This document shows positions 1 through 64,000 of a stretch of 64,000 nt of DNA, piece by piece (the stretch's first letter is position 1; each line of letters opens with the position of its first letter). Both the position numbers and the translations under genes were made by a program. This stretch comes from Candidatus Doudnabacteria bacterium (GTDB taxonomy: Bacteria; Patescibacteriota; Doudnabacteria; UBA920): the NCBI GenBank assembly GCA_023245895.1, contig JAHFJJ010000002.1, positions 3,348 through 67,347 on the forward strand, written 5' to 3'. The notes beneath the pieces were generated by a model. That model made no database searches. It was not told the DNA's origin and was given only the letters and a program-made list of their open reading frames with translations.

Positions 1-77
1 AGTCGTGGCCGCTTTTGTCGTCTTTGAAGCGTTGTTTAAGTATTGCTGCCAGCTGGATTTTATAATCTTTCATGAAG

Positions 78-824
78 TTATTTTTTTGCCGCTTCCGGGC
101 TAGGGAGTTTTCTTAACAGGAACGCATAAGAAATTCTGACGTTGCCGTCTTTATCAGTCGTAACTTCGGTATCAAAAGACTCAAGGTTTAAATTATATTT
201 TTTTGCCAAGGCCAAAATTAACCGGGACTCTATAAGTAACACCCCAAAGCCTGCCTGGGTGCCTTTTTTTGTTGGGGATTCAAAAGAGCTTTTTGGGGAT
301 TGGGGTGACGGCGCCAGTTCGTTTCCAAACCTTAGCAAAACAGCTCCTTTTACTTTTGAGACCCTGCTGATTTCAGAAATAGCCTGCTCAACCCCTGCCT
401 GGTCGGGCATGAAGTTTAAAGTGTAATCGGAAACTATTAAATCCTGGCTTTCGCTTTGTACGCCCGCTTTGCCCATATCTCTAATGTCGCCGCGCGCGAA
501 ACCCACTTTTTCTGAATCTTCGCCCTGGTTTTCCGCCTTAGCGGCTTCTAAAGGCTGTTGGTTTATATCCAGTAGTAAGATTTTATCGGATGCTTTTTTA
601 CCCCTTTGCCTCAGGTGGGAATAGAGCCCCTTAAAGGCATTTAGGTTTTTGCCTGTTGCCGACCCTAATGCCAACATACTGACTGATTCTCTATTGCTAA
701 AGGCACGGACCATGGCTGGAGTAATCATATTTTTTGCCCTGGCAAATAAGCCTTCATATTGCCTTAAAGGGTTGACCTGCTCTTGAATTTGGTAATAATC
801 CCGGGGGCTGCCTTTTTCTGCCAT
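78..824 (-). CDS. class I SAM-dependent methyltransferase
   Basis: 248 aa. Motif I-like LALGSATG, then ILLLDIN, an acidic GDIRDM and DLIVSDYTLNFM, consistent with a Rossmann-fold MTase. Confidence 0.65.
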   Translation of the reverse strand: MAEKGSPRDYYQIQEQVNPLRQYEGLFARAKNMITPAMVRAFSNRESVSMLALGSATGKNLNAFKGLYSHLRQRGKKASDKILLLDINQQPLEAAKAENQGEDSEKVGFARGDIRDMGKAGVQSESQDLIVSDYTLNFMPDQAGVEQAISEISRVSKVKGAVLLRFGNELAPSPQSPKSSFESPTKKGTQAGFGVLLIESRLILALAKKYNLNLESFDTEVTTDKDGNVRISYAFLLRKLPSPEAAKK

Positions 825-918
825 AAGATTATGTGAAATAATATTTTGCTTTATTATACACTATTTTAGCTAAACTCCCATTGGCACAAAAAAACTCCTG
901 CAATAACAGGAGTTCTTT

Positions 919-992
919 TGGCGGGGAGTGCAGGAATCGAACCCGCGCAGCTCGTTTTGGAGACGAGCGTACTACCACTATACGAACTCCCC
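919..992 (-). tRNA. tRNA-Trp (anticodon CCA)
   Basis: Reverse complement reads GGGGAGTTCGTATAGTGGTAGTACGCTCGTCTCCAAAACGAGCTGCGCGGGTTCGATTCCTGCACTCCCCGCCA. It has a 7-bp acceptor stem, a D-loop, the anticodon loop CTCCAAA, a GTTCGATTC T-arm and an encoded CCA. Confidence 0.85.
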
Positions 993-1243
993 GTGGGAGA
1001 ACTGATAATGGTTAATTAATAACCCATAACAAAAGTTGCTTGTTATCAAATATAAATTATCAGTTTTGCCAACTATTTCGTTTCCTTATGTAAAGTTTTC
1101 TTTTTACAAAATTTGCAGAATTTTTGGAGTTCCAAACGTTTTTGGGTGTTCTTTTTATTCTTCTTGGTTTGGTAATTCAAGTTGTGGCAAACCGTGCACT
1201 CTAAGTTTATAAGATGGTCTTGGGACATGGGAGAAATAACTTT

Positions 1244-1312
1244 TGACAATTAACAATTAACAATTGACAGCGATCAAAGTTAAAGGTTAATTGTAAATTG
1301 TTAATAGTTAAT
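1244..1312. repeat. AT-rich heptamer or palindromic repeat region (caattRa units, then the inverted ttaattgtaaattgttaatagttaatag)
   Basis: The sequence ttgacaattaacaattaacaattgacagc is followed by its partial inverse. The same 29-nt motif recurs inside a CDS at 54742..54770. Confidence 0.6.
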
Positions 1313-1345
1313 AGTTTTACTAAATGGAGCCGGCTGTCGGACTTG

Positions 1346-1376
1346 TCCGCCGGAGGCGGATCCGCCTTTGGCGGAA
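1346..1376. repeat. GC-clamp double hairpin (tccgccggaggcggatccgcctttggcggaa)
   Basis: Near-perfect palindrome centred on GATC. An almost identical copy lies at 24356..24387. Both are adjacent to tRNA-Thr genes. Confidence 0.6.
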
Positions 1377-1419
1377 ACCGTGGCCCAACCACCTACGGTT
1401 TACCCGCCTGCCGATTGCC

Positions 1420-1495
1420 TGGAGCCGAAAGTCGGGTTCGAACCGACGACCTGCTGTTTACAAAACAGCTGCTCTACCAGCTGAGCTATTTCGGC
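1420..1495 (-). tRNA. tRNA-Thr (anticodon UGU)
   Basis: Reverse complement reads GCCGAAATAGCTCAGCTGGTAGAGCAGCTGTTTTGTAAACAGCAGGTCGTCGGTTCGAACCCGACTTTCGGCTCCA. Anticodon loop is TTTGTAA, the T-arm is canonical and CCA is encoded. Confidence 0.85.
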
Positions 1496-1665
1496 ACTCG
1501 GCGACTGGCGGGCAGGCAAAACCGTTGCTCTACCAGATGATCCGCCATAGGCGGACGGCGTGATACCGGATAATCCCGCTCAGCGGGACGGCCGACAACT
1601 TTTGATATTTTAACATAAACACTTAAAAAAAGCCAGCCCCTAAATACCTGCTATAATATTAAAGT

Positions 1666-1887
1666 ATGATTAGGAACAATCACAAATCCGGCTTTGCCTT
1701 AATTGCCTTAGTAATTGTCCTTGCCGTTGCCGCTGTAGTTTTTGCTATGTACTATGGCGATTCAGGCAGCGGGAAATCCATGCAAAAGGCCGGGCAGGAT
1801 GCCATTGAGAAGACAAAGGAAAATAATGCTTTGGAAATCCAAAACCATATGGAAATCCAAAATGAGTTAAATGGCATGAACAGGTAG
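1666..1887 (+). CDS. small membrane-anchored protein with a prepilin-like N-terminus (KSG-FALIALVIV)
   Basis: 73 aa. A basic N-terminus precedes a G|F-x-L-I hydrophobic helix resembling a type IV pilin or pseudopilin leader, but without the Glu at position 5. Confidence 0.4.
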   Translation: MIRNNHKSGFALIALVIVLAVAAVVFAMYYGDSGSGKSMQKAGQDAIEKTKENNALEIQNHMEIQNELNGMNR

Positions 1888-1890
1888 TTT

Positions 1891-2048
1891 GTCATTGCGA
1901 GTAGCATATAAGGCGCAGTAATTCTTTTTTGTGTCATCCCGACCGAACTCTAAGCCATTAATAAGTGTGAGCGGAGGGATCGCTTAACGTTGATGTAATT
2001 CGAACGTAAGGGATTCCTAGGCTCAGATGCATTCGCTCGGAATGACAT
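1891..2048. mobile_element. MITE-like element, composite: a gtcattgcgag head plus a ~118-bp copy homologous in reverse orientation to the 44245..44365 element
   Basis: Positions 1931..2048 reverse-complement to ATGTCATTCCGAGCG...GGGATGACAC and align along their length with the element at 44245..44365. Terminal inverted repeats are gtgtcatcccgaccg and cgctcggaatgacat. Confidence 0.6.
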
Positions 2049-2114
2049 GCCAGGGATGTCAGCTTGTAGTTTTTTGCTATAATAATCCGGATTAAATCAA
2101 TTAATATCTTAAAA

Positions 2115-3368
2115 ATGCCCCACAAAGTTAAAGATATAAAACTTGCAAAACAGGGAAAAATAAATATAGAGTTGGCTCAGCGTGAAATGCCGGTTATGGC
2201 TATCATCGCCAAAGATTTTAAAAAGAAACAGCCATTAAAAAATATTACCGTGGCCTGTTGCCTGCACGTTACCAAAGAAACCGCGGTGCTGGCCAGGGCT
2301 TTGGCCGCGGGCGGAGCCAAGGTTGCCATTTGCGGCAGTAATCCCCTTTCCACCCAGGACGACGTAGCCGCGGCTTTGGCCCAGGAGGGCGTAAATGTTT
2401 TTGCCTGGAAAGGCATTTCCAACAAAGACTATTACCGGACTTTAAATAAAATTTTAGATTTTAAACCGCAAATTATAATTGATGACGGGGCGGACGTAAT
2501 TTCGCTTATCCATTCACACAGGGCAGAACTTTTAAAAACACTTTGGGCCGGGCAGGAAGAAACCACTACAGGGGTTATTCGCCTAAAGGCTATGGCCAAA
2601 GACGGCGCGCTAAAATTTCCGGTGGTAGCTATAAATGATACGCCCACCAAGCACATGTTTGACAACTACTACGGCACCGGCCAGTCTACAATGGACGGCT
2701 TGCTCCGCGCCACGAACATTTTGCTTTCCGGAAAAGTTGTCGTGGTCGCCGGCTACGGATACTGCGGCAAAGGCATAGCGCTAAGGGCTAAAGGCTTAGG
2801 CGCTAGGGTCGTGGTGACAGAGGTAGATCCCCTGCCTGCATTGCAAGCGTCCATGGACGGCTTTGAAGTTATGCCAATGGCCCGCGCGGCCGGAATTGGC
2901 GATGTATTTTTAACAGCCACGGGCGATAAAGACGTAATTGTCGGCAGGCACGTGAAGCTCATGAAAGACGGCGCCATTTTGGGCAACAGCGGGCACTTTA
3001 ATGTGGAAATAAACTCTTCCGATCTTCATCGGCTTTCCAAAAACCATCGTAAAGTCCGTGGGCAAGTGGAAGAATTTACTTTAAAAAATGGGCGGCATAT
3101 TTATTTGATTGCCCAAGGTAGGCTTATGAATTTAGCTGCGGCTGAAGGCCATCCATCGGCCGTAATGGACATGTCCTTTGCGGACCAGGCCTTAATTTGC
3201 GAATGGCTGGTAAAAAACCATCAGCGTTTACAGAAAAGAGTTTATAACGTACCTGACGAAATAGACAAAAAAGTTTCCCGCCTTAAGTTGGCCGGTATGG
3301 GCGTAAAAATAGATGTTTTAACGCCGGCGCAAAAAAACTATTTGGCAAGTTGGGAAGAAGGAACGTAG
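2115..3368 (+). CDS. ahcY: adenosylhomocysteinase
   Basis: 417 aa. Shows the SAHH NAD-binding core GYGYCGKG and the conserved blocks TKETAVLARAL and HFNVEI. Confidence 0.9.
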   Translation: MPHKVKDIKLAKQGKINIELAQREMPVMAIIAKDFKKKQPLKNITVACCLHVTKETAVLARALAAGGAKVAICGSNPLSTQDDVAAALAQEGVNVFAWKGISNKDYYRTLNKILDFKPQIIIDDGADVISLIHSHRAELLKTLWAGQEETTTGVIRLKAMAKDGALKFPVVAINDTPTKHMFDNYYGTGQSTMDGLLRATNILLSGKVVVVAGYGYCGKGIALRAKGLGARVVVTEVDPLPALQASMDGFEVMPMARAAGIGDVFLTATGDKDVIVGRHVKLMKDGAILGNSGHFNVEINSSDLHRLSKNHRKVRGQVEEFTLKNGRHIYLIAQGRLMNLAAAEGHPSAVMDMSFADQALICEWLVKNHQRLQKRVYNVPDEIDKKVSRLKLAGMGVKIDVLTPAQKNYLASWEEGT

Positions 3369-3476
3369 GGGAAGTGATTAGTGATTAGGGATTAGGAAAA
3401 TACAAAACAAATAACCACCCTTCGAATCCTTCTTCAGGCTCGTCGGGTGGCTTTTTGGTTCGATTACAATCAGGGC

Positions 3477-3692
3477 TTACCTTTCTTCACTGGAGCTAAA
3501 TTCGAAATTCACTTCAGGGTAACGCTCTTTGAGGGCTAGCTCCGTTCTGTAAACGGAGTTTCTGTCGGCGCCTTCGACGACTTTCGCATGAAGGTGTACG
3601 ACTACAGAGGCTCTGACTTGTGTTACTACAGGATTTTCTTTAAGCTCGTTTGCAACAGCCAACAATATTTCTTGAAGTTCGATCGTCGACAT
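3477..3692 (-). CDS. hypothetical small protein
   Basis: The likely true start is MSTIELQEILL (ATG at 3690-3692), preceded by GGAGGAACC. The ORF track extends it to 3740. Confidence 0.5.
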   Translation of the reverse strand: MSTIELQEILLAVANELKENPVVTQVRASVVVHLHAKVVEGADRNSVYRTELALKERYPEVNFEFSSSEER

Positions 3693-3740
3693 TTGGTTCC
3701 TCCTTTTGGCTAGCGTGGTTGATTGTTTAGACTTTAACAA

Positions 3741-4434
3741 ATTTTACAGACGAGGTCAATTAAAAGAAAATAAAAAAAACAAAAAGACCGTCGGCGCATT
3801 TTTTGGAAGTCACTCCTGAACCTTCCTAAAACGCGCCAACGGCCGCGGGCTTAGCTTTGCGCCTTGCCCTACAAAAGCCAATGGCAATTAAACACGGGAA
3901 CCACCGGCTTTGGTTCCTTAATTGCGCTCTCTCTAAAAGGTTTAATCTTATTTCCCGCCCTTAGACAAAACGCAAACAGGCAGTTACTACATTACATACC
4001 CAGTCTGGTTGGAGTTCGCTCCGGCGGCTTGCACTCGGACATTCTCTACCTTCTTTGTAGGGTCGCACCTCAGGTGGTAGATTTTGCCCTCGATTTCCAC
4101 CCTTTCTTCGGATAATGCGAGTTTTGTTTCGCATCCTTGGCACTTTGGTCTTTCCAACGGGTCGCGGGAGGCAGAGCCTGTGTGGGTTGGTTTTGGCCGC
4201 ATTTTCTATTTCCTCAGTTCAGATTTCAGATTCAGTTATTTGTAGTGGACGTGAATGAGCATGTGTTAAGTTCCTCCGTTAGGCTACCTAACTTGAGCTG
4301 ATTATATAATTAAAAAGCTTTAAAGTCAAAATTGCCTCTACTACTAAAAGAGAAAAAGAGGTATAATCATAATATTAGGAAACTTATGAATCCTTAAAAA
4401 AGTAGGGAATTATTAACTAATTCATAATCATAAT
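3741..4434. other. unusually long (~690 bp) divergent non-coding region with nested GC hairpins and a TATAAT-type promoter near its 3' end
   Basis: Only short ORFs on conflicting frames cross it. A nested hairpin gcaattaa...ggaacc-accggcttt-ggttcc...ttaattgc sits at 3884..3925. ggtataat lies near 4359, and taatcataatat is repeated twice upstream of the 4435 start. Confidence 0.4.
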
Positions 4435-5430
4435 ATGGGAGAAATTTTTTTAGCCGAAACAGATCCCCGGCCCAAACCCATTGAGCTTAACGTTGAGCCG
4501 AGATTTAAAGAAAAATGGGAAGTTTTTTTACAGCACTGCGGCCGGAACGCCATAGCTTTGGATGGCAGAGTTATAGGCGCAACGAAGCGCGACTTTAATT
4601 TGCCCGCGGCAAACTTTAACCACCACGAAGAAGTAGACCGCACGTCAACCGCCGCGACCAGCCAGCAGACTTTAACTGAAATTAGGCTTGGATTATTTGA
4701 AACTTTTCAGAAAGACGGAAAACCTTTTGCCCGCCTTTTTGTAGAAGACTGCGATGAGGACGTCAGCACATCAGTAGCTTTGTTTGAAATGTATTGCGAA
4801 GACCCAGGCCTGTTGGATAACTGGAGAGTCAACCAATTGGTGGAAATAGAAAATCGTTTGGATATGTCGGCAGGCATGTACCCGATGAAGCACGATTTGG
4901 ATACATTCGCGCAGCTTCGCTGGGTTTATGAACCATACAGGTCCGCGCGCAGACAGGGCAAAGTATCCACCATGGACGCAAGCGGCATGGCCGAAATTAT
5001 TAAAGAAATTGGCAGCCGTATAAGAAAGTTTGTTGAAGAAAAAGCGGAACAAATTCCCTTGGACGGCAGATATGAAGTTTTGGGAGGCGGCAAAAGTTGG
5101 TCAATGGTCAAAGAAATTGGCAGTGATGCCAGAGTTAAAATGATTGCTGACGGCATTAAGGCCATACTTTCCGTGGCCGAAGTGCCAACGCAAGAAGGGC
5201 AGGAACAGCATTGGAAATATACTCTTGCAAGAATGTCGCCTTGGATAAAATTTCCATTGCCTGAATTTTACAGCTACCTTAACGAACAGGAAGGCATACT
5301 AGCAGGGAGCCCGGATAGTTGGGGCGGCAGTGATTTGTCAGGCGGCTCCCCAAAAACTGCCCACAGTAAAATTCCACCGCAAAGAATGGAGCAACTGCTA
5401 AATGAATTTTTAGAAAGGCAGCAAGAATAA
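4435..5430 (+). CDS. hypothetical protein (331 aa, acidic, no recognisable domain)
   Basis: Long uninterrupted ORF with a TATAAT-like promoter upstream and tandem terminator hairpins downstream. Confidence 0.6.
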   Translation: MGEIFLAETDPRPKPIELNVEPRFKEKWEVFLQHCGRNAIALDGRVIGATKRDFNLPAANFNHHEEVDRTSTAATSQQTLTEIRLGLFETFQKDGKPFARLFVEDCDEDVSTSVALFEMYCEDPGLLDNWRVNQLVEIENRLDMSAGMYPMKHDLDTFAQLRWVYEPYRSARRQGKVSTMDASGMAEIIKEIGSRIRKFVEEKAEQIPLDGRYEVLGGGKSWSMVKEIGSDARVKMIADGIKAILSVAEVPTQEGQEQHWKYTLARMSPWIKFPLPEFYSYLNEQEGILAGSPDSWGGSDLSGGSPKTAHSKIPPQRMEQLLNEFLERQQE

Positions 5431-5492
5431 AAAAACGGCATTGAGTTTTTGGTATAATGCCACTTTTAACTGGATAGTGTACGACCTTAACA

Positions 5493-5527
5493 CAAAAACA
5501 CCTTGCAAGTTTGCAAGGTGTTTTTGT
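5493..5527 (+). terminator. rho-independent terminator hairpin (acaaaaacaccttgcaagtttgcaaggtgtttttgt)
   Basis: Perfect 12-bp stem flanked by an A-run and a T-run, so it can act in both directions. It follows the 4435..5430 CDS. Confidence 0.7.
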
Positions 5528-5547
5528 GCCCCTCGACTTCGCTCGAG

Positions 5548-5586
5548 ACACAAAAAGACTCTGCAAGGTTGCAGAGTCTTTTTGTG
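5548..5586 (-). terminator. terminator hairpin paralogous to 5493..5527 (caaaaagactctgcaaggttgcagagtctttttg), immediately 3' of tRNA-Tyr
   Basis: Same architecture as the neighbouring hairpin and abuts the tRNA CCA end. Confidence 0.65.
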
Positions 5587-5670
5587 GTGGGCAGGATAGG
5601 ATTCGAACCTATGTAGCCGAAAGGCGCCTGATTTACAGTCAGGTGTAATTGACCGCTCTACCACCTGCCC
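5585..5670 (-). tRNA. tRNA-Tyr (anticodon GUA), type II with a long variable arm
   Basis: Reverse complement reads GGGCAGGTGGTAGAGCGGTCAATTACACCTGACTGTAAATCAGGCGCCTTTCGGCTACATAGGTTCGAATCCTATCCTGCCCACCA. Confidence 0.85.
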
Positions 5671-5730
5671 TAGTTTTTAAATTACTTTGAGTATTTTAGC
5701 AGGTTTGCGCGGGTTTATCAAGGTTTTAGT

Positions 5731-6219
5731 TTAAGCCGAGCCAATAAAATAGCCGGACAGGAAAACCAGGATGCCTCCCACCACGACTTGCAGGCAGGAA
5801 AGCCAAAATTTCATCTTTAAAAAATGATAGCGAATGAAGGCAATGGCAATGAGTTCAATGCCTACAATAATGTAGGCAAGGTATAAAGCGGTGGTAAGGT
5901 CCTTGAGCAAAAAAGGCAGGGTGTGGAATACGCCGCCCACGAATGTCATGCCGCCGGTAATTAGGCCTCGCGCTACGGGGTGTCCGCGGCCGGTGAGTTC
6001 GCCGGTGTCGGAAAGGCCCTCGGCAAAAGCCATGCTAATGCCCGCGCCGGTGGCGGCCGACATGCCGACTAAAAAAGCAATGTGCGCGCTGCCGGTGGCG
6101 TAAGCCGTGGCAAACAGCGGCGCCAGCGTGGAAACCGAGCCGTCCATAAGCCCCAGCAGTCCCGGCTGGATTATCCTGCGCAAAAAGTTGGAATCGTGAT
6201 GGTGTTGTGGGTCTATCAT
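5731..6219 (-). CDS. VIT1/CCC1-family (DUF125) membrane protein
   Basis: Contains GMSAATGAGISMAFAEGLS plus several TM helices. The annotated N-terminus (MIDPQHH) lies inside the left inverted repeat of the GIY-YIG element, so the true start is probably the downstream Met (MDGSVST, about 6147). Confidence 0.7.
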   Translation of the reverse strand: MIDPQHHHDSNFLRRIIQPGLLGLMDGSVSTLAPLFATAYATGSAHIAFLVGMSAATGAGISMAFAEGLSDTGELTGRGHPVARGLITGGMTFVGGVFHTLPFLLKDLTTALYLAYIIVGIELIAIAFIRYHFLKMKFWLSCLQVVVGGILVFLSGYFIGSA

Positions 6220-6499
6220 CCCGTTAGAGACAGGGAACGCTTCAATCTGTTTTTCAGACAGCGTTTTCCCATGCCAGATTTTAAATATCTTTCTCTTGCC
6301 ATTGCGTCAAACTTATCAGTTGATGCTTCATAATAAATAAGTTCAAATGGCCCGCGACCTTTAGTGTAAGTTGATAAATTACTATTGTGCTGATTGAAGC
6401 GTTTCCGTAAGTCTTTAGTAAAGCCTGTGTAGAGATTGCCAGTCTTTTTACTTTTTAAAACGTATACATAATACATAAGCCGTCTCTAACGGGATCATA
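6214..6499. mobile_element. small GIY-YIG-carrying element bounded by 16-bp inverted repeats (atcccgttagagacag / cgtctctaacgggat)
   Basis: The inverted repeats at 6218..6233 and 6481..6497 bracket an 86-aa GIY-YIG ORF. The whole element sits at the 5' end of the VIT gene. Confidence 0.6.
6216..6476 (-). CDS. GIY-YIG nuclease domain protein (small URI-domain endonuclease)
   Basis: Has MYYVYVLKS...GNLYTGFTKDLRKRFNQHN...ELIYYE...ARERYLK, the hallmark residues of the GIY-YIG superfamily. Confidence 0.8.
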   Translation of the reverse strand: MYYVYVLKSKKTGNLYTGFTKDLRKRFNQHNSNLSTYTKGRGPFELIYYEASTDKFDAMARERYLKSGMGKRCLKNRLKRSLSLTG

Positions 6500-6556
6500 T
6501 ACAAAAATTATAGCACAATTTTAAAAAGACGGCTTTTTTTAGTGGCCGTCTAAAGT

Positions 6557-7204
6557 TTATGACGCCCCTTCCAAAAGCTCAAAATCTTTTTTAAACAGCC
6601 TTAGCGAAATATGAAAAACCCCGTAAGCAATAAAAAAAGCGGAAAATACGTCTATGGAGTAATGCAAATGGCCAAGCAAAACTACGGCGCCAAAAAACAG
6701 CGACGCAAAAAAGAACAGCCGCCGGAGCAGTTTGTCTTGCCAAAAAATTAACATCATTAAAAAAGGAAAGCCGGTGTGGCCGGAAAAGAACAGCCCGGCG
6801 TCGGCCCCGGCAACAAGCGTTTCCAAAAAGTTGGTTGTATGGATGACCCACTCGTTGGCCGGCGGCGCCAAGTGCGTCATCATAATAAATACCGCCCGCA
6901 CGCCAATAAAAAGCCCGCAGGTTTTTAACACAAAAGGAATCCTGGCCGGCCTGTGCAGGCAAAGGAAGCTTACAAAAGCAATAAGCGCTATCATCCCCTC
7001 TACAAAAAGGATTTCAATGTTGAGGGTGGGCAAATGGTCCAAGATAATGTCCGTAACCGAAGAAGTTGTGGAGTGCGCGACTGTGTATTTGTTGGCGAAG
7101 TTGTTGAAAAGCAGGGCCAAGCCCATAACCAAAAAACCGCTTAAAACTTCCAGGTAAAAAGCTTTGCTTGATATTGAACGGTAACGGTGGACTAGTTTAC
7201 GCAT
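6557..7204 (-). CDS. PAP2-superfamily membrane phosphatase or sphingomyelin-synthase-like protein
   Basis: 215 aa and multi-TM, with the SGH motif (FFSGHTG) and the HY..DV motif (GHLHYSIDV) characteristic of PAP2_C. Confidence 0.65.
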   Translation of the reverse strand: MRKLVHRYRSISSKAFYLEVLSGFLVMGLALLFNNFANKYTVAHSTTSSVTDIILDHLPTLNIEILFVEGMIALIAFVSFLCLHRPARIPFVLKTCGLFIGVRAVFIMMTHLAPPANEWVIHTTNFLETLVAGADAGLFFSGHTGFPFLMMLIFWQDKLLRRLFFFASLFFGAVVLLGHLHYSIDVFSAFFIAYGVFHISLRLFKKDFELLEGAS

Positions 7205-7221
7205 ACAAGTAATTTAGGCGG

Positions 7222-7989
7222 CTAAATTTTTTTCAATTCCAAGCACATAAACAGCGGGATTTCCTTGCGGGCTTTGTCTTCGGCCGTTTTGCGCGGGCCT
7301 TTGTCCGAAGTTTTATGCGACACCCACTCTTCCAAGCGCGTTACGCTAAGCCCGGCTTTGGCAAAAGTTTTAAAGTAAACTTGCAAAGGATGGTGGAAAG
7401 ACAAAGTGTATTTTTTATTTTTGGGGTCTTTAATGCCCTGCGTCATATCCACAGCCTGGGAAATTTCCGACATATAGCTGTCTATACGGCGGTATTGCGC
7501 GTTTGCTTTCTCATCGAATCCCCAAGATGAAGCGCTCGGCACACGGAAAGCTGGGTGATTCAGAACTAAAACCGCTCTGCCTTTTGGTTTAAGCACCCTG
7601 GATATTTCCAAAATTGCCGTGCCTAAATTTTTTATATTTTGCAAAGCCAGGATGCATATTGCGGCATCAAATTTTTCATCACGTATATTACTTAGCTTTT
7701 CGGCTGATTCCACTAAGTATGTCTCGTTATCTGATGCTTGGGATTTTGCAATTTTTACCAACTCATCTCCCACATCAACTCCCACTACTGTGGCCCCGCT
7801 TTGCGCCATCACGCGCCCAAAATAACCCTGCCCACAGCCTACGTCCAAAATTGTCTCGCCTTTTTGCGGGTTAAGTATCCTCATCAAGTTAGGCTTAATC
7901 AATTTTTCCTGGTAAGTATCCTCTCCTTCTTCCAAAAGGCTGTTGTACCATTTAGCCACTTTGCCCCAGGAGGTGTCTTTTTTATTCAT
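7222..7989 (-). CDS. class I SAM-dependent methyltransferase (MTase type 11-like)
   Basis: Shows ILDVGCGQGYF...VVGVDV...ICILAL motifs I-III. Confidence 0.75.
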   Translation of the reverse strand: MNKKDTSWGKVAKWYNSLLEEGEDTYQEKLIKPNLMRILNPQKGETILDVGCGQGYFGRVMAQSGATVVGVDVGDELVKIAKSQASDNETYLVESAEKLSNIRDEKFDAAICILALQNIKNLGTAILEISRVLKPKGRAVLVLNHPAFRVPSASSWGFDEKANAQYRRIDSYMSEISQAVDMTQGIKDPKNKKYTLSFHHPLQVYFKTFAKAGLSVTRLEEWVSHKTSDKGPRKTAEDKARKEIPLFMCLELKKI

Positions 7990-8110
7990 AGTCTTTATAT
8001 AACGTGCTTGTGGATAACTCTTGACAAAATTTAATAATTAGGATATAGTACGGGTACATTTGGCAGTAGTGCCATATGACATCAACTGCAGGACCTAGCG
8101 CCGAAAGGTG

Positions 8111-8722
8111 CTAGGTTCTTTGCTTTCTTGGATTAACTTTCAAAATTTCCTCTCTAAAATCCGCAATATCAAAATAGTGCGTGCAGGCCGGCGGCAGTTC
8201 TTTTGCCACATGGCCGGACCTGGAAAACGCAATAACAATTTTTCCCTGGCCTCTTAAAAATTTTGCCAGATATTCAAAATCACAATCGCCGGAAAATAAA
8301 ATAAAGGTATCAAAATTATCCAAGCTAAAAGTTGCGTCTACTGCTATCTCAACATCAAAATTTGCTTTGCGATGGGGCAGTTCAGGCGTATGGTCTTGGT
8401 ATTCTTTAAGTGGTTTGGTTTCTAGCTTAAATTTTAAACTTTTTTTGAGAAAATATAAAAATTTCGTGTGGGATTCGGTATTAAACGCGGCTGAATAAAA
8501 GCTAACTTTTTGGCAATCTCCGGAACTTTTAAAGAAAGTGTTGAATTTTTGATAATCTACATTCCATCGGAGCAGTCCTGACTCCATATGCTTTAGGCTG
8601 TCCGGAATATCTTTTGGATTTACCCACATATCCTGAACCGACCTTTCTAAGTTCGCGGCATCTATATAAACAACAACCCGGCCTTTAAGCACCTGTTTTA
8701 ATTTTTCTACGTAGGTGTTCAT
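8111..8722 (-). CDS. NYN-domain (LabA-like) protein
   Basis: Has VVVYIDAANL...FDVEIAVDA...FILFSGDCDF, the conserved Asp triad pattern of PIN-like NYN domains. Confidence 0.7.
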   Translation of the reverse strand: MNTYVEKLKQVLKGRVVVYIDAANLERSVQDMWVNPKDIPDSLKHMESGLLRWNVDYQKFNTFFKSSGDCQKVSFYSAAFNTESHTKFLYFLKKSLKFKLETKPLKEYQDHTPELPHRKANFDVEIAVDATFSLDNFDTFILFSGDCDFEYLAKFLRGQGKIVIAFSRSGHVAKELPPACTHYFDIADFREEILKVNPRKQRT

Positions 8723-8879
8723 AGTTTATTGCTTTTTTTGATGTTTCTTTGCTTGTTAATAAGCATTTTCGTGATGTAACGAAAATGCTTATTAGTAGAT
8801 GTCGCAAAGTTTATCAGCCATTTTAAGCACTTCTTTATAGTTTATTTTACTACTTTTTCTCCTTTTCTTCAATCAAAAT

Positions 8880-8907
8880 AAAAGACCCCAAACCGTTGGA
8901 GTCTTTT
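8880..8907 (-). terminator. terminator hairpin after the vWA gene (aaaagactccaacggtttggggtctttt then a T-rich run on the minus strand)
   Basis: Stem-loop with a downstream T-run on the minus strand. A second perfect palindrome (taataagcattttcgt...acgaaaatgcttatta) lies at 8767..8806. Confidence 0.55.
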
Positions 8908-8957
8908 ATCTGGGATGCCTATACAACCAAGTCCGCGCCTGTCTGATGGGCAATATT

Positions 8958-11075
8958 CTAAATTTGCCTTCGCTTATCAATCTCCTTTCGCAAAAAACCT
9001 AACGCGTAGGGCAGGGCAGTAGCCGGTTTATCTGTGGAAAATGCAAAAATATTCTTGTTTTTATCTTTCAAAGGTTCAATATAGGAAGCGGTTACGGCCT
9101 CGGCTTCTTCCTGGTCATCGCCGTATCCGATTATTAAAAAAATAACCTGGCCGTCTTCCTCAATTTGCTGCATAACCGGGGCTATGCCCTCGCGGTTGCC
9201 TTGGCCGTCCGTAAACATAATAATTATTTTGATGACGTTATCTTTATTCAAGGCTAAAGCTTCGTGGACTTGCTTAACCGCGGCCACTTCGTCAGTACCG
9301 CCGCCGACTTGCGATAAGCGGTCTACAATCTTAATTTCTTTTTCGTCGCTCAAACGCTCTTCCAGCTTACTGACGCGCTCCGCCGCGGTTGAGTATTTAG
9401 TTACGCCGACCTGGAAAGGCTGCTCTTCGTCCGGGATAAGCAGGTTTTCCGCTTCCAGGTCTTTTAAAACCAGTTTGAAACTCTCCACAATAATAACGCC
9501 CATATCGGTGGACTTTTCAATCTTTTCGCCAAACATGGACTCCGAGGTGTCGTAGAGCAGTTCAAGCTGGGTTTGCAAAAATTGCGGATTGCGCACGAGC
9601 CTCATTTTGGTATCGGGGTCAAGCTCGCCGGTTAAAATTGCGGCTACGTGCTCATATTCCAAGCCCGGCACAATTTCGCCTTCGCGCTTGAGGTATTCAA
9701 TTTTTTTGCGTCTGTCGTCTAAAAATATTTCTGCCAAAACCGCGGCAGTAGACATAATTTCCGAAGGGTATTTTTCTTTGGTCCGCTCCCAGCTTTCTAT
9801 AGATTCCTGGCGGACTTGCATGCCTTCGGCCAGGCCTCTTTGGCGGCGCGCGCGGTCTAAGTCCCGCAAGGCTTCTGCCCGCGCCGCAAGCGCGTCCGCG
9901 CCGCGGTCGTCCTTAGGCGGGGCTACTGGAACTTTAGGCCCCTCTTTGCCCAGTATGCCCTCCAGTTCTTTCATTGCCTCGCCAAACTTTTCCCCATCCT
10001 CTTTGGAAGGCGCCTGGCTGGCATATTCTTTAGCTGCTTCTTCCAGTTCTTTGAGCAACTGGTTTTTTAGTTCTTCAATTTCTGCTTTGGTCAAAGGCAC
10101 GTCCGAAGTATCCCTGCCGGGCTTACCCGGCTTGCCGCCTTTGCCTTTTTGCCCTTCGCCTTTTTGTTTTTGCCGCTCTTCTTTTCGCTTCTCCAGCTCG
10201 GCAGTCATCAGCTTAAGGTACTCCGGCAGCCAGACTTGCTCGTAAGCCTGCATTTTACGCTCTAGACTGCGTTTTTGTTCGCCCTCTTTGGCAAAATAGG
10301 TGTAAGCCTGCCAATCCATGGTTGTGGACAGGGCTCGGCTGTCAATAATCCTGCGGAACGATTTATACACATCATCATCCAATTTTTTTCCAACCTCGGG
10401 GTCTTCATTAAAACGGTGCCTTAAAATAGACTGCAAAAGCTGTTGGGGTTTGGAATAATTTTTATATGTCTCCGGCGGCTTGTCCTCGGTATTAAGCGCG
10501 CGCACCGCGTTGCGGATTATAGTATAAGGCCGCCTGCCGGCAAAGGACTCCAGCCAAACATCAGCCACGGCATTATTGACATTGCCGTGAACCGCCCCTA
10601 AAAAGCGCTGTTCAGCGTTTGCGTCCCCTCTATATGCCTCGGGTATGGGCACATGTTTTAGGTTGCCAAGTAGCCTGTCCTGCAGTTCAGTAACTTCCGG
10701 AGCGTGGTGGAAAGCTTCGTGGTAAAAAAATCCTTTAGCCTCTGCTGGCTGCCAGGGCTCTACTCCAAATTCAGGCGCGCCGGTCGCGTGGATGGGATTA
10801 TAATAAATGGTTTTAGTGTTCAAGTTCGTATAACCGGACTTTAACACGCCTGTCTGGCGGAATTCCTGTTCAAGCGCCGGGTCCGGCCGGAACGAAAACC
10901 CGCCCGAAGCGCTGGAAAGCATTTTTAAATGCTCCGGGCTAATGACCTTTTCCATTTCCAAAGGCGGCCGTCCCGGTTTTTTTTCGCCCTTCCCATCCGG
11001 CGCGTCTGGAGGAAGCGGCGGTTGGTTTTGGCCCATTTCGTATTGTGCTGATTGCTTTTCGGATTTTTCGCTCAT
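8958..11075 (-). CDS. vWA-domain protein with an N-terminal HExxH (putative metallopeptidase) region, the MoxR-partner type
   Basis: 705 aa. N-terminal FFYHEAFHH holds the HExxH motif. The C-terminal vWA has the MIDAS motifs DTSES (DxSxS), GGGTD and FTDGQGN. A central Lys/Glu-rich low-complexity linker contains GKPGKPG. Confidence 0.8.
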   Translation of the reverse strand: MSEKSEKQSAQYEMGQNQPPLPPDAPDGKGEKKPGRPPLEMEKVISPEHLKMLSSASGGFSFRPDPALEQEFRQTGVLKSGYTNLNTKTIYYNPIHATGAPEFGVEPWQPAEAKGFFYHEAFHHAPEVTELQDRLLGNLKHVPIPEAYRGDANAEQRFLGAVHGNVNNAVADVWLESFAGRRPYTIIRNAVRALNTEDKPPETYKNYSKPQQLLQSILRHRFNEDPEVGKKLDDDVYKSFRRIIDSRALSTTMDWQAYTYFAKEGEQKRSLERKMQAYEQVWLPEYLKLMTAELEKRKEERQKQKGEGQKGKGGKPGKPGRDTSDVPLTKAEIEELKNQLLKELEEAAKEYASQAPSKEDGEKFGEAMKELEGILGKEGPKVPVAPPKDDRGADALAARAEALRDLDRARRQRGLAEGMQVRQESIESWERTKEKYPSEIMSTAAVLAEIFLDDRRKKIEYLKREGEIVPGLEYEHVAAILTGELDPDTKMRLVRNPQFLQTQLELLYDTSESMFGEKIEKSTDMGVIIVESFKLVLKDLEAENLLIPDEEQPFQVGVTKYSTAAERVSKLEERLSDEKEIKIVDRLSQVGGGTDEVAAVKQVHEALALNKDNVIKIIIMFTDGQGNREGIAPVMQQIEEDGQVIFLIIGYGDDQEEAEAVTASYIEPLKDKNKNIFAFSTDKPATALPYALGFLRKEIDKRRQI

Positions 11076-11140
11076 ATGCTATTATACTTAAATTTTTTAA
11101 TTTTCGGTACTTCGTTAAGTTTACTATGTATATCTCATTT

Positions 11141-11947
11141 TTAAAACTTTTTTGATTCAGGGATTTTAGAAGCGGCAATGCCTTGGTCTCGTTCTGGCAT
11201 TACCAATTCCAAACCCTCATCACCTATTTTAATTTCTTGAGCGGCTAAAATTTTCAAGCTCCTTGCAAGTTTAATAAAATTAAACCAATCATCAGCGTCT
11301 CTATATTCCCCAAGTTTCCTCTTCATTTTTTTCCAGGTTTTTTGGTCCGGTTGACAGTCAATTGGTACGCTTAAAAGTTTAATACGCGCCGCGAATTCAA
11401 CATACTCTTCCAGGTTCGAGGTTCGCTTTTCTTCCAATTCCATTTTCATGCCTTCAATCACCCGCTTATCTATACCCAGTTCCGCATCGGGTTTGAACAA
11501 CTTTAAACTCCCCGCCTCATAAGCAAAGTTCCAAAATTTATTGGCTGAACGAAGCGCCTGATTTTTGGACCTTTTTATGCTTCTTACTCCTGCGGCTACG
11601 GCTTTTTTTATAATCTCCTGGTCTGCGCTTATTTTAAGCACCCTTAAACAAGCTAAAAAACCTACATTTTCATAGGAACCGAAATCGGTGGTGGATTTTT
11701 GTTTTAACATTGCTTCTAATCCCCGGCGCCAGCTGTCGGTTAATTGGAATTTAATATTGGGATCCAGAATTTTTAAACTTAGCATATGATCTACGCTACC
11801 TGAGCTTTGGGAAAATGATTGCATTGCCCGCCAGTCTTCCTGCGTGACTTCAGTAGCGGTGTCAAAAGTTCCCGCAGGCCTTTCCTGCTCAACGCTGAAA
11901 TTTTTTATATTCAGTTCTTCCGCCGGAATTCGCGTTTCAATAGCCAT
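11141..11947 (-). CDS. tandem-array paralog 13 (most distal) of the 'M-A/S-I-E-x-R-I ... K-x-F' family
   Basis: 268 aa. Starts MAIETRIPAEELNIKNF and ends KIPESKKF. Confidence 0.8.
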   Translation of the reverse strand: MAIETRIPAEELNIKNFSVEQERPAGTFDTATEVTQEDWRAMQSFSQSSGSVDHMLSLKILDPNIKFQLTDSWRRGLEAMLKQKSTTDFGSYENVGFLACLRVLKISADQEIIKKAVAAGVRSIKRSKNQALRSANKFWNFAYEAGSLKLFKPDAELGIDKRVIEGMKMELEEKRTSNLEEYVEFAARIKLLSVPIDCQPDQKTWKKMKRKLGEYRDADDWFNFIKLARSLKILAAQEIKIGDEGLELVMPERDQGIAASKIPESKKF

Positions 11948-11951
11948 AAAA

Positions 11952-12815
11952 TTAAAACTTTTTTACTTCGGGCAGATCTTGGGTTTTAGCCCCAACTTTA
12001 GGCTCAGGCATTTTTATTTTTAAACCCGCTTCCGTAACCCTAACCTCCTCGGCCGCAAGAATACCTGCATCGGCAATAAGCACAACAGCCTCTCTTATAT
12101 TCCCGTCGCGCAGGTAATCGCTGATTGTCGTTCTAATCCCATCCCAGGCTTTGGCCGTTACCCTTATTTCTTTTAGTACATCGGGCGCGCCGACTTTTAA
12201 CAGCATTGCGTAATTAGTAAAATTAGCCCACTCCTCCGCCTGGCCGTAATCTTTTACAGACTGCACCATTTCCAAATCCGGGTCAAGGACTTCTTCCCGC
12301 AGGTCCAAAGGCATTTTATTTGGGTACAGTACTTTTAGCGCAATTTGTGTTTCAATTTGGTTCGCCGATGTGTCGAGGCTATTTTCTTTAGCCATTTCCC
12401 ATAAACCTTCGCCGTCTATGCCGTATTGGGAAAATTTGTCAGGCGCAAAAATTTTCAGGACAGCCGCATCCTGAACCGCATAGCCCAGTACGTCGACGTC
12501 GCATAATTCCCCATCGTCCACAAATCTAGCATAATTCTTCCAAAATTGTTTTTCCACAATTTCCTGGCATTTTTCGGCTACTTCTTTAATTTTTTCCGGG
12601 TTCATTTGCAGTAAAACGGTTAAAGCCCAGGCGGGGTAGTCTTCTGTTTCAGCATATTTTGAAGAATTATATTTTTCCAAATAATCTTTAATTTGCTTCC
12701 ACTCCTCTTCTTTGACATCGCGGATCGGATCAAATTCAACAGCCATCTCCAGCCTGTCAATGCTAAAATCCCTAATATTGAGTTCTTGGGTATTGATTCT
12801 TTCTCCGATGGCCAT
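11952..12815 (-). CDS. tandem-array paralog 12
   Basis: True start MAIGERINTQELNIRDF (ATG at 12813-12815); the ORF track extends it to 12944. Ends PEVKKF. Confidence 0.8.
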   Translation of the reverse strand: MAIGERINTQELNIRDFSIDRLEMAVEFDPIRDVKEEEWKQIKDYLEKYNSSKYAETEDYPAWALTVLLQMNPEKIKEVAEKCQEIVEKQFWKNYARFVDDGELCDVDVLGYAVQDAAVLKIFAPDKFSQYGIDGEGLWEMAKENSLDTSANQIETQIALKVLYPNKMPLDLREEVLDPDLEMVQSVKDYGQAEEWANFTNYAMLLKVGAPDVLKEIRVTAKAWDGIRTTISDYLRDGNIREAVVLIADAGILAAEEVRVTEAGLKIKMPEPKVGAKTQDLPEVKKF

Positions 12816-12816
12816 A

Positions 12817-13659
12817 TTAAAAATTTTTAGTTTTAGGAACCGGGGGCGTTTCCAGGATTTTTGGTTTTGGCTTGCTTTGCAGGTGGAGTCCCGATTGGTT
12901 AATTTCAATTTGGTCTGCTGAAATAATCGCAAGTTCACACGCAAAATCCAACTGGTCTTCAGGCGGCATGCTATGAAACTTTGTTTTTATTTCTATCCAC
13001 TCGGTTTCGTCCACAGCCTGTAAGTCAAACTTGCCAGGCAAAATAACGCGCAGGACGGCCAGTTGGCTTACCAAACTCCGCCAGGACTTTTTAGAGCGGC
13101 TTAATTTAATTGAACCTTGCAACTCCGGCAAAAAGTCTTTGGCTAATTTTAGCTTGTTGTTAGGCGTTAGGATTTTTAGGTTTTTATAGACTTCCTGGGT
13201 CAGACTGCCTGAGCCGACGCCTGCACAAAATTCAATTGCTTTATTTCTCGCGGCTAGTGGCAGTAAAAAATCCGGCATAATTTTTTTAATGGAGTATGCC
13301 GCGCGGATGAGCGTATCGGTGGTAGCGGCAGTCTCCCCGTTGGAATTTTTTTCAACCAGATATTCCCAGGTTTTTTCCAGCCCTTCTCTTAATTTCGTCA
13401 TTTGACCAGAGGACAGCCTTTTTAAAGTTTCCGCCTTCAAGAAACATAAATTGCCTAAGTTTTTTAGACGGTGGGGAACAACACTGCCTGAGGCAAGCCA
13501 GGGTAAATCTTCGGCAGCTAAATTTTCAAAAACTTTCCACTCCCGCTCGTAAATATCTTTTTTCGGGTCAAAGCCCGCGGTGTTGCCGGCTTGCTCTCTC
13601 TCGATGCTCAAACCTTTAATATTTAATTCTTCCCTAGGAATTCTATATTCAATAGGCAT
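12817..13659 (-). CDS. tandem-array paralog 11
   Basis: Starts MPIEYRIPREELNIKGL and ends PVPKTKNF. Confidence 0.8.
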   Translation of the reverse strand: MPIEYRIPREELNIKGLSIEREQAGNTAGFDPKKDIYEREWKVFENLAAEDLPWLASGSVVPHRLKNLGNLCFLKAETLKRLSSGQMTKLREGLEKTWEYLVEKNSNGETAATTDTLIRAAYSIKKIMPDFLLPLAARNKAIEFCAGVGSGSLTQEVYKNLKILTPNNKLKLAKDFLPELQGSIKLSRSKKSWRSLVSQLAVLRVILPGKFDLQAVDETEWIEIKTKFHSMPPEDQLDFACELAIISADQIEINQSGLHLQSKPKPKILETPPVPKTKNF

Positions 13660-13661
13660 AT

Positions 13662-14447
13662 TTAAAAGTTTTTAGTTTGCGGGACAGGTTGCGTGCTGGT
13701 GAGCGGCACTTGTTCTTCCGCCATAACCAATTCCAGCCCCTTGTCTGTAATTTTTACTTCTTTGGCGGCTAAAATTGACATGCTATAGGCAAGCATAAGG
13801 CTGTCAAGGTCCGTTTGGACTGTTTTTTGGAGGGTTGTTTTCATTGCTTTCCAGTCAGCTTTGCTTATTGCAGTCTTGGCAAATTCTTCCGGAAACAAAA
13901 TTTTTTCCCTGGCCGAGTAGGAAGCAAATAACCTGGGGGCGTGTAATTGTTTATCGGGCTCAAATTTCATATGCTGGAGCCACATACCGGCCTTTTCCGG
14001 AAACAGGATTTTCATATTTTTTGCCATTTCCCTGTAAGTTTGGTCCTTTTTAGCCAATCTTGTGTCGTGAAGCTTTTGAATAATCTTGCCTAAATAATTG
14101 TCCAGGTTTTTTGATTTAACCACTTCCGGCCATAATTGTTTAATGGTAGCGCCCAGTGAGGCAACGTCATACCATTGGTTTCGTCTTATGGCCTCGGAAA
14201 GGTCGCGGTCAGCCGCGTTTTTTTCTTGTTCCTGCGCGGGCAAAGCGCCGGGCTGCATGGTCCTAAGTCGGGCCAAGTAAGTATAGCCGCCTCTAGAAAG
14301 ACCATTAATAGCCAATTTAATTTTCCGCCATTGTTGCGGACTCAAATCCCGCGCGGGGTTAAACACCGCCCGGGTTTCCGCCCTATGCTCGGTGTGGAAG
14401 CTTTTAATATTCAAGTCTTGTTGTGGAATTCGTTGTTCTAAGGACAT
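13662..14447 (-). CDS. tandem-array paralog 10
   Basis: True start MSLEQRIPQQDLNIKSF; ends PVPQTKNF. Confidence 0.8.
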   Translation of the reverse strand: MSLEQRIPQQDLNIKSFHTEHRAETRAVFNPARDLSPQQWRKIKLAINGLSRGGYTYLARLRTMQPGALPAQEQEKNAADRDLSEAIRRNQWYDVASLGATIKQLWPEVVKSKNLDNYLGKIIQKLHDTRLAKKDQTYREMAKNMKILFPEKAGMWLQHMKFEPDKQLHAPRLFASYSAREKILFPEEFAKTAISKADWKAMKTTLQKTVQTDLDSLMLAYSMSILAAKEVKITDKGLELVMAEEQVPLTSTQPVPQTKNF

Positions 14448-14448
14448 A

Positions 14449-15279
14449 TTAGAAGTTTTTAATTTGGGGGATTTCTGGAGCTTTTTGCATAGTATTTTTT
14501 TCAGGCATAACAATTTCCAGGCCGTTGTCGCCAATTTTTGCTTCTTTGGCGCCAAGAATGGTCATTTCTTTTAATTTATAGCACGTGTAATAAAAGTCCC
14601 CATGAATAAGGCTGGATTCAACTGACTGCTTAAAATTTTTTTTCATCTCTTTCCAGTCGCCTGGGCCTATAACCAAGGCGTCCGGATAGCTCATTTTTAA
14701 GCTGGCGGCATCATTCCTAATAAGCTCCCAATATTTTTCCCGCTTTGCCTTTTGTGTTTTAAAATCAGCTAATATAATGTCTTTTGGTACCATATATTCT
14801 GGAGTAACTTCATCCGGAAATAGGATTTTCAAATAACAGTAAGTACGGGGAGAAAAGTTGTTTCTGATAGGGTTTAATTTTATTTTTTGCCATAAAGGGG
14901 CTAGTTTGGCTGTTAGGTTTTCAGCAGCAAAAGTTTCGGGGTCCAGCCTCTTGAGTTCAGCGGCGTCGACAAAAGGGTCGGTAATACTTTGCCCGGGCTC
15001 TTCTGCCTTTAGCAAGTCTTTTGTAAATTTTGATATTATCCTTTGCCTGCAAACTTCAGCCATATCCGGGAACAGTTCAGGATTAATCCCTTTTAAGAAT
15101 GTTAAAGTTCCTATTGGCAGTGCTTGGCTGTCGGCTGTTAAAATAAACTCTCTTAACGCCTTCCATTGCTCGGGAGTAACCTCTTCCATGGGATTAAACT
15201 CGATATTTACTCCCCGCTGTTCCAGGCTGAACTCCCTGATATTCAGTTGTTCGGTATTTATCCGTTGGTCTAAGGACAT
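14449..15279 (-). CDS. tandem-array paralog 9
   Basis: True start MSLDQRINTEQLNIREF; ends PEIPQIKNF. Confidence 0.8.
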   Translation of the reverse strand: MSLDQRINTEQLNIREFSLEQRGVNIEFNPMEEVTPEQWKALREFILTADSQALPIGTLTFLKGINPELFPDMAEVCRQRIISKFTKDLLKAEEPGQSITDPFVDAAELKRLDPETFAAENLTAKLAPLWQKIKLNPIRNNFSPRTYCYLKILFPDEVTPEYMVPKDIILADFKTQKAKREKYWELIRNDAASLKMSYPDALVIGPGDWKEMKKNFKQSVESSLIHGDFYYTCYKLKEMTILGAKEAKIGDNGLEIVMPEKNTMQKAPEIPQIKNF

Positions 15280-15280
15280 A

Positions 15281-16093
15281 TTAAAAATTTTTAATTTTTG
15301 GCAGGGTTGATTTAGTTTCGGCTTCAAAAGCCGCGGGTCGGGTTATTTCCAAACCATTTTCGGTAATCTCTATTGCAGGGGCTGTGGCAATAAGCAAGTT
15401 AAAGGCATCTCCCACAAGTTCAGAAGGATGAGTTTTGTTTTTCTTTAGGTGTTTTTTCATTGCTTGGACAAATTCTGGCCCAAGCTCGGGCTTAAACCAA
15501 GGGTCAATAGTTCTAATACAGGCGCCATATTTAAAAATATCTGAAACCGAGGAGCCTGGCCTGGCTTTTAGAGCATCAAAGTCTTCCTTAAAAATTACAT
15601 CCGGCCCCGCATCTAAGTTGGGCAGGAAAATATAATCGTTTAATTGCAAACCGGTTATTTTCATATCGGCAAAAACTTGCATACTGTAGAAAGGGGCGTC
15701 GCTTTTCAGAAATTTATCTATTGAGTTAACTTCTTTCGCCGTAAAATTAAATTCATAGTTTATTGGCTTTAAAATTTTTAGTGCCGCTAGCGTATCGAAA
15801 AATTGATCCCAATGCTCTAACATCCTGCTTTCTCTCACTACCGCCATAGTTCTCTCTTCCCATTCAGGGTCGAAGTTAATTGCGATTGCCGGATTTAAGA
15901 GCTTTATTTTAGAAGCAATCCGGGCGGAGTCATCGGGCTTAAATTCTTTATTTTCCTCCATTACCTGCAAAAGATCGTCCCACTGCTCAGCACTAATATC
16001 CCGCTCTGGGTCAAAGCTCTCGTTATTCCACTCCTGAAAATTAAAGTCTTTAATATTTAGTTGTTCGGTATTTATTCGTTTGTCTAAGGACAT
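15281..16093 (-). CDS. tandem-array paralog 8
   Basis: Starts MSLDKRINTEQLNIKDF and ends LPKIKNF. Confidence 0.8.
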   Translation of the reverse strand: MSLDKRINTEQLNIKDFNFQEWNNESFDPERDISAEQWDDLLQVMEENKEFKPDDSARIASKIKLLNPAIAINFDPEWEERTMAVVRESRMLEHWDQFFDTLAALKILKPINYEFNFTAKEVNSIDKFLKSDAPFYSMQVFADMKITGLQLNDYIFLPNLDAGPDVIFKEDFDALKARPGSSVSDIFKYGACIRTIDPWFKPELGPEFVQAMKKHLKKNKTHPSELVGDAFNLLIATAPAIEITENGLEITRPAAFEAETKSTLPKIKNF

Positions 16094-16094
16094 A

Positions 16095-16886
16095 TTAAAA
16101 AGTTTTAAATTGCGGGAGAGCGCCGGCAGGCTCAGCCAGCTCGCCCGAGGAAATGGTTAATTCCAGGCCATTGTCTGTTATTTTTATTTCCTCGGCCGAA
16201 ATTATGCCCATATAGTAGGCCAGTTTAATGGCCCTTAAATAATCACGGCTGTTTTGGCGCTTTTCAAAAAGAATTTGGAATTCGTATTTCATTTTTTTCC
16301 AGTTTTCTTTGGACACAGGGGCTTTTTTAAATTTTTCCGGCGCGACAATTTTTTGGCTGGCCTTAAAGCCGGCGTAGGTTTCGGCAAATTGGTATTCAGG
16401 TTCGGTATTAAGCTCTGGAATTTTAAATTTTTCTGCTTTGTCCGGAAACAGTATGGTTAATTCCCTGGCCATTTGTATCCTATTGACTTCGCCAAACTTT
16501 CCTTCCAAAGCCAGCGCCAGTTGGTCCAAATCACCTTCAAGGCCTATGGCTTTAAACTCTTTTGGATAAAGCTGCTTCATCGCAAGCGCTATTTTTGGCA
16601 CTGCCCGCCAGTTGTCTTTGGCCATCAAAGCCTCTAGTTCGTCGCTAACAACCGACTTGGTGGAAGGCTTGTCTACTATTTTGTATAAACAGCCCGGCCT
16701 TATAGTCCTTAGTTCCGCCAAAGCCGTCCAGGACAAATGGGTATTCATAAAACTTTCAATAATTTTCCATTGCTCGGGCGTAATATCCCTGTTTAAATTA
16801 AACTCCTGGGGTGCCTCCTGGACGCCAAGGTTTAGGTCCTTTATATTTAAATCTTCTGAATCTAATACGCGGTTTTCAATAGCCAT
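16095..16886 (-). CDS. tandem-array paralog 7
   Basis: Starts MAIENRVLDSEDLNIKDL and ends ALPQFKTF. Internal repeats include AMKQLYPKEF and LTILFPDKAEKF. Confidence 0.8.
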   Translation of the reverse strand: MAIENRVLDSEDLNIKDLNLGVQEAPQEFNLNRDITPEQWKIIESFMNTHLSWTALAELRTIRPGCLYKIVDKPSTKSVVSDELEALMAKDNWRAVPKIALAMKQLYPKEFKAIGLEGDLDQLALALEGKFGEVNRIQMARELTILFPDKAEKFKIPELNTEPEYQFAETYAGFKASQKIVAPEKFKKAPVSKENWKKMKYEFQILFEKRQNSRDYLRAIKLAYYMGIISAEEIKITDNGLELTISSGELAEPAGALPQFKTF

Positions 16887-16888
16887 AG

Positions 16889-17731
16889 TTAGAAATTTTT
16901 AATTTTCGGAATTGCCGGCGTTGCCTGGCTTATTTGGGCGTTGTTTGACAGCTCCATGCCGTGGTTTGTAAATTTCACCTCTTTGGCCGCCATAGTAGCC
17001 AGCCATTCGGCTAAGTTTATATACTGTAAACAGTCATGGCCGCTTTGGCAATTGTCTAATTTTTCAAAAAGTTGGGTTTTCATAGCTTCCCAGTTTTTTG
17101 CGGTAATTTTTACTTTCGCGAATTCTTCCGGAAACAAAATTTTCAACAGGGCCGCGCTTTTGCAAAACATATACCAATTGCCGCCTTTATTTTGCGCCAT
17201 ATCTTGTTTCAATAGCGAAACGTCGTTGTCCTTCAACAGGTCTTTTTCTTGGCCAGGGAAAAGAATTTTAAAATAAAGAACGTTGTCTAAATCTACTGTA
17301 CCCCGGCCTGTTATTTTAGGCTTCCTTAAGGCTTCGGCCATTCGTTCGCGATATTGCTCGGCCAATGCTTGCGAAAACCTTTCCGGAAATAAGGTTTTCA
17401 TTTCGGCAAAATTACCAAGCAAATTATCATAGCCCATTTCTCCCCGCTCGCAATGGCGTAAAATGGTTTTGGCGAATTTATCCATCTTCTGCCATTTTTT
17501 ATTGTCAGATTTTTCAAATAGTCTTTTTGGTTCAATCACCTGCAAACTTGCCAAATAAAGGTCAACATTTTCTTTTCGCGCAGACCGTTCCATTTTATCC
17601 CATTGCGCTTTGCTCAAATCCCTTACCGGATCAAAAGGTACATCCTTAGAAGACTCCGCCGAGGGCAACTGCTCCAGGTTTAACGAGCTAATATTCAATT
17701 CTGCCGGGTTAACCCGCTGTTCTATGGACAT
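16889..17731 (-). CDS. tandem-array paralog 6
   Basis: True start MSIEQRVNPAELNISSL; ends PAIPKIKNF. Confidence 0.8.
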   Translation of the reverse strand: MSIEQRVNPAELNISSLNLEQLPSAESSKDVPFDPVRDLSKAQWDKMERSARKENVDLYLASLQVIEPKRLFEKSDNKKWQKMDKFAKTILRHCERGEMGYDNLLGNFAEMKTLFPERFSQALAEQYRERMAEALRKPKITGRGTVDLDNVLYFKILFPGQEKDLLKDNDVSLLKQDMAQNKGGNWYMFCKSAALLKILFPEEFAKVKITAKNWEAMKTQLFEKLDNCQSGHDCLQYINLAEWLATMAAKEVKFTNHGMELSNNAQISQATPAIPKIKNF

Positions 17732-17732
17732 A

Positions 17733-18530
17733 TTAAAATTTTTTAATTTCAGGAATACGCGAACCAAGTTCCGGTAATTTTTGTACTGCCGGCGACAGTT
17801 CCAGTCCCCTATTCGTAAATTTCAGCTCGCTCGCGGAAATAATAGCCATGTCCCTGGCCAAAGTTATGGCTTTGTCTAAATTCGTGCCTTTTAATTCCGC
17901 GCGCAAGTCTTGTTGCATTCCTTTCCAGGCATTGTCGCCGATGTTTTGAATATTAAAACGTCCAGGAAATAAAATCCGTAATGTGGCCATATCTACAGCT
18001 AAGCTTGGCCAATTTTTGAGTTTTTTTGAAAGACCAATGTTTAGGGTAATAGCAGTAAAATCTTCTTCGTTTACTTCCACTCTTTCAGGCAGCAACCTTT
18101 TCATTCGAGTAGCAAGGTCAAAATAAAGAGCGTCATTCCAATGCCTTAACGCAATGTTTTCCAAGTCCTCGCGGGCAATAAATTTTTCCCACTGGTCAGG
18201 CCATAACTGCCTAATTGACGCGGCGACATCCAAAAAAACCAGCTGGGCTTGAACGTGATTTACTTCCTTTACTCTCCTGGAAATCTGCTCGCTTAGTTCC
18301 GGGTTGGTTGCCGGATTGGGGAGGTTGGGAAAGCTTTCAGGCCTTATTAAGCGCAAATCCGCAATTCTTTCCCAGACATGGTAAGTTTGCTCTACTTCCT
18401 TCGCGTCTGCTTCCATGCGCCGCCAGTCGTCGGGTTTAATATCAAATTCCAGCAAGCCTTTTTCCGGAGTCTGGATATTAAAGTTCTTTATATTCAATTC
18501 TGCCGGGTTAACCAGCTGTTCTATGGACAT
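17733..18530 (-). CDS. tandem-array paralog 5
   Basis: Starts MSIEQLVNPAELNIKNF and ends RIPEIKKF. Confidence 0.8.
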   Translation of the reverse strand: MSIEQLVNPAELNIKNFNIQTPEKGLLEFDIKPDDWRRMEADAKEVEQTYHVWERIADLRLIRPESFPNLPNPATNPELSEQISRRVKEVNHVQAQLVFLDVAASIRQLWPDQWEKFIAREDLENIALRHWNDALYFDLATRMKRLLPERVEVNEEDFTAITLNIGLSKKLKNWPSLAVDMATLRILFPGRFNIQNIGDNAWKGMQQDLRAELKGTNLDKAITLARDMAIISASELKFTNRGLELSPAVQKLPELGSRIPEIKKF

Positions 18531-18531
18531 A

Positions 18532-19365
18532 TTAAAAATTTTTAATTTCGGGCGTCGGTGGAGTCGCGGTTTCTGATTGTTTTTTTGGCATCACCAACTC
18601 CAAGCCCTGCTCTGTAATTTTAATTTCCTGGGCGGCTATCATTGCAAGGTCGCGGATCATGCCGGCTTGGTCCACGCTTTTAGTCTTTCCCTGGGCCAAT
18701 AAAAACTTTAAATGACTTCGCCAAATTTCCCAGGTTTGGCAATCAACTTTTAACTTTTTGGCGTCATCCGGAAGCAAAGCCTTAAAGGCCGCAAAATACG
18801 CGAGTTTTAAGCTAAAATCATCAGCCATAACCTGTTGCAAGGGTTCATTTATAGGTTCTCCTTTTGCCAGAGTTTCCAACCAGGGATCTGTGGGTATTTT
18901 ATCTAAACTGAGTTCACCCGCCCGGTCGGGAAACAGAACCCTCATATCAATTAAAAATCCCGGACCTACGTCGCCTGATGCCAGCTGCTCATTTCCTTTA
19001 CGCCACAGTTTCGGGGCGGTTCTAAAAGTTAGCGGTTCAAATTTATCCGGAAAAAGTTGCTTAAACCCCGCGTATTCCGTAACCACGGAATACCAAAGGT
19101 TTTCGTCAATTAACCCTTGAATCCTCCTTTTAAAAATATCACCCTCCGGCACCGGAATATGGGTAAACTTATCCGGCCGTACTTGCCGAAGCACAGCCAG
19201 CATGCCATAAAAGGCGGGATTGTCAGATATGGTTTGGCTTAAAAGTTCCCAATCCCTTTCGCTCACGTCCCGCTTAGGATCAAATTCAACGCCGGCCTGC
19301 GGCTGTTCCAGGTTCAGTTCTTTTATATTCAATTCTTGCCGATCAATCCGTTTTTCTATGGACAT
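18532..19365 (-). CDS. tandem-array paralog 4
   Basis: True start MSIEKRIDRQELNIKEL; ends PTPEIKNF. Confidence 0.8.
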   Translation of the reverse strand: MSIEKRIDRQELNIKELNLEQPQAGVEFDPKRDVSERDWELLSQTISDNPAFYGMLAVLRQVRPDKFTHIPVPEGDIFKRRIQGLIDENLWYSVVTEYAGFKQLFPDKFEPLTFRTAPKLWRKGNEQLASGDVGPGFLIDMRVLFPDRAGELSLDKIPTDPWLETLAKGEPINEPLQQVMADDFSLKLAYFAAFKALLPDDAKKLKVDCQTWEIWRSHLKFLLAQGKTKSVDQAGMIRDLAMIAAQEIKITEQGLELVMPKKQSETATPPTPEIKNF

Positions 19366-19366
19366 A

Positions 19367-20203
19367 TTAAAAATGTTTAGCTTCCGGCAGCGGCGAGTCC
19401 GCTGTGAAATTTGTTTCCGGTAAAATAATAACTCCGCGTTCATCAATATGTGCGTCCGGGCAGGATAAAATTTTTAAATAACTTCCGACCCTCATCAGTT
19501 CGTAGGGAGCCCCCTGTTCTAGCCAAAATTTTTTAATGCCGCTCCAGTCTCGCGCTTTAATTAGGGGTTTTACATCCGGAGCCATTAACTTTAACGCTAC
19601 TGCTTTGGCTAAATCCGCACTTAAATGGAATTTTGAGTTGGGTGTTATAGCGAAAGATGTTTTTTTCATCTCCTCTATGGCTTTTTCCATAACTTGAGTC
19701 CATCGCATGCCTTTTAAATGCTGGGGAAAAACTTGCACCGCTTCCAAATGCTCATAGGGAAACGCAAGCGAACTTTCAATGCGGTCGTCAACCAGCTTCC
19801 AGTTCTCTTCCGAATTCCACTTTTTCCAAACATCGGTCCGCTCAGGAAACAGCCTTTTATATGCAGACGCGATACCTAAAAATTGCTGTACAGAAGGGCG
19901 GCTGCCTGTAGTCAGAGGCATTTCATTTGCCGCGGCTTCAAGAGCGCTGGCTAATTTTTCTGAAACTTGCGCATCGGGAAACAAAAATTTATAATTCGCC
20001 AAATAATCGGGCTTTTGCCCGAAAGCCGGCCTGCCTTCTTCCCAGTCACCGCTTATCCTAAGAAAGTTTTGCAGGCAGACCTCTCTGGTATTTTTTGGAA
20101 TTTCAACCTCGGGGTTAAATTTAAACCCGTCCACAGGCTCCTGTTCAAAGCTCAGCTCCTGGACTTTTAATTCGTTCGGGTCAATGCGTTTTTCAATGGC
20201 CAT
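19367..20203 (-). CDS. tandem-array paralog 3
   Basis: Starts MAIEKRIDPNELKVQEL and ends PLPEAKHF. Confidence 0.8.
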   Translation of the reverse strand: MAIEKRIDPNELKVQELSFEQEPVDGFKFNPEVEIPKNTREVCLQNFLRISGDWEEGRPAFGQKPDYLANYKFLFPDAQVSEKLASALEAAANEMPLTTGSRPSVQQFLGIASAYKRLFPERTDVWKKWNSEENWKLVDDRIESSLAFPYEHLEAVQVFPQHLKGMRWTQVMEKAIEEMKKTSFAITPNSKFHLSADLAKAVALKLMAPDVKPLIKARDWSGIKKFWLEQGAPYELMRVGSYLKILSCPDAHIDERGVIILPETNFTADSPLPEAKHF

Positions 20204-20204
20204 A

Positions 20205-21011
20205 TTAAAAATGTTTAGTTTCCGGAGGGCCGGTTTTGTTGTCAGTCTGCATTTCTGTTAAATTGCCCAACTCCAGGCCATTGTTTGTAACTTTTACTGT
20301 AGAAGCCGAGGCAATAACTGCGTTTACCGCATTTTCTGAAACCGGGAAAAGATCTGTTAATTCTGTCCCTGCCTTTAGTACTCCTTTTATAGCTTGGAAG
20401 TGTTTGGGTGTTAATTCAGGGTCAAAATTAGGTTTAACAATTCTCATACTGGCGGCGAAGCGGAATAGTTTTTCAATGGGCGCCTTCTCTTTCATTTCAG
20501 CCATGGTGGCTTCCAAAACACCCCAAAACTCCGGCGTAAGATATTTGTCCATAGGCAGGCCAATAATTTTTATTTCCGCTAAATGCAGCAATTGATAATA
20601 AGGTTCCATATTCGGGTCTGTCAGGAACACTTCTATAGACTCCGCTTCTTCCTGGCTGAATACAAATTTTTTTGAAGGCTGTAGAATCTTGATTGCTAAA
20701 GCTAGCGGTAAAAAGTCGCCCCACTCTTCGTCTTTTTTGTCAGTTTGTAATTCGTTTTCAATTTTAGTAAATTCTTCAGTCTCGATTTTTGGAGCTTCGT
20801 TTGGATACAAGATTTTGAGGTTTGCAGACATTAACGCGACATAATATCTACTACTTCCAGCCCTATAAGATTCTAAATCTCTAAACAAGCCCTGTTTTTG
20901 GCTTTGACTGAAGTCTCTTTTTGGATTAAAAAGGAAAGGCTGTTGCTTTTCGTTGAGGCTCAGTTCTTTGATATTCAGCCCTTCTTGGCTTATTCGTTTT
21001 CCAATAGGCAT
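20205..21011 (-). CDS. tandem-array paralog 2
   Basis: True start MPIGKRISQEGLNIKEL; ends GPPETKHF. Confidence 0.8.
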   Translation of the reverse strand: MPIGKRISQEGLNIKELSLNEKQQPFLFNPKRDFSQSQKQGLFRDLESYRAGSSRYYVALMSANLKILYPNEAPKIETEEFTKIENELQTDKKDEEWGDFLPLALAIKILQPSKKFVFSQEEAESIEVFLTDPNMEPYYQLLHLAEIKIIGLPMDKYLTPEFWGVLEATMAEMKEKAPIEKLFRFAASMRIVKPNFDPELTPKHFQAIKGVLKAGTELTDLFPVSENAVNAVIASASTVKVTNNGLELGNLTEMQTDNKTGPPETKHF

Positions 21012-21012
21012 A

Positions 21013-21876
21013 TTAAAAATGTTTAATTTGTGGGGCGTCAAATTTTGGCTTTCCGATGGGTGTAACCGGCATAACAAATTTAATCCTATTGTCTTCAACC
21101 ACAATGCGTTCCGCGGCCAAAGCTTGCAAAGTTGCCGCAACATTTAAAAATGTAGTCCAATTGCCCCTCTTCCGCCATCCTTCAAGGATGTCCCTTAGTT
21201 TTTTTACAGGCGGCAATTTCCCCTGCCAATGTGCGGCAAGTTCCGGGAAAGCGTACTTAATAGCGGCGGTTCTATTGATAAGCACGGAAGTTTCGTTTAA
21301 GTGTTTTTTGTTGTCACTATATTGTTTGTAAGCCCATTCCCAGGCAGTGGCACAAAACTGTTTTGCTTCTTCCGGCAGAGGTTCGGTCGGATAACAAATT
21401 GCGAAATTTTTAATTAACTTTACACCCTCATCAATCCAGTTGGTTGTCGTGTAATACAAAACGCTTTCTTTTAAAAGCTTAAATATTTCCGGGTTTTTTA
21501 AAATTTGCGCGCAATTCTGCGGGAACAAAATTTTCATCATCATTAGAGCCTCTGCTAGTTTTCCCGGTTTGCTTTCAGTTAAGTGTTGTTCTATTATAGT
21601 TTTTAAATTTTCTTCCTTAACAAAAGTTTTATTCTCATATGGAAAGTGCAAAAGCTGCGCGGGCGCCAAATAGTAGATGCTGGCGTACAAGTCATTTTCC
21701 GCTCTGGGCGCGCCGGAAGCTTTTTTAAAACTTACCAAAGACTCCAATATCCTGGTTTTGTCTGAATCTGTTATGTCGCGATTGGCATCAAATAAAATTT
21801 CAGTACTTTGGGAGCTTTCCAAAGATAAATCCTGAATTTTTATTTCTTGCGGATCAATCCGTGTTTCTATGGCCAT
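21013..21876 (-). CDS. tandem-array paralog 1 (first after the ATPase)
   Basis: True start MAIETRIDPQEIKIQDL (ATG at 21874-21876); ends DAPQIKHF. Confidence 0.8.
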   Translation of the reverse strand: MAIETRIDPQEIKIQDLSLESSQSTEILFDANRDITDSDKTRILESLVSFKKASGAPRAENDLYASIYYLAPAQLLHFPYENKTFVKEENLKTIIEQHLTESKPGKLAEALMMMKILFPQNCAQILKNPEIFKLLKESVLYYTTTNWIDEGVKLIKNFAICYPTEPLPEEAKQFCATAWEWAYKQYSDNKKHLNETSVLINRTAAIKYAFPELAAHWQGKLPPVKKLRDILEGWRKRGNWTTFLNVAATLQALAAERIVVEDNRIKFVMPVTPIGKPKFDAPQIKHF

Positions 21877-21919
21877 AGTCTTAAAAAACAAGCCGGAGTT
21901 TCCGCTCCGGCTCGTTAGG

Positions 21920-24043
21920 TTAAAATTGCTTTGCCGCGGGCACGAATTCGGTGGTGGCAAAACCCTGCAAACCGCGGATTTGCTTTATTATTTCTTCAAA
22001 ATCTTTTTTAGTGTCTTCCGAAGCCTTTTTGCGCTCATCATAAGCTTCCTGGCCAATATAGCCCATGATTTTGTCTTTTAATTTTTCGTCATCCATAAGA
22101 ATGCCTACGCTGGTAAGCATATCCACAACCGCTTTGGGGTTTTCACTGCCTTCAAATTGCTTGTAGCTTTCCACCATCACCTGGTAAACCGCTTCGTCAA
22201 AGGACATTTTGCTTGCCTGATAGAGCGGTTTTTTGTTTTTTGCGTCGCGGTAGAGAACAAGTTTTTCCCCAAGGTCCCGGATGGTACGGTAAGAAAGCGG
22301 AATCGTCTGCCTTTTGCCTTCCAAAAAAGAGCGTATTTTAGGAAAGGCTTCGTTAATTAAGGTGTAAAGTTTTCCTAAGTCTTCTTTAGAGCGCAAGAAT
22401 GTGCCGTCGGGGTTAGCCAGCGCGGAAAGCGACACCAACATTTCCTCTTTGCGTGGCGGGTAGGGAATTTCCATAACTTTGCCTTCGGCGCGCGAAGCCA
22501 AAGCTTCCGGGACTTCAAAGACACCATGCTTGCGTTCAATGTTGGCGGTAAAATACATCCTCCAATTATCGGGAATCGGAATACGCTCATCGTTATCCGC
22601 AAAATACCAATCCTCCCCGGGTTTGGCAGTTAAAAGCCCGTAAATTAAGCTCCAGTTTTTGTTTTTGTTAAATTCGTCCATTAGCACGCTGTCCCCCCGC
22701 CTTAGGGCCGCTGTAATAACCCCGTCGCGCCAGCCGTTCTTTTTGACAATATGCGCGAACTTTTTGGCCAACTCCCCGCGGAAAGCCGCCTCGGCCATGT
22801 TTACAACTTTGGTTTGTAAGTCGCGCAATTGCGGTACATCTGCTGCCTTGGTTTTTTCAGCTGCCTGCAAAGATTCCTGTATTTGGGCTATTGCTGTAAC
22901 AGCCGCCTCGTCCGGATTGAGATGCAAAGTTTCCCCAAGGAGCTTGCTGTGTTCGGAAACAAAATCCCTAAATTTTTCAGGATCCAGTCCTCGAAGGTCA
23001 TCGCTCAGCTTATTATAGTACTCAGTTGGGTCTTTAAATTCCAAAGATTTTGAACCGTAGAGCATGTAGCGGGTTACATCTTCGGACAAATCAAGATAAA
23101 CATAATTCCTGCCTTTTTCTTCCAGGTAATGGCGGACAAGCGTGGTCTTGCCCACGCCCGGAGGCCCAACTAAAACGCCGCCGACTGTGGTGCGCTGGTG
23201 CTGGGTTTCCCATTCATGGAGCATGTTTAAAGAATGGATGACGCTTTGCGTTTCCACTACATCTTCGCCTTCTGAAAATTGTTTTAAAACAGTTTCTATT
23301 TCTTCTTTGCCGGAAAAATACCTGACCATGGGGTCTTCCCACAGTTCCTCTATTTTAGCCCTGGCCGCGGCGAGTTCTTCTTGCAGCTGCTTTTTTGAAC
23401 GCGGAAGTTTGCGCTCTTTTTGAGTTTTAAATTCTTTTAAGGCGTTTACATACTCCTCTGATTCCTCATCAAAAATAGTTTTTAGCGCCTGTTCAATATT
23501 GTTGACATCGTCAGTTTGGACTTCGTCTGAAACCGACTGGCGCTGGCTTACGGCCTCGGCGCGGGCGTAAGAAATATCATCCAGGCCTTCGGCGCTGGCA
23601 AAGCTTGCCTGCTCAAGCAAGCCTGAAAGTTGGGTCGCGGTTTTAAGGCTATTTTTAAACTCTAAATAGTCAAGCTTCGAGCGGATGTATTCCCTATAGG
23701 CTTTTTCAAAAGACAGCTTTTCTTCGTCGCCCAGCCAGCCTTCAATTTCCGTTTTTTTGGCCTTATAATGTTGGGCGGCTAAAAATCTGTCATCGGCGCT
23801 TTTTGCAGACTTAACAATGCTCCTCAAATCCTGGGCTTGTTTTATCAAGAGCTGGAATTGTTCAATAGCTTTAAGGCGCAAATCACGTTCAAGTTCCGGG
23901 ACATTTTCCAAAGCTTGCTCGCGGGCTTCCCTTAAAACCCTATTTGCTTCAGGCTGTGTTTTTGTCTTTCTGCTTTCCTTTGCGGCGGCTTTTACTTCGG
24001 GCACTTCCCCACCCAAATGACGCGGCAATAGACGTTCGGGCAT
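21920..24043 (-). CDS. AAA+ ATPase (MoxR/AAA_5-like core with a long coiled-coil N-terminal region), first gene of the operon
   Basis: 707 aa. Walker A is GPPGVGKT and Walker B is DSVLMDEFNK, the DE-x-N-R/K signature of the MoxR/dynein-related clade. About 160 aa are inserted between the two Walker motifs. The C-terminus ends ...VPAAKQF, a K-x-F tail like that of the downstream paralogs. Confidence 0.8.
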   Translation of the reverse strand: MPERLLPRHLGGEVPEVKAAAKESRKTKTQPEANRVLREAREQALENVPELERDLRLKAIEQFQLLIKQAQDLRSIVKSAKSADDRFLAAQHYKAKKTEIEGWLGDEEKLSFEKAYREYIRSKLDYLEFKNSLKTATQLSGLLEQASFASAEGLDDISYARAEAVSQRQSVSDEVQTDDVNNIEQALKTIFDEESEEYVNALKEFKTQKERKLPRSKKQLQEELAAARAKIEELWEDPMVRYFSGKEEIETVLKQFSEGEDVVETQSVIHSLNMLHEWETQHQRTTVGGVLVGPPGVGKTTLVRHYLEEKGRNYVYLDLSEDVTRYMLYGSKSLEFKDPTEYYNKLSDDLRGLDPEKFRDFVSEHSKLLGETLHLNPDEAAVTAIAQIQESLQAAEKTKAADVPQLRDLQTKVVNMAEAAFRGELAKKFAHIVKKNGWRDGVITAALRRGDSVLMDEFNKNKNWSLIYGLLTAKPGEDWYFADNDERIPIPDNWRMYFTANIERKHGVFEVPEALASRAEGKVMEIPYPPRKEEMLVSLSALANPDGTFLRSKEDLGKLYTLINEAFPKIRSFLEGKRQTIPLSYRTIRDLGEKLVLYRDAKNKKPLYQASKMSFDEAVYQVMVESYKQFEGSENPKAVVDMLTSVGILMDDEKLKDKIMGYIGQEAYDERKKASEDTKKDFEEIIKQIRGLQGFATTEFVPAAKQF

Positions 24044-24261
24044 ATATTTTGGTTAATTTAAAGTTGGTTTCTTTTGTTGATTTTAGGCTAAAACACCCTT
24101 TAATTATAATATAAATTTTGTTATTTTGCAAAAAGGCTTTTATTATAGGCAATCCGAGCTTATTCCCTTAAAGTAAAAAATTGATTTCAGCCCACAAACA
24201 CAATGGGCTGCGCTAAGCGCAGCCCGAATTCAAGCCTTAAAATCTTCTTCTTGTAGTATTA

Positions 24262-24337
24262 TGGAGCCCAAGTGCGGAATTGAACCGCAGACCTTCTCCT
24301 TACCATGGAGATGCTCTACCAACTGAGCTACTTGGGC
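24262..24337 (-). tRNA. tRNA-Thr (anticodon GGU)
   Basis: Reverse complement reads GCCCAAGTAGCTCAGTTGGTAGAGCATCTCCATGGTAAGGAGAAGGTCTGCGGTTCAATTCCGCACTTGGGCTCCA. A TATAAT sits 7 nt upstream. Confidence 0.85.
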
Positions 24338-24355
24338 GTGTATTATAGAAACAAT

Positions 24356-24387
24356 TTCCGCCAAAGGCGGATCCGCCTTTGGCGGAA
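24356..24387. repeat. perfect 32-bp GC-clamp palindrome ttccgccaaaggcggatccgcctttggcggaa (double hairpin); a likely terminator between the TPR gene and tRNA-Thr
   Basis: Perfect inverted repeat centred on GATC. A near copy lies at 1346..1376. Confidence 0.65.
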
Positions 24388-24397
24388 ACAGGCAGAA

Positions 24398-25156
24398 TCA
24401 ATCCCGCACTTTTAACTTAGGCTGTTTCATTTTTGCCATTGCCTGCAAAAATTTAGGATTATGCGGCTCCAGCTCCAAAGCTTTCTTTAGGGCGTCTTCG
24501 GATTCCTCATGTTTGCCGCAGGCCTGGAGGCTTAAACTTAGGTTATAATAACGGTTCGGCTGGGTTGAATCAAGAGCCAGGGATTTTTTGTAGCCTTCGG
24601 CGGCCTGCTGGTAATATTTGGTTTGGTACAGGCAGTAAGCCAGGCGCGCCTGGTAATCGGGGTTTGACGGCTGGTGGTTTACCAAGTATTGGTAAATATC
24701 CCTTGCGTCGTTCAGGCTTTCTTTCTCCAAATAAAATTTACCTAACGCGTCGTAGTTGGAAAGGTTTTTAGGCTGAACTTTTATGGTATCAAGATAGTAC
24801 TGTTCGTTTTTTACCTCATGCAAAGTCTGGGGTTGGGGGCTGGCCGGCTTGTTGAATAAAGGCAGCCTGCCGCCAAAAATTTTTTTCATTTTGTAGCCGG
24901 CCGCGGCATGCGGCTTTAAGTCCTTGGCTTCCAAAATAAAATTCCAGCTTCTCATTACCGTAGTGGCCAAAACCACTTTTATTTTGGATATTGCTTGCGC
25001 AGGCAGGCCTTTTTCTATTAGCTTTTTTTCCGCCGCCGCGGCCAGGGGCTGGTTTTTTTGCAAACTGGCCGCCTCCGGCAAATGTCTAAGGATTATAAGC
25101 AGTATCCCCAGGACGGAAAAGATAAAAATAATATTGGGCAGGATTTGGTAAGGCAA
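24398..25156 (-). CDS. membrane-anchored tetratricopeptide-repeat protein
   Basis: An N-terminal TM helix is followed by TPR-like repeats such as AEGYKKSLALDSTQPNRYYNLSLSL and ALKKALELEPHNPKF. Confidence 0.65.
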   Translation of the reverse strand: MPYQILPNIIFIFSVLGILLIILRHLPEAASLQKNQPLAAAAEKKLIEKGLPAQAISKIKVVLATTVMRSWNFILEAKDLKPHAAAGYKMKKIFGGRLPLFNKPASPQPQTLHEVKNEQYYLDTIKVQPKNLSNYDALGKFYLEKESLNDARDIYQYLVNHQPSNPDYQARLAYCLYQTKYYQQAAEGYKKSLALDSTQPNRYYNLSLSLQACGKHEESEDALKKALELEPHNPKFLQAMAKMKQPKLKVRD

Positions 25157-25249
25157 GGAAGTTAACAGGTAACTTATAATTTATAACTAGTAACATAATA
25201 ACATATTTTGTGTTACTTGTTATAACTTTATTGTTATTTGTTTTCCTCG

Positions 25250-25831
25250 CTAGTTCCCTAGTACAAACCTCGCGAATCTTTTAACCACCACATTCTCCCC
25301 CATTTTGGAAACCGCCTGGGCGACCAAATCTTTGACCTTTAAGTCGGGATTTTTGGCAAAAGGCTGTTCCATTAAGCAGACCTCTTCGTAGTATTTGGAA
25401 ATTTTGCCTTCAAGTATCTTGTTTACAATTTCTTCAGGCTTGCCTTTTACCTCTTCCTTGTAGATTTCCTTTTCTTTCTCCACAACTTCGGCTGGAACAT
25501 CTGCCACGCTTACGTACAAAGGGTTAGCCGCGGCAATGTGCAGGGCTAGGTCTTTGGCCAGCTGTTTAAAGTCGTCGGTGCGGGCCACAAAGTCAGTCTC
25601 GCAGTTGACTTCCACCAGGACCCCTACGCGGGAACCCGGGTGAATATAGGCTTCAACAATGCCTTCATTGGCAACGCGGTCGGCCTTTTTGCCGGCTTTA
25701 AGGGCGCCTTTTTTGCGCAAAAATTCTACCACTTTGTCTTTGTCATGGCCAATTTCGGCCAGCGCGTTCTTAATTTCTAAAATTCCGGCGCCGGTAATTT
25801 CCCGGAGCTCTTTTATTAAATCGTTAGACAT
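25250..25831 (-). CDS. tsf: elongation factor Ts (short form)
   Basis: Has the N-terminal UBA-like ELREITGAGILEIKNALAE and the core VLVEVNCETDFVART. Confidence 0.9.
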   Translation of the reverse strand: MSNDLIKELREITGAGILEIKNALAEIGHDKDKVVEFLRKKGALKAGKKADRVANEGIVEAYIHPGSRVGVLVEVNCETDFVARTDDFKQLAKDLALHIAAANPLYVSVADVPAEVVEKEKEIYKEEVKGKPEEIVNKILEGKISKYYEEVCLMEQPFAKNPDLKVKDLVAQAVSKMGENVVVKRFARFVLGN

Positions 25832-25927
25832 AAATACATTTATTTAATTTCTATTTATTTCAACTTTATTTCCATTTATTTCGCTTTGAAATACGGTAGA
25901 AATACGCTTCGCGAAATAGATTGAAAT

Positions 25928-26644
25928 TTATTGTTTGGGCTCCTCTTTCACCACCGTCTGCGAGCTCCTGCCATGCGCTACGGCTTCCGCAATCACCGTT
26001 GTCATAAGCTCAATGACTTTAGTGGCGTCATCGTTGCAGGGAATGGGGTGGTCAATATTCTCCGGACTACAGTTAGTGTCTACCAGGCCGATTATTTTAA
26101 CTTTGCTCTTTTGGGCTTCTTTGACGGCAATGGCGTCGTGCTTTACGTCTGTAACAAAAATTGCTTCCGGCAATTTTTTCATGTTTTGGATGCCTTCAAA
26201 CAGTTTTTTTAGCTTTTCTATTTCGCGTTCCACCATCAGTCTTTCTTTTTTGGTATAATTTTTTTCCAGCTCGCCCGAGGCTTTCATGCTTTCCAATTTT
26301 TCCATTTTACGGATGGTTTTTTGGATAGTCTTAAAGTTGGTGAAAGTGCCGCCCAGCCAGCGGACGTTCACGTAGGGCATATTGGCGGCAATGGCGGCAT
26401 TTTTTACTATTTCCTTGCTTTGGCGTTTGGTGCCGACGAACAAAAGCGTCCCGCCGCGCGCGGCGAGTTCAGAGGCGAATTTAGCCGCTTTTTCCAAAGC
26501 CTTTTTGGTTTGTTCCAGGTCCAGAATGTGGATGTTGTTCCTGGTGGTAAAAATGAACGGCTTCATTTTGGGGTTCCACCTGGAGGTGGTGTGGCCAAAG
26601 TGCGCGCCGCTTTTGAGCAAATCTAAAAGAGTTATATCTTTCAT
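25928..26644 (-). CDS. rpsB: 30S ribosomal protein S2
   Basis: Has GAHFGHTTSRWNPKM...IHILDL...LFVGTKRQ...VNVRWLGGTFTNF. Confidence 0.92.
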   Translation of the reverse strand: MKDITLLDLLKSGAHFGHTTSRWNPKMKPFIFTTRNNIHILDLEQTKKALEKAAKFASELAARGGTLLFVGTKRQSKEIVKNAAIAANMPYVNVRWLGGTFTNFKTIQKTIRKMEKLESMKASGELEKNYTKKERLMVEREIEKLKKLFEGIQNMKKLPEAIFVTDVKHDAIAVKEAQKSKVKIIGLVDTNCSPENIDHPIPCNDDATKVIELMTTVIAEAVAHGRSSQTVVKEEPKQ

Positions 26645-26902
26645 GATTTATCCTTTTTCTCCCATCCCCTCTTATCGTTTAGAGGCCCTCAAGCCTTTAA
26701 AGGACAGGATAAATATGCGGGGATGTGATAGATTAGTTTATTAACTTGGATATTATATCAGGGGTTGACTTTTTTGGCAAGATTAGCTAAAGTATTAAAG
26801 TTACAATTTATATAAATTTGTTTCTACTGTATTTCAAGATATTTCATTTTTATAAAGAAATAAGTGGAAATACATAGAAATACAGTAGAAATTTACAGAA
26901 TT

Positions 26903-27163
26903 ATGAAGCCTAACATCCATCCCCAATTTAACATGACAGCTACCGTAACCTGCGCCTGCGGGGTCAGTTTTGTTACTGGCTCAACCGCCACAGAATTACA
27001 TACTGAAATTTGCAGCGCTTGCCACCCATTTTATACAGGCAAGCAAAAATTGCTCGACGCCGCCGGCAATGTAGACAAATTCAAAAAGCGCACAGCTACC
27101 GCCACCAGCATTAAGTCCGTGGTTAAGGTTAAAAAAGAACGAAAAGCCAGGACGAAAAAGTAA
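26903..27163 (+). CDS. rpmE: 50S ribosomal protein L31
   Basis: True start MKPNIHPQ, then CACG...[19 protein letters not shown]. The ORF track extends the N-terminus to 26864. Confidence 0.85.
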
Positions 27164-27184
27164 CTATAATAATAACTATAACTT

Positions 27185-27215
27185 AAGCCATCCGTTTAGA
27201 TTATGGGTGGCTTTT
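27185..27215 (+). terminator. rpmE terminator hairpin (aagccatccgtttagattatgggtggctttt)
   Basis: Stem plus T-run immediately after the rpmE stop codon. Confidence 0.55.
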
Positions 27216-27315
27216 GTGTTATCATTAGCGAATAGAGAATAGTGCTTAGTGAATAGGAAAAGGCACGAAACCTTTTATCCTATTCACTATTCTCTAGGCA
27301 CTAAGCACTAATTCA

Positions 27316-28380
27316 ATGGACAAATCTTTTCAAAAACTTATAGACGAATATAACCAGCTGACGGAAGCAATGTCTTCCGGCGGGTCTGTGGATATGGCCA
27401 AGTTGGGGAAGAGGCAGGCGGAACTTCAGCCTATAATATCCAATATCCAATATCTAATATCCAAACAGCAGGAACTGGAAGATAACAAGAAATTGCTGGA
27501 TGACGGTGATGCTGAGATTAAATCTATGGCGCTTGATGAAGGTCGTCGCCTTGAGTCTGAAATCTTAAATCTTAAATCTGAAATCGAGGACGCTCTATTG
27601 CCCAAAGACCCCAATGATGACAAGAACGTTATAGTAGAAATAAGGGCCGGCGCCGGCGGCGACGAAGCCACGCTTTTTGTCGCCGAGATGTTCCGCGCAT
27701 ACGGTAAGTTCGCTGATGAAAACAAATGGAAAGTACATATACTTTCTTCCTCCAAGTCAGATGCCGGCGGCTTTAAGGAAATAATATTTGAAATTTATTC
27801 ATCCAAACTCCCCGGCCCTTACAGCAAGTTTAAATACGAATCCGGCGTGCACCGTGTACAGCGCGTGCCGGAAACGGAAAAAAGCGGCCGCGTGCATACA
27901 TCTACCATTACGGTCGCGGTCTTGCCCGAACTGGGAGAAAAAGATTATGTTATTGCGGACAAGGACTTGAAGATTGAAGCAACTACATCCAGCGGCCACG
28001 GCGGACAGTCGGTTAATACGACTTACTCTGCGATTAGAATCACGCACATTCCTACAGGCATAACTGCCCAATGCCAGGACGAAAGAAGCCAGGCGCAAAA
28101 CCGTGAAAAGGCTTTGGCGGTCATTCGCGCGCGCGTTTTTGCCCACTATGAAGAAATAGAAAATAAAAAAGTGCGCGACCTGACCAAAGGCCAAATTGGC
28201 ACCGGCGACAGGAGCGAAAAAATCCGCACCTACAACTTCCCCCAAGACCGCGTAACCGACCACCGAATAAACGAAAACTTCAACCAAATAAACTTAATTA
28301 TGGAAGGCAAACTGGAAGACATTACTGAAGCCCTGCAAAAAGCAGATTTGCAGGCTAAAAAAGAGGCCTTAAAGAAATAA
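27316..28380 (+). CDS. prfA: peptide chain release factor 1
   Basis: Has the GGQ motif ([11 protein letters not shown]), [18 protein letters not shown] with a PxT-type tripeptide, and GGDEATLF. In-frame short tandem repeats lie near the 5' end. Confidence 0.9.
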
Positions 28381-28420
28381 AACAAATACTATCATACTAC
28401 TGTGTATGATAGTATTTGTT
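28381..28420 (+). terminator. prfA terminator, perfect 17-bp inverted repeat (aacaaatactatcatac / gtatgatagtatttgtt)
   Basis: Lies directly after the prfA stop codon. Confidence 0.7.
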
Positions 28421-28504
28421 GAGTCTAGTGGTAATCAAAGGGTGTTAAAAAAAATAATACCGCACTTGGCCTTGCAACCAAGTGCGGTAAAAGAAACAGC
28501 AGGG

Positions 28505-28792
28505 CTATTTCTTTTTTTGCTTGAAGAGCTTGATGGAAGTAGCGAAGCCATCGGGGGTTGTGTTAGTGACACTGTACTTTACCTGGTAAAACTCTACAGT
28601 CCCCCACCCCTGCTTTTGGTATACATCCCTTAGCCAATTTTCTGCCCAAGGTTGGATGTCTCGACCGAGGCAAATATCTGCTTCCCCCTTTTCCACATCC
28701 GCTTTTAGGATTAGCTCTTCGTCGATGTGCATGCCAATCTGTTCCAATATTTCTTTGCGCTTTGTCTCAATGTCATTGATTGAATGCGGCAT
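28505..28792 (-). CDS. hypothetical protein (95 aa)
   Basis: Clean ORF with no recognisable motif. Confidence 0.45.
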   Translation of the reverse strand: MPHSINDIETKRKEILEQIGMHIDEELILKADVEKGEADICLGRDIQPWAENWLRDVYQKQGWGTVEFYQVKYSVTNTTPDGFATSIKLFKQKKK

Positions 28793-28895
28793 TTAATTCC
28801 TCCAATTTGTGTGTAAGTATGCTGACCGGTAAGTATCGCGTATTTATTAAAAAATGTCAATAATACTAACTCTAAAAGGAGCTTAGAAAATAAAG

Positions 28896-29366
28896 ATGCT
28901 TACAATTAAGGACGCCCGTATTCTTGCTGAACAAATAAAAGAAAAAAGCCCAAAAGTTAATAGCGTTGAGCTTTTTGGAAGTGTGCTAAGAAACGGACAA
29001 GGCCATGATGTTGATTTTATTTTAGTTGTTGATGACGAGCTGTCCCGCCAATTCTGGCTGGATATGCCTAATTTTCGGGTAACCGGCGGCCGGCGCTGGC
29101 TAATGTTCCGGCGGGTAATTAAAAAATTATTGCCTTGGCTCATGGAAGCTTTTGACCACAAAAGCAAGCAAGCGCGGCAGTTGAGAGCGTCAAGATTAGT
29201 CGGTATTAATCTGGCGGAGTTGAGTAAGCAATACAAGCCTGACGCGTCGATTGATGTTTTGCTTATGCCGCATCATTGGCAGTCCCAGATACATAAAATT
29301 ACATCTGACCGTAATATTGCCATGTTTTTCCAGCGCATAGCCGATTCGTCCGTAAAACTTTTGTAG
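28896..29366 (+). CDS. nucleotidyltransferase-domain protein (Pol-beta superfamily NTase)
   Basis: ELFGSVLRNGQGHDVDFILVVDD matches the GS-x(n)-D-x-D minimal NTase motif. Confidence 0.65.
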   Translation: MLTIKDARILAEQIKEKSPKVNSVELFGSVLRNGQGHDVDFILVVDDELSRQFWLDMPNFRVTGGRRWLMFRRVIKKLLPWLMEAFDHKSKQARQLRASRLVGINLAELSKQYKPDASIDVLLMPHHWQSQIHKITSDRNIAMFFQRIADSSVKLL

Positions 29367-29454
29367 TAATAAAGTTAAATAAGATTTAAAAAAAAAGAGA
29401 ACGGGGCATAAGTGTCCCGCTCTCAAAGTGGAATCTAAAGCATTGGCGCTGTGC

Positions 29455-29799
29455 TTACGATAACCGGACGAGTAAGTTTGTAACTTCTCGTATTTGGTCT
29501 TCGGTGAGCCTTATTGAGCCAATTACGCCCTCGCCCTGGATTTGCATAACGGTCTCACTTTCTTCCCAGGGCTGAGTTAGGGGCTTTGCCTTTCTGAGTC
29601 TCTCAGAAACCAGAGGCCCGGCAACATCGTGTACTGAAAATGCGTTGGTCATATCTACCAGCACGCGGCCTAGGCGAGCGTTTGGTATGGTTAAATGCTC
29701 CATTACTCCAAAGTTGTCGCATGAAATTGTCCAGAACGAGCCGCATTTTCGGATTTCCAGCCTGGGCTTAACCATCACGATTTCGTATTCAGTCTTCAT
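29455..29799 (-). CDS. hypothetical protein (114 aa)
   Basis: ORF with no recognisable motif. Confidence 0.45.
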   Translation of the reverse strand: MKTEYEIVMVKPRLEIRKCGSFWTISCDNFGVMEHLTIPNARLGRVLVDMTNAFSVHDVAGPLVSERLRKAKPLTQPWEESETVMQIQGEGVIGSIRLTEDQIREVTNLLVRLS

Positions 29800-29842
29800 G
29801 AACCCTCCAATAGAATGCTTTTAAGCTATAGTTATTTATATA

Positions 29843-30721
29843 TTGTGTCAAGTTCTTGATGTGGAATCAACAATGACCATAGAACAAATCTTAAAAAAAT
29901 ACCGCACGATTGAAATTGAGCTGCTTTTATTGCATGCCCTTGGAAAGCCCAAGGAGTTTTTATATATACATCCGGAAACAAAATTAACCATACTGCAATA
30001 CAAGAAAGTATTGCAGTATGTAAAAAGAAGGCAAAAGGGCGAGCCGATGGCTTATATTTTGGGGTATAAGGATTTTTATGGGTTGAGGTTTAAGGTGAAT
30101 AATCATGTATTAATCCCCCGGCCGGAGACGGAGATGATAGTTGATGCCGTAGTGCAGGCCCTAGGCCTGCTTCATAAGCCAGAAAAGCAGGCCACGGGCC
30201 CGCACTACAATCGTAAAATCAGGATTCTTGATGTTGGTACCGGTAGCGGTTGCATAGCAATCAGTTTGGCGAAAAATTTGAAAGCTGATTTATATGCATC
30301 TGATGTTTCAAAAAAGGCGTTATCAATTGCCAAGCAAAATGCCAGCCAGCATCACGTTAAAATTAAGTTTATAAAGAGTGATTTGCTGAAAAATATCAAT
30401 GGTGACTTCGACATAATAACTGCTAATCTTCCCTATGGCTGGCATGGGGTGAAAAACAGGTTTTCTTCGGTAAAAGATGGGTTAAAATTTGAACCGCAAA
30501 GTGCTTTATACACACAAGAAAAGGGCTTGATGGAAATAAGGCGTTTGCTGGAGCAAATTTCCTCCAGGGAATACCAGCCAAAATTTGTATATTTGGAATT
30601 TGACCCTAGGCAAAAGAAAGATTTGCAAAAGTTGATAAAAAAATATTTGCCATCCTCGAATATTGGATTCCATCGCGATTTAAACAATTTTTGGCGCTGT
30701 GCGGAAGTCGAAATCGTATAA
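29843..30721 (+). CDS. prmC: release-factor glutamine N5-methyltransferase (HemK/PrmC family)
   Basis: Has VLIPRPETE, ILDVGTGSGCIAI and an NLPY variant of NPPY. It lies near prfA, as is common. Confidence 0.8.
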   Translation: MCQVLDVESTMTIEQILKKYRTIEIELLLLHALGKPKEFLYIHPETKLTILQYKKVLQYVKRRQKGEPMAYILGYKDFYGLRFKVNNHVLIPRPETEMIVDAVVQALGLLHKPEKQATGPHYNRKIRILDVGTGSGCIAISLAKNLKADLYASDVSKKALSIAKQNASQHHVKIKFIKSDLLKNINGDFDIITANLPYGWHGVKNRFSSVKDGLKFEPQSALYTQEKGLMEIRRLLEQISSREYQPKFVYLEFDPRQKKDLQKLIKKYLPSSNIGFHRDLNNFWRCAEVEIV

Positions 30722-30733
30722 ATTAATAAAAAA

Positions 30734-30762
30734 GTGAACGCGGTAGCTCCTGCCGCGTTCAC
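30734..30762. terminator. convergent terminator hairpin (gtgaacgcggtagctcctgccgcgttcac)
   Basis: 9-bp GC-rich stem between the ends of prmC (+) and the TonB-like gene (-). Confidence 0.6.
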
Positions 30763-30778
30763 CTTATTCAATTTGCGG

Positions 30779-31219
30779 CTAGTCTTTGGCCGCGGAACTG
30801 CTTGGTACTGCCAATGGCCGCTGAGAAGTAATTGTAAGCGTCCCATTTTTGGGCGTGAACTTTTGCTTTTCTTTTGGCCGGTTTGTCGAAGCATTGGCGA
30901 CGCCTTCAATGCTAAAAATGAATATGGCGGCGTATTCCCCTGTTTGTTTTTTGGGGAATTTCCACAAGCTCGCGTGTTCTTCTGCTGCTGAGAGCAGCAT
31001 TGGCGGCCCAGATTTAGGAACAACTCCGGTAACCTTGCCGTCTTCAACAGTTAGCGAGAGGGTCACGCTCCCTTCAATCCCCGCGGCTTGCGCAAGCCTT
31101 GGGTAGGCCAAGGCCGGCATTGATTTGGCGAGCGGCGAGAGCAGTTGGTTTCTGTTGCTGGCGGCGCAGGACGCAAGGACTAAAAGCAGCAACAGTGAAA
31201 TTGATGCGGTACTCTTCAT
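30779..31219 (-). CDS. lipoprotein with a TonB C-terminal-like domain
   Basis: Signal peptide with lipobox LASC, then PAYPRLAQAAGIEGSVTLSLTVEDGKVTGV resembling the TonB_C fold. The local GC content is elevated. Confidence 0.55.
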   Translation of the reverse strand: MKSTASISLLLLLVLASCAASNRNQLLSPLAKSMPALAYPRLAQAAGIEGSVTLSLTVEDGKVTGVVPKSGPPMLLSAAEEHASLWKFPKKQTGEYAAIFIFSIEGVANASTNRPKEKQKFTPKNGTLTITSQRPLAVPSSSAAKD

Positions 31220-31301
31220 GGTTTCCTCCTGCCTTTAGCATAGCATTAAAACTATGCAACAAAAAAGCCCCCGTTTTTGGAGGGGGCTTTTAGAATTTAA
31301 A

Positions 31302-31997
31302 CTACTTCTTTTCTTCTCCGCCTTTGGCGGGTTTTTCACTTTTATCATCAGCGCCAGTTTCGGCTTCAGGCTTATCTTCGGCCGCGCCTTCTACCTTGCT
31401 TACGTCTTCAACAACCGGAGTAGCAAGTTCAGCTTCAACGTCGCGGGGGGGCTGGACTTTGGCTATCATTTCATCCGCAGGGGTTAAAATTTTAACCTTA
31501 GCCGGTAGATTCAGGTCCTTAACGTGGATTGAATCCTGCAAAGTCTTTAAGCCTTCCAGGCTAACAACAATGTTGTGCGGCAAGTCTGCTGGTAAACATT
31601 CAACTTCAACTTCATTTAAGACTTTGACCAAAACTCCGCCCATAGTTTTAACGGCAGAAGATTCACCTGTGAATTCCAAAGCCACTTTGGCTTTGAGCTT
31701 CTCGGTCATGCTGACTACATAAAAGTCTACGTGGGTCGGCGCGCTGGTTAAGTAATGGATTTGTACATCATGGATTAAAACAGGATGGGTTTTGCCGTCG
31801 CCTGTTACTAATTCAACAATTGTGCTTTCACCCGCTTTTTTTAAAATTTTATCAAACTCCCTGGCGTTAACGGTTAACGCGGTATTTTGGATTTTATGGC
31901 CGTACAAAACCGCCGGCAGCAAGCCTGCCTTGCGCAGTTTTTGCGGTGTGGTTGCCTTTAAATCCCTAACTTCAGCTTTGAGCTGTAATTTTTCCAT
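31302..31997 (-). CDS. rplY: 50S ribosomal protein L25 / general stress protein Ctc
   Basis: Has LPAVLYG...VNAREF...PVLIHDVQIH and an acidic or Lys-rich C-terminal extension. Confidence 0.85.
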   Translation of the reverse strand: MEKLQLKAEVRDLKATTPQKLRKAGLLPAVLYGHKIQNTALTVNAREFDKILKKAGESTIVELVTGDGKTHPVLIHDVQIHYLTSAPTHVDFYVVSMTEKLKAKVALEFTGESSAVKTMGGVLVKVLNEVEVECLPADLPHNIVVSLEGLKTLQDSIHVKDLNLPAKVKILTPADEMIAKVQPPRDVEAELATPVVEDVSKVEGAAEDKPEAETGADDKSEKPAKGGEEKK

Positions 31998-32231
31998 TCT
32001 TTTCCTTTATGATGATCGCGCCCATTCCCTTCGACTACGCTCAAGGTACTCACGCGGTCTTAAAAATTTGTCTTGATGATTATATCAAAAGGCCCGGACT
32101 TTGTCCAGGCTTTTGTCGTAGTCATTCAGCAATCAGCCTCAGATATCAACCGCCTGTAGCCGTGGCTTGACTTTTTAGGTGAGGTGTGTTATCGTTTTTA
32201 GTTCAAATGGACAAAATATTGAGGAGGGTAA

Positions 32232-32627
32232 ATGGAATTTAATGCGAAGATGGCAATTCAGAACTACGAGGCCTACTTAAAGGCCTTGGGCGAAAAAAGG
32301 GCAGATATTGACCGAAGGGTTGGTATGCTTGCCAACTTTTTGAGCCCCGATGACATCAAAGAAGCACGAGAGTTCATGTCAGACTCCCGGTGCGGCTGGG
32401 AAATTTACGTCAACAACACCGGCCAGCCATATGTGGTGGGCGTGACTTTCAAGGTAAGAGGAGCGAGCGAAACCGGGTACGTCTATGATTCCTCAATGGG
32501 ATCGGCTGAAAGCATGGAGAACCGGTTTGTGGCCGAAGTCCACAAGCGTCTTGAATTCCTCATCCAGTCAGCAGTTAAAGTTTGGCCCTTTCTGCCAAAA
32601 AAGTGGAAAGAATTTATGGAGGCATAA
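32232..32627 (+). CDS. hypothetical protein (131 aa)
   Basis: ORF preceded by TTGACT-17-TATCGT and GAGGAGGG. Confidence 0.5.
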   Translation: MEFNAKMAIQNYEAYLKALGEKRADIDRRVGMLANFLSPDDIKEAREFMSDSRCGWEIYVNNTGQPYVVGVTFKVRGASETGYVYDSSMGSAESMENRFVAEVHKRLEFLIQSAVKVWPFLPKKWKEFMEA

Positions 32628-32730
32628 CGGCCAGCCACAGGCGCCGGCCCCAACGAACCATAAAAAACAACCCCGCACTTCAGGCATTTGCTTGGACGCG
32701 GGGTTTATTTTATTGTGTATAAGATAATAA

Positions 32731-33099
32731 TTATTTTTTAGTAAAACTAGACACAAAATCGCCTTGAAACTCTTTTAACGCTTCGTGGATGCCTAAAATG
32801 TCATTGGCTTTAATGGGGCCCAGCTGGTTGAATTTTTGGCTGTCTACGCCGGTGAGGTCGGTTACCATGCCCACGCTAAAGACTTCCGGGCCTTTAATTT
32901 CAACGTTGAACATTACCGAGCTTTTGCATTTTGTGCAGTCGGAGTGGATAAGCACCCAGGCTTCGTTATAGGCCTCATCCTGTTCGCTGTCTACTATTCT
33001 GGTCTTTTCCAGATTGTACTTATGCCCGCAGACCGGACATTTTAAAATAAACCCCAGCCATTCAATAACTTTTTTAATATCAAAATTTTTCATAAACAA
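32731..33099 (-). CDS. hypothetical zinc-ribbon protein (CPVCG ... C-x2-C)
   Basis: 122 aa with four Cys arranged as two CxxC pairs. Confidence 0.5.
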   Translation of the reverse strand: MFMKNFDIKKVIEWLGFILKCPVCGHKYNLEKTRIVDSEQDEAYNEAWVLIHSDCTKCKSSVMFNVEIKGPEVFSVGMVTDLTGVDSQKFNQLGPIKANDILGIHEALKEFQGDFVSSFTKK

Positions 33100-33224
33100 A
33101 TGAGTAGATACTAATATACTAATTTATGCGAATGATACCAATAATACTAATGCGCGATTATAGAATTCGTATTATTGGTATCATTAGTATCCAGATTAGT
33201 ATATTCGTATCATAACACGTCTGT

Positions 33225-34325
33225 TTAAAACCGCAAAGCTTTGGATTGGGTGGCTACGTTTTGGACTATGCCTAAGACAATAAGGCTGACAACCAGGGAA
33301 CTGCCGCCGGCCGAAGCAAAAGGCAAAGGTATGCCTGTAACCGGCAGAAGGCCAACATTCATGGCTATATTAATCAAAACGTGGAAGAAGAAAAAAAATA
33401 GCGCACCGCCGGCTATGTACATGCCTAAGTCGTCTTTAGCCGCGCGCATAATTTTGGAAATCCTGAACATTAAAAAGAAATAAAGCGCCAGCAGGCCAAA
33501 GGAGCCTAAAAACCCCACTTCTTCACTGCCGGCGGCGAAAATAAAATCTGTCTGCCTTTCAGGCAGGAATTTTCTCTGGCTTTGCACGCCTTTGCCCAAA
33601 CCCATGCCGGCAAACTGCCCACTGCCCACGGCAATGGTTGCCTGCCTTACGTTGTATCCCCTGCCCTTGGGGTCCAGGCCCGGGTTTAAAAAGACCAGCA
33701 CCCGGTCTTTTTGGAAATCTTTTAGCACAAATTTCCAGGTCACACCCGCCCCGGCAAGGAAAATTAAAAATAGAATGATGAGGAATTTTTTCTTTATCGG
33801 GCTTAAAAGTATTACTCCCAGCCAAATGCTTAAAATAATAATCGCCGACCCCAAGTCCGGCTCAATAACAATAAGTCCGGCAGGCAGGGCAGTATAAACA
33901 AAAGACCAAATAATAGTCGGCCAGGAATTTATTTGCCCCCTTTTAATATAGAGCAGGCGCGCCAGGCCTAAAATGACCACAACTTTGGCAAATTCCGCGG
34001 GCTGGAAGCGGAAGATTGAAAAATCTATCCAGCGGCTGCTGCCCCGAATTAGCGATCCGAAAAACGGAAGGTATAAAAGCAGTACTATAAAAATTGGGTA
34101 AATAACCCGGTTGAGTTTAGCCAGGCTGTGGTAATTAAAGACGCTAAAAAAAAAGAAAGCACTTAAGCCAATAAGCAAAAAAAACACTTGCCGGAAAAAA
34201 ACGCCGGAACTTCCGTCAGAAAGCGTTGTGGCGTATAAAATAGCCAGACCTCCGGCGGCCAAAAGCAGTGTGGCGGCCAAAAGCGGCTGGTCAGAATATT
34301 TAAAGCGGGAAAGGAAAGAGAGCAT
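33225..34325 (-). CDS. SEDS-family peptidoglycan glycosyltransferase (RodA/FtsW)
   Basis: About 10 TM helices with PDLGSAIIIL, FIFAAGSEEVGFLGS and GIPLPFASAGGSS. Confidence 0.85.
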   Translation of the reverse strand: MLSFLSRFKYSDQPLLAATLLLAAGGLAILYATTLSDGSSGVFFRQVFFLLIGLSAFFFFSVFNYHSLAKLNRVIYPIFIVLLLYLPFFGSLIRGSSRWIDFSIFRFQPAEFAKVVVILGLARLLYIKRGQINSWPTIIWSFVYTALPAGLIVIEPDLGSAIIILSIWLGVILLSPIKKKFLIILFLIFLAGAGVTWKFVLKDFQKDRVLVFLNPGLDPKGRGYNVRQATIAVGSGQFAGMGLGKGVQSQRKFLPERQTDFIFAAGSEEVGFLGSFGLLALYFFLMFRISKIMRAAKDDLGMYIAGGALFFFFFHVLINIAMNVGLLPVTGIPLPFASAGGSSLVVSLIVLGIVQNVATQSKALRF

Positions 34326-34336
34326 GGTAGTAATCG

Positions 34337-34413
34337 CAAATATACAAATTTTAACAAATATACAAATCTTCGGAACTTCAGTATTTGTATATTTGTGTTG
34401 ATTTGTATATTTG
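34337..34413. repeat. palindromic repeat array: two direct caaatatacaaat copies, then two inverted atttgtatatttg copies
   Basis: The same architecture recurs at 35365..35467. The two arrays bracket the CDS at 34420..35280. Confidence 0.65.
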
Positions 34414-34419
34414 GGAGCA

Positions 34420-35280
34420 CTACCTTCCCAAGTCTCCCGCGTTTCCCGAAGGGGCCGACGCGGCTGACAGGTTAAGAGGGTCTAAAACATTAGTGTCCGC
34501 GCGGACTTCAAGGCGGTCGAAATCGGTCGGCTCAAAACCCGGCCAGAGCTGTTTGTAGGCCCTGCGTTCAGAAGGGGCAAGGGAAAACTCTTCCCGCTGG
34601 CTGGAGCCGATAATATGGTTTTGCGAGTCAAAAAGCACAAAGGTTATGCGGGCCTGCTTTATGGCGTAAGGGCTTTGGTTGGTAATACTGCCTTCCGCAA
34701 TTAATGCCTGCGGCGAGGCTTGCTGGTATATTGTTGGCGCCAGCGCCAGAAGCTGGACTTTGGGCAGGCTTAGCCGTTTTTGCCAGGTTGGGCCGTCCGG
34801 CAGCTGGAAGTCGCTGTAAATAATCGGCACGGCCGACGAAAAGCGCGGCGCAATAACATATTTGCTTTGGTCTGGGAGAAGGAATAGCTTTTCGGAATAG
34901 CTGTAAACCAGTTCTTTTTGTGAATTGTAAAAATTAAATTTGTAAGGGGCATTTTTAAAAGAAAGGTCTAAGTTTGGGTTGGTAACCAGTACCACCGCGG
35001 AATACGCCCCTGTCCCCTGCTGGGTCAGATATACATCGGAAATTTTTAAAGGCTGGGGGTTGGTAAAACTGGTTTTGGCCGTTATGCCCGCCTGTTTTTT
35101 GTAGGTGTTAAAGTAAATGGCTTGGGCAGAGTATTTGGCAATAAAGTAAGCAGGTACAACCGCGATTAAAATAACAAGCGTCACTATTTTATATCCGCGG
35201 GGAAAACTGTTAAAAGCCCGCTGGGTTTCAAGCTCGGTTTCTTCAATTTTAATTTCTATTTTATCTTTTAAAAATGACAT
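34420..35280 (-). CDS. hypothetical membrane-anchored protein (286 aa)
   Basis: One N-terminal TM helix (IVTLVILIAVVPAYFIA). It is flanked on both sides by the caaatatacaaat palindromic arrays. Confidence 0.55.
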   Translation of the reverse strand: MSFLKDKIEIKIEETELETQRAFNSFPRGYKIVTLVILIAVVPAYFIAKYSAQAIYFNTYKKQAGITAKTSFTNPQPLKISDVYLTQQGTGAYSAVVLVTNPNLDLSFKNAPYKFNFYNSQKELVYSYSEKLFLLPDQSKYVIAPRFSSAVPIIYSDFQLPDGPTWQKRLSLPKVQLLALAPTIYQQASPQALIAEGSITNQSPYAIKQARITFVLFDSQNHIIGSSQREEFSLAPSERRAYKQLWPGFEPTDFDRLEVRADTNVLDPLNLSAASAPSGNAGDLGR

Positions 35281-35364
35281 AGCCGGATGGAATTTTGTTT
35301 ATATATTGGCTATTTTTAGTATAGCAAAATATGGAGGTTTTTGGTACTATGAGAGTAGGGTTCC

Positions 35365-35467
35365 CAAATATACAAATCCAAACAAATATACAAATTCTTA
35401 TCCGGACTCTTTGTTGTTATTTCAGGACTTGATAGGATTTGTATATTTGTGTTTATTGGTATATTTG
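35365..35467. repeat. second caaatatacaaat / atttgtatatttg palindromic array, immediately upstream of dnaE
   Basis: Reads cccaaatatacaaatccaaacaaatatacaaat ... atttgtatatttgtgtttattggtatatttg. Confidence 0.65.
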
Positions 35468-35479
35468 CGATTACTACTT

Positions 35480-38400
35480 ATGCAATTCACCCACCTCCAT
35501 TGCCATTCGCATTTTTCGCTCCTGGACGGCCTTTCCAAAATTGAGCCGCTGGTTGAGCGCGCCAAGGAGCTGGGTATGGATAGTCTGGCCTTAACCGACC
35601 ACGGCGTAATGTACGGGGCGGTGGAATTTTACAACAAATGCAAAGAGAGCGGCATTAAGCCCATAATTGGGCTGGAAGCATACATAGCTCCCCGCTCCAT
35701 GAGCGATAAGAGCGGAAAAGTGGATGCCGACTACTATCATTTAACCCTGCTTGCGCAAAACGACGAAGGCTATAAAAATTTAATCCAACTTACCACGCTC
35801 GCCCACCTGGAAGGTTTTTATTATAAGCCCAGGATAGATTTGGAAATTTTAAAAAAACATTCCAATGGTTTAGTTTGCCTTTCCGGCTGCCAACGCGGCG
35901 AAATCGCGCGAGCGGCGGTAAATAAAACTGTTGACGAAGCGCAAAAAGTTTTGGAAAAATACCTGGATATTTTTACAGCAGACAGGCTGTTCATTGAGCT
36001 GCAAAGAAACAGCAAGAATCAGGCGGACAAAGAAAAAGAACAACAGCTTAACGAAAAACTAATCGCCCTGGCCAAGGCCAATAATCTTCCCATGGTTGCA
36101 ACTGCCGACTGCCACTATATATATCCCGAAGACGCCGAAGCCCAGGACGTTATGGTGTGCATTGGCACGGGCAGGACTGTGCAGGATACCGACAGATTGG
36201 ATATGCGCGGCTATGACCTGTCTTTAAAATCGCCGGAAAAAATGGCCGAACTTTTTTACGATTTGCCGGAAGCCGTGGAGAACACGCAAAAAGTCGCGGA
36301 TTTGTGCAATTTGGAAATTTTAATTGACCAGCGTTATTTTCCGCAGGTAGAAATTCCGGAAGGCATGACTTCGGCTGAATATTTGCAAAAAGTAGTTTAT
36401 GAGAAGGCTTTGCCGCTTTATGGAAAAGATCAATCCCCTGTAGTGCAGGCCCCTGGCCTGCCTAATGAGCAGGGCACGGCCCTGCACTACGGCCAAGGTA
36501 AAATAGTTCCTGATGAAATTAAACAGCGCATAGACTACGAACTTAACATAATCTGCAAAAAAGGTTTTGATACTTATTTTTTAATGGTAGCTGATGTTGT
36601 AAATGGAGCCCATAAAATTGGGGCTATCACCAACACTAGGGGGTCAGCCGCAGGTTCCATAGTCGGCCGCATTTTGGGCATTACCAACGTTGACCCTCTA
36701 TACTATGAATTGCCATTTGAAAGGTTCTTAACAATGCACCGCCCGACTCCGCCGGATATAGACCTGGACATTGCCGACAACCGTCGCGATGAGGCCATTC
36801 ATTACATAACCGAGAAATACGGCAAAGATAAAGTCGCGCAAATCATTACTTTTGGGACCATGGCCGCGCGCGCCGCGGTGCGGGACGTGGGCCGCGCCAT
36901 GGCTGTGCCCTATTCCAAGTGCGACCAAATTGCCAAAATGATCCCCATTGGCAAACAGGGTTTCCAAATGACTTTGGACAAGGCCTTGGAAAAGTCCCCG
37001 GAGCTGAAAGAAATTTACGAACGCGACCCGGAAACGCGCCAAATTTTGGAAATTGCAAAAAAATTAGAGGGCTGCGCGCGCCACGCCTCTGTCCACGCCG
37101 CGGGCATTGTCATTACCCCCACGGCGCTCACCGACTATATGCCGCTGCAAAAAGAACCGGACGGCGAACGCATTATTAGCCAGTACGATATGTACACTTT
37201 GGATGTTAACGCCAATGGAAAAGCCTTGGGCGTAGTCAAGCTTGATCTTTTGGGTATCCGCAACCTTTCCATTTTGGAAGACGCGGTCAGGCTGGTGGAA
37301 GAACGCCATCAAACCAAAATAGACATTTACAACCTGCCCCACCCCGACGCTAAAACTTTTAAGTTGCTTTCCGACGGTTTAACTTTCGGTGTTTTCCAAA
37401 TGGGCTCTTCGGGCATGACCCGCTATTTAAAAGAACTAAAACCGTCATCAATCTTTGATATTATGGCCATGATAGCGCTCTACCGTCCTGGGCCTATGCA
37501 GTTTATTCCGGACTACATTGTGCGCAAACACAATAAAAGTTTAATAAAATATTTTGACCCGGCATTGGAAAAAATCCTCCATAGAACATACGGAATTTTG
37601 GTGTATCAGGATGACCTTTTGACCATTGCCCACGACTTGGCCGGTTACAGTTGGGAAGAAGTCGACAAGTTCAGGAAAGCGGTCGGCAAAAAAATTCCGG
37701 AAGAAATGGCCAAACAAAAAATTAAGTTCGTGCAGGGCTGCCAGGAAACTTCCAAATGGAGTTTTGCCAAGTCCGAACAAATTTGGACCTGGATAGAACC
37801 ATTCGCGGCTTACGGTTTTAACAAAGCGCACTCGGCTTCTTACTCGGTAGTATCTTATCAAACCGCTTACATGAAGGCTAACTATCCTGTGGAATTTATG
37901 GCCGCATTAATGACGGCTGAAAGCGGTGATGAAGATAAAATTTATGAAGCCGTGGAAGAGTGCGAGGCGCTGGGAATCCAAGTTTTACCGCCGGACGTTA
38001 ACGAGTCTCTCGGCGATTTTACGGTGGTTGATGAAAAGACAATTAGATTTGGCTTGAATGCTATTAAGAATTTGGGGAACGATGTGATTAGTAAAATTAT
38101 CCAATCCCGCGATGTAGTTGCCCCATTTATGGGGCCTCAAGCGCCTGATAAATCAGGCAACTACACTTCCCTTGAAGACTTCCTTATCCGAGGCTACACC
38201 AAAAATTTTAACAAACGCTCCTGGGAGGCTTTGGCCAAAGTTGGGGCTTTGGGCGCTTTTGGCGAACGCGCACAGCTTTTGCATAACACCGAAGAAATTT
38301 TAGATTTCGTGCGCCAGCATTTTAAAGACGCAAACAGCGGCCAAAATTCCCTCTTCGGCGGGGCTTTAAAGGCAGGCAAACTAAAATTAAAAGATTCACC

Positions 38401-39049
38401 TCCGGCGACCAAAGAGGAAATGCTCTTGTGGGAAAAAGAACATTTGGGCATGTATGTTTCGGCGCATCCTTTGGACGTGCATAAAAAAGTCTTGGACAAC
38501 ATGAGGAGCGTAAAGAGTTTGTCGCTGGACGAGCTCGGCGGCAATGTGGTAATGGGAGGAATTATTTCGCGCCTTAAAAAAACCTTAACCCGCAAAAATG
38601 ACCCCATGGCATTTTTTACTTTGGAAGACATGACCGGCAATATTGAAGTTTTGGTTTTTCCCAAAGTTATGGAAAAGGCTTTGCCGTTTTTGGCGGACGA
38701 CAAAATAGTCCAGGTCAGCGGCCGGCTTAGCGACAAAGACGAAGAATTCAAGCTCATTGCCGAAGATATAAAAGAATTGCCCAACGATGACTTATACGCC
38801 ATGGCCATGAATGAAATGCAAAAAAGCAAGCAGTTAGTTTTGCATATGGCCGGCCTACATAATATGGAAGCTTTAAATAAAATTAAAGATATTTTACAGG
38901 CTCACAAAGGCAACGCCCAGGTTTACCTTTCCGTAGGCAGCGGCCCGGCAGCCAAACAAATAAAAACCCAAAGCATGGTGGAAATTACCAATGAACTGAT
39001 GGACCAACTCCGCCAACTGCCGGAAATTTTGATGGTGGATGTGAACTAA
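35480..39049 (+). CDS. dnaE: DNA polymerase III alpha subunit
   Basis: PHP domain at MQFTHLHCHSHFSLLDG. Shows the polymerase core (GSAAGS, DIDLDI) and the OB-fold near the C-terminus. The ORF track start at 35306 runs through the upstream repeat array, so the true start is taken as the Met at 35480. Confidence 0.9.
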   Translation: MQFTHLHCHSHFSLLDGLSKIEPLVERAKELGMDSLALTDHGVMYGAVEFYNKCKESGIKPIIGLEAYIAPRSMSDKSGKVDADYYHLTLLAQNDEGYKNLIQLTTLAHLEGFYYKPRIDLEILKKHSNGLVCLSGCQRGEIARAAVNKTVDEAQKVLEKYLDIFTADRLFIELQRNSKNQADKEKEQQLNEKLIALAKANNLPMVATADCHYIYPEDAEAQDVMVCIGTGRTVQDTDRLDMRGYDLSLKSPEKMAELFYDLPEAVENTQKVADLCNLEILIDQRYFPQVEIPEGMTSAEYLQKVVYEKALPLYGKDQSPVVQAPGLPNEQGTALHYGQGKIVPDEIKQRIDYELNIICKKGFDTYFLMVADVVNGAHKIGAITNTRGSAAGSIVGRILGITNVDPLYYELPFERFLTMHRPTPPDIDLDIADNRRDEAIHYITEKYGKDKVAQIITFGTMAARAAVRDVGRAMAVPYSKCDQIAKMIPIGKQGFQMTLDKALEKSPELKEIYERDPETRQILEIAKKLEGCARHASVHAAGIVITPTALTDYMPLQKEPDGERIISQYDMYTLDVNANGKALGVVKLDLLGIRNLSILEDAVRLVEERHQTKIDIYNLPHPDAKTFKLLSDGLTFGVFQMGSSGMTRYLKELKPSSIFDIMAMIALYRPGPMQFIPDYIVRKHNKSLIKYFDPALEKILHRTYGILVYQDDLLTIAHDLAGYSWEEVDKFRKAVGKKIPEEMAKQKIKFVQGCQETSKWSFAKSEQIWTWIEPFAAYGFNKAHSASYSVVSYQTAYMKANYPVEFMAALMTAESGDEDKIYEAVEECEALGIQVLPPDVNESLGDFTVVDEKTIRFGLNAIKNLGNDVISKIIQSRDVVAPFMGPQAPDKSGNYTSLEDFLIRGYTKNFNKRSWEALAKVGALGAFGERAQLLHNTEEILDFVRQHFKDANSGQNSLFGGALKAGKLKLKDSPPATKEEMLLWEKEHLGMYVSAHPLDVHKKVLDNMRSVKSLSLDELGGNVVMGGIISRLKKTLTRKNDPMAFFTLEDMTGNIEVLVFPKVMEKALPFLADDKIVQVSGRLSDKDEEFKLIAEDIKELPNDDLYAMAMNEMQKSKQLVLHMAGLHNMEALNKIKDILQAHKGNAQVYLSVGSGPAAKQIKTQSMVEITNELMDQLRQLPEILMVDVN

Positions 39050-39076
39050 TCACAGATAACGCAGATTGGAGCAGGT

Positions 39077-39114
39077 CCCCTCTCCCCATGGGAGAGGGTC
39101 AGGGTGAGGGTTCT
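39077..39114. repeat. REP-like element (cccctctcc-ccat-gggagagggtcagggtgagggttct)
   Basis: Member of the ccctctccc / gggagaggg / gggtgaggg family also seen at 42300, 42695, 42830 and 50808. Confidence 0.7.
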
Positions 39115-39174
39115 GTAGTTAAAATAAAAAAGCCAGATATATAGATTACCGCTGTTATATGTTATAAAAAATTT

Positions 39175-39206
39175 CAGCCCGCAACTCTTGTTAGAGCTGC
39201 GGGCTG
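39175..39206 (+). terminator. dnaE terminator hairpin (cagcccgcaactcttgttagagctgcgggctg)
   Basis: 11-bp stem followed by a partly T-rich segment. Confidence 0.55.
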
Positions 39207-39209
39207 TTG

Positions 39210-39760
39210 GGTTTAGGCTGGTTTCTGCACTTGGCATATTGCCAGCCGCCGCCTCCCCCGGAGGACGGCTTGGTGCGCCGGCGTCGCGCCTGTGTCGGCG
39301 GCGGTGTGCGCCGCGGACGCGGACGGAGGCATTCGTCGGCTCGCCTCCTGGTGTCGAATTGTAAGACGGTGTGGCCGCCATACAATCCTACGTTATAGGA
39401 AAGCGGGGGCCGTTTGTTGCATGCCGCGCAGCGTGAGCCTGCGGCACCGAGAATCAAAGTGCCAGGTCGTGGTTAGTTGCGCCGATTAGCGGTCAGCGCG
39501 GCCGCGTCCTTGGCACCGCTAAAGAAATCCGGTGCTATATCCGACGGTCTCGTTTTTCATCGTCGTTCTCCTTTCTTTTTCTACACGGTCGTCGTTTGCC
39601 GGCGTGTGGGCCGGCGTCACATCAAAAAAAAGGGATCGTGGGTTTGGTAGCTTTTACGCTCCGCCGCATAAGCGAAAGCCGGTGGCGTAAAACAAAGGCA
39701 GAAGCGAATTGAAATGCTTGCGATGGTTCACTGGGGGTTTCCTCCTTTCTCTAGTATTGA
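39210..39760. other. GC-rich non-coding island, a possible structured RNA or foreign remnant
   Basis: GC content is far above the window average. ORFs overlap in every frame, which is typical of GC-rich non-coding DNA. Many GC hairpins are present. One short stretch (taggaaagcgggggcc ... agtgccaggtcgtgg) weakly resembles RNase P RNA P4/P5 sequences. Confidence 0.35.
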
Positions 39761-40136
39761 GAGTAATTATACACCTTTTTGTTGCCTTTGTCAAGGCCTT
39801 TATTTAAAAATTGTCTTAAATAAGGGCTAATTTACCTGTGGAAATCTTCCCTTGCTTAAGCTATCTTCTTCTGTTATAATTTTTTTAGTTCTTCAAGCGA
39901 ATCCCCGCACCAGTCATTACCTAACGGTAATTCCGGTACGGGGCGCAGCCGGACAACCAATTCGGGGAGCTTGGAACAAAGTGAATAAATAAATCTGATG
40001 TGTTCTAGAGCCACATTGGATGAAAAGTCTTTCGGTCAAACGAAAGAATTCTGGGACGGAAACGTCTCCAAGTAGAGACCCCAGGATTTGCTTATCAGTT
40101 TGTTGATGAGTAAATCTTGGGGTTTTTATATTTTTT

Positions 40137-40521
40137 GTGTCTGTCATTGCGAGTGCACCCGAAGCAATCTTTTTATGCAAGACAGAAATTATTACATTTA
40201 TATTTTAACTAACTTTACAAACACAGTACTTTATATAGGTGTTACCAATGACCTTATTAGGCGAGCTTCTGAGCATAGGAATCATTTAGTAAAAGGTTTT
40301 ACCCAAAGATACAATGTTACCAAATTAGTTTATTTTGAAAATACAGAAAGCATCGAAAGCGCAATTGTAAGGGAAAAACAACTAAAAGCAGGCTCCAGAC
40401 AAAAGAAAATAGATTTAATTAATTCCAAAAATCCTAGGTGGGAAGATTTATATAATCAAATAATTTAAGTTGCCCGGAAAGATTGCTTCGTCGTCCGCCT
40501 TAGGCGGACTCGCAATGACAT
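40137..40521 (+). mobile_element. GIY-YIG-carrying mini-element with gtcattgcgag...gaagcaatc / gattgcttc...ctcgcaatgac termini
   Basis: Left end is gtctgtcattgcgagtgcacccgaagcaatc (40137..40169). Right end is gattgcttcgtcgtccgccttaggcggactcgcaatgacat (40481..40521). The ORF lies between. An 87-bp empty version sits at 43377..43463. Confidence 0.7.
40178..40468 (+). CDS. GIY-YIG nuclease domain protein
   Basis: True start MQDRNYYIYILTN, then VLYIGVTNDLIRRASEHR...LVYFE...AIVREKQLK. The ORF track start at 40088 runs across the left terminal repeat. Confidence 0.8.
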   Translation, partial: QDRNYYIYILTNFTNTVLYIGVTNDLIRRASEHRNHLVKGFTQRYNVTKLVYFENTESIESAIVREKQLKAGSRQKKIDLINSKNPRWEDLYNQII

Positions 40522-40533
40522 ATAAGGACACAT

Positions 40534-42288
40534 ATGGACAACCCAAACCAATTAAGTAAAATCCGCCACACGCTGGCACATTTAACCGCGGCCGCTGTCA
40601 GACAGCTTTGGCCCGGCTCCCAAAATTCCATTGGGCCGGCTATAGAAAACGGCTTTTACCAGGATTTTGAAATTGCCGGCGCTATTACGGAAAAAGACCT
40701 GCCGAAAATTGAAAAGAAAATCCGGCAGTTAATCCCCCAATGGACGCATTTTGAAAAAAAAGAGGTGAGCAAAGAGGAAGCCTTAAAAGAATTCGCCTGG
40801 AATAAATATAAAACCGAGCTTATACAAGAATTCGCGCAGGAAGGCAAAAAGCTGACTTTCCATAATTCGCCCGGGTTTATAGATTTGTGCAAAGGCGGCC
40901 ATGTAGAACATCCAAACAAAGAAATAAAGCCGGACGCCTTTAAGCTTACGCACATTGCCGGCGCCTACTGGCGTGGCAACGAGAAAAACAAAATGCTCAC
41001 GCGCATTTACGGCGTGGCTTTTGAGAATAAAGAGGAACTCGAGAAACATCTTGCGATGTTGGCAGAGGCGGAAAAACGCGACCACAAAATTTTGGGACCA
41101 AAATTGGATTTGTTTACTTTTTCCGAAAAAGTCGGGGCCGGCTTGCCGCTTTGGACGCCGAAAGGCACATTGATAAGGGATTTGCTGGACGGCTACGTTT
41201 GGGAACTGCGGAAAAAAATCGGTTACCAAAAAGTGGAAATTCCCCACATTACGAAAAAAGATTTGTATGAAACCAGCGGGCATTGGGATAAATTTAAAGA
41301 CGACTTATTCAAAATCAACACCCGGGACGGTCATCTCTTCGCCATGAAGCCAATGAATTGTCCGCACCACACCCAAATTTACGCGCGGAAAATGTGGAGC
41401 TACCGTGAGTTGCCGCAGCGCTATTCCAGCACTACAATGGTCTACCGCGACGAACAAACCGGCGAACTTTCCGGCCTGGCGCGCGTGTTGAGCATTACAC
41501 AAGATGACGCTCATGTTTTTTGCCGCTTTGACCAGGTTAAAGAAGAGCTGGCGGCCATTTGGGACAAGGTAGTGGAGCCATTTTATAAATCGGTGGGCTT
41601 TAAACTCAAGCTGCGCCTTTCGTTGCGCGACCCAATGCATCCGGAAAGATATTTGGGAGATGCTTCCAGGTGGCTTCAGGCGGAGGAAATTTTGCGCGAC
41701 TTGGCAAAGGAGCGTAAAGTTGAATTCTTTGAAGGCTTGGGCGAGGCTGCCTTTTATGGCCCTAAATTGGATTTTTTGGCTACGGATTCTTTGGGCAGGC
41801 AGTGGCAGGTGGCGACTATCCAACTTGATATGGTTATGCCAGAAAGGTTTGATTTGTACTGCGTTGACGAAAAAGGCCAGCACGAACGGGTGGTTATGCT
41901 GCACGCGGCCATAATGGGTTCTATTGAAAGGTTTATGTCAATTTTAATAGAACACACGGCCGGGGCTTTCCCGCTCTGGCTTTCCCCCGCCCAGGCCATA
42001 GTATTGCCGATATCCAAAAAGCAAAATGTTTACGCTAGAAAGGTTTTGAAAGAATTAACATCGGCGATTCCTGATTTACGCATTGAAATTGATGACAGGG
42101 ATGAATCAGTTGGCAAAAAAATCCGCGAAGCCAGCATGCAGAAAATCCCGTACCAGGTAATACTTGGCGAAAAGGAAATGAAATCTAAGAAGATTACTAT
42201 CCGCACGCGCGAAGGCAAGGACTTGGGCTCAATGCTTTTAAAAAAATTTGCAGGAAAAATTCAGACAGAAATAGAAAAGAAAAAATAA
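40534..42288 (+). CDS. thrS: threonine--tRNA ligase
   Basis: Class II aaRS motifs with the MNCPHH zinc site, FRDE-like motif 2 (VYRDEQTGELSGLARV) and a C-terminal anticodon-binding domain. Confidence 0.92.
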   Translation: MDNPNQLSKIRHTLAHLTAAAVRQLWPGSQNSIGPAIENGFYQDFEIAGAITEKDLPKIEKKIRQLIPQWTHFEKKEVSKEEALKEFAWNKYKTELIQEFAQEGKKLTFHNSPGFIDLCKGGHVEHPNKEIKPDAFKLTHIAGAYWRGNEKNKMLTRIYGVAFENKEELEKHLAMLAEAEKRDHKILGPKLDLFTFSEKVGAGLPLWTPKGTLIRDLLDGYVWELRKKIGYQKVEIPHITKKDLYETSGHWDKFKDDLFKINTRDGHLFAMKPMNCPHHTQIYARKMWSYRELPQRYSSTTMVYRDEQTGELSGLARVLSITQDDAHVFCRFDQVKEELAAIWDKVVEPFYKSVGFKLKLRLSLRDPMHPERYLGDASRWLQAEEILRDLAKERKVEFFEGLGEAAFYGPKLDFLATDSLGRQWQVATIQLDMVMPERFDLYCVDEKGQHERVVMLHAAIMGSIERFMSILIEHTAGAFPLWLSPAQAIVLPISKKQNVYARKVLKELTSAIPDLRIEIDDRDESVGKKIREASMQKIPYQVILGEKEMKSKKITIRTREGKDLGSMLLKKFAGKIQTEIEKKK

Positions 42289-42299
42289 GCAATTTTGTT

Positions 42300-42336
42300 C
42301 CCTCCCCCTTTGGGGGAGGGCTAGGGTGAGGGTTCT
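42300..42336. repeat. REP-like element (ccctccccctttgggggagggctagggtgagggttct)
   Basis: Same family as 39077, placed immediately 5' of the DUF559 gene. Confidence 0.7.
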
Positions 42337-42708
42337 ATGGTAAAAATTAAAAGCTACAATCAACAACTCATAATAAACGCCAGAAATCTAAGAAAAAACT
42401 CCACACCTCAAGAGAGAAAATTGTGGAGTTTTTTGAAGTCTTCAAAATTTTATAGCTTTAAGTTTCGCAGGCAGTTTCCAATTGGAAATTATATTGCCGA
42501 TCTTTGTTGTGTAAAAGTAAAATTAATAATTGAATTGGATGGCGGACAGCATTCAGAGGCTATAAATAAGAAATCCGATGCGAACCGAGACGCTTTTTTT
42601 GACAAGCAAGGCTATAGGATTTTAAGAATTTGGAATAATGAGTTAGATAGTAATTTGGAGGGAGTCGGAGAGAGGCTTTATGAAATGCTCATGAACCCTC
42701 ACCCTTAA
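42337..42708 (+). CDS. DUF559 (Vsr-like endonuclease fold) protein
   Basis: Has FRRQ.PIG.YI.D..C.....IIELDGGQH...D..RD..L...GY.ILRIWNNEL. The C-terminus (MNPHP) is encoded by the flanking REP-like repeat. Confidence 0.8.
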   Translation: MVKIKSYNQQLIINARNLRKNSTPQERKLWSFLKSSKFYSFKFRRQFPIGNYIADLCCVKVKLIIELDGGQHSEAINKKSDANRDAFFDKQGYRILRIWNNELDSNLEGVGERLYEMLMNPHP

Positions 42709-42945
42709 TCCCTCTCCCAGAGGGAGAGGGAAAACTGCAGCTACAACCCTCATCTCTAACCCTTCTCCTCTTCGAGCCTGGGCCTCAGAGCCGAAGGCCA
42801 GGGGGAGAAGGGAATCACCTAGGTTTTAACCCCCTCTCCCCCTGGGAGAGGGACGGGGTGAGGGTTCTATCGTTGTTTTATAACCCTCATCTGTCGCTCG
42901 GCTGCACTCGCGACATCTTCTCCCAGAGGGAGAAGAACTCCGTAG
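42695..42945. repeat. cluster of about four REP-like copies (aaccctcacccttaatccctctcccagagggagaggg; ccccctctccccctgggagagggacggggtgagggttct; degenerate copies)
   Basis: Tandem or degenerate members of the same family lie 3' of DUF559. Confidence 0.65.
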
Positions 42946-42957
42946 TTGTTCCTTTTT

Positions 42958-43383
42958 TTAATTAAATTCAATAACCTCAAACGGCGCTGTAGAAATATCT
43001 ATCCCCTTAGCCGCTTTTTTGTAATGCTCGCGGGCTTTTTTTAGGAACTCTTTTTTGTCTGGTCTGCTGGGGAGGATGAATTTTACTTCTTCTTTTTCCA
43101 CAACCTGTTCAATCCCTAAGTGAATGCGAACGTCCTTAACCGGTTTTTCTAAGGCTACTTCGTCCCCTGCTTTCTGTTCTTCGCCAGTTTGCAGCTGGAA
43201 AATAATAATGTCGCCCGGGCTAATCCGGGTTTGACTGTCTTTTTTTAGCCGCATTTCCATGGTTTTTGTCCCGGCTTCAATTTGGCCAAAGGCCGTAGCC
43301 CCGACATTCAAAATTATTTTTTTGGGATGCTGTTCCCTGTGTTCGTTTGCAAAGGCCATAAGTTTATGGTTTTTATCTGTCAT
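42958..43383 (-). CDS. ASCH-domain protein
   Basis: Has ILNVGATAFGQIEAGTKTMEMRL...ISPGDIIIF. The annotated start lies inside the MITE-like element, so the true start is probably MAFANEH (about 43359). Confidence 0.6.
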   Translation of the reverse strand: MTDKNHKLMAFANEHREQHPKKIILNVGATAFGQIEAGTKTMEMRLKKDSQTRISPGDIIIFQLQTGEEQKAGDEVALEKPVKDVRIHLGIEQVVEKEEVKFILPSRPDKKEFLKKAREHYKKAAKGIDISTAPFEVIEFN

Positions 43384-43463
43384 TGCGAGTCCGCCTAAGG
43401 CGGACGACGAAGCAATCTTATCATCGATTCAAGAGATTGCTTCGGCTGCACTCGCAATGACAG
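43377..43463. mobile_element. MITE-like 87-bp element, an empty derivative of the GIY-YIG element (ctgtcattgcgag-tccgcctaaggcggacgacgaagcaatc...gattgcttcggctgcactcgcaatgacag)
   Basis: Near-perfect inverted termini identical in type to those at 40137..40521, plus an internal tccgcc-taa-ggcgga hairpin. Confidence 0.7.
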
Positions 43464-43470
43464 AAACAGA

Positions 43471-44235
43471 TTAAGTTAAAATCCTCGCCCCATTTTTTGT
43501 TACCGCAATTGTATGTTCAAAATGCGCGCTAAGGCCGCCGTCGGCTGTCCTAATTGTCCAACCGTCCTGGTCAAAATTCACAAAGTATTCGTGCTCACAG
43601 AGCATTGGTTCAATTGCAAGTACCATGCCCTCTTGCAAAGTTTCACCCGTGCCTTTTTTGCCAAAGCACGGCACCGCAGGGTCTTCGTGGACTTCGTAAC
43701 CCACGCCGTGGCCTACTAAGTCCCTAACCGGACTAAAGCCGTTTTTTTCGGCCAGGGTTTGAATAACATATCCTATGTCCCCTATTTTTGCTCCCGGCCG
43801 GACTTCTTTTATCGCTAAGTCCAGGGATTTTTTTGTTACTTCAATAAGTTTTTTTGCGGTTTCGGATATTTGCCCGACCCCAACCGTAATGGCGGTATCG
43901 GTATACAATCCTTTATACTCCATGCCAATATCCAGTCCAATAATATCGCCTGATTTTAAAATAACATCGCGCGATGGTATTCCGTGCACGACCTCGTCGT
44001 TTACCGATGTGCAAAGCCCGGCCGGAAAAGGATTTTTCTTGGGCCCGTAACCCTTAAAGCTTGGCCTCCCGCCGACATCCGCAATCATTTTCTCAGCAAA
44101 CTCATTAAGTTCCAAGGTTGAAATACCGGGCTTCACCAGCCCGGCGGTTTTGTAAAGTATGTCGTGGAGGATTTTTCCGCCCTCGGCAATAATCTCTATT
44201 TCTTCGGAGGTTTTTGTATATCCCTTTTTAGGCAT
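43471..44235 (-). CDS. map: type I methionine aminopeptidase
   Basis: Metal ligand blocks GDIIGLDIG, HGVGYEVHE and LAIEPM. Confidence 0.9.
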   Translation of the reverse strand: MPKKGYTKTSEEIEIIAEGGKILHDILYKTAGLVKPGISTLELNEFAEKMIADVGGRPSFKGYGPKKNPFPAGLCTSVNDEVVHGIPSRDVILKSGDIIGLDIGMEYKGLYTDTAITVGVGQISETAKKLIEVTKKSLDLAIKEVRPGAKIGDIGYVIQTLAEKNGFSPVRDLVGHGVGYEVHEDPAVPCFGKKGTGETLQEGMVLAIEPMLCEHEYFVNFDQDGWTIRTADGGLSAHFEHTIAVTKNGARILT

Positions 44236-44244
44236 AAAATTAGT

Positions 44245-44365
44245 GTGTCATTCCGAGCGATCCGCCTTAGGCGGACGAGCCGAGGAATCCCTTACGTCCG
44301 ATAGTACATCAGCGTTAAGGGATCCCTCCGCTCCCTCAGATGCATTCGGTCGGTCGGGATGACAC
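44245..44365. mobile_element. MITE-like 121-bp element (gtgtcattccgagcg...cggtcgggatgacac)
   Basis: Homologous, in inverse orientation, to 1931..2048. Contains an atccgcc-tta-ggcggac hairpin and imperfect 15-bp terminal inverted repeats. Confidence 0.65.
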
Positions 44366-44371
44366 CAAAGG

Positions 44372-44980
44372 TTACTCGTATCTTTGCAAAGATTTTAATA
44401 ATCTTTTTTTTGCAACCGGGATGCTGCCCAAAGTGGAAATTTTTACAAATGGGTAAAGGTTTTTAAAATAATTAACCACCTGGCTAATGTTGGTTTTGTA
44501 ATAAGCCACGCGGTTTTTTAAGGCTTTGTTATTGTCGTCGGGGCGTTTGGAGAACTTGCCTTTAAAATAAGTTTTTCGGCTGGTCATGCGCCGCATGGTT
44601 TCCGAAAGCGGGATGGATAAATAGGCAAATAAAATTTTGCTTCGCTTTTCCCGGCCTAGCCATTTGGAAACCAGCTTGGCCTCCCCAAGCATTTTAGGGG
44701 TGCCGTTAAAAAGAATCCCCTGCCTGGGCGGGGTTAGGTGAATTTTGTCGCGCAATAAATTCCTTACTAACTCTGTAGGTGTAAGCTTGCCGCTGTCCAG
44801 GGTTTTATCCAGTTTATATTTTTTCCTTAAAGCTTTGTTGTGCTCCAGGGCACGTAGCTCCTGCCCCATATCAAGATTATACAGTTTATATTTGTCAGCC
44901 AAAAATTTTCCATGCGTGGCCTTGCCGGCCGCCGGGTCCCCAAGAAGGATTATATTTAAGGGTTGGTGCTTGTCGGTCAT
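44372..44980 (-). CDS. adenylate-kinase-like NMP kinase (divergent paralog)
   Basis: P-loop GDPAAGKAT, ILFNGTPKM (compare DGFPRT) and a lid with RPDDN and YY. Confidence 0.65.
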   Translation of the reverse strand: MTDKHQPLNIILLGDPAAGKATHGKFLADKYKLYNLDMGQELRALEHNKALRKKYKLDKTLDSGKLTPTELVRNLLRDKIHLTPPRQGILFNGTPKMLGEAKLVSKWLGREKRSKILFAYLSIPLSETMRRMTSRKTYFKGKFSKRPDDNNKALKNRVAYYKTNISQVVNYFKNLYPFVKISTLGSIPVAKKRLLKSLQRYE

Positions 44981-45055
44981 TTAAAAATATCTTAATATCA
45001 ATCAATACCTATAAATATCAAAAGGCATATTGGGATATTTATAGGTATTAGGATA

Positions 45056-45658
45056 TTACATCGGCAATCCTAATGCCTCATTAATCTTTTTAGTAACATC
45101 AGCAACGGGCGGCGTGCCGTTAATTTCAAAAAACATAGTGCTCTTGTTCAAAAATTCCAGTACAGGAACCGTTTCTTCCTGGTACTGCTGGAGGCGGAAT
45201 TCAATTTTTTCCAAAGTATCGTCCGCGCGGTTTTCGAGCTTTGCCCGTTTAGTCAGCCGGTTTATAGATTCCTCTTTGGGCAGGCTGACATACAGGGTGG
45301 TAAAATCCCTGCGGCCCTGCTTTTTTAAAAAATCCAAAATAAATTCAGCCTGGCCAAGGCGGCGCGGGATGCCGTCAAAAATAACCCCTTTGTCTTTTGG
45401 GATTTGGTTAAGGCGTAATTTCACGACCTCGTACAAGTCTTCGTCCGTAAGCAGGACGCCCGATTCAATAAGCCGTTTGACTTTTTTCCCCAAGGGAGTT
45501 TCGGTTGCGGCGACTTCCCTTAGAATCCCGCCCATTTCCCAATAAAAAAATTTCATTTTTTCAGCCAGCAGTTTTGCCTGCGTGCCTTTGCCCGACCCTT
45601 GTGGGCCAATAAAGAAAATAGTATTAAGTTTCACCCGTATATCAATTTTCCATTCCAA
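45056..45658 (-). CDS. adk: adenylate kinase
   Basis: Has IFFIGPQGSGKGTQ, VIFDGIPRRLGQAE and a lid region R..R.DD..E....RL..Y. Confidence 0.88.
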   Translation of the reverse strand: MEWKIDIRVKLNTIFFIGPQGSGKGTQAKLLAEKMKFFYWEMGGILREVAATETPLGKKVKRLIESGVLLTDEDLYEVVKLRLNQIPKDKGVIFDGIPRRLGQAEFILDFLKKQGRRDFTTLYVSLPKEESINRLTKRAKLENRADDTLEKIEFRLQQYQEETVPVLEFLNKSTMFFEINGTPPVADVTKKINEALGLPM

Positions 45659-45757
45659 ACGCCTTAGTAGGGTATTTGGATGGGATTAATAGTAAATTTA
45701 AATTTAGTATCTATCATTTATTTATGGCAAGTTGTATTACGAGGTTCATAGATGATT

Positions 45758-45985
45758 TTATGCCTTTATTCTAGCATATTTTTGGCAAAAAGAAAATGGC
45801 CGCACAATATAGGCGACCATTAAAATGTGTCCGGCCGGGCTGTCAGGGTCAAATGTTGCCGTCTTTGATTCCCAATCAGGGTCGGTATGAAGGTCTACGT
45901 AGCCCAGGAGCGTGCCCAGGCAAATGGTGTCATCTTCTATAAGCCTGACCTCAAGCCGCGTGCCTTGGACTGGCTTTTGTTCCAT
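45758..45985 (-). CDS. hypothetical protein (75 aa)
   Basis: Short ORF with no motif. Confidence 0.3.
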   Translation of the reverse strand: MEQKPVQGTRLEVRLIEDDTICLGTLLGYVDLHTDPDWESKTATFDPDSPAGHILMVAYIVRPFSFCQKYARIKA

Positions 45986-46037
45986 ATCTTCCTCCTACTG
46001 GATAGCATATTAGCATTTTTTTAAAAAATATGCTATA

Positions 46038-47783
46038 GTGAAAAAAATATTTTTAGTAGAAACCAAAATAAATTTGAACCAGATCTTTATAGAATTCGCT
46101 GTAATTTTAATTTTCGCCGGAGCGATGTCTTTTTTGGTGTCCCTGCTTAAACAGCCCAGCATCATTGCCTACATAATTACCGGCCTTATTGTCGGCCCGC
46201 TGGGTTATTACCATTTGCAGAATTCCGAAGTTTTTTCCGCGCTGGCGCAAATTGGCATTACTCTCTTGCTGTTTATGGTAGGCATGCAGTTGGATATTGG
46301 ACAGCTAAAAAAGCTCGGCCGTAATACAGTACTGGCAGGCATTGGCCAGGTGGTTTTTACTACCATGGCCGGTTATGGGATTTTAAGGCTGCTTAACTTT
46401 AGGCAAATTCCCTCTTTGTATTTGGCTTTCGCGCTGACTCTTTCTTCCACTATTATTGTAGTTAAACTTTTGGGCGAGAAGAAAGATTTGCAAAGCCTTT
46501 ACGGCAAGCTGGCTGTGGGAATTTTTTTGACCCAGGACTTGGTGGTCATTCTCTCTTTAATTTGCTTGTCTTCTTTAAGCCACGGCGGCGGTAACTTTTA
46601 TTCCGGTTTGCCTCTCTGGCAAAGCCTGGGCATGGCTTTTGTCCGCGCGCTGATTTTAATTTTGGCGGTCTGGTGGGTAAGCATAAAAATCCTGCCCAAG
46701 ATTGTCCGCGTTATTGGCCACAACGAGGAATTAATGCTTATTTTTTCCCTGGCCTGGGCCCTGGGCCTGGCGACTTTTGTGTCTTTGCCGCTGGTGGGTT
46801 TTTCTTTGGAAATTGGCGGCTTTTTAGCCGGCCTGGCTTTGGCCAGGAGCGGCGTGCATTATGAAATTGGCGGCAAGGTTAAACCCATCCGTGATTTTTT
46901 TGTAATGATATTTTTTATAATTTTAGGCTCGGGATTGGTTTTTAATAATTTATCGGCGCTTACCTGGCCGGCCATTATTCTTTCCTTATTTGTTCTTATT
47001 GGCAACCCGCTCATAGTAATAATTTTGCTGGGGCTTTTAGGCTATAAGCCCAGGACCGGATTTTTAACCGGAGTAACCGTAGCCCAGGTTTCCGAATTCA
47101 GTTTAATTTTGGTTGCCTCGGGCTATGCGCTTGGGCACCTGAAGTCCTCAGACGTTTCTTTGGTAACTTTGGTGGCTATTATTACCATCGCCCTGTCTTC
47201 TTATTTAATTATGTATTCGGCTAGGCTTTATGAATACTTAAAACCGTTTTTGCAGGTTTTTGACTTTAGGAAAGGGTCGGCCGAAAAGCACTTGAATACT
47301 GCCGCGCTTAAGAACCACATTATTTTGGTGGGCGCCCACCGGCTTGGCCACCATTTGGTAGATTCCTTAAAAAAACAAAAGACGCCTTTTGTGATTGTGG
47401 ATTTTGACCCGGAAGTGGCCGAAAAATATTCGGCCGAAAACTTGCTGGCAATTTGCGGCGACATTACCGACGACTTTGTGCAGGAGCAGGTTAACTTGCC
47501 TTTGGCCAAAATGATAATTTCCACCGTACCGGACTTTAACGATAACCTGCATCTTTTGCATACGCTCCATCATCAAACTTCCCGCCTGCGCAGGAAGCCA
47601 AAACTTATTTTTATGGCACAAGATGAAACAGAAACCGAAACCCTATATAAAGGCGGCGTGGATTATGTAATTTCCCCGCACTTTATGGGCGGGATGCATT
47701 TGGCAAAAATTTTGGGCGGCAAAGACTCCAGCTTCGGCTTAAAAAAATTGCGCCAGAGCCATTTGGAAATTTTGAAAGGCTGA
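46038..47783 (+). CDS. Kef-type monovalent cation:proton antiporter (CPA2) with a C-terminal RCK/TrkA-N domain
   Basis: About 12 TM helices, then a Rossmann-type HIILVGAHRLGHHL...VIVDFDPE. GTG start. Confidence 0.8.
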   Translation: MKKIFLVETKINLNQIFIEFAVILIFAGAMSFLVSLLKQPSIIAYIITGLIVGPLGYYHLQNSEVFSALAQIGITLLLFMVGMQLDIGQLKKLGRNTVLAGIGQVVFTTMAGYGILRLLNFRQIPSLYLAFALTLSSTIIVVKLLGEKKDLQSLYGKLAVGIFLTQDLVVILSLICLSSLSHGGGNFYSGLPLWQSLGMAFVRALILILAVWWVSIKILPKIVRVIGHNEELMLIFSLAWALGLATFVSLPLVGFSLEIGGFLAGLALARSGVHYEIGGKVKPIRDFFVMIFFIILGSGLVFNNLSALTWPAIILSLFVLIGNPLIVIILLGLLGYKPRTGFLTGVTVAQVSEFSLILVASGYALGHLKSSDVSLVTLVAIITIALSSYLIMYSARLYEYLKPFLQVFDFRKGSAEKHLNTAALKNHIILVGAHRLGHHLVDSLKKQKTPFVIVDFDPEVAEKYSAENLLAICGDITDDFVQEQVNLPLAKMIISTVPDFNDNLHLLHTLHHQTSRLRRKPKLIFMAQDETETETLYKGGVDYVISPHFMGGMHLAKILGGKDSSFGLKKLRQSHLEILKG

Positions 47784-47793
47784 TTAAATTCAC

Positions 47794-47827
47794 TCATCAC
47801 TTTAGTGCGGCCGCACTAAAGTGATGA
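47794..47827. terminator. perfect 34-bp palindrome tcatcactttagtgcggccgcactaaagtgatga, a bidirectional terminator
   Basis: Perfect inverted repeat located after the kef stop codon. Confidence 0.7.
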
Positions 47828-47910
47828 GAAGGATATTTTGTTTGAAAATAAAATGATAAAAGCCCGCGGTGTTGTTGCGGGCTCTTGGCTTTCTTTGTGG
47901 TATGGCATTG

Positions 47911-48045
47911 TTACGGCTTTGCGGTTTTTGGGCTTGGTCTTGGCCCAAGCAACTTCCATGCCAAGATAAAACCCCACCAAAACAAGACAATGCCGATTGT
48001 TACCGCCACATCCACGGCGTTGTGGGCGATTTGCGGTCCTTTCAT
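47911..48045 (-). CDS. small hydrophobic peptide (44 aa, MKGPQIAHNAVDVAVTIGIVLFWWGFILAWKLLGPRPSPKTAKP)
   Basis: Not in the ORF track because it is under 60 aa. Its ATG directly follows the stop of the upstream small ORF (TAGATG) and GGGGGATAG precedes it. Confidence 0.45.
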   Translation of the reverse strand: MKGPQIAHNAVDVAVTIGIVLFWWGFILAWKLLGPRPSPKTAKP

Positions 48046-48258
48046 CTATCCCCCTTCTTTTTTGAGCAGGTACCAGAAACTTACTCCGCGTTCCCGGGCT
48101 TCTTTTCGCGTTGCGATGCAACTTGCCACCAGGCTTATGAATCCGAGCACTCCTATGCAGGACAGTATCCATTCCGGAGCAATAGACAATACTCGGATTA
48201 TGCCCCAGACAACGAATGTGAGTAACCCGGCGTTTAGCAAGACAATCACGCCCTTCAT
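48046..48258 (-). CDS. small two-TM membrane protein (70 aa from MKGVIVLLNAG)
   Basis: Strong RBS GGAGGTGGATATG. Two hydrophobic helices. Confidence 0.55.
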   Translation of the reverse strand: MKGVIVLLNAGLLTFVVWGIIRVLSIAPEWILSCIGVLGFISLVASCIATRKEARERGVSFWYLLKKEGG

Positions 48259-48313
48259 ATCCACCTCCAGCAGGATTATACCAAAACGCAGGGTTTTTTG
48301 ATATACTACAAAC

Positions 48314-49714
48314 ATGCTGAAACTTTACAATACCCTTACAAAAAAGATTGAGGAGCTTAAACTAATAAAAGATAAAGAAGTGGGCTTGTATACTTGCGGG
48401 CCGACGGTTTATAATTTTGCCCATATTGGCAATTTGCGGACTTATATTTTTGAAGATTTGCTTAAGCGGGTTTTGGAATATAATGGTTTAAAAGTTAATC
48501 ATGCCATGAACATTACGGACGTGGGGCATTTGGTCGGCGACGGCGACGAGGGCGAGGATAAACTGGAAGTCGGCGCTAAGCGCGAAGGCAAAAATCCTTT
48601 GGATATTGCCAAATTTTATGCAGAAAAATTTTTAAGTGACTTGCGCGATCTAAACATCGAGCTTCCCGACCCCAAGATGATTCTTCCCGCGACCCAGGCA
48701 ATACCTGAGCAAATTGAAATTATTAAACAGCTGGAAGCCAAGGGGTTTGCCTATAAAGGTGAAGCCGCGATTTATTTTAACACTTCTAAACTGCCGGACT
48801 ATGGCAAGCTTTCCGGCCAAAAACTTTCGGAAAAAAAATCCGGCGCGCGGGACGAAGTCGTTCAAGACCCGGATAAAAAAACTCCGGCAGATTTTGCCCT
48901 GTGGTTTTTTCTAAAAGGTAAATACGAAAATCATATTCTCCATTGGCCATCTCCCTGGGGCGAAGGCTTCCCAGGCTGGCACATTGAATGCAGCGCCATC
49001 TCCCGAAAGCTGTTAGGCCAGCCCTTTGACATCCACACCGGCGGCGTTGACCACATTGGCACCCATCACACCAACGAAATAGCCCAAAGCGAAGCGGCTT
49101 TTGGCGTCCCTCTTGCCAACGTCTGGATGCACGGAGAATTTTTATTGGTCAATGAAGGCCGCATGGGCAAAAGTGAAGGCAATTTTATTACGCTGGATAC
49201 TTTGAAAAAAGAAAAGTTCTTACCTATTGATTATAGGTATATGTGCCTGCAAGCGCACTATCGCTCGCAGTTAAATTTTACTTGGCAGTCCTTAGGGTCA
49301 GCACATACAGCTTTAAATAGACTATTTGATTTTTTTGATTTTGTTTCTGACGTGGTGCCGGGCCAAATTGATAAAAATTTCGAAAAGGATTTTATTGCAG
49401 CAATTGAGGATGATTTAAATGTACCTAAAGCCTTGGCAATTGCTCATCAGTTACTAAATGAAAACATTATTCCTTTAGAGGTCAAAAAGGCGTCTTTAAT
49501 ACAATTTGATAAAATTTTTGGGTTAAATTTAACTCAACGCACAATAGCAAGCATTCCTCCAGAGGTAGATAAATTGGCAATCGAACGTAAAACTGCAAAA
49601 GACCAAAAAGACTTCGCCAAATCCGACGAGCTAAGAAAGCAAATAGAGGCTTTGGGCTACGAGGTTATGGACACGCCCGAGGGGCAAAAGGTTAAGAAGA
49701 AAATTGGTATTTAG
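48314..49714 (+). CDS. cysS: cysteine--tRNA ligase
   Basis: HIGH-type motif [13 protein letters not shown], the zinc ligands, and RMGKSEGN (KMSKS). Confidence 0.92.
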
Positions 49715-49718
49715 AAAA

Positions 49719-49757
49719 GCCGCTTTGACTTGTGGTCAAAGCGGCCTCTGGTTTTTT
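49719..49757 (+). terminator. cysS terminator (gccgctttgac-ttgtg-gtcaaagcggc plus T-run)
   Basis: Perfect 11-bp stem followed by ctctggtttttt. Confidence 0.75.
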
Positions 49758-49791
49758 AAAGTAAACCAGGAAACTTACTTACTTATCTCCG

Positions 49792-50211
49792 TTAGTATTT
49801 GCTTTTCAAAAACCAGTGGAAAACTTCTCCCTTAGGAGGGCGAAGAATTTTTACGTGGGTTTTGCTTTCCCGCTCAGATAAAAGCGCAACATGTTGCAGA
49901 AACTCGCGGGCATGCCAGTCGTTGGCCGTATGAAGAACCTCCGAGCCTAGAGCGCGAATGACGCGCGTGCCTAAACAGACAAGCTGGTCTTGGGGTAACT
50001 GTCGTGGAACTTTCTGGAGGTAGGATACGCCTCTATCCTCTACAAACCCATGGATCCATGATGGTCCCGGGGAGAGTACTTCATCAAAGATTGCAAAGGT
50101 CGCAACGCTGATTTCCAAAGTATTCTGGTTGTGTCCCCAGCTCTTTTCGATCCCCCACAGCCAGGGAAATTCACGTAGACACTTATCAAATTGCCTTTTA
50201 CTCATGGACAT
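49792..50211 (-). CDS. hypothetical protein (139 aa)
   Basis: ORF with locally higher GC and no motif. Confidence 0.45.
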   Translation of the reverse strand: MSMSKRQFDKCLREFPWLWGIEKSWGHNQNTLEISVATFAIFDEVLSPGPSWIHGFVEDRGVSYLQKVPRQLPQDQLVCLGTRVIRALGSEVLHTANDWHAREFLQHVALLSERESKTHVKILRPPKGEVFHWFLKSKY

Positions 50212-50366
50212 ACCTGAATCCTCCGATTCTTTGAGGCCATCCGGCCATCTGGTAGTTGTGATGTGCCCTGTCGAATTACAGGACAGACTACTATATCATA
50301 ATTTTTTATTTCCGTCAATTTTCTAGGGGTATATGCCCTAGCTAAAAAAGTCTAATAAAAAAATTT

Positions 50367-50397
50367 AGGCCGCAGGTAAATTCCTGCGGCCTTTTTA
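50367..50397. terminator. bidirectional terminator (aggccgcaggtaaattcctgcggcct flanked by A- and T-runs)
   Basis: 10-bp stem with aaaaaaattt on the 5' side and ttttt on the 3' side. Confidence 0.7.
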
Positions 50398-50411
50398 GGC
50401 TGGCGGCCAAG

Positions 50412-50636
50412 TTAGGCTGCCTTGAGTTCACTTGATTTGTAAACGCCTGTGGTCATATCCGCGTGCCGGACAATCCATAAGTTTTTTTGGCCCATGACCA
50501 GTTCTTTTACAACGCCAATATCATTAGGCCTTCTCTTGTCGACCATGTCTTTGTCCAGCACGAGCCCGGACACGTCTTCAAGTGTGGTAATTGTCCTAAC
50601 AGCCATGTGAGCTTGTATTTTGCCCGAAGCTGCCAT
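50412..50636 (-). CDS. hypothetical protein (74 aa)
   Basis: Short ORF followed by the terminator. Confidence 0.4.
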   Translation of the reverse strand: MAASGKIQAHMAVRTITTLEDVSGLVLDKDMVDKRRPNDIGVVKELVMGQKNLWIVRHADMTTGVYKSSELKAA

Positions 50637-50807
50637 TAAATAGCCCTCCTTAAGCCTAGTTCATTTTAACACTTTTTTACTATAAAACGTTTCTGCAAAA
50701 GCCTATCCCCTGTCTTTCCCCTTAAATTCCCCAAAAGTCCTTGTGTAAGGGCTTTTTTAGGGCTTGGAAGAGATTGCGGAAATGGGTATAATGACATCAC
50801 CTTAATG

Positions 50808-50843
50808 ACCCTCACCCCAACCCTCTCCCAGAGGGAGAGGGAG
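50808..50843. repeat. REP-like element (accctcaccccaaccctctcccagagggagagggag) just upstream of dnaB
   Basis: Same family as 39077, 42300 and 42695. Confidence 0.7.
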
Positions 50844-50853
50844 AAAACACAAC

Positions 50854-52242
50854 ATGGATAATTCAAATATACAACGCGTCCCGCCGCAGAATATGGAAGC
50901 TGAAATGTCGGTTTTGGGATGTATAATGTTAGACAAAGACGCGCTTATAAAAATCGGCGACGTAATTAGCGCTGACGATTTTTACGATGACCGACATAAA
51001 CAAATTTATGAGGCAATTTTGGCTTTGTATGGGGCTAATACATCCATAGATATTTTGACTGTAACTAACTGGCTGGAAGAACATAAGTTACTTGATAGAG
51101 TTGGCGGGTCTTCTTATCTTACTCAGTTAGTTAACGCGGTCCCCTCCTCCGCGCATATTACGCATTACGCCTTCATTGTCCGCAAAAAAGGCACGCTCAG
51201 AAAGTTGATTAACGCGGCTGGGGAAATTACTAATTTGGGTTTTGGCGAGCAGGGCGAGATGGAAGATATTTTAGACCAGGCCGAGCAGAAACTTTACAAT
51301 ATTTCCCAAAAGCATTTAAAGCAGAATTTTATTAGCATCGGTAATATTTTACATGCCACCTTTGAAAGGATAGATGAGCTTCACCGCGAAAAAGGCAAGC
51401 TTAGGGGCCTGGCAACAGGCTATGTGGACTTGGATGGATTATTGGGCGGTTTGCAAAAATCGGATTTGGTGGTTTTGGCCGCGCGGCCTTCCATGGGCAA
51501 AACTTCTTTGGCTTTGGACATAATGCGCCATGTAGCCGTAGATTTAAAAGTTCCGGTTGGAATTTTTTCTTTGGAAATGAGTAAGGACCAATTAGTGGAC
51601 AGATTATTATCTTCTCAAAGCGACGTCAACCTTTGGAAAATTCGCACCGGGCATTTGAACGACGACGATTTTGAAAAAATTGGACAGGCTATGGGCGAGC
51701 TTTCGGAATCGCCGATATTTATAGACGACGCCGCCGGCAGTAATATTATGGAAATTCGCACTAAAGCACGCCGCTTGCAGGCAGAACACGGCGTGGGGTT
51801 AATTGTCGTGGATTATTTGCAGTTAATGGAAGGCCGCAACCAAGAAAACCGCGTACAGGAAGTTAGCGAAATATCCCGTGCCTTAAAACTGTTGGCCCGT
51901 GAATTAAACGTCCCAGTGCTCGCTCTTTCACAGCTCTCCCGCGGCGTGGAAAGCCGCCCGGATAAAGTTCCCCAGCTGGCCGACCTTCGTGAATCCGGTT
52001 CCATTGAGCAGGACGCGGACGTAGTTATGTTTATTTACAGGGAAGAAATGTACAAAGGCAAAGATTCCAAGCGCCCGCACATTGCCGAAATCCACATTAA
52101 GAAACACCGCAACGGCCCCACCGGCCAGATTGATTTGTTCTTTGACGCGGACAAAACTAGTTTTAAGAATTTGGATAAGACTTTTGATGTATCGCCCCAG
52201 ACGGTAATGGACAGCATGGGCGCGGGGGAAGAGCCTGTATAA
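50854..52242 (+). CDS. dnaB: replicative DNA helicase
   Basis: N-terminal DnaB domain. RecA-like core with Walker A ARPSMGKTS, Walker B IVVDYLQL and the arginine finger region. Confidence 0.92.
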   Translation: MDNSNIQRVPPQNMEAEMSVLGCIMLDKDALIKIGDVISADDFYDDRHKQIYEAILALYGANTSIDILTVTNWLEEHKLLDRVGGSSYLTQLVNAVPSSAHITHYAFIVRKKGTLRKLINAAGEITNLGFGEQGEMEDILDQAEQKLYNISQKHLKQNFISIGNILHATFERIDELHREKGKLRGLATGYVDLDGLLGGLQKSDLVVLAARPSMGKTSLALDIMRHVAVDLKVPVGIFSLEMSKDQLVDRLLSSQSDVNLWKIRTGHLNDDDFEKIGQAMGELSESPIFIDDAAGSNIMEIRTKARRLQAEHGVGLIVVDYLQLMEGRNQENRVQEVSEISRALKLLARELNVPVLALSQLSRGVESRPDKVPQLADLRESGSIEQDADVVMFIYREEMYKGKDSKRPHIAEIHIKKHRNGPTGQIDLFFDADKTSFKNLDKTFDVSPQTVMDSMGAGEEPV

Positions 52243-52340
52243 AAAGAACCAAGACACAAGAAACCAAGAACCAACAAATTCCAAGTTTAAAATTTTAAAT
52301 TTAAAAATTGATTCTTTTTTGGTTCTTGCAATCTTGATTC

Positions 52341-52967
52341 TTGGATCTTAACAATATGACTAAACTCCCAACATCTTTACAACGTTTAATAAATGAACTA
52401 AGTAAGCTCCCCGGCATCGGCCCCAAGTCCGCGCAGAGGCTGGCTTTTTATTTGCTGAAGCAGGATAATATTGATATTGGCAACTTATCGCAATCTATCG
52501 CGCAAATAAAACAAGGGATTGTTTTTTGTTCCACTTGCCACAACATGGGAGAGTCGGACCCATGTATTACCTGCTTAGACCCACGGCGCGACCAATCCAT
52601 CATCTGTGTTGTGGAAGAGCCGCTGGACGCGCAGGCTTTGGACAAGAGCGGCCAGTTTAACGGCGTGTTCCATATTTTAGGCGGCGTGTTAAACCCGCTG
52701 GAGGGAATTGGCCCGGAGAATTTGCAGATAGATTCCTTGGTGGAAAGAATTAGGAATTATGAATTAGGAATTAGGGAAATCATCATTGCGACAAATCCCT
52801 CCCTTGAGGGCGAAACAACATCTATGCACCTGCAAAAAGTCATTAAGCAAAGCCATCCCCAAATAAAAATTACCCGCATTGCCCGCGGCCTGCCCATGGG
52901 CGGCGACTTGGAGTACGCGGATGATATAACTTTAATGCGCGCGCTGGAAGGTAGGAGGGAGTATTAG
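52341..52967 (+). CDS. recR: recombination protein RecR
   Basis: HhH motif (LPGIGPKSAQRLAFYLL), zinc finger C-x2-C...C-x2-C and a Toprim domain. Confidence 0.9.
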   Translation: MDLNNMTKLPTSLQRLINELSKLPGIGPKSAQRLAFYLLKQDNIDIGNLSQSIAQIKQGIVFCSTCHNMGESDPCITCLDPRRDQSIICVVEEPLDAQALDKSGQFNGVFHILGGVLNPLEGIGPENLQIDSLVERIRNYELGIREIIIATNPSLEGETTSMHLQKVIKQSHPQIKITRIARGLPMGGDLEYADDITLMRALEGRREY

Positions 52968-53004
52968 ATAGCAGATAAGCAGGTGCGTAACAGATAACAC
53001 AGAT

Positions 53005-53030
53005 AAAAAACCACCCTTGCGGGTGGTTTT
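53005..53030. terminator. convergent terminator (aaaaaaccacccttgcgggtggtttt)
   Basis: Stem ccaccc/gggtgg with an A-run and a T-run; lies between recR (+) and the 53029..53706 ORF (-). Confidence 0.75.
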
Positions 53031-53706
53031 ACTTTCCGTATATCTCTAAAAATTTTTCTTTTGGTAGCTTTGCTTCGTCTGTCGGCTCTCCTGCGGCATC
53101 CATTGTTACAGAAAATCCTAGTTCGCTTATTTGCCGGTGGTTGTGTTTTACCAAATCTGAGTAGCCAACAATTTCGGTAATCTCTTCATATTTTTCTTGG
53201 GTTTTTATTTTTTCGGCCAAAACGCGGAGCCCTTCTGTAATTGACTCAATAGCTTCGGAGGAGTTACTGAAAAAGACCAAAGGAACGTGGAGTATGATTT
53301 TATTATTTTCCACCTCACAAGAGAGTCCACGGCTTAAGTTTTCTTGATGAGTTTCTGTCGGCCTGTTTTTAAGCCGTTTTTCCAATTCGTCCAAAGACAA
53401 ATTTTCTGCTAACACCAAGACCAGCTCCTCGGTTACTTGTTTTAGAAAATTCTTATCATTTTCGTCTAAAGCTTCTATTTTATTGCAAAAAGCTTTTACT
53501 TGTTCCGGTGCTTCAGGCATAAGCCCGCCTATAATGCGGCCAAGTTCTTCAACTATATGCTTTTTTGCATTCCCGGCCTTTTCACCTTTAGACTGCATTT
53601 TACTTATGAGCTCAAGAAAAATATTGTCCGCGCGGCGGTGGATTTGGTATGCTTTATTTTCCGTGGAGTCGGCAGGCGACTCCCTGTCAAATCTAAATCT
53701 ACGCAT
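53029..53706 (-). CDS. hypothetical protein (225 aa)
   Basis: ORF downstream of rplU on the same strand. It is not L27. Confidence 0.5.
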   Translation of the reverse strand: MRRFRFDRESPADSTENKAYQIHRRADNIFLELISKMQSKGEKAGNAKKHIVEELGRIIGGLMPEAPEQVKAFCNKIEALDENDKNFLKQVTEELVLVLAENLSLDELEKRLKNRPTETHQENLSRGLSCEVENNKIILHVPLVFFSNSSEAIESITEGLRVLAEKIKTQEKYEEITEIVGYSDLVKHNHRQISELGFSVTMDAAGEPTDEAKLPKEKFLEIYGK

Positions 53707-53753
53707 GCTTAAATTATATCAAAAACCCCTCCTTAATTAAAGGAGGGATTTGT

Positions 53754-54059
53754 TTATACTTTTGTAATTTCCACTTCAGTATATGCCTGTCTGTGGCCGA
53801 TTTTCCTGCGGTATTTGCTCTTGGGTTTGTACTTTAAGACGTGGATTTTTTCTCCCCTGCCTTGCTTTAGGACTTTTCCCTGGACTGAAGCGCCGGAAAC
53901 GTAGGGTTTGCCCACGGTGGCATCAGAGCCTGTGGAAGTAAAGAGGACTTTGTCAAAAGTTACGCTTTTGCCGGCTTCGGCATCTAGTTTTTCTACCTGG
54001 ATTTTATCTCCCTTGGAAACTAGGTACTGTTTTCCGCCGGATTCAAAGATAGCTATCAT
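53754..54059 (-). CDS. rplU: 50S ribosomal protein L21
   Basis: Has [15 protein letters not shown]...VEKL and VLKYKPK.KYRRK.GHRQ. Confidence 0.9.
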
Positions 54060-54133
54060 AAGTATAAAGTATTATGTATTAAGTATAATGTATAAAACAA
54101 CTCTGATAATTCTACCAAACTTAAGGCTTTTCG

Positions 54134-55210
54134 TCAATCCGGTATTGGGGGGTGTTTGCGTTTGTAAACAACAACGGTTGTAAGGCCAAAAATAAGCATG
54201 ACTCCTGAAAGAATCAGCAGGGCAATAAGTTTGCCTTTAGACTGTAAAAAAACCGCGGTGCCGCCAAAAACAGCGGAAATGCCGTACAAAACCAGCACGG
54301 TCTGGCGGTGGGAAAGGCCTATATCCAGAAGCCTAAAATGCAGGTGCTGGCGGTCGCCTTTAAAGGGGCTGCGGCGATACCAGAGCCGCCTGGTTATAAC
54401 CCAGGCAACATCTAAAATTGGAATGCCCATAACCAGCAAAGCTGTGGCGATTTTGGCGCCCAAAATAATTGAGAGAACTCCCAGCATGAAGCCTAAAAAA
54501 GTGCTGCCGCTTTCGCCTAAAAATATGGACGCGGGATAAAAAGCATAAATTAAATAACCTAACAGCGCGCCGGAAAAAATTATGGCCAGGCTGGCGGTAA
54601 TGGGCTGGTTGACTTTTGGCCCGAGCGAAATTACAAACATGGTCAGCCCGCCTATTAGCGCTATGCCGGAGCACAGCCCGTCAAGGCCGTCCAGAAATTT
54701 AGTGGTAAAAATCATGCCCATCATCCAGAGCCAAACTAAAACAACTGACAATTGACAATTGACAATTGACAGCTTGAATGTGTAATCAATGCTAATAGGT
54801 GGTCCGCCGAAGGGGTTGGTAATGGATTTTATGCCCACGCCAATGCCCGACCAGACTACCATTAAAGAAGCCAGGGCCGGAAACAGCCATAAAATTTTTG
54901 GCGGCAGGTTAAATTTGTCGTCCAAAGCCCCGCCCACTACTAAAACCAGGCCTCCAAAAATAAGCCCCAGGAAAAATTTTAGCGGTACAATGTTAAAATC
55001 CGGCAAGCCGAATTTTAAATAAATTAAAACCGCTATTAAAAAACTCACATACACGGCCAGCCCGCCCAAAAGCGGCGTGGATTTTTGGTGGGTTTTTAGC
55101 GGCCGAACCGGAACGTCGATAATTTTAAGTACACCCGCGATTTTTTTAATTAGCGGGGTTATGGCAAGCGATAAAAAGGCGGCCAGTAAAAAATATAAAA
55201 GGTAAATCAT
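54134..55210 (-). CDS. GT4-family polyprenyl-phosphate N-acetylhexosamine-1-phosphate transferase (MraY/WecA family)
   Basis: Has DDKFNLPP, DGLDGL and multiple TM helices. The true start MIYLLYF overlaps the upstream stop as ATGA. An in-frame heptamer repeat lies at 54742..54769. Confidence 0.8.
   Translation of the reverse strand: MIYLLYFLLAAFLSLAITPLIKKIAGVLKIIDVPVRPLKTHQKSTPLLGGLAVYVSFLIAVLIYLKFGLPDFNIVPLKFFLGLIFGGLVLVVGGALDDKFNLPPKILWLFPALASLMVVWSGIGVGIKSITNPFGGPPISIDYTFKLSIVNCQLSVVLVWLWMMGMIFTTKFLDGLDGLCSGIALIGGLTMFVISLGPKVNQPITASLAIIFSGALLGYLIYAFYPASIFLGESGSTFLGFMLGVLSIILGAKIATALLVMGIPILDVAWVITRRLWYRRSPFKGDRQHLHFRLLDIGLSHRQTVLVLYGISAVFGGTAVFLQSKGKLIALLILSGVMLIFGLTTVVVYKRKHPPIPD
54742..54769. 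repeat. heptanucleotide tandem repeat (aactgac aattgac aattgac aattgac) inside the GT4 CDS
   Basis: Four units of 7 nt encode SIVNCQLS. The 29-nt tgacaattgacaattgacaattgacagc is nearly identical to the intergenic 1244..1270. Confidence 0.65.
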
Positions 55211-57483
55211 ATAATAGAACCGATTTTTTTTCTTTTTGAAAAGATGAACATCAGTAGCCACAGTACCAGAGCCGCAAGCGAGATTTTTAAGCCCAAATAA
55301 AAACTTTTTGGATAATAGGAGACTTCCACTGTCCCCTGCCCCTGTTTGATTGGGAAAACCCTTAAGCCCAAACTATTTTGGGCCGGAACTTTTGAGCCGC
55401 CTTGAAAAGCGGCAAGCCAGCCCGGGTAGTAGTTGTCCGTAGTAATTAAATAGTTATCTGTTTTGCTGTTGTAAGATATTTTTTGTGAGCCATCTTCGCC
55501 AATTTCCAAGATTTGGCCCGTAAAAGCCGCGGGTGACGGATTTTGCATTAAATTATACAGCTGTCTGTCTACATCATCCAAAGTATCCGCCTTAATTGTA
55601 TAGGCCCTGGGCAAGCTTTGGTTTAAGCTTAACACACTATAATTTGAGTCGGCAAAAGCCAGCGTTAAATCTTGCGGATGTTTTTCCAGCATAAGCCTTC
55701 CTTCTTTGGGCGGGTATAAAAGGTATTTGACGCTTAAAAACCTTAACGCGTTTAAGTTGGGCTCGCCAAAAGTATATTCGGGCGAATAGTTGTAATTGGC
55801 CACGGCGCTTTTGAGTTTCTTGTTGCTTTTTAAATAGATGGTATCGTGGTCGTTTAGCTGGTTTATATGGTACCAGGTGCCGATGTTGGGTAACAGGTTG
55901 TCCCCGTATGTAAAAACCCGCGGGTAGCCGTTTGAGTATTGATTTGCCAAATAAGTTAAAGCCGGCTCGCTCGGGTAAAAATTTTGCGGCAGGGAGGTTT
56001 TGGTAAATACCATGCCATGGATTGTGGTTTCCGCAGCGATTAAAATAAACAAAGCTATTACGGCCCCTTTGGTTGGCAAGCCTTTTATTATAAAATAAGC
56101 GGCCGTCAAATTCATTATAAAAGCCGCAATCATTACCCACTGCCACAAGCTTACCGTGTGCCAGTCCAGACCGTGCGCGAAGGTCCAGGATTGTGTTGCT
56201 AACCTATTTACAATTATTACTACTCCGGCAAAAGCGCCCAAGATTAAGAATGCGCGATTATGGCGTTTTGGGCTTACGTCATTTTTTAATAGTCGTTCCA
56301 AGCCAAAAGCCCCTAGTATGCTTAGGCAAAAAGCCCATATGTACAGCAATCTATTGTTGTAGTTTAGGTTAAACCCGGGTAGTTTGTTTATAAGCTGGTA
56401 AATAAGCGGCGCGTGGTAAACCAGGGCCGCGGACATAAGCGCGCCGCCCAAAAAAAACCAGGTTTGTTTGGCAACTTTTTTCCCAAAAGCAAGCAAGCTT
56501 AAAATAAATCCGGACAGGCCAATGTAGCCTAAGGCGAGTTCGCCGTAGTTGGGCACCAGCAAATAGCTGAAATTTTTTACGCCGGTATTGCCGTAGAAGT
56601 CCGGAATCAGGTTTGCTAAAAATAAAAGCGGCGGGAGGAAGAAGGGGTTTTCCGTAAAGCCGGAGCGGTAATCCAGGTTGGCGCTTAGTTTTAAGTACTC
56701 CAAAAACGGCAGGACGGCTATTGCTGAAATAATTACGCCAAGAAAAAGTATTAAGGATATGAGTATGAGGGTTTTAATCCCCTGCTTCCAATTGGCCGTG
56801 ACCGTAAAAGATTTAAAAATCACATAGGCGTAAATGGCGCAGAATATATAAAAAAAAGTTTGGGGGTGGCCGGCAAACAGCCCGAGCGTGGTAACCGGCG
56901 CCAGCCACAGAGCAATCTTTGTACTCCTTGTGTTAAAGTAGCGTTCAATCAGCAGGAATGACAAAGGCAGGATTAGGATGACCGAGGTCAACGGCCACAA
57001 AAACCAAATCACATTGGCGTTGCAAAAGGCAAAAAGTATTGCTCCGGCAATGCCGGCGTAAAAAGAAAGTTTTAATTCGCGCAGGTACAAGTAAGTAAAC
57101 ATGCCCATTAGCCACAATTTTAAAAAGCTGTAAGCAACCAGGGCTAAGCGGAAGTTAAAAATATAAAACAGCCAGGTCAGCGGGAAAAATACGGCTGACT
57201 GCATATTGGCCATGAGCGGCAACCCCTGGCCGGAAAAAGTATTCCAAAAAGGAAAATGTCCGGAGCCTAAAATTTTCCCGGAAAGTTTATACCAGGGCAG
57301 TATTTGGGTGGTAATGTCCAAATAAGGCGCGACATAGCGGGTTGTGTCCACAGGCGCCATGTAGCGTCCTTGAAAAAAAGCCGGGGAAATAAAAATTAGG
57401 GCCAGCATGCTTAAAATAAGCGCCGCAGACCGGTTAGGATTTTTTATTATTTGAGTTTTCGCGTCCCCAAGGATTCTATTCAT
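55207..57483 (-). CDS. YfhO-like polytopic membrane protein (putative glycosyltransferase or glycan flippase-associated)
   Basis: 758 aa with more than 12 TM helices in the N-terminal half and a large C-terminal extracytoplasmic domain, the overall YfhO-family architecture. Confidence 0.5.
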   Translation of the reverse strand: MNRILGDAKTQIIKNPNRSAALILSMLALIFISPAFFQGRYMAPVDTTRYVAPYLDITTQILPWYKLSGKILGSGHFPFWNTFSGQGLPLMANMQSAVFFPLTWLFYIFNFRLALVAYSFLKLWLMGMFTYLYLRELKLSFYAGIAGAILFAFCNANVIWFLWPLTSVILILPLSFLLIERYFNTRSTKIALWLAPVTTLGLFAGHPQTFFYIFCAIYAYVIFKSFTVTANWKQGIKTLILISLILFLGVIISAIAVLPFLEYLKLSANLDYRSGFTENPFFLPPLLFLANLIPDFYGNTGVKNFSYLLVPNYGELALGYIGLSGFILSLLAFGKKVAKQTWFFLGGALMSAALVYHAPLIYQLINKLPGFNLNYNNRLLYIWAFCLSILGAFGLERLLKNDVSPKRHNRAFLILGAFAGVVIIVNRLATQSWTFAHGLDWHTVSLWQWVMIAAFIMNLTAAYFIIKGLPTKGAVIALFILIAAETTIHGMVFTKTSLPQNFYPSEPALTYLANQYSNGYPRVFTYGDNLLPNIGTWYHINQLNDHDTIYLKSNKKLKSAVANYNYSPEYTFGEPNLNALRFLSVKYLLYPPKEGRLMLEKHPQDLTLAFADSNYSVLSLNQSLPRAYTIKADTLDDVDRQLYNLMQNPSPAAFTGQILEIGEDGSQKISYNSKTDNYLITTDNYYPGWLAAFQGGSKVPAQNSLGLRVFPIKQGQGTVEVSYYPKSFYLGLKISLAALVLWLLMFIFSKRKKIGSII

Positions 57484-57489
57484 TGGTTA

Positions 57490-58896
57490 TTATTGGATTA
57501 AGTATAGACTTGACCCGGTAGTTAAAAGTAAACTTGATGTGTTAGGGAAATTTGGCTTCACTTCCGAAATAAGCAGGAATTTATCGACAGGTTTTGGGTC
57601 TGAATAACGCAAATAGTAAACCACCTGGTTGGCATAAAAAATAACCGCGGGCTTAGTCCCAAAAGTAGAATAGGCGTAAACCGGCAAAGACGGACTGGTA
57701 TTTTTTAAATAGAGTCCAATAGCCTTGCTGTTGGCGAGGTAAGGATCCTGGATTTTTGCGTGCCTGTAATTATTGTACATTAAGCCTGAAAATAAAAATA
57801 ATCCGCAGGCTGTCCATAACCATGATTTGGCAATAAGGCTGCTTTTATTTTCAAAAAAACCAAACAAATGGCTCAAAGTTACTGAAACAAGAATAATAAG
57901 AAAAGGATAAATTACCAGAATGTAAGCAGAGAGCTTGGTTTGGGCAAAACTAAAAAATAAAAATATAAACAAAACAGAAGTCGCTACTAATAAGTAAGGC
58001 TTGCTTTTTTTATATATTTTGTAAAGGAAGTATGCAAGCGAGGGTAGGCTTAAAAATAATAATGCTTTTTGCGCCAGCAGGGTTCGCCAATAAAACCAAA
58101 AGCCCCCTTGGTTGCCTTCCAGGCCCGTTGTGTAGCGCTTAATTAGATGGTATGAGAAGTACTGGTCCCAAAAAGTTTTGCCAAAGCGAACAGTTTCAAT
58201 AACATGCCAAGGAAGGGTGATAACCAAAAAGAGGATAAAACCTATCCAAAAATTTTTTTCTTTTAGGTAATGCCAGTCATGGGCTGTAAGTGAGCATATC
58301 CCTATTATAGGAAGCGGCAGTAATCCAATAACGCTCTTAGCCATAACTCCTAAGCCCAGAGCCGCCCAAAAAAAGTAAAAATAGTAATAATTTTTTTTGC
58401 TTTGCCAAAAACAAAATAAGGCCGCTAAAATAAAAAAGCTTACTGGTGTATCAAATTGCAAAATACCCGCGTTGTTAACAAACTGAAAAGCAATGAAATA
58501 ACAGGCCAGGCTTAATAGCGCCGCCGCGCGCGACTGAAAAATTTTTAAAACAAAATAAAAAGTCAGGGCTACTGTTGCCAGGGCAAATACGGCTATCCAT
58601 ATTCTGGCGGCAAATTCGTTTATGCCAAAGGTTTCGTAGGCTAGCATGGTTAGCCAAACCATGAGCGGCGGTTTTTCAAACCACATTTGGGACCTGTAAA
58701 GGCCAAGGTTGCCCATCCAGGTTAGATTAAGCGGGTGGTGTTGCAATAGCGATTCTTGGGCCACTTGCGCGTAAATGCTTTCGTCGTAATCGCTAAGCGG
58801 CCTTTGTCCGAGTTTAAAGAAAAATATAAACGCTAAAATAGCCAGTAAACAGGCTGAAACAATAACAAATTTTTTGTTGTCTAAAAAGTTTTCCAC
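57490..58896 (-). CDS. GT39/GT83-like (ArnT/PMT_2 family) polyprenyl-phosphate-sugar dependent glycosyltransferase
   Basis: Has DYDESIYAQVAQE (DE-x-x-Y-like), FEKPPLMVWL and many TM helices. Confidence 0.7.
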   Translation of the reverse strand: MENFLDNKKFVIVSACLLAILAFIFFFKLGQRPLSDYDESIYAQVAQESLLQHHPLNLTWMGNLGLYRSQMWFEKPPLMVWLTMLAYETFGINEFAARIWIAVFALATVALTFYFVLKIFQSRAAALLSLACYFIAFQFVNNAGILQFDTPVSFFILAALFCFWQSKKNYYYFYFFWAALGLGVMAKSVIGLLPLPIIGICSLTAHDWHYLKEKNFWIGFILFLVITLPWHVIETVRFGKTFWDQYFSYHLIKRYTTGLEGNQGGFWFYWRTLLAQKALLFLSLPSLAYFLYKIYKKSKPYLLVATSVLFIFLFFSFAQTKLSAYILVIYPFLIILVSVTLSHLFGFFENKSSLIAKSWLWTACGLFLFSGLMYNNYRHAKIQDPYLANSKAIGLYLKNTSPSLPVYAYSTFGTKPAVIFYANQVVYYLRYSDPKPVDKFLLISEVKPNFPNTSSLLLTTGSSLYLIQ

Positions 58897-60774
58897 TTAA
58901 TAAGCTGTCTCCCCTGTTATGTCCGAGCCGCCAAGCTTTTGCCTGAAGTATGCCCTAATTTCGTTGGTGCCCAGTAAGTTTTTGATTTTTTGTTTTAATT
59001 TCCCCAAGGTTGTTAGTGGTTGGGCCGCGCTTTGGGGCGAAGTTTGTACTAGAGGCTGAATTTGAAACAAGTCTTGTCGGTTAGGATAAAATCCTAGAAA
59101 TATGTCGCTTAAATTTTGGAGTTCGGACGCGGTTAAGTTACGCGTCTTTTTTAAAATTTTTACCATCACTCCGCCATCCAGGGTAAATTGCTTAGGCAAA
59201 ATTTGGTAAGCCGAGCCAATGGAATTTTTGTCCAGTAATTTTTCCTGCAATACCCACACCACCCTTTGGTCATTTGGGAGCAAGTGCGTTTGGGGCGGAT
59301 CGGCAACCAAAACAAAATCTGTCTGTAAAAATTGCCTGGGGAAGCCGTCGCGCAGGTCCACATTATTCGCCGGGATGATATTATCGCAAATTCTTACGTA
59401 ATCTAGCTTAAAGTATCGGCAGGAGTTGCGCACAACGTCGTCATTTAAAACAACCGAGCTGGCATCCACATACAACTTAGCGCCTTGCGGCATAGTTTTA
59501 TCAAGGTAACTTAATAGTGCGGCTATTTGAGTTTGGTCGTTGCGCTGTAAAGGGTAGTGTTGGGCGCCGGCCATTAAGTGGGCCGGCCGGACGATAAACT
59601 TAAACTCTGGAATTAGCCCCTGCAAAAAATTCAACAATGAGACACTAACAAAAAAAGAGGTTAAAAAAATTTTCCAGAAAATTTTTATTTCAGCTTGCCA
59701 AACATAAAAAATGAAAAGCGATTCAAACAGGACAGCTACAGGGATAAATTGGTAATAGAAGTGGAGGTCTATCAGCTGGACCCTGGCAAAAAGCAGCAAG
59801 GCAATCAGGCTTTGTAAAAAAATAATCTGGGTCACTCCCCTGGTTTTGGTATTTTTGAGGGCTAAGACCAAGCCGGCAGCGCTAAAAAGCAAGGTAATCC
59901 AGCCAAAATGGTAAGCCGCGGCCAAGATTACCTGCCAGGTGGAATTGCCGGCTTTAAAGGCCTGGAACATGCTGGCATAATTGTCGGTCAGCATTTGCTT
60001 GGCAACGGGCGCGCCGAATGCCAGCAAAAAAAAGCTTGAAGCCAGGCCGCAAATAAAAATATTTTTAATATCCCAAAACGGCTTTTGTTTTTTTATTTTG
60101 GAGTAAAGCCAGGCTAAAAAAATTGCCGGAAAAAAACTAAAAGACCAGTAAGCCAGCCAGCGGCGGGTAAAAATCAGCAGGGTCAATAGTATGCCTAGCC
60201 CAATGGCTTTTTGCGCGGTTTTTTTTGTTTGGTCAGAAGAAAGTAATAGCCAAATGCCGGCAATGGCAATTAAAGCGGCTACGTCAAAAAAACCCAGGAG
60301 CAAAGGGACCCAAAATTGCGGCGCCAACAAAATTATTGCCATTGGCATGAGCGCGGCCAGCCATTTTTTTTTGCCGCTGGCCCCGGTTAGGCGCGCGAAA
60401 ACCAAGCCCAATAAAAAAGCAGCAGGCAGGGCAAAAACATTGAGGACTGAAAATAAAAAAACAGCGCGGCCGGTGCCGAACATTAAGCCGAGGGGTGCAA
60501 TAATTAAAGGGGCGAGCAGGCTGTATTGGGTAAAAGCAATGGAATAAAAAGCCGCCCCTAACGCGGGAAAAATCCCATCCCGCAGTTTGCCAACCGTAAA
60601 AATAAAATGGTTATGGTAAGCAGACCAGTCCCAAAAATAAATAAACCTTTCCTGGCGGTAAAATTGGTACAAAAATAAATTGGCGCCGCCAATAAGTAAA
60701 ACCAAGACGGCCAAAAAAATATAATTGTCCTTAATCCAATTTTTAAAATGGTGTTGGTAGGCCGATAAGTTCAT
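58897..60774 (-). CDS. polytopic membrane protein (putative glycosyltransferase, GT39-like topology)
   Basis: 625 aa. Multi-TM N-terminal half plus a soluble C-terminal domain, adjacent to the GT39-like gene. Confidence 0.5.
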   Translation of the reverse strand: MNLSAYQHHFKNWIKDNYIFLAVLVLLIGGANLFLYQFYRQERFIYFWDWSAYHNHFIFTVGKLRDGIFPALGAAFYSIAFTQYSLLAPLIIAPLGLMFGTGRAVFLFSVLNVFALPAAFLLGLVFARLTGASGKKKWLAALMPMAIILLAPQFWVPLLLGFFDVAALIAIAGIWLLLSSDQTKKTAQKAIGLGILLTLLIFTRRWLAYWSFSFFPAIFLAWLYSKIKKQKPFWDIKNIFICGLASSFFLLAFGAPVAKQMLTDNYASMFQAFKAGNSTWQVILAAAYHFGWITLLFSAAGLVLALKNTKTRGVTQIIFLQSLIALLLFARVQLIDLHFYYQFIPVAVLFESLFIFYVWQAEIKIFWKIFLTSFFVSVSLLNFLQGLIPEFKFIVRPAHLMAGAQHYPLQRNDQTQIAALLSYLDKTMPQGAKLYVDASSVVLNDDVVRNSCRYFKLDYVRICDNIIPANNVDLRDGFPRQFLQTDFVLVADPPQTHLLPNDQRVVWVLQEKLLDKNSIGSAYQILPKQFTLDGGVMVKILKKTRNLTASELQNLSDIFLGFYPNRQDLFQIQPLVQTSPQSAAQPLTTLGKLKQKIKNLLGTNEIRAYFRQKLGGSDITGETAY

Positions 60775-60803
60775 ATAAAATCATTTTAATTATAGCAGAA
60801 ATC

Positions 60804-63014
60804 ATGCCGTGGGCGTATGGGCAAAAGCTGCAAAAAATGCTAATATTTCCCTATATGCCCTACGATTTAAGCGTAATAGTCCCGGTCTACAATGAAAAAA
60901 ATACCATTCTTGAGCTGTTAGGTAAGTTGGTTTCCGCGCCCGCGCTTTTGAATTATTCCTGCCAGTTTATTATTGTTAATGACGGAAGCGCGGATGGCAC
61001 ATCCGACTTAATAAAGAATTCACCTTACTCAGAAGATAGTCGGTTTGTTATTTTATCGCATTCAAAAAATCAGGGCAAAGGAGCGGCAATCCGCACGGGC
61101 TTAGCAAGCGCTTTGGGTAAATATACCATTGTGCAAGACGCCGATTTGGAATACGATCCAAATGACATTGCTTTACTTTTGGAGCACGCCGGTAAAAATA
61201 ATTTAATTACTGTCTTTGGTTCGCGCAATATGAGAGGCCAGAACCAAAAAGGCGCTTTTGCTTTTTATTGGGGAGGCAAAGCCCTGACTTGGCTTACCAA
61301 CTTGCTGTTTTTACAAAATATTACGGATGAACCGACCTGCTATAAATTGGTGAGGACAGATGTGCTAAAAAGTTTGCCGCTGGCCTGTGAGCGGTTTGAG
61401 TTTTGTCCTGAACTTACGGCCTTGCTCGCCAAGCAGGGAGTAAAAATTACGGAACTTCCAATTTCCTATTTTCCCCGCGGGAGGCAGCAAGGCAAGAAAA
61501 TTGGCGCCATCGACTGGCTGGAAGCGGTTTGGACTTTGCTGCGTTTGAGGGTTGATGCAAAGAAAGACTGGCTCTTGGCCGGCCTGCTTTTTTTATTCGT
61601 TGGCTTTTGGTATATGGCAACCTGGAACCATAACCTACAGGGCTACGAGACGGAAACCGCACAGTCGGCTTTACTCCTGTCTTCCGGAAGCTACCAAATT
61701 TTCCGCGCTGGCGCTGGCGCCGTGCTAATGTATTTGCCGTTTATTGTTTTGGGCAAGTTGCTTTATCCGCAAAATGTAATGGCATTTTTAACTGTTGCGC
61801 CTATTTTTTACAGCGCTTTATGTTCCGCAGTTTTGTACTTTGTAATTAGAGAGCTTACTTTTAAAAAATCCATAGCTTTAATTTTAGCCCTGTTAATTTC
61901 TTTTGCCAGTTTAATGTGGCCGTACAGCAGGGTTGGCATGGAATACCAGACCATGCTTTGGCTATGTGTTTTATTTTTGTCTTTGCTCGTTTGGCGTAAA
62001 AATTTACCTTTGCCGTGGCTTGTGGGAGCGGCTTTGGCCATACTGGCATTTTCAAAATCCTACGGGGTAATTTTTGTTTTGCCTAGTTTGCTTTTTATAG
62101 CTTTGGAACTTTGGAAAAAAAATCAAATAAGACAATTATTTAAAGCCGGTTTTTTAACGGCCCTTTTTGGCCCCACAGTTTTAGCATTGGCCGCGGGTTT
62201 GGGCCTGAATTTAATTATTTTCGGCAGGACTGCGGGAGCCTATAATTTGGCCCAGGAATTCCAGGTTTGGAGCTGGTGGGAAGGCTTTTTCGGGACTTTT
62301 TTTTCAGCAGGAAAAAGTATTGTATTTTACAGCCCCCTGCTTATTGTAGCCTTATGGTACTGGAAGAAATTTTGGCAAAAAGAAATTTCTTCTTCGGTTT
62401 TTATTTTAAGCAGTTTTTTATTGTTGCTCTTTATTACCGCTCCTTTTAGTTTTTGGAGCGATGAAACTTTAAGCGTCAGGAAGTTAATGCCCGTCATTCC
62501 CCTGCTCCATCTGCCTTTGGTTTACGCGCTTGAAGAGCCGGTTTGGGGCAAGCTAAAAAAAGCCGGCTTTGCTTTGATAATTTGCGCCTCGCTGTATTTC
62601 CAGTTTATTAATACGCTGTATCCTTATTGGCTGCAGCTTGTAATGTTCCGCCCTTATAACTTAGACACTTTAACGGCCATCCGCTATAACCCGAAGCTTT
62701 CGGCTTTGGCTGTAAACAACCGGCTGCTTTTTTCCTATCTTAACAGGATAGAAACCGGGAAAAGTAAAAATTTTTATTACCAGGAACGCAGTTGGATGCG
62801 CTGCTGCACGGGAGCGCCGAGCGGCGACCCTTTTTTAAGCAGGATGAATTTTAGTTTATCAGCTTTCGATTTGCCCGATATTTATTTGGTTCAGGGAAAA
62901 AGCAAAAAATCAAAAATAATTTATTTGGGGCTAGACGCTTTGGGCCTGGTAGTAGTCGGCAGTTTTTTGGGTATAAATATAATAAACAGGCGCAAAGAAG
63001 AACATGCCGGGTAA
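60804..63014 (+). CDS. GT2 (DPM1-like polyprenyl-phosphate glycosyltransferase) fused to a large polytopic membrane domain
   Basis: N-terminal LSVIVPVYNE...IIVNDGSADGT...QGKGAAIRTG...QDADLEYDP, then about 400 aa of TM helices. Confidence 0.75.
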   Translation: MPWAYGQKLQKMLIFPYMPYDLSVIVPVYNEKNTILELLGKLVSAPALLNYSCQFIIVNDGSADGTSDLIKNSPYSEDSRFVILSHSKNQGKGAAIRTGLASALGKYTIVQDADLEYDPNDIALLLEHAGKNNLITVFGSRNMRGQNQKGAFAFYWGGKALTWLTNLLFLQNITDEPTCYKLVRTDVLKSLPLACERFEFCPELTALLAKQGVKITELPISYFPRGRQQGKKIGAIDWLEAVWTLLRLRVDAKKDWLLAGLLFLFVGFWYMATWNHNLQGYETETAQSALLLSSGSYQIFRAGAGAVLMYLPFIVLGKLLYPQNVMAFLTVAPIFYSALCSAVLYFVIRELTFKKSIALILALLISFASLMWPYSRVGMEYQTMLWLCVLFLSLLVWRKNLPLPWLVGAALAILAFSKSYGVIFVLPSLLFIALELWKKNQIRQLFKAGFLTALFGPTVLALAAGLGLNLIIFGRTAGAYNLAQEFQVWSWWEGFFGTFFSAGKSIVFYSPLLIVALWYWKKFWQKEISSSVFILSSFLLLLFITAPFSFWSDETLSVRKLMPVIPLLHLPLVYALEEPVWGKLKKAGFALIICASLYFQFINTLYPYWLQLVMFRPYNLDTLTAIRYNPKLSALAVNNRLLFSYLNRIETGKSKNFYYQERSWMRCCTGAPSGDPFLSRMNFSLSAFDLPDIYLVQGKSKKSKIIYLGLDALGLVVVGSFLGINIINRRKEEHAG

Positions 63015-64000
63015 TTTCCTAAAAAAATTTGAGAATATTTACGGCTATTTATTTTTCGCGCTTTTGGCAGCATCCCTGGTTTTTTTAAGAAAACCGGAAA
63101 CTCTTTTACACGCCCAGCTGTGGGCCGAGGACGGGAAGATTTGGTTTGCCCAGGCTTATAATATTGGCGCGTTTAAAAGTTTGCTAATATCGGACGGCGG
63201 GTATTTCCAAACTTTTTCCCGGCTTGCCGCTGCGTTGGGTTTGCTTGTGCCTTTAAGCAAAGTGCCTTTGCTTTTGAATTCTATAGAATTTTTACTTCAG
63301 CTCTCGCCAGCCTTGCTGTTGCTCACGCCCAGGTTGAAAAATATCGGGCCCAAAATCCAAAGCCGTTTACTTTTGGCCGGACTTTACCTGTTGTTGCCTA
63401 ATACCGCGGAACTTGACGGGCACATAACCAGCTCCCAATGGTATTTGGCTGTCCTGGCATTTTTGGTATTGGTCGCCTCGCCTGCCGTAAAAAACAAATT
63501 GTGGCAATTTTTTGACGCTGTTGTCCTGCTCTTAAGCGGCCTGACCGGCACGTTCGCCATTTTTTTAATCCCCGTAGCGGCTGTACTTTATAAAACCAGG
63601 CGCGGATTCCACAGCGGCTTAAATTTATGCTTAATTTTTTTTGCCGGGGTTTTGCAGGCAGCCAGCGTATTTTTGCTGTCCCACGAAAACCGCGTGCACG
63701 TTTTGCCCGAACTAACGGCAAAATTATTTTTCGCGATTTTCAGCAGGCAAGTGGTTTGGGGCTTGCTAAGCGGGGCCAGGGGTTATTTAATAATTTTAAG
63801 CCAGGGATGGCTTATCCCTTTGGCATCGGTTTTGGCCATAGTAGTAATAATTTACGCTTTGGTTAAAGGGCCTCTTGAATTAAAATTATTTTTAGTTTTT
63901 GGCCTGGCTATATTTGCCGCCAGCTTAATTACCCCCACAAAAGCGGCGCTCTCTTACCCAATTTTAAAAGTCCTGTCCCGCTCCACAGACGGCATCCGCT
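63003..64000 (+). CDS. polytopic membrane protein (partial; it runs off the window end)
   Basis: ATG at 63003 (MPGNFLKKFENIYGYLFF) overlaps the upstream stop in a different frame. The open frame continues to position 64000 with many hydrophobic helices. Confidence 0.5.

Follow-up and report, generated by a model that had tools for sequence, protein, structure and literature searches.

Thirteen tandem helical-repeat paralogs with shared terminal peptides between MoxR-type ATPase and VWA genes in a Candidatus Doudnabacteria bacterium

Why would an ultra-small CPR (Patescibacteria) bacterium encode, side by side, thirteen versions of one protein that agree at their ends and vary in between? The question is raised by a stretch of 64,000 nucleotides from a Candidatus Doudnabacteria bacterium (the window, hereafter), in which a first-pass annotation made from the sequence alone had described thirteen tandem paralogs with conserved termini and a variable, repetitive core. 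Our analysis bears out the thirteen: they are minus-strand genes running from 21876 down to 11141, they encode proteins of 261-287 aa that are homologous over their full length, and they are separated by junctions of 1-4 nt, most commonly of the form TAA-T-ATG (Table 1). The end of the array had been placed at 21960, a value that goes back to a TTG farther upstream in the open reading frame of par01; the true end is 21876, and the added stretch runs into the 3' end of the AAA+ gene.

Table 1. Coordinates of the features of the operon (positions in the window)
Feature	Position	Strand	Description
Promoter-like site TTGCAA-17-TATAAT	24103..24132	-	consensus match only; ~60 nt upstream of AAA+ start codon
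MoxR-type AAA+ ATPase	21920..24043	-	707 aa; Pfam AAA_5 43.5 bits (cut-off 22 bits), E 4e-11
Spacer, AAA+ stop to par01 start	21877..21919	-	strong hairpin then U-run
par01	21013..21876	-	287 aa; divergent member; tail PQIKHF
par02	20205..21011	-	268 aa; tail PETKHF
par03	19367..20203	-	278 aa; most divergent of array; tail PEAKHF
par04	18532..19365	-	277 aa; modelled member; predicted helical repeats 30-244, beta-hairpin 247-258, disordered tails
par05	17733..18530	-	265 aa; identical to P0001
par06	16889..17731	-	280 aa
par07	16095..16886	-	263 aa; tail PQFKTF
par08	15281..16093	-	270 aa
par09	14449..15279	-	276 aa
par10	13662..14447	-	261 aa
par11	12817..13659	-	280 aa
par12	11952..12815	-	287 aa
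par13	11141..11947	-	268 aa; last member; tail PESKKF
VWA partner	8958..11075	-	705 aa; Pfam VWA E 4.5e-12

The contrast between ends and middle is real. Mean pairwise identity among the 13 paralogs is 37% in the N-terminal part and 34% in the C-terminal part vs 17% in the core, it rises to 63.5% over the last six residues, and M1, one Phe and the P/K/F of the tail are invariant. The motifs that had been said to occur in every paralog, however, hold for most of them rather than all: IKIQ (par01) and LKVQ (par03) replace LNIK in the N-terminal motif, the P.RD...W element lacks P.RD in par05 and its Trp in par01 to par03, and GLEL.MPE is present in about 8 of the 13. Nor is the conservation confined to overlapping stop and start nucleotides, because the conserved residues use different synonymous codons, and the termini are thus under selection at the protein level. 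The tail is also retained in places that lack a paralog start directly behind it: in par13, at the end of the AAA+ gene and at a further locus, L002 (spacers of about 10 nt).

As to the core, degenerate repeats of about 40 aa and an alpha-solenoid-like fold had been anticipated, and both are confirmed here. A 42-aa repeat HMM trained on family members from outside the window detected 23 repeats (iE<0.01) in the 13 proteins vs 0 in 20 shuffles, and the AlphaFold2 model of par04 (pLDDT 79.5, pTM 0.78) predicts all-alpha repeats followed by a C-terminal beta-hairpin. Residues 1-23 and about 260-277 are disordered in this model, and predicted disorder of the terminal peptides is what would be expected of short linear motifs. 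No significant repeat-profile or close structural match to TPR, Sel1, HEAT, PPR or ankyrin was found for the core. The proteins range in pI from 4.55 to 9.63, and neither a signal peptide nor a transmembrane segment was seen in any of them, the maximum 19-residue hydropathy being at most 1.38 and the N-termini hydrophilic. They belong to a family of about 1,770 representative sequences for which a search of the Pfam, NCBIfam, PADLOC, PHROG and PDB libraries gave no match; in Pfam, neither the array proteins nor their canonical relatives hit any family, and no viral copies of the family were found.

On the same strand, an AAA_5 ATPase gene precedes the thirteen paralogs and a VWA gene follows them, and the neighbours of this operon are housekeeping genes. 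The operon probably starts at the promoter-like site, which stands after terminators flanking tRNA-Thr. The hairpin between the ATPase gene and par01 (dG -21.8 kcal/mol, z -5.2, equally stable in 0 of 200 shuffles) looks, with its U-run, like a terminator or attenuator, and it might uncouple expression of the array from that of the ATPase gene. The ATPase is placed by its sequence in the AAA_5 (MoxR/CbbQ/GvpN/NorQ) clade; it has the Walker A motif GPPGVGKTT, the Walker B motif DEFNK, an N-terminal extension of about 280 aa and a partial match to GvpN (E 7.7e-8, below the GvpN cut-off), and several of its 70 homologues (31-61% identity) are named MoxR-like ATPase by JGI. The VWA partner consists of an N-terminal HExxHH domain, a Lys/Glu/Gly-rich linker, a C-terminal VWA domain and a basic tail. 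Its MIDAS is intact (D509-x-S-x-S, T594, D623), with D509, S511, S513, T594 and D623 invariant in a 4-genome alignment, and the HExxHH motif (H119-E-A-F-H-H) is kept in 52 of 52 homologues. The model of the N-terminal domain (pLDDT 87.5) matches the zincin fold weakly; the HExxHH motif could confer a catalytic role on this protein that goes beyond the docking model developed below.

The arrangement recurs widely. Same-strand arrays of the family, of 1 to at least 25 copies, were found at 21 loci in genomes and metagenomes, including Ca. Staskawiczbacteria, Parcubacteria MAGs and Ca. Daviesbacteria, and the AAA+ gene, the VWA gene or both are present in nearly all of these loci of at least 10 kb. 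The two genes share an operon in the window and at L002, L004, L006, L007, L009, L010 and L012, and even the loci of the most distant ATPase homologues (31-38% identity) retain the AAA+ gene, the VWA gene and one family member. The homologue lists of the ATPase and of the VWA protein have contigs of the same size in common (e.g. 19586, 722779, 95292), which is a further pointer to their linkage. The operon takes up about 15 kb in the window, and the arrays of L018 at least 20.8 kb of a 765-kb contig. No description of it was found in the literature searched.

The ATPase and the array proteins are also connected by their last residues, since the C-terminus of the former, VPAAKQF, carries the P-x-x-K-x-F tail of the latter. 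A [KR]x[FY] ending is present in 122 of the 137 representatives of the family, in 33 of the 70 homologues of the ATPase and in 11 of 53 homologues of the VWA partner, whose basic C-terminal tail is itself conserved; roughly half of the ATPases and the majority of family members have the fuller form P-x-x-[KR]-x-[FY]. Within a genome, variants of the tail change together (RQF vs KQF at L011, RPERK vs RPERK at L004, RPVRS vs RP[VI]RS at L010, RKF vs RKF at L008), and in P0161 the ATPase and a family protein are fused in frame on one contig. Natural two-module fusions of family proteins lack the internal N-strand and the internal tail; therefore the tags act as end-tags of each polypeptide and not as connectors. 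Not every tail ends with a free carboxylate on its aromatic residue, as some L018 members extend two residues beyond the Tyr. Also counting against a docking role are L007 and L015, where the array proteins are tailed and the ATPase is not, and L005, where a 931-aa two-module relative has neither AAA+ nor VWA gene nearby.

The sequences between the tags change quickly. Compared between the window and L006, the ATPases share 61% identity and the VWA proteins 58%, whereas the cores of the array proteins reach only 22-28% in the best cross-genome pairs, and no 1:1 orthologues were found across genomes; array proteins thus evolve far faster than the ATPase. Together with the range of copy numbers, these figures support the diversification that had been suspected.

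The explanation we favor, which taken as a whole seems to us about evenly poised between right and wrong, is that the array proteins are cytoplasmic members, of about 270 aa each, of a large uncharacterised CPR family, each with about five helical-hairpin repeats of 42 aa, a beta-hairpin that closes them off and terminal peptides that are disordered; that ATPase, array and VWA genes form one conserved three-part operon; and that the array supplies a MoxR/VWA remodelling machine with a diversified set of clients or adaptors, which would attach to it through docking peptides at their termini. The analysis establishes membership of the family, the repeats, selection on the ends of the proteins, linkage of the genes, the shared and co-varying tails and the fast divergence of the cores; docking is what we infer, as are what the tags would bind and what the repertoire would recognise. 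The conserved peptides would couple every paralog to the one machine, with the extreme C-terminal [LIV]-P-x-x-[KR]-x-[FY] docking most likely on the AAA+ ring; the ATPase would bear a docking tail as well, and the VWA protein its basic one. The VWA MIDAS, for its part, may bind the acidic N-terminal segment (L-x-L-E-E-P-E ... F-D-P-E-R-D). The variable cores may then be a fast-evolving, genome-specific set of interchangeable clients or target-binding adaptors, which the machine would load, remodel or release by putative ATP-dependent client remodelling, for which the shared and co-varying tails are indirect evidence. Of the roles suggested in the first-pass annotation (effector, immunity or client), that of client fits the genomic context, which the annotation had not drawn on: the array lies between MoxR-type AAA+ and VWA/MIDAS genes, this linkage extends over CPR loci, and the ATPase is tailed. 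Nothing was found in support of the other two: the array proteins lack signal peptides and transmembrane segments, neither toxin nor partner genes were seen, PADLOC and PHROG gave no match, and viral copies did not turn up.

A C-terminal aromatic motif, HbYX, is shared by a proteasome-activator ATPase and unrelated non-ATPases, which dock through it on the same receptor. It may serve here as an analogy only, as the motif is [KR]x[FY] and not hydrophobic-Tyr-X, there is no proteasome, and the receptor is hypothetical. Closer to hand, the ATPase clade, a VWA domain with complete MIDAS and their linkage match the trio, at the level of sequence, to the MoxR-type AAA+/VWA kind (CbbQO, NorQD, RavA-ViaA). 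CbbQO recognises Rubisco through the VWA MIDAS, which engages an acidic residue, and through a position-critical motif at the extreme C-terminus (PMC4660213), and the putative clients here likewise combine an acidic N-segment that hardly varies with [KR]x[FY] at the very C-terminus. However, CbbQ-CbbO serves a single metabolic client, Rubisco, where our operon encodes its own, as 1 to at least 25 fast-evolving helical-repeat proteins; unlike CbbQ, the ATPase has its long N-extension, about 150 aa from Walker A to B (a position estimate) and the client tail; and unlike CbbO, the VWA partner has an invariant HExxHH domain. NorQ-NorD, the metal-insertion chaperone of nitric oxide reductase, also pairs a MoxR hexamer with a VWA partner; the C-terminus of NorD docks on the NorQ ring (PMC13036017), and the CPR partner also ends in a conserved basic tail, but NorQ-NorD has one respiratory client, no array and no tail common to ATPase and client. 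The vWA-MoxR-VMAP ternary conflict systems (Kaur, Burroughs, Iyer, Aravind 2020; PMC7159879) share the three-gene logic of MoxR ATPase, vWA protein and variable third protein, whose diversification was proposed to serve recognition. They show enrichment in multicellular bacteria; the multicellularity test of that paper left CPR organisms out, as such information was nonexistent for them (PMC7159879). Here the third component is instead a tandem array of tail-tagged helical-repeat proteins, in which Pfam revealed no VMAP, effector-associated, peptidase or STAND domains and PADLOC gave no match.

It is possible, if unlikely, that the array provides an NTPase-based conflict system, anti-phage or anti-host, with a repertoire of diversifying sensors. 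Each paralog would sense an invader protein of its own, and its tags would relay the signal to the HExxH domain and the MoxR/VWA pair. The locus resembles the ternary systems of multicellular bacteria, MoxR and vWA modules are known to regulate conflict systems (PMC7159879), and the fast-evolving cores, the variable copy number without 1:1 orthologues and the broad spread of pI are in keeping with such a role. The invariant HExxHH could be an effector peptidase, although the match of its domain to the zincin fold is weak. No VMAP, effector-associated or death-type domain and no PADLOC match was found, however, among the array and VWA proteins scanned, and an operon amid housekeeping genes, with ATPase and VWA proteins well conserved in distant CPR lineages, is unlike patchy defence islands. 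Furthermore, no two paralogs found at any locus are more than 55% identical, which gives no hint of recent duplication in an arms race.

CPR bacteria are commonly regarded as dependent on host cells, and the paralogs might be effectors that an episymbiotic cell exports or injects into its host, with the termini as secretion signals and the AAA+/VWA pair as a dedicated unfoldase or loader. Conserved disordered termini on variable proteins do look like secretion signals, and arrays such as those of L018 occupy a sizeable share of tiny genomes. We consider this even less likely, given that the array proteins lack a Sec signal or transmembrane segment, that no conserved membrane channel, pilus, secretion or injection genes adjoin the trio at the loci examined, and that the same tail on the ATPase and on some VWA partners is hard to square with an export signal; MoxR ATPases, moreover, are not known to drive secretion. 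Distinctly unlikely is a heteropolymer (coat, filament or compartment), assembled or disassembled by a GvpN-like ATPase, in which the N-terminal strand (I-N-I-K-x-L) of one subunit would join the C-terminal beta-hairpin of the next. The N-segment alternates like a beta-strand and finds no place in the monomer model, at whose end a hairpin lies exposed; the paralogs are numerous and their connectors uniform, and the partial match to the gas-vesicle protein GvpN points the same way; on the other hand, orthologous subunits are lacking across genomes with such different copy numbers, the ATPase shares the tail, and fusions that drop the internal strand and tail mark these as end-tags. Orphan immunity clusters, too, are typically tandem arrays of diverged small helical proteins, but a bank of polymorphic immunity (antitoxin) proteins is very improbable here: no toxin gene and no Rhs/LXG/WXG or secretion-associated domain was found in or near the arrays (window flanks and related loci examined), the sole conserved partners are the AAA+ and VWA genes, and sharing both termini with one another and with the ATPase would be abnormal for immunity proteins.

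Returning to the repertoire of docked clients or adaptors, a bolder version of it, which we put forward tentatively, is a CPR lineage-specific "address-tagged repertoire", in which a universal terminal code would let a MoxR AAA+/HExxH-VWA machine handle hypervariable helical-repeat binders, a set specific to each genome, with an innate-immunity-like or host-recognition role in ultra-small episymbionts. The code would be the acidic N-peptide plus the [KR]x[FY] C-tail. Its logic would be like that of variable-receptor arrays, on the chassis of a chaperone.

CPR/Patescibacteria make up a large part of bacterial diversity; their genomes measure some 1 Mb at most, and the majority of their lineage-specific proteins are without known function. 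This operon is conserved in them from Parcubacteria to Daviesbacteria. The clients of MoxR/VWA systems are mostly unknown, and here putative ones are encoded within the operon itself; as they carry a candidate recognition code that can be mutated and is common to the ATPase, client recognition can be put directly to the test with recombinant proteins. Should the repertoire reading be true, it would represent a new route for minimal symbionts to diversify protein-binding specificities.

The array described by the first-pass annotation was recovered as thirteen consecutive minus-strand genes, par01 to par13, both in the ORF listing and upon re-annotation, while its outer boundary needed revision: the end placed at 21960 reflects an in-frame TTG upstream of the par01 start at 21876, and the additional 84 nt overlap the end of the adjoining ATPase gene. 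The encoded proteins are 261-287 aa long, with pI values between 4.55 and 9.63 and no transmembrane segment or signal peptide, and adjacent genes are separated by 1-4 nt. Upon all-vs-all BLASTP the thirteen proteins align over their full length at 22-32% identity (E-values to 6e-36), and a profile built from relatives outside the window matches every one of them, with E-values from 6.5e-21 to 1.5e-50 as computed for a nominal 1-million-sequence database. The proposed pattern of conserved ends and a diverged core is also evident in the 13-way alignment, where mean pairwise identity is 37% over the N-terminal 48 columns, 17% in the core, 34% over the C-terminal 36 columns, and 63.5% for the last six residues. 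The motifs said to occur in every paralog are correct as a consensus, but par01 and par03 carry IKIQ and LKVQ in place of LNIK, par05 has no P.RD, and par01-03 lack the tryptophan.

Conservation of the ends is exerted on the protein and is not a by-product of overlapping stop and start nucleotides. Among array genes, one and the same terminal residue is specified by several synonymous codons, both in the window and, more strikingly, in the arrays of two other genomes; at L002, a Staskawiczbacteria locus, the invariant MSFNPDRINIHEL is encoded with AAC/AAT, CCC/CCT/CCA, CGC/CGT, and ATA/ATC/ATT. Because of this variation, gene conversion and RBS constraint could be rejected as sources of the terminal conservation. 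The C-terminal tail, P-x-x-[KR]-x-[FY], is furthermore retained where no downstream start overlaps it, as in par13, the ATPase gene, and L002 (spacers of about 10 nt). The degenerate helical repeats attributed to the core have statistical support as well, in that a 42-aa repeat profile (consensus NNWDDFAELAAAMKILFPERDLELDLDDWEWMKMKLELKRNR), trained on non-window proteins only, identified 23 repeats with independent E<0.01 in the 13 paralogs and 0 in 20 shuffled sets. In the AlphaFold2 model of par04 (pLDDT 79.5, pTM 0.78), residues 30 to 244 are predicted to form helical hairpins, a beta-hairpin at 247-258 corresponds to the E-[IV]-K-[IF]-T..G-L-E-L motif, and the N-terminal (1-23) and C-terminal (about 260-277) peptides are of low confidence and presumably disordered.

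At the junctions between paralogs (21011-21013, 20203-20205, and 18530-18532, among others), TAA-T-ATG predominates, being found in nine of the 12 internal ones with no Shine-Dalgarno-like sequence upstream, and the A/T-rich tail codons (ATT AAA AAT TTT TAA) lie directly 5' of the next start codon, a layout that suggests termination-reinitiation coupling. An obvious SD is likewise missing from the nearby AAA+, NYN, and EF-Ts genes but present at S2. Downstream of par13, 65 nt separate the array from the VWA gene, and this spacer contains CCGAAAATTAAAAAATTTAAG, near-identical to the tail-plus-stop coding sequence of the array (CCG AAA ATT AAA AAT TTC TAA, that is PKIKNF and a stop), and apparently what remains of a 14th copy that was lost or truncated, or else a copied gene junction.

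Features of the operon and its immediate surroundings (window coordinates)
Feature	Position	Strand	Remarks
TPR protein gene	24398-25156		directly upstream of tRNA-Thr and operon
T-run hairpin	24354-24389		strong, G+C-rich, 16 bp
tRNA-Thr(GGT)	24262-24337		between the two T-run hairpins
T-run hairpin	24205-24225		strong, G+C-rich, 9 bp
AAA+ ATPase, 707 aa	21920-24043	minus	Pfam AAA_5 43.5 bits; Walker A GPPGVGKTT, Walker B DEFNK; directly upstream of array
ATPase extension motif	~23430-23490		about residues 185-205
Intra-operon hairpin	21877-21919	minus	between ATPase stop and par01 start; dG -21.8 kcal/mol, z -5.2
par01	21013-21876	minus
par02	20205-21011	minus
par03	19367-20203	minus
par04	18532-19365	minus
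par05	17733-18530	minus
par06	16889-17731	minus
par07	16095-16886	minus
par08	15281-16093	minus
par09	14449-15279	minus
par10	13662-14447	minus
par11	12817-13659	minus
par12	11952-12815	minus
par13	11141-11947	minus
Tail-like spacer sequence	~11085-11105	minus	between par13 and VWA gene
VWA partner, 705 aa	8958-11075	minus	VWA domain C-terminal; directly downstream of array
NYN-domain (RNase-like) gene	8111-8722		directly downstream of VWA gene

The array is flanked by the genes of a MoxR-type AAA+ ATPase, whose C-terminus (VPAAKQF) is the same P-x-x-K-x-F tail seen in the array proteins, and of a VWA partner with a complete MIDAS (D509-x-S-x-S, T594, and D623, invariant in four genomes). The N-terminal domain of the VWA partner carries an HExxHH motif invariant in 52/52 homologues; this domain had no match in Pfam, nor did the protein in PADLOC and PHROGs. 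Upstream of the ATPase gene, a promoter-like site follows the two strong terminators bracketing tRNA-Thr, and elsewhere the window has the content of an ordinary chromosome (ribosomal protein S2, EF-Ts, RF-1, PrmC, DnaE, ThrRS, CysRS, DnaB, FtsW, and four tRNAs). The tRNA genes (Trp, Thr, Tyr, Thr) are spread over 919-24337, with the whole operon inside the ~18.6 kb from tRNA-Tyr to tRNA-Thr(GGT). The hairpin preceding par01, GAGCCGGAG-CGGAAA-CTCCGGCTT followed by a U-run, is absent from the consensus terminator scan listing; it resembles an intrinsic terminator or attenuator within the operon, one that could fix the ratio of ATPase to array expression. The NYN-domain and TPR genes are not conserved beside the operon in the other loci examined. 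In the N-terminal extension of the ATPase, homologues P0158-P0202 share a recurrent ALK-[TL]-I-[YF]-[PD]-E-[DE]-S-x-E-Y motif resembling the family repeat core (A..hK-I-L-F-P-E), with two additional copies within an enlarged insert of the Daviesbacteria ATPase P0178. Homology of this ALK.IYPE segment to the family repeat was rejected: although the segment recurs at one site in orthologues, its individual E-values of 0.03-2 are not significant.

Profiles for the family, its ATPase, and its VWA partner were run against 21 loci, which showed the same components in variable number and order. The most distant ATPase homologues (31-38% identity) belong to minimal loci, in which AAA+ and VWA are accompanied by a single member (L009) or by a single member on each side (L010). 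The L018 array makes up at least 2.7% of its contig. No fourth gene is conserved in the loci examined, and the unit is therefore a trio with an expandable third part. Among neighbors, the Staskawiczbacteria operon is directly followed by a terminase-large-subunit-like gene (Pfam Terminase_6C) and a 136-aa small ORF (L002 11368-13669, minus), which hints at a prophage or mobile element beside it. In the most closely related operon a RimK-like ATP-grasp gene lies directly upstream of the ATPase (L006 2190-3389); protein C-termini are substrates modified by RimK-type ligases, which makes this gene suggestive given the tail motif, but it is not conserved at the other loci.

Gene order and terminal tags at the window and related loci
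Locus	Gene order	N-terminal tag	C-terminal tag	ATPase tail vs members
Window	AAA+, 13 members, VWA	M-x-I-E-x-R-I...E-L-N-I-K	P-x-I-K-[NKH]-F
L002	AAA+, 7 members, VWA, 1 member	MSFNPDRINIHELTIEEPE	PPIPEIKKF
L003		MGVREQLG..DDEMRLQDL	PPRPERKELN
L004				RPERK in both
L006	AAA+, 11 members, VWA
L007	AAA+, VWA, at least 9 members
L008 (Daviesbacteria)	12 members, AAA+, at least 11 members	MLESL.QTNIG.LNLEEP	PALPE[VM]RKF	SRKF vs [VM]RKF
L010				RPVRS vs RP[VI]RS
L011	3 members, AAA+, 9 members			ARQF vs [AT]KQF in 11 members
L012	AAA+, 7 members, VWA, 7 members
L017	AAA+, 10 members
L018 (Ga0080064_1000010, 764,876-bp contig)	25 members in a row, the entire 20.8-kb locus, running off both ends

The terminal peptides are nearly uniform within a genome and different between genomes. 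A [KR]x[FY] C-terminus is present in 122/137 family representatives and 33/70 ATPase homologues, and at four loci (L011, L004, L010, and L008) the ATPase tail matches the dialect of the local array; the ATPases of L007 and L015, which have no tail, are exceptions. At L018, six members in a block form a further exception, their KKY or KRY being followed by two more residues (GN, AS, AG, or GS), a tail sub-dialect inside a single array. The C-terminus of the VWA partner is a conserved basic tail (FLKREV.KRR..), and 11/53 homologues also show [KR]x[FY] there. In P0161, a 1009-aa protein from a 4.8-kb Logan contig, the ATPase is fused in frame to a complete family member, the junction taking the place of the ATPase tail and of the member's first residues; this could be genuine, providing a Rosetta-stone link, or an artefact of assembly or deletion. 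In natural two-module proteins the N-peptide is retained at the start only and the tail at the end only, which suggests one set of tags for each polypeptide rather than tags that connect modules.

Between the window and L006, identity is 61% for the ATPase and 58% for the VWA protein, but only 22-28% for the best pairs of array proteins, each of which usually finds its best match within its own genome. With neither one-to-one orthologues nor conserved order between these two arrays, a fixed hetero-oligomer can therefore be rejected. The closest paralog pair found anywhere is 55% identical, so there are no recent duplicates and synonymous sites are saturated; the sole conspecific contig differs by 1 SNP in 3,183 bp. 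The arrays thus diverge quickly and turn over with their termini held, a tempo that favours a repertoire joined to one common machine by an interface that its members share.

Such a tempo also agrees with a diversifying sensor repertoire of a conflict system, as does the MoxR-vWA theme of PMC7159879. We nonetheless consider this unlikely, in view of the absence of VMAP or effector domains, the position of the operon amid housekeeping genes, and the good conservation of the ATPase and VWA genes in distant CPR lineages. Effectors had been among the roles offered by the first-pass annotation; the paralogs, however, have neither export signals nor a linked apparatus, and share their tail with the ATPase, making export quite improbable. 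Assembly of a heteropolymer via strand-hairpin exchange is hard to reconcile with a variable copy number and with the loss of tags in fusions, and we regard it as very doubtful, while a bank of immunity proteins, also proposed earlier, is barely credible with no toxins anywhere nearby. It is instead the client role, from that same initial list, that is favored by the association with a MoxR/VWA machine, the tail shared by the ATPase, and the shared termini.

A word-indexed search of 5.8 billion proteins with a 13-sequence profile gave 2 self matches only and suggested an orphan family, a view overturned by the exhaustive profile search of 1.84 billion representatives, which yielded 1,768 proteins at E<=1e-3 and 1,182 at E<=1e-10, mostly full-length at 260-300 aa. 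Orphan calls by indexed search alone would hence be misleading for fast-evolving repeat families. Canonical members display the architecture of the window proteins more clearly, starting with an N-terminal peptide such as MSFNPDRINIHELTIEEPEK..ELPFDVERDITKEDW, followed by regular 42-aa repeats, MKILAAEEVKITDKGLEI, a 10-15 residue linker, and a final PPIPEIKKF. Where source records carry a name, it is Ca. Staskawiczbacteria, "Parcubacteria group" MAGs, or Ca. Daviesbacteria, and this is therefore a CPR/Patescibacteria family; the gene content of the window and its nearest relatives also point to that radiation. One two-module relative, that of L005, comes from a MAG labelled Gammaproteobacteria, a label that may be a binning error. 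Two-module proteins of 915-931 aa (P0075, and L005 8867-11662) have an unknown ~370-aa N-domain before the family modules and end in LPQWTF; the L005 gene has a WecG/TagA-family glycosyltransferase gene on one side, with mreB further upstream, and a pair of GT4 glycosyltransferase genes on the other, and neither the ATPase nor the VWA protein is encoded within 10 kb of it. The array proteins scanned had no match in Pfam, NCBIfam, PADLOC, or PHROGs, and a Pfam RsfS match on the relative P0155 was judged a spurious repeat-motif coincidence. A viral contig scan was negative, which speaks against phage origin, and no description of the operon or family was found in the literature searched.

The best-supported model, in our opinion, is that the array proteins would be clients or adaptors of the MoxR/VWA machine, addressed via their terminal peptides. 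Precise precedents come from two characterised systems: in CbbQO, inhibited Rubisco is bound via the VWA MIDAS with an acidic side chain as ligand, and NorQD has its VWA partner docked by the C-terminus on the ring of the ATPase (PMC13036017). By analogy, members, ATPase, and some VWA partners would compete through their [KR]x[FY] tails for one set of docking sites, the AAA+ ring being the simplest location. The tail of the ATPase itself could serve in auto-inhibition or assembly, and the L-x-L-E-E-P-E segment would offer a candidate MIDAS ligand in its nearly invariant Glu. The chassis has the testable hallmarks of MoxR-type AAA+/VWA systems, namely an AAA_5 ATPase, a VWA protein with MIDAS, and conserved linkage, and the third component was tested against, and assigned to none of, VMAP systems, named helical repeats, toxin/immunity, and secreted effectors. 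We class this as a MoxR/VWA system whose own operon encodes an expandable, CPR-specific repertoire of tail-tagged helical-repeat proteins. Its share of these very small genomes is substantial, and it provides an unusually direct way into how MoxR ATPases recognize their clients.

What the first reader, a model, noticed from the sequence alone, without database searches (positions are those of the whole stretch)
21869..24043. The C-terminal K-x-F tail is shared between the AAA+ ATPase and all 13 paralogs
The ATPase ends ...TTEFVPAAKQF. The paralogs end ...IKNF, IKKF, KTF, AKHF, TKHF or IKHF. A conserved basic-x-aromatic carboxy-terminus on both the motor and its putative clients resembles the C-terminal docking peptides used by other AAA+ systems, such as the HbYX tails of proteasomal ATPases. 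It may mediate binding to a common receptor, possibly the vWA or HExxH protein, which itself ends differently (...KRRQI).
Basis: inference. Interest (0 to 1): 0.6.

Follow-up and report, generated by a model that had tools for sequence, protein, structure and literature searches.

The report
Shared C-terminal docking tail, AAA+ operon
A MoxR-like AAA+ ATPase and its 13 tandem helical-repeat paralogs in this candidate-phyla-radiation (CPR) bacterium all end in the same peptide (hydrophobic-Pro-x-x-Lys/Arg-x-Phe), which is conserved across hundreds of related proteins and is most likely an undescribed docking tag whose receptor is still unknown.

Summary
On the minus strand, the ATPase (21920-24043) and all 13 paralogs (21876 to 11141) end in P-x-x-K-x-F-COOH. 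Only 1 of 34 other window genes ends basic-x-aromatic, and none has the Pro.

The full motif is hydrophobic-P-x-x-[KR]-x-F at the extreme C-terminus, after a variable linker.
- It ends 133 of the 150 best representatives of the paralog family (1768 representatives in all).
- It ends 94 of 96 paralogs in nine operons.
- It ends 33 of 66 full-length ATPase homologues, with 13 more near-variants.
- P(-6) and F(-1) are the only invariant columns among paralogs that share 15-21% identity.

Pro uses all four codons. The tail also persists where no gene follows. Selection therefore acts on the peptide. There is also a nucleotide layer: Arg at -3 is always AGR (43/43), forming a Shine-Dalgarno-like site for the next gene.

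The tail is not an HbYX motif. The receptor was not identified. I favour a site within the AAA+/vWA machine, with the vWA metal-binding (MIDAS) site first and the ATPase second. I found no published description of the system.

The parts
21920..24043 (-). MoxR-like AAA+ ATPase, 707 aa. Walker A is GPPGVGKTT and Walker B is VLMDEF. About 280 aa of helical region lie N-terminal to the AAA+ core.
   Evidence: Pfam AAA_5 E=4e-11 and partial NCBIfam GvpN match. 70 homologues at 31-61% identity, some named MoxR-like ATPase by JGI.
21923..21943 (-). ATPase C-terminal tail V-P-A-A-K-Q-F-COOH, encoded as GTG CCC GCG GCA AAG CAA TTT.
   Evidence: 33 of 66 full-length homologues end [KR]xF, 31 of them with Pro at -6. 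P702 is conserved in at least 90% of 62 ATPases, while the preceding ~12 residues vary.
21883..21916 (-). 12-bp G+C-rich hairpin followed by U6, lying between the ATPase stop codon and the ATG of paralog 1. It looks like an intrinsic terminator or attenuator.
   Evidence: RNA fold -21.8 kcal/mol, z = -4.4, 0 of 200 shuffles as stable. Sequence.
24103..24132 (-). Promoter-like site TTGCAA-17-TATAAT, 60 nt upstream of the ATPase start.
   Evidence: Consensus scan only. Two terminator-like hairpins (24389-24354 and 24225-24205) separate it from the upstream TPR gene.
21013..21876 (-). Paralog 1, 287 aa, ends PQIKHF.
20205..21011 (-). Paralog 2, 268 aa, ends PETKHF.
19367..20203 (-). Paralog 3, 278 aa, ends PEAKHF.
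18532..19365 (-). Paralog 4, 277 aa, ends PEIKNF.
17733..18530 (-). Paralog 5, 265 aa, ends PEIKKF.
16889..17731 (-). Paralog 6, 280 aa, ends PKIKNF (Phe codon TTC).
16095..16886 (-). Paralog 7, 263 aa, ends PQFKTF.
15281..16093 (-). Paralog 8, 270 aa, ends PKIKNF.
14449..15279 (-). Paralog 9, 276 aa, ends PQIKNF. This is the paralog modelled with AlphaFold2. It is an all-alpha repeat with a C-terminal beta-hairpin (residues 246-257), followed by an unstructured linker and tail (258-276).
   Evidence: AlphaFold2 mean pLDDT 87.7, pTM 0.82, tail blocks 71-77. No significant Foldseek match in the PDB.
13662..14447 (-). Paralog 10, 261 aa, ends PQTKNF.
12817..13659 (-). Paralog 11, 280 aa, ends PKTKNF.
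11952..12815 (-). Paralog 12, 287 aa, ends PEVKKF.
11141..11947 (-). Paralog 13, 268 aa, ends PESKKF. It is the last in the array, with a 65-nt spacer before the vWA gene, and it still keeps the tail.
8958..11075 (-). vWA partner, 705 aa. It has an N-terminal domain with an invariant HEAxHH motif, a K/E/G-rich linker, and a C-terminal vWA domain with an intact metal-binding (MIDAS) site (DTSES ... GGGT ... TDG). It ends KRRQI.
   Evidence: Pfam VWA 4.5e-12. Conservation map over 53 homologues. N-domain AlphaFold2 pLDDT 88, with beta-strands before the HExxH helix. No PDB fold hit. Only single weak SprT-like and DUF2201_N hits.

Best explanation
**What the tail is.** The tail [LIMV]-P-x-x-[KR]-x-F-COOH is a C-terminal short linear docking motif on a flexible linker.

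**What it does.** It tethers each member of an expandable family of variable alpha-solenoid proteins to one common pocket in the co-encoded MoxR-like AAA+/vWA machine. The terminal Phe side chain, the free alpha-carboxylate and the basic residue at -3 form the recognised epitope. The paralogs then act as interchangeable clients or adaptors, with constant handles and variable bodies.

**The ATPase's copy.** The ATPase's own copy of the tail is an auxiliary ligand for the same pocket. It could act as a placeholder, an autoinhibitor or an extra tether. This would explain why it is dispensable in some lineages.

**Favoured receptor.** I favour the metal-binding (MIDAS) site of the vWA partner, with the C-terminal carboxylate as the metal ligand. 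This would resemble the C3b C-terminus bound to the vWA domain of factor B.

**Second function.** In Arg-type arrays the same codons also serve as the ribosome-binding site of the next gene.

**Shown:** the existence, position, conservation and peptide-level selection of the motif; intact MIDAS and Walker motifs; and obligatory co-occurrence of the three gene types.

**Inferred:** that the motif binds anything at all, and which site it binds.

**Confidence.** The figure of 0.5 applies to 'docking tag for a receptor inside the AAA+/vWA machine'. For MIDAS specifically I give about 0.3.
For: 1. Among 18 paralogs at 15-21% identity, the only invariant columns are P(-6) and F(-1). In a 142-sequence alignment these two columns rank 5th and 4th of 276 by information content.
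2. 133 of the 150 best family representatives end Pxx[KR]x[FY], and 135 of 150 have Phe as the very last residue. The free carboxyl end is therefore part of the conserved feature.
3. 94 of 96 paralogs in nine operons carry the tail. This includes terminal genes with nothing downstream, and 134-151 aa mini-paralogs that keep only the two termini.
4. 33 of 66 full-length ATPase homologues end [KR]xF, 31 of them with Pro at -6, after a variable linker.
5. All four Pro codons are used, along with TTT/TTC, TAY (Tyr) in L003, and both K and R. The motif's register is fixed to the C-terminus, while the stop-to-ATG spacing ranges from -1 to +70 nt.
6. No gene other than the ATPase, the vWA protein and the paralogs is shared by the 11 loci. 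A receptor encoded with the system must therefore be one of these three.
7. The MIDAS residues DxSxS/T/D are conserved in 53 vWA homologues.
8. A protein's C-terminal carboxylate is an established MIDAS ligand in C3b-factor B (PMC12847986, PMC11130238). In the MoxR/vWA pair NorQD, the MIDAS site binds the client rather than the ATPase (PMC9976466).
9. A natural ATPase-paralog fusion (P0007/L013) points to physical association.
10. Paralog pI values range from 4.5 to 9.6, which fits variable binding surfaces on constant handles.
Against: - No binding test or complex prediction could be run.
- AlphaFold2 output gave no coordinates, so tail contacts are unknown.
- K versus R at -3 does not co-vary between the ATPase and its paralogs. 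L011 and L012 have K in the ATPase and R in the paralogs.
- In the most distant operon (L006), both the ATPase and the paralog lack the terminal [KR]xF, yet the MIDAS site is intact.
- In L003 and L004 the ATPase lacks the tail while the paralogs keep it.
- In NorQD the MIDAS site is not needed for ATPase binding. An ATPase tail aimed at MIDAS therefore has no precedent.
- Part of the conservation at -3 and -2 is at the nucleotide level, because Arg there is encoded only by AGR.
Confidence: 0.5

Rival explanations
1. The receptor is the AAA+ ATPase itself, either its ~280-aa N-terminal helical region or the ring face or pore. Paralog tails would dock there as ESCRT-III MIM motifs dock on the Vps4 MIT domain, or as the SspB XB tail docks on the ClpX N-domain. 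The ATPase's own tail would act as a pseudo-substrate, an autoinhibitor or an inter-protomer latch. Six equivalent pockets could accept tails from several partners.
For: - The ATPase has a large conserved N-terminal region of unknown function, with motifs such as PERLIPxHxGGE and SFEKAYREYI.
- A ring offers six identical sites.
- Some vWA homologues also end [KR]x[FY] (11 of 53). A MIDAS receptor in cis would not explain this.
- The natural ATPase-paralog fusion points to association.
- Known AAA+ adaptors use terminal peptides in this way (my own knowledge of ClpX-SspB and Vps4-ESCRT-III).
Against: - No MIT, PUB or other peptide-binding domain was detected in the ATPase.
- MoxR-type ATPases are not known to thread tails.
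- Nothing was tested directly.
Confidence: 0.25
2. The receptor is the solenoid body of the paralogs. The helical-repeat groove would bind the tail in cis, giving a closed form, or in trans, giving head-to-tail chains. The ATPase tail would recruit paralogs as the Hsp70/Hsp90 EEVD tails recruit TPR co-chaperones.
For: - Alpha-solenoids commonly bind extended C-terminal peptides.
- The tail's pLDDT is 71-77 without secondary structure, which is higher than usual for a free tail.
- The bodies carry conserved Trp, Asp and Lys residues (W39, W209, D29, K110) that could form a pocket and a clamp.
- The N-terminal motif LNIKxF resembles the tail xIKxF within the window.
Against: - The paralog tails are better conserved than the ATPase tail. 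This is the reverse of what is expected if the ATPase tail were the main ligand.
- A pLDDT near 70 is also typical of any conserved linear motif.
- There is no coordinate or contact evidence.
Confidence: 0.12
3. The tail is read by a housekeeping factor encoded elsewhere. It could be a C-degron for a protease, a PDZ or TPR protein, a localisation or export signal, or a substrate for C-terminal modification.
For: - A terminal hydrophobic residue plus a free carboxylate is the classic PDZ or tail-specific-protease ligand type (my own knowledge).
- A membrane-anchored TPR protein is encoded just upstream in the window.
- A weak RimK-like ATP-grasp gene precedes the operon in L010.
- The L001 copy lies among type IV secretion-like genes.
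Against: - None of these neighbours recurs in the other loci.
- The TPR gene is separated from the operon by two terminator-like hairpins and a promoter-like site.
- The paralogs have no signal peptide or transmembrane segment.
- The motif was not seen on any non-system gene in the window.
Confidence: 0.08
4. The tail has no binding function. It would be a by-product of the conserved gene junction, meaning a purine- or A-rich ribosome-binding region for the next gene, propagated with each tandem duplication and homogenised by gene conversion.
For: - Arg at -3 is AGR in 43 of 43 cases, against 50% in gene bodies (p = 6e-13). It is AGG in 28 of 43, against 15% in bodies (p = 3e-12).
- This gives AGGAG or AGGAA 8-14 nt before the next ATG.
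- All K and R codons seen at -3 are purine-only ARR triplets.
- Tails are more alike within an array than between arrays.
Against: - Pro(-6) uses all four codons, and aromatic F/Y is conserved across TTY and TAY.
- K-type arrays (window, L005, L010) contain no Shine-Dalgarno-like sequence in the tail, and their K codon usage does not differ from the gene body (p = 0.21).
- The tail is kept where no gene follows. Examples are the window ATPase with its hairpin spacer, window paralog 13, the last L001 paralog before a convergent gene, and L012 genes with 24-57 nt spacers.
- The register is fixed to the stop codon, not to the next ATG.
- ATPase orthologues at 40-60% identity keep the tail.
Confidence: 0.05

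Closest known systems
MoxR-type AAA+ / vWA-MIDAS two-component remodelling systems (NorQ-NorD, CbbQ-CbbO, RavA-ViaA)
   Same: An AAA_5/MoxR-like ATPase is encoded next to a ~700-aa protein with the layout N-domain, disordered linker, C-terminal vWA domain with intact MIDAS. In those systems the MIDAS site captures a carboxylate on the client (PMC9976466).
   Different: This system adds an obligatory third component, an array of 1 to at least 17 solenoid paralogs. The ATPase is much larger (707 aa, with ~280 aa N-terminal and a ~100-aa insert). The vWA partner has an HEAxHH N-domain. A shared C-terminal tag on motor and paralogs has not been described for those systems. The ATPase shows only weak sequence similarity to any solved structure.
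HbYX tails of proteasomal ATPases (PAN, Rpt, Mpa)
   Same: Both are short conserved C-terminal peptides on an AAA+ motor with an aromatic residue and a functionally important free carboxyl end.
   Different: HbYX is hydrophobic-Tyr-any, with the Tyr penultimate. Here the last residue is an invariant Phe, the penultimate residue is variable and polar, a basic residue sits at -3 and a Pro at -6. HbYX occurs on the motor only and docks into 20S alpha-ring pockets. Here the clients carry the tail more consistently than the motor, and no peptidase ring is encoded nearby.
C3b C-terminus bound to the factor B / C2 vWA MIDAS (complement C3 convertase)
   Same: The alpha-carboxylate of a protein's last residue ligates the MIDAS Mg2+ of a vWA domain (PMC12847986, PMC11130238). 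This gives a chemical rationale for an invariant terminal position next to an invariant MIDAS.
   Different: There is no sequence or evolutionary relationship. The C3b terminal residue is not Phe and has no P-x-x-[KR] context. Binding here is only hypothesised.
ESCRT-III paralogs with C-terminal MIM motifs docking on the Vps4 MIT domain
   Same: A family of small helical paralogs shares a C-terminal linear motif that recruits one dedicated AAA+ ATPase.
   Different: The ATPase here has no detectable MIT domain. The motor itself carries the motif. The paralog fold is a repeat solenoid with no PDB match, not an ESCRT-III hairpin. A vWA partner is present.
Hsp70/Hsp90 EEVD-COOH tails bound by TPR carboxylate clamps; PTS1 (SKL-COOH) bound by the PEX5 TPR
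   Same: Different proteins share a terminal tripeptide plus free carboxylate that is read by one helical-repeat receptor. The paralogs here are helical-repeat proteins, and a TPR gene lies next to the operon in the window.
   Different: The motif chemistry differs: EEVD is acidic, and PTS1 has its basic residue at -2 and Leu or Met last. The neighbouring TPR gene is transcriptionally separate and is absent from the other 10 loci.

Membership tests
HbYX motif (proteasomal AAA+ C-termini) | Hydrophobic residue, then a penultimate Tyr, then any last residue | tested here: not met
   The window ATPase ends K-Q-F. In 33 tail-bearing homologues, position -2 is S/N/K/T/Q/G and -1 is Phe in all 33. 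Paralogs have -2 K/N/Q and -1 Phe in 135 of 150.
HbYX motif (proteasomal AAA+ C-termini) | A partner 20S/HslV-type peptidase ring with inter-subunit pockets | tested here: not met
   No peptidase-ring gene lies in the window or in the 10-kb flanks of 10 related loci. Whole genomes were not examined.
MoxR-type AAA+/vWA pair | AAA+ module of the AAA_5/MoxR type with Walker A and Walker B | tested here: met
   Pfam AAA_5 E=4e-11, above the curated cut-off, in two stretches. GPPGVGKTT and DEF are invariant in 62 homologues. The protein is divergent: PDB profile hits come only from the P-loop region.
MoxR-type AAA+/vWA pair | A co-encoded vWA protein with an intact MIDAS (DxSxS...T...D) at its C-terminus | tested here: met
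   Pfam VWA 4.5e-12. DTSES, GGGT and TDG are conserved in 53 homologues. The ATPase and vWA genes are linked in all 11 loci.
MoxR-type AAA+/vWA pair | One vWA protein bound to a hexameric ring, with ATP-dependent client remodelling | not testable with these tools
   This needs biochemistry or cryo-EM.
MIDAS ligand through a C-terminal carboxylate (C3b-factor B type) | The ligand's last residue is positionally invariant, so that the alpha-carboxylate is presented | tested here: met
   Phe is the final residue in 135 of 150 family representatives. Rare 2-4 residue extensions look like stop-codon losses.
MIDAS ligand through a C-terminal carboxylate (C3b-factor B type) | Direct metal-dependent binding of the tail to the vWA domain | not testable with these tools
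Only monomer models without coordinates could be obtained.
TPR/PDZ carboxylate-clamp ligands (EEVD, PTS1, class I-III PDZ) | The tail matches a known ligand class, and a cognate TPR/PDZ receptor is conserved with it | tested here: not met
   [KR]-x-F fits none of EEVD, [SAC][KRH][LM] or [ST]/hydrophobic/[DE]-x-hydrophobic. The TPR gene 24398-25156 is cut off from the operon by terminator-like hairpins. It has no counterpart in the other loci.
Zincin-type metallopeptidase (for the vWA protein's N-domain) | An HExxH helix preceded by a beta-sheet, plus a significant family or fold match | tested here: inconclusive
   HEAxHH is invariant, and the topology is beta-strands then the HExxH helix. Only single-member weak hits were found to SprT-like (0.0063) and DUF2201_N (0.058). 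There was no PDB hit by profile or by Foldseek.

The most novel reading that the evidence does not exclude
The paralog array would be a library of interchangeable adaptors or sensors for one MoxR-like/vWA machine. Each has a variable body and a constant handle. Each would plug in by presenting its terminal Phe carboxylate to the vWA MIDAS metal, with the motor's own tail acting as a competing placeholder. This would be a modular, tag-addressed AAA+ system specific to CPR bacteria. It would be functionally comparable to F-box or ESCRT-III/Vps4 logic, and it might serve in surveillance or host interaction.
Probability: 0.2. Interest if true: 0.8.

Novelty: new variant of a known kind. Interest (0 to 1): 0.6.

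Why it matters
- CPR (Patescibacteria) genomes are small, so a 13-gene array (about 11 kb) next to rpsB-tsf is a large investment in a system of unknown function.
- The paralog family is large, with 1768 cluster representatives at E <= 1e-3. It has no Pfam, NCBIfam or PADLOC model, no PDB fold match, and no description in the literature I could search.
- The shared terminal tag gives a concrete experimental handle. A 7-residue peptide can be used for pull-downs, and as a sequence rule for listing every client of the machine in any genome.
- If the tag binds the MIDAS site, it would be a bacterial example of C-terminal-carboxylate MIDAS recognition. It would also show how a MoxR/vWA chaperone can be re-targeted by swapping adaptors.
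- The dual coding is a clean natural case of overlapping peptide and translation-initiation constraints.

Tried and rejected
- **Word-index search with the 18-paralog profile.** It found only the window's own proteins. The exhaustive profile search replaced it.
- **Metagenome and viral scans with the ATPase alignment, and tblastn against phages.** These returned only P-loop matches or nothing. There is no evidence of a phage origin.
- **K/R co-variation between ATPase and paralog tails as a co-evolution test.** Rejected: it holds in the window, L001, L005 and L010 but fails in L011 and L012.
- **Upstream TPR protein as the receptor.** Rejected: terminators and a promoter lie in between, and it is not conserved in other loci.
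- **Loss of MIDAS in the tail-less distant operon L006.** Not seen: the MIDAS site is intact.
- **Homology between the ATPase and the paralogs.** The ATPase has 'ALKxIYPE'-like units. hhalign gave a probability of 0.3%, which is not significant.
- **Fused or long family members as Rosetta stones (P0140, P0150, P0158).** They have no Pfam domains.
- **Organism name via cluster look-up.** No names are recorded. The CPR assignment rests on named homologues from Parcubacteria and Daviesbacteria.
- **Complex structure prediction.** This was not possible with the tools, and monomer models return no coordinates. Tail contacts could not be read.

Full report
**Anatomy of the locus**

The region 8958-24043 is a single minus-strand gene cluster set among housekeeping genes. 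These include rpsB, tsf, prfA, prmC, L25, ftsW, dnaE, thrS, cysS and dnaB. The cluster contains three gene types.
- A 707-aa AAA+ ATPase at 21920-24043. It matches Pfam AAA_5 at 4e-11 and has Walker A GPPGVGKTT and Walker B DEF.
- Thirteen tandem paralogs of 261-287 aa, running from 21876 down to 11141. Most are separated by only 1-4 nt (TTTtaaTATG).
- A 705-aa protein at 8958-11075. It has an N-terminal HEAxHH domain, a K/E/G-rich linker, and a C-terminal vWA domain with an intact metal-binding (MIDAS) site, DTSES...GGGT...TDG.

A promoter-like site (24132-24103) and two terminator-like hairpins separate the cluster from the upstream TPR gene. A strong hairpin followed by U6 (21916-21883; -21.8 kcal/mol, z = -4.4) lies between the ATPase and paralog 1.

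**Checking the observation**

The ATPase ends VPAAKQF.

Background is low. One of 34 other window genes ends [KR]x[FY], and none has the Pro. Fourteen of the 16 six-frame segments that end P..[KR].[FY] belong to this system.

**Conservation outside the window**

- *ATPase.* 70 homologues at 31-61% identity were found. All the named ones come from CPR lineages (Parcubacteria, Daviesbacteria). Of 66 full-length sequences, 33 end exactly [KR]-x-F, and 31 of these have Pro at -6. Thirteen more are near-variants: non-basic-x-F/Y, [KR]-x-I/V, or the motif followed by 1-4 extra residues. In the 62-sequence alignment P(-6) is at least 90% conserved, while the 10-15 residues before it vary.
- *Paralogs.* An exhaustive profile search found 1768 cluster representatives at E <= 1e-3. 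Of the best 150, 133 end P-x-x-[KR]-x-[FY], and 135 have Phe as the last residue. The consensus is [ET]-x-P-P-[LIM]-P-E-x-[KR]-[KNQ]-F.
- *Operons.* I examined eleven operons in all: the window plus ten fetched loci. In nine of them (window, L001, L003, L004, L005, L010, L011, L012, L020), 94 of 96 paralogs carry the tail. The other two are L006, described under exceptions, and L013, the fusion locus.
- *Column ranking.* Among 18 paralogs sharing only 15-21% identity, P(-6) and F(-1) are the only invariant columns. In a 142-sequence alignment they rank 5th and 4th of 276 positions.

Array size varies from 1-2 to at least 17 copies. Gene order also varies: ATPase-paralogs-vWA, ATPase-vWA-paralogs, or a divergent upstream array. 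The three gene types always occur together, and no other gene recurs with them.

**Peptide or nucleotide constraint?**

The answer is both, with the peptide dominant.

Evidence for peptide-level selection:
- Pro(-6) uses all four codons in every array.
- Phe uses TTT and TTC, and it is replaced by Tyr (TAY) in L003.
- K and R interchange at -3.
- The tail is kept where no gene follows. Examples are the window ATPase before its hairpin spacer, window paralog 13, the last L001 paralog before a convergent gene, and L012 genes with 24-57 nt spacers.
- The motif's register is fixed to the stop codon, while the stop-to-ATG distance ranges from an overlap to 70 nt.

Evidence for a superimposed nucleotide constraint:
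- In Arg-type arrays, Arg at -3 is AGR in 43 of 43 cases. Gene bodies have 316 AGR against 313 CGN (Fisher p = 6e-13).
- It is AGG in 28 of 43 cases, against 15% in gene bodies (p = 3e-12).
- Codons -3 and -2 therefore read AGGAGG or AGGAAR, 8-14 nt before the next ATG. This is a Shine-Dalgarno-like site.
- Lys-type arrays (window, L005, L010) have no such site, and their K codon usage does not differ from the gene body (p = 0.21).

The tail is therefore dual-coded in some lineages. It is not explained by the junction.

**Exceptions**

- In L003 the ATPase reads ...CAG CAG TGA ACA TTT TAG. An in-frame stop sits exactly at position -3, followed by Thr-Phe-stop.
- In L004 the ATPase ends PQVVKT, with TAG at the Phe position. 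That TAG forms TAGGAG, a ribosome-binding site for the vWA gene. Both arrays keep perfect paralog tails.
- In the most distant operon (L006, 31% identity), the ATPase (LPEATHI) and the single paralog (LPDRSAA) both lack [KR]xF, although the MIDAS site is intact.
- The paralog tail is therefore the primary, better-conserved element, and the ATPase copy is dispensable.
- K versus R at -3 does not co-vary between the motor and its paralogs.
- vWA homologues end in a basic helix (EFLKREVxKRRxx). Eleven of 53 end [KR]x[FY] and about 21 of 53 end in an aromatic residue, but they lack the Pro and the linker.

**What the proteins are**

Paralog 9 was modelled with AlphaFold2 from 142 sequences (mean pLDDT 87.7, pTM 0.82). 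It is an all-alpha repeat protein of four to five ~45-aa units with the signature A-x3-K-I-L-x-P. It ends in a beta-hairpin (246-257), followed by an unstructured linker and tail. The tail's pLDDT of 71-77 is typical of a conserved, conditionally ordered motif.

Foldseek found no significant PDB match for the paralog. There are also no Pfam, NCBIfam or PADLOC hits. Paralog pI values range from 4.5 to 9.6.

Mini-paralogs of 134-151 aa keep only the N-terminal motif ([IL]-N-[IV]-[KRH]-x-[LF]) and the tail. A natural ATPase-paralog fusion exists and is followed by the vWA gene.

The HEAxHH domain of the vWA protein models confidently (pLDDT 88), with beta-strands preceding the HExxH helix. It has no significant family or fold match.

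**Mechanism**

The anatomy is a variable body, a flexible linker, and an invariant terminal motif whose last residue is fixed. That is the anatomy of a C-terminal docking tag.

No fourth gene is conserved with the system. The receptor is therefore most likely one of the three components. I commit to a common pocket in the AAA+/vWA machine (confidence 0.5).

Within that claim I favour the vWA MIDAS site (about 0.3), for these reasons:
- It is the one module in the operon whose established role is to capture a carboxylate.
- Its residues are invariant here.
- MoxR/vWA partners use the MIDAS site for the client (NorQD, PMC9976466).
- A protein's terminal carboxylate is a proven MIDAS ligand (C3b-factor B, PMC12847986 and PMC11130238).

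The ATPase as receptor, in the style of Vps4-MIM or ClpX-XB docking, is nearly as likely (0.25). The solenoid groove as receptor, in the style of EEVD-TPR, remains possible (0.12). An unlinked factor (0.08) and a pure junction by-product (0.05) are less likely.

**Comparison with known systems, and novelty**

The ATPase/vWA pair meets the sequence-level criteria for a MoxR-type pair, although the ATPase is divergent.

The tail fails the HbYX definition on two counts. The aromatic residue is in the wrong position, and there is no peptidase ring.

Literature searches on MoxR, CPR/Patescibacteria, vWA and C-terminal motifs found no description of this three-component system or its tag. That search covers only the held library.

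I rate the finding as a new variant of a known kind. It is a MoxR-like/vWA machine with an expandable family of tag-bearing solenoid partners.

Noticed in passing
L001, L003, L004, L011, L012, L020 paralog 3' ends; contrast window 11141-21876: In Arg-type arrays, tail codons -3 and -2 are AGG AGG or AGG AAR. Arg there is AGR in 43 of 43 cases against 50% in gene bodies. This forms a Shine-Dalgarno-like site 8-14 nt before the next paralog's ATG. Lys-type arrays, including the window, have AAA and no such site. The peptide tail and the next gene's ribosome-binding site are therefore dual-coded.
   Followed up: yes
window 21883-21916 (- strand): A 12-bp G+C-rich hairpin plus U6 lies between the ATPase stop codon and the paralog-1 start (-21.8 kcal/mol, z = -4.4). 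It may be a terminator or attenuator that sets the ATPase:paralog expression ratio.
   Followed up: partly
L003 12275-12298; L004 12299-12330: In L003 the ATPase ORF has a TGA exactly at tail position -3, followed in frame by ACA TTT TAG. This could be a recent nonsense mutation or a read-through site. In L004 the ATPase stops with TAG at the Phe position, and TAGGAG serves as the vWA gene's ribosome-binding site.
   Followed up: partly
L013 493-3522 (protein P0007, 1009 aa): A natural in-frame fusion of the ATPase to one paralog. The ATPase's ...AEFP joins directly to IQLNIKSL..., the fusion keeps the paralog tail PEIRKF, and the vWA gene follows.
   Followed up: partly
window paralog N-termini, e.g. 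15240-15279 (- strand); 111 of the 150 best family representatives: A second conserved handle sits at the paralog N-terminus: [IL]-N-[IV]-[KRH]-x-[LF], followed by E-x-P...FDPxxDI. In the window it reads LNIKxF, which resembles the C-terminal xIKxF. Its function is unknown.
   Followed up: partly
window 23990-24043 (ATPase N-terminus) and homologues: ATPase homologues share an N-terminal peptide (P)ERL[IL]PxH[IL]GGE. It loosely resembles the paralog N-terminus (P)ERINIKDL found in some lineages. The pattern P[ED][RHKN][LIMFV] occurs in the first 30 aa of 31 of 66 ATPases and 51 of 141 paralogs.
   Followed up: partly
L005 5027-5446, 7904-8344, 13115-13570; L011 11635-12039: Mini-paralogs of 134-151 aa retain both terminal motifs but only a fraction of the helical repeats.
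   Followed up: no
window ~23460-23500 (ATPase residues ~183-195); P0024 residues 240-620: The ATPase contains units such as 'ALKTIFDEESEEY' and 'ALKGIYPKEKEE' that resemble the paralog repeat signature A-x3-K-I-L-x-P-E. P0024 has extra copies in a ~200-aa insert. Profile-profile comparison was not significant (probability 0.3%).
   Followed up: yes
window 8111-8722 (- strand) and 24398-25156 (- strand): An NYN-domain (RNase-like) protein lies just downstream of the vWA gene. A TPR protein with an N-terminal transmembrane segment lies just upstream of the ATPase. Neither is conserved next to the system in other loci.
   Followed up: partly
L001 1521-9298 and 18771-22067: In the Daviesbacteria genome the operon sits among VirB4-like, TrbL/VirB6-like and coupling-protein-like genes, an M23 peptidase and a DNA methylase. 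This looks like a conjugative or mobile-element context. In the window the operon sits among housekeeping genes.
   Followed up: no
L010 2190-3389: A weak RimK-like ATP-grasp gene lies immediately upstream of the ATPase in one locus. RimK-type enzymes modify protein C-termini. It was seen only once.
   Followed up: no
L011 8964-9320 and 9389-9949; L020 5660-6547: Decay events occur within the arrays. One paralog is split into an N-terminal and a C-terminal fragment. Another has a 2-residue extension after the tail (…PRTKKYGR) where it overlaps the next gene.
   Followed up: no

What the first reader, a model, noticed from the sequence alone, without database searches (positions are those of the whole stretch)
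40137..40521. GIY-YIG endonuclease gene framed by gtcattgcgag...gcaatc inverted termini, a candidate autonomous mini-element with MITE derivatives in the same window
The GIY-YIG ORF (true start MQDRNYYIYIL) sits exactly between gtcattgcgag-tgcaccc-gaagcaatc on its left and gattgcttc-gtcgtccgccttaggcggac-tcgcaatgac on its right. An 87-bp element at 43377..43463 has the same termini and the same tccgcc-taa-ggcgga hairpin but no ORF. Related hairpin-rich ~120-bp elements lie at 44245..44365 and 1931..2048, mutually inverted, plus a solo gtcattgcgag head at 1891. This is the signature of a small mobile element, possibly homing-endonuclease-like, together with its non-autonomous derivatives.
Basis: seen in the sequence. 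Interest (0 to 1): 0.6.

Follow-up and report, generated by a model that had tools for sequence, protein, structure and literature searches.

The report
Ssn single-strand nuclease gene with hairpin repeats
This is a small GIY-YIG nuclease gene of the recently described Ssn family, bracketed by its own hairpin repeats and inserted just ahead of the threonyl-tRNA synthetase gene; gene-less pairs of the same repeats lie nearby, so it is a real, probably horizontally mobile cassette of a kind already published in 2025.

Summary
A 97-aa single-domain GIY-YIG gene (40175..40468) lies between two inverted 'TGTCATTGCGAG...GAAGCAATC' units (40142..40169 +, 40481..40520 -). The same two units recur without a gene at 43378..43462. 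Two related ~120-bp pairs lie at 44246..44364 and 1932..2047.

This is a member of the Ssn family (Chenal et al. 2025, PMC11893778): site-specific single-stranded-DNA nucleases whose genes are flanked by cognate hairpin repeats (NTS/SRM). The protein is 52% identical, without gaps, to the 94-aa NTS-flanked gonococcal SsnA homologue. In 74 of 80 homologous loci from more than a dozen phyla, such units lie within 200 bp of the gene, a 24-fold enrichment. Head and tail of the units co-vary as a hairpin stem.

The 'mobile cassette' reading is partly supported:
- DNA similarity to other cassettes stops exactly at the repeat heads.
- The cassette has 34% GC in a 44% GC window.
- The closest relative lacks it at the same dnaE-thrS site.
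- An 84%-identical cassette sits before a thrS gene whose protein is only 49% identical.

'Homing endonuclease' is not supported. How copies are made is unknown. I rate it a new member of a known kind, of modest interest.

The parts
40142..40169 (+). Left Ssn-related hairpin repeat (unit A): T-GTC-ATTGC-GAGTGCACCCGAA-GCAAT-C. It ends 5 nt before the ATG.
   Evidence: Nearly identical units precede the closest homologues: L002/L004 have GTCATTGCGAGTGCATCCGAAGCAATC.
40175..40468 (+). ssn gene: 97-aa single-domain GIY-YIG nuclease. Catalytic-motif residues are intact (Y9, Y20-I-G22, R30, E67).
   Evidence: Pfam PF01541 E=3e-14. 52% identity without gaps to the gonococcal 94-aa NTS-flanked SsnA homologue, E=6e-33. 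AF2 model pLDDT 94 with GIY-YIG fold. Invariant columns.
40481..40520 (-). Right Ssn-related hairpin repeat (unit B), with a nested G+C hairpin TCCGCC-TAA-GGCGGA. Its head lies 13 nt before the thrS ATG.
   Evidence: As ssDNA it folds at -9.5 kcal/mol, z=-2.6.
43378..43417 (+). Gene-less copy of unit B.
   Evidence: 47-nt arm 98% complementary to 40479..40525 (I1).
43435..43462 (-). Gene-less copy of unit A (one loop mismatch), 17 nt from the unit B copy. Together they make the 87-bp head-out pair between map and the ASCH gene.
   Evidence: (I2, I15).
44246..44289 (+). Repeat unit of a second stem class (ATTCC...GGAAT) with the same nested TCCGCC-TTA-GGCGGA hairpin.
44321..44364 (-). Repeat unit of a third stem class (ATCCC...GGGAT). 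With the previous unit it forms a head-out pair between adk and map.
1932..1981 (+). Repeat unit, ATCCC...GGGAT class.
2012..2047 (-). Repeat unit, ATTCC...GGAAT class. With 1932..1981 it forms the inverted counterpart of 44246..44364.
   Evidence: 85% column identity in inverted orientation.
1890..1927 (+). Degenerate unit: intact TGTCATTGCGAG head, decayed tail GCAGTAATTC.
39873..40136 (+). Context: the thrS 5' leader. It has a TGTTATAAT -10-like box conserved with L148, a conserved core and a 20-bp terminator hairpin at 40077..40124 followed by a T-run. The cassette is inserted between this terminator and the thrS ribosome-binding site.
   Evidence: No Rfam family matches.
40534..42288 (+). 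Context: thrS (threonyl-tRNA synthetase, 584 aa), co-directional with and immediately downstream of the cassette.

Best explanation
The locus is an Ssn/SRM module: a gene for a small site-specific single-stranded-DNA endonuclease of the Ssn family, bracketed head-outward by two copies of its cognate hairpin repeat (an Ssn-related motif, SRM).

Inferred mechanism, by homology with the characterised Neisseria and Wolbachia enzymes:
- When DNA is single-stranded (replication, uptake or transfer), the strand reading 5'-GTC-[palindrome]-C-3' forms a hairpin.
- The protein binds that hairpin and nicks a few nucleotides 5' of the GTC head. It ignores duplex DNA, RNA and the complementary strand.

What the sequences show directly:
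- SRM-ssn-SRM behaves as one compact cassette that has been acquired horizontally.
- Here it has landed in the thrS 5' leader, between the leader terminator and the ribosome-binding site. It is co-directional with thrS, so it is probably expressed by read-through.
- The gene-less head-out SRM pairs at 43378..43462, 44246..44364 and 1932..2047 are dispersed copies of the same repeat family, analogous to REP/BIME clusters around RAYT genes.

What is not shown: whether Ssn itself mobilises the cassette and the pairs, or whether host recombination or replication slippage at the hairpins does so.
For: Identity of the protein:
- Single GIY-YIG domain, 97 aa; confident GIY-YIG fold.
- tblastn E=2e-22 and BLASTP E=6e-33, 52% identity over 90 aa with no gaps, to the only hit in an N. 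gonorrhoeae chromosome. That hit is a 94-aa ORF immediately followed by CCGTCATTCCCGCTCAGGCGGGAATCCGG and flanked by further canonical NTS copies.
- The published criterion for an SsnA homologue was tblastn E<1e-10 against N. meningitidis SsnA (PMC11893778).

Repeats:
- All eight intergenic units keep the three features the paper found functionally critical: GTC before the palindrome, the palindrome itself, and C right after it.
- In 80 homologous loci from Patescibacteria, Cyanobacteria, Chloroflexota, Bacteroidota, Pseudomonadota and other phyla, such units occur at 6.6 per kb within 200 bp of the gene. Elsewhere in the same loci the density is 0.27 per kb, and in shuffled sequence 0.07 per kb. 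74 of 80 loci have at least one unit.
- Several homologues of 56-59% identity are flanked by the exact Neisseria NTS core.
- Head class predicts tail class: ATTGC->GCAATC in 235 of 290 heads, ATTCC->GGAATC in 44 of 67, ATCCC->GGGATC in 23 of 41, ATCCT->AGGATC in 35 of 62. This is compensatory variation of a stem.

Cassette and horizontal acquisition:
- Similarity to L002/L003/L004 starts at 40142/40143. For L003 and L004 it ends at 40520; for L002 it ends at the stop codon, 40468.
- Cassette GC is 34.4% against 44.2% for the window and 46% for thrS and dnaE.
- dnaE-thrS synteny with gaps of 70-110 bp is common in relatives. The closest relative, L148, has the leader but no cassette.
- The L163 cassette is 84% identical in DNA, while its neighbouring ThrRS is 49% identical.
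- A 47-nt arm of the gene-less pair is 98% identical to the gene's own flank.
Against: - The published degenerate SRM search pattern finds no match in the window and matches only 5 of the 80 homologous loci. The ATTGCGAG class has G where the pattern demands a pyrimidine, and its loops are longer.
- The short units are not thermodynamically stable hairpins on their own: -2.2 to -2.4 kcal/mol, z about 0. Only the units with a nested G+C stem fold well.
- Nearest-unit orientation is head-out in only 31 of the 56 loci that have units on both sides, so a strict terminal-inverted-repeat architecture is not obligatory.
- No biochemical data exist for this protein or this repeat class.
- CDD cd10448 membership could not be computed.
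- The gonococcal ORF is inferred, not documented, to be the orthologue of N. meningitidis NMV_0044.
- Three stem classes occur in the window but only one ssn gene.
Confidence: 0.82

Rival explanations
1. Autonomous IS-like transposon with MITE derivatives. Ssn acts as the transposase, cutting at the two terminal hairpins and moving SRM-ssn-SRM. The gene-less SRM pairs are internally deleted, non-autonomous copies mobilised in trans.
For: - Terminal inverted units bound the region of DNA similarity.
- The gene-less 87-bp pair carries exactly the same two unit subtypes, A and B, as the gene's flanks, at 98% and 81% arm identity.
- The cassette occurs in unrelated genomic contexts across phyla.
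- It is compositionally foreign.
- The Ssn paper itself notes that NTS-ssnA-NTS looks like an insertion sequence.
Against: - No target-site duplication or conserved target is visible next to the eight units.
- Only one gene-bearing copy is in 64 kb.
- GIY-YIG enzymes hydrolyse DNA and have no known covalent intermediate or strand-transfer step.
- In the head-out arrangement the two cleavable strands are opposite strands, so a single-strand 'peel-and-paste' as in IS200/IS605 would not excise the element.
- Orientation of flanking units is variable among homologues.
Confidence: 0.3
2. Domesticated, essentially immobile host system. The SRM repeats are host-maintained sites (as proposed for NTS in Neisseria) that mark DNA for Ssn cutting during uptake or replication and so tune recombination. 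The gene merely sits among its sites.
For: - In N. meningitidis, SsnA and NTS modulate natural transformation.
- Units are intergenic in all eight cases and cluster around a few genes, as NTS do.
- Variable orientation of units around homologues fits sites better than transposon ends.
Against: - Cassette GC is about 10 points below the host's.
- The similarity boundaries are sharp.
- The cassette is absent from the nearest relative at the same site.
- The cassette is 84% identical in DNA next to a ThrRS that is 49% identical.

All four points indicate recent lateral movement rather than long residence.
Confidence: 0.3
3. Homing-like invasion of repeat pairs. Gene-less SRM pairs are the 'empty' targets. 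A nick made by Ssn beside a pair is repaired from a gene-bearing copy, with the two SRM units serving as homology arms, which converts a pair into a cassette.
For: - The gene-less 87-bp pair has the same A and B units as the cassette.
- In thrS upstream regions of different lineages one finds a gene-less pair 9 nt before the ATG (L150) or a cassette 13-16 nt before it (window, L103, L163).
Against: - The homology arms are only 27-40 nt.
- Characterised Ssn enzymes do not cut duplex DNA.
- The L150, L103 and window units belong to different stem classes.
- There is no direct evidence of conversion.
Confidence: 0.1
4. The termini are ordinary intrinsic terminators or generic REP sequences unrelated to the gene, and the GIY-YIG gene is a stand-alone repair nuclease (UPF0213/YhbQ type).
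For: - Unit B and the 44246 unit contain a G+C hairpin.
- The closest solved structure is the UPF0213 protein 1zg2.
Against: - No T-run follows any unit.
- The units lie upstream of the thrS start, where termination would be lethal.
- The units are 24-fold enriched next to homologous genes in 80 genomes, and heads and tails co-vary.
- The match to 1zg2 is weak (E=1e-3, 31% identity), whereas the match to the NTS-flanked gonococcal protein is E=6e-33.
Confidence: 0.02

Closest known systems
Ssn nucleases with NTS/SRM repeats (SsnA of Neisseria meningitidis; Chenal et al., Nat Commun 2025, PMC11893778)
   Same: - Single-domain GIY-YIG protein of about 95 aa.
- 52% identity to the gonococcal homologue.
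- Gene flanked on both sides by oriented hairpin repeats with a conserved GTC before and C after the palindrome.
- Further gene-less copies in intergenic regions.
- IS-like SRM-gene-SRM layout.
   Different: - The repeat class here is GTCATTGCGAG...GAAGCAATC: a 5-bp closing stem, a conserved unpaired GAG/CGAA, and a variable, sometimes nested, inner hairpin. It does not match the published degenerate SRM pattern.
- The host is an uncultured, probably Patescibacteria-like organism rather than a proteobacterial symbiont or pathogen.
- Activity and any role in transformation are untested.
REP sequences / BIMEs with RAYT (TnpA-REP, IS200/IS605-related HUH transposases)
   Same: - A small nuclease gene sits among its own short palindromic repeats.
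- The repeats are dispersed in intergenic regions, mostly as inverted pairs: 127 of 150 adjacent pairs in homologous loci.
- Recognition is of hairpins in single-stranded DNA.
   Different: The enzyme is a hydrolytic GIY-YIG nuclease, not an HUH tyrosine transposase, so no covalent intermediate or strand transfer is known.
GIY-YIG homing endonucleases (I-TevI, I-BmoI, free-standing Seg enzymes)
   Same: GIY-YIG catalytic fold, and an association with mobile DNA.
   Different: - Homing enzymes carry a long linker and a DNA-binding domain, cut duplex DNA of the empty allele, and reside in introns or phage genomes.
- This protein is the bare catalytic domain (19 bits against the 56-bit cut-off of TIGR01453).
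- It has no phage homologues.
dRS3 repeats and Correia elements of Neisseria
   Same: - dRS3 (ATTCCC-N8-GGGAAT) is the palindromic core of NTS.
- The ATTCC...GGAAT units at 44246 and 2012 share that core.
- Inverted pairs of short repeats make MITE-like intergenic elements.
   Different: Correia elements are about 100-155 bp with TA duplications and their own inverted ends. No such duplication is seen here.
UPF0213 / COG2827 GIY-YIG proteins (E. coli YhbQ, B. halodurans BH0048, PDB 1zg2)
   Same: Stand-alone GIY-YIG domain of about 90-100 aa. This is the closest solved structure.
   Different: - Only 31% identity and E about 1e-3 to 1zg2.
- A true UPF0213-like gene is present elsewhere in the window (6216..6476) and is only 34% identical to this protein.

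Membership tests
Ssn nuclease family (cd10448) | Single-domain GIY-YIG protein of roughly 90-100 residues with no extra DNA-binding domain | tested here: met
   97 aa; Pfam GIY-YIG covers residues 5-78. The AF2 model is one compact GIY-YIG domain, pLDDT 94.
Ssn nuclease family (cd10448) | Sequence homology to Neisseria SsnA at the published threshold (tblastn E<1e-10) | tested here: met
   tblastn E=2e-22 and BLASTP E=6e-33, 52% identity over 90 aa, to the single 94-aa NTS-flanked ORF of N. gonorrhoeae NZ_CP119140.1. Caveat: this is the gonococcal protein, inferred to be the orthologue of N. meningitidis NMV_0044.
Ssn nuclease family (cd10448) | Assignment to CDD model cd10448 (GIY-YIG_unchar_3) and placement in that clade | not testable with these tools
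   No CDD search or large phylogeny was available. Indirect support: homologues of 56-59% identity are flanked by the canonical NTS core.
Ssn nuclease family (cd10448) | Gene flanked by SRM hairpin repeats in both 5' and 3' regions | tested here: met
   Units at 40142..40169 (+) and 40481..40520 (-). The same association holds in 74 of 80 homologous loci.
Ssn nuclease family (cd10448) | SRM anatomy: oriented palindrome with conserved GTC upstream and C immediately downstream (the positions critical for cutting and binding) | tested here: met
   All eight intergenic units read T-GTC-A(T/C)...-palindrome-C. Stem halves co-vary. Functional positions are taken from the paper.
Ssn nuclease family (cd10448) | Match to the published degenerate SRM search pattern HGTCWYN(0-2)YYVSBRHN(0-5)WNVSBRGN(0-2)RNCYNB | tested here: not met
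   0 matches in the window and matches in 5 of 80 homologous loci. The ATTGCGAG class violates the 'YY' positions and has longer loops. The pattern is a search heuristic, not a definition of the family.
Ssn nuclease family (cd10448) | Cuts only single-stranded DNA, a few nucleotides 5' of its repeat, on one strand | not testable with these tools
   Requires purified protein and oligonucleotide assays.
Insertion sequence with MITE derivatives | Terminal inverted repeats that bound the mobile unit | tested here: met
   Inverted units at both ends. Similarity to other cassettes starts at the left head in L002, L003 and L004 and ends at the right head in L003 and L004.
Insertion sequence with MITE derivatives | Target-site duplication or a conserved target sequence | tested here: not met
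   The 12 nt outside the eight units share nothing beyond the T before GTC.
Insertion sequence with MITE derivatives | Filled versus empty sites in related genomes | tested here: inconclusive
   L148 (DnaE 81%, ThrRS 76%) has the thrS leader and terminator but no cassette, and many relatives have a 70-110 bp dnaE-thrS gap. The junction is too diverged to map to the base. No genome closer than this was found.
Insertion sequence with MITE derivatives | Enzyme capable of strand transfer, and several full-length copies per genome | not testable with these tools
   Only 64 kb is available and it holds one gene-bearing copy. The GIY-YIG chemistry is hydrolytic (established knowledge).
GIY-YIG homing endonuclease | Catalytic domain joined to a DNA-binding domain; located in an intron or intein, or free-standing in a phage genome | tested here: not met
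   97 aa in total. TIGR01453 scores 19.4 bits against a cut-off of 56. The only phage hit is 37% identical at E=8e-7.
REP/RAYT system | HUH (Y1) transposase-like protein next to REP/BIME repeats | tested here: not met
   The protein is GIY-YIG, not HUH. Only the repeat organisation (inverted pairs) resembles BIMEs.

The most novel reading that the evidence does not exclude
SRM-ssn-SRM is an active selfish element of a so far unrecognised mobility class. In this reading a hydrolytic single-strand-specific GIY-YIG nuclease, together with host repair, spreads both the gene-bearing cassette and gene-less SRM pairs. Spread could be by copying cassettes into pre-existing SRM pairs (homing into its own repeats) or by another single-strand route. 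There may be a preference for the short 5' untranslated region just ahead of class II aminoacyl-tRNA synthetase genes: thrS three times, serS and hisS among the closest cassettes.
Probability: 0.2. Interest if true: 0.7.

Novelty: new member of a known kind. Interest (0 to 1): 0.33.

Why it matters
The biology of Ssn nucleases outside Neisseria is unknown. The 2025 paper left open whether NTS-ssnA-NTS is a domesticated or a live mobile element.

This locus adds sequence evidence that the cassette moves as a unit between distant lineages:
- sharp similarity boundaries at the repeat heads;
- foreign base composition;
- an 84%-identical cassette next to a ThrRS that is 49% identical;
- absence at the same site in the nearest relative.

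It also shows that the commonest repeat class around close homologues (GTCATTGCGAG...GAAGCAATC) escapes the published SRM search pattern. Published counts of SRM-associated homologues are therefore probably underestimates.

On the practical side, each new Ssn/repeat pair is a candidate sequence-specific single-stranded-DNA cutter.

None of this changes the basic picture, so the finding is useful but not surprising to a specialist.

Tried and rejected
1. Published SRM pattern: no match in the window and matches in only 5 of 80 homologous loci. I therefore used a looser definition: GTCAY, then a 5-nt stem, its complement within 80 nt, then C. I controlled it by shuffling and by density away from the gene.
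2. Thermodynamic folding of single units as ssDNA: significant only for the unit with a nested G+C stem. The short units fold no better than shuffles. Support for the stem therefore rests on covariation, not energy.
3. Rfam, both strands, at gathering and at E<=1: nothing on the repeats, the thrS leader or the GC-rich block.
4. Structure search: AFDB50 was not available. The PDB gave only generic GIY-YIG folds and no Ssn structure.
5. Exact-protein look-up of ThrRS: not on record. The exact Ssn protein is on one 1196-nt ENA contig identical to the window, which adds no context.
6. Reciprocal empty-site test using the gene-less pair in L148: there is no synteny with the window downstream of thrS.
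7. Idea that cassettes prefer the site just upstream of class II aminoacyl-tRNA synthetase genes. This held for 5 of the first 8 close cassettes. An independent sample of three further homologues gave 0 of 3. It is kept as an unexplained observation, not a claim.
8. Target-site duplications: none found.
9. Matches at 17447 and 61143: inside long ORFs, rejected as chance.
10. Literature: no follow-up work on Ssn mobility, and nothing on GIY-YIG MITEs in bacteria, in the held library.
Full report
OBSERVATION

A 97-codon ORF (40175..40468, +; MQDRNYYIYIL...) is a single GIY-YIG domain (Pfam PF01541, E=3e-14). The longer TTG-started ORF in the mechanical list is not credible, because homologues are 95-97 aa and start at the same methionine.

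Five nucleotides upstream of the ATG ends the unit T-GTC-ATTGC-GAGTGCACCCGAA-GCAAT-C (40142..40169, +). Twelve nucleotides after the stop codon begins the inverted unit T-GTC-ATTGC-GAG-TCCGCCTAAGGCGGAC-GACGAA-GCAAT-C (40481..40520, -).

The 87-bp element at 43378..43462 consists of the same two units in the opposite order, 17 nt apart. One 47-nt arm is 98% complementary to the gene's right end, and a 54-nt arm is 81% complementary to its left end. The ~120-bp elements at 44246..44364 and 1932..2047 align in inverted orientation at 85%. Each is again a head-out pair, with stems ATTCC/GGAAT and ATCCC/GGGAT. A decayed unit with an intact head lies at 1890..1927.

The head and tail words are far over-represented: 8 occurrences against 0.6 expected, and 5 against 0.55. 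No shuffle out of 100 reached either count. Two extra pattern matches (17447, 61143) lie inside long ORFs and are chance. All eight good units are intergenic.

WHAT IT IS

The architecture is the one published in March 2025 for the Ssn family (Chenal et al., Nat Commun 16:2388, PMC11893778). According to that paper:
- SsnA of Neisseria meningitidis is a 94-aa single-domain GIY-YIG protein (CDD cd10448).
- It binds a ~28-nt oriented hairpin repeat, NTS (CGTCATTCCCGCGMAVGCGGGAATCYRG), only as single-stranded DNA, and cuts a few nucleotides upstream.
- Duplex DNA, RNA and the complementary strand are not cut.
- The three nucleotides before the palindrome matter most for cutting.
- The cytosine just after the palindrome matters most for binding.
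- Across phyla, the genes of homologues are flanked by related repeats (SRM), often on both sides.

MEMBERSHIP

PLSDB happens to contain two N. gonorrhoeae chromosomes filed as plasmids. The window protein hits each at one place (tblastn E=2e-22). That place is a 94-aa ORF followed at once by CCGTCATTCCCGCTCAGGCGGGAATCCGG, with further NTS copies on both sides. Pairwise identity is 52% over 90 residues with no gap (E=6e-33). This is well past the paper's E<1e-10 criterion. By contrast, the match to the UPF0213 structure 1zg2 is marginal (E=1e-3).

The AF2 model is a confident single GIY-YIG domain (pLDDT 94). The motif residues (Y9, Y20-I-G22, R30, E67) are invariant or nearly so among 41 relatives.

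All eight units keep GTC before and C after the palindrome.

One test fails. The paper's degenerate SRM search string finds nothing in the window and matches only 5 of 80 homologous loci. The ATTGCGAG class has a G where the string demands pyrimidines, and its loops are longer. I treat that string as a search heuristic rather than a definition, but the failure is recorded. cd10448 assignment and enzymatic activity could not be tested.

COMPARATIVE EVIDENCE

A scan of one genome per species returned 80 loci encoding proteins 53-83% identical. They come from Saccharibacteria and other Patescibacteria, Cyanobacteria, Chloroflexota, Bacteroidota, Balneolaceae, Alpha-, Beta- and Gammaproteobacteria, Thermodesulfobacteriota, Nitrospirales, Omnitrophota, Zixibacteria and other groups.

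I defined a unit as GTCAY, then a 5-nt stem, then its complement plus C within 80 nt. Unit density was:
- 6.6 per kb within 200 bp of the gene;
- 0.27 per kb in the rest of the same loci;
- 0.07 per kb after shuffling.
74 of 80 loci have at least one unit.

Stem class of the head predicts the tail:
- ATTGC with GCAATC, 235 of 290 heads;
- ATTCC with GGAATC, 44 of 67;
- ATCCC with GGGATC, 23 of 41;
- ATCCT with AGGATC, 35 of 62;
- ATTCT with AGAATC, 19 of 42.
This is compensatory variation of a stem. It matters because folding energy alone does not distinguish the short units from shuffles.

Homologues of 56-59% identity in Zixibacteria and Omnitrophota are flanked by the exact Neisseria NTS core.

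The nearest upstream unit is '+' and the nearest downstream unit is '-' in 31 of the 56 loci with units on both sides. Head-out is therefore preferred but not obligatory. Among adjacent gene-less units, 127 of 150 pairs are inverted: 80 head-out and 47 head-in. This organisation resembles the BIME clusters of REP sequences.

IS THE CASSETTE MOBILE?

Five observations indicate that SRM-ssn-SRM has moved horizontally as a unit.
1. Boundaries. Nucleotide similarity between the window and the three closest genome loci starts at 40142/40143. For L003 and L004 it ends at 40520, the two heads. For L002 it ends at 40468, the stop codon. The flanks are unrelated.
2. Composition. The cassette is 34.4% GC (ORF 28.9%), against 44.2% for the window and about 46% for dnaE and thrS.
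3. Absence in relatives. dnaE-thrS adjacency is conserved in many related metagenomic contigs, often with only 70-110 bp between the genes. The closest relative found (L148: DnaE 81%, ThrRS 76%) shares a conserved thrS leader with a long terminator hairpin (window 39965..40136) but has no cassette between that terminator and the thrS start.
4. Discordant divergence. A contig (L163) carries a cassette 84% identical in DNA (protein 88%) directly upstream of a thrS gene whose protein is only 49% identical to the window's.
5. Recent copying. The 98% identity of the gene-less arm to the gene's own flank shows recent copying or conversion within this genome.

Against an ordinary transposon:
- No target-site duplication or common target is visible.
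- Only one gene-bearing copy is in the window.
- In the head-out arrangement the two cleavable sites are on opposite strands.
- GIY-YIG enzymes hydrolyse DNA and are not known to join it.

The exact junction of the 'empty' site cannot be mapped, because the AT-rich spacer has diverged. No closer relative was available.

LOCAL CONTEXT AND LIKELY EXPRESSION

A -10-like TGTTATAAT box conserved with L148 (about 39873) and a 20-bp terminator at 40077..40124 followed by a T-run define a thrS leader. The cassette lies between this terminator and the thrS ribosome-binding site. Its right head ends 13 nt before the ATG. It is co-directional with thrS, and no unit is followed by a T-run. The ssn gene is therefore probably expressed by read-through, and thrS expression is preserved. 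This step is inference.

MECHANISM (COMMITTED VIEW)

I put 82% on the view that the protein is a site-specific single-strand DNA endonuclease that recognises the GTC-palindrome-C hairpin of its flanking repeats and nicks just 5' of it. This rests on homology to four characterised enzymes.

I put about 60% on the view that the cassette is, or recently was, horizontally mobile as a unit.

How new copies arise is not known. Candidates are Ssn-dependent transposition, repair-mediated copying into existing SRM pairs, or host recombination at the hairpins. None is demonstrated.

UNEXPLAINED

Among the first eight close cassettes examined, five end 10-17 nt before the start codon of a class II aminoacyl-tRNA synthetase gene:
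- thrS in the window, in L163 and in L103;
- serS in L002, where lysS lies upstream;
- hisS in L164.
In addition, L150 has a gene-less pair 9 nt before thrS.

An independent sample of three more homologues gave none directly upstream of such a gene. I therefore do not claim a target preference. Survival of insertions in permissive 5' leaders is a sufficient explanation.

COMPARISON AND NOVELTY

This is a new member of a known kind. It works like, and by sequence belongs to, the Ssn/SRM system. It resembles REP/RAYT in organisation but not in enzyme. It is not a homing endonuclease.

What this locus adds:
- the repeat class, which is missed by the published pattern;
- nested inner hairpins in some units;
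- three stem classes next to one gene;
- the cassette-level evidence for lateral movement.

SIDE OBSERVATIONS

- The DUF559 gene 1.9 kb downstream (42337..42708) has the same layout with a different repeat, a CCCTCYCCC-N3-GGGRGAGGG hairpin followed by AGGGTGAGGGTTC. It has gene-less copies nearby. DUF559 homologues on Deinococcus plasmids are bracketed by 35-56-nt inverted repeats with similar C/G hairpins. I found no paper describing this.
- A second, UPF0213-like GIY-YIG gene (6216..6476) is bracketed by a perfect 14-nt inverted repeat.
- A GC-rich block (39165..39760, minus strand) has a perfect consensus promoter, an intrinsic terminator and a fold z-score of -4.7, but no Rfam match.

Noticed in passing
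window 42297..42937 (DUF559 ORF 42337..42708 +); repeat copies at 39075..39130, 42297..42335, 42693..42729, 42829..42884, 42916..42937: A DUF559 (Vsr-like endonuclease fold, Pfam E=4e-37) gene is bracketed by inverted copies of a different repeat: a CCCTCYCCC-N3-GGGRGAGGG hairpin followed by AGGGTGAGGGTTC. The right copy encodes the protein's last residues (NPHP*). Gene-less copies lie nearby, and the ORF is 34.7% GC in a 44% GC window. DUF559 homologues on Deinococcus plasmids are bracketed by 35-56-nt inverted repeats with CCTCCCCC...GGGGGAGG hairpins (L168: 56 nt, 95%). L023 also shows flanking hairpins. This looks like a second nuclease-plus-own-hairpin-repeat cassette analogous to Ssn/SRM. 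No paper describing it was found.
   Followed up: partly
window 39165..39794, minus strand: A GC-rich (55-66%) ~590-nt non-coding block lies between dnaE and the thrS leader. It has a perfect sigma-70 consensus promoter (TTGACA-17-TATAAT, 39794..39766) and an intrinsic terminator (39206..39175 followed by a T-run). RNA fold is -231 kcal/mol against -196 +/- 7.5 for shuffles (z=-4.7). There is no Rfam match at E<=1 and no homologue in about 160 held loci. Two mini-ORFs with good Shine-Dalgarno sequences lie near its 5' end. It is a candidate large structured RNA or small-peptide transcript of unknown class.
   Followed up: partly
window 39873..40136 (+); L148 5694..5932: Conserved thrS 5' leader: a TGTTATAAT box, a conserved core (GGGAGCTTGRAACAAA...GTGTTCTAGAGCCAC...CTGGGACGGAARCGTC) and a 20-bp terminator hairpin with compensatory changes between the two genomes. 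No Rfam family matches, including T-box, although another relative (L134) shows a canonical T-box sequence (GGGTGGAACCGCGG) before thrS. It may be a divergent T-box or a new thrS attenuator.
   Followed up: partly
window 6216..6495 (-): A second small GIY-YIG gene (86 aa, UPF0213/YhbQ-like, 34% identical to the Ssn protein) is bracketed by a perfect 14-nt inverted repeat, ATCCCGTTAGAGAC (6218..6231 and 6482..6495). The repeat overlaps the gene's 3' end. There are no other copies in the window.
   Followed up: partly
L163 1..2138; L103 5583..5956; L002 4962..5354; L164 2938..3609; L150 5931..5995: Cassettes closely related to the window's end 10-17 nt before the start codon of class II aminoacyl-tRNA synthetase genes: thrS three times including the window, serS, and hisS. 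A gene-less SRM pair sits 9 nt before thrS in L150. The L163 cassette is 84% identical in DNA, although its ThrRS is 49% identical. Three further homologues did not show the pattern, so it is unexplained rather than established.
   Followed up: partly
window 43381..43383 (start of ASCH-domain ORF 42958..43383, -): The mechanical ATG of the ASCH-domain ORF is supplied by the repeat head (GTCAT read as ATGAC on the other strand). The true start is probably the next Met (MAFANEH...). Repeat heads can create spurious N-terminal extensions in gene calls.
   Followed up: no
window 42882..42915: A fragment resembling SRM unit A (TCGCTCGGCTGCACTCGCGACA, against GATTGCTTCGGCTGCACTCGCAATGACA at 43435..43462) is nested inside a DUF559-type repeat copy. 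This suggests that the two repeat families insert into or recombine with each other in this repeat-rich 2-kb zone.
   Followed up: no
PLSDB records NZ_CP119140.1 and NZ_CP119142.1: Two 2.17-Mb Neisseria gonorrhoeae chromosomes are filed as plasmids in PLSDB. That is how the gonococcal ssnA locus could be read.
   Followed up: no
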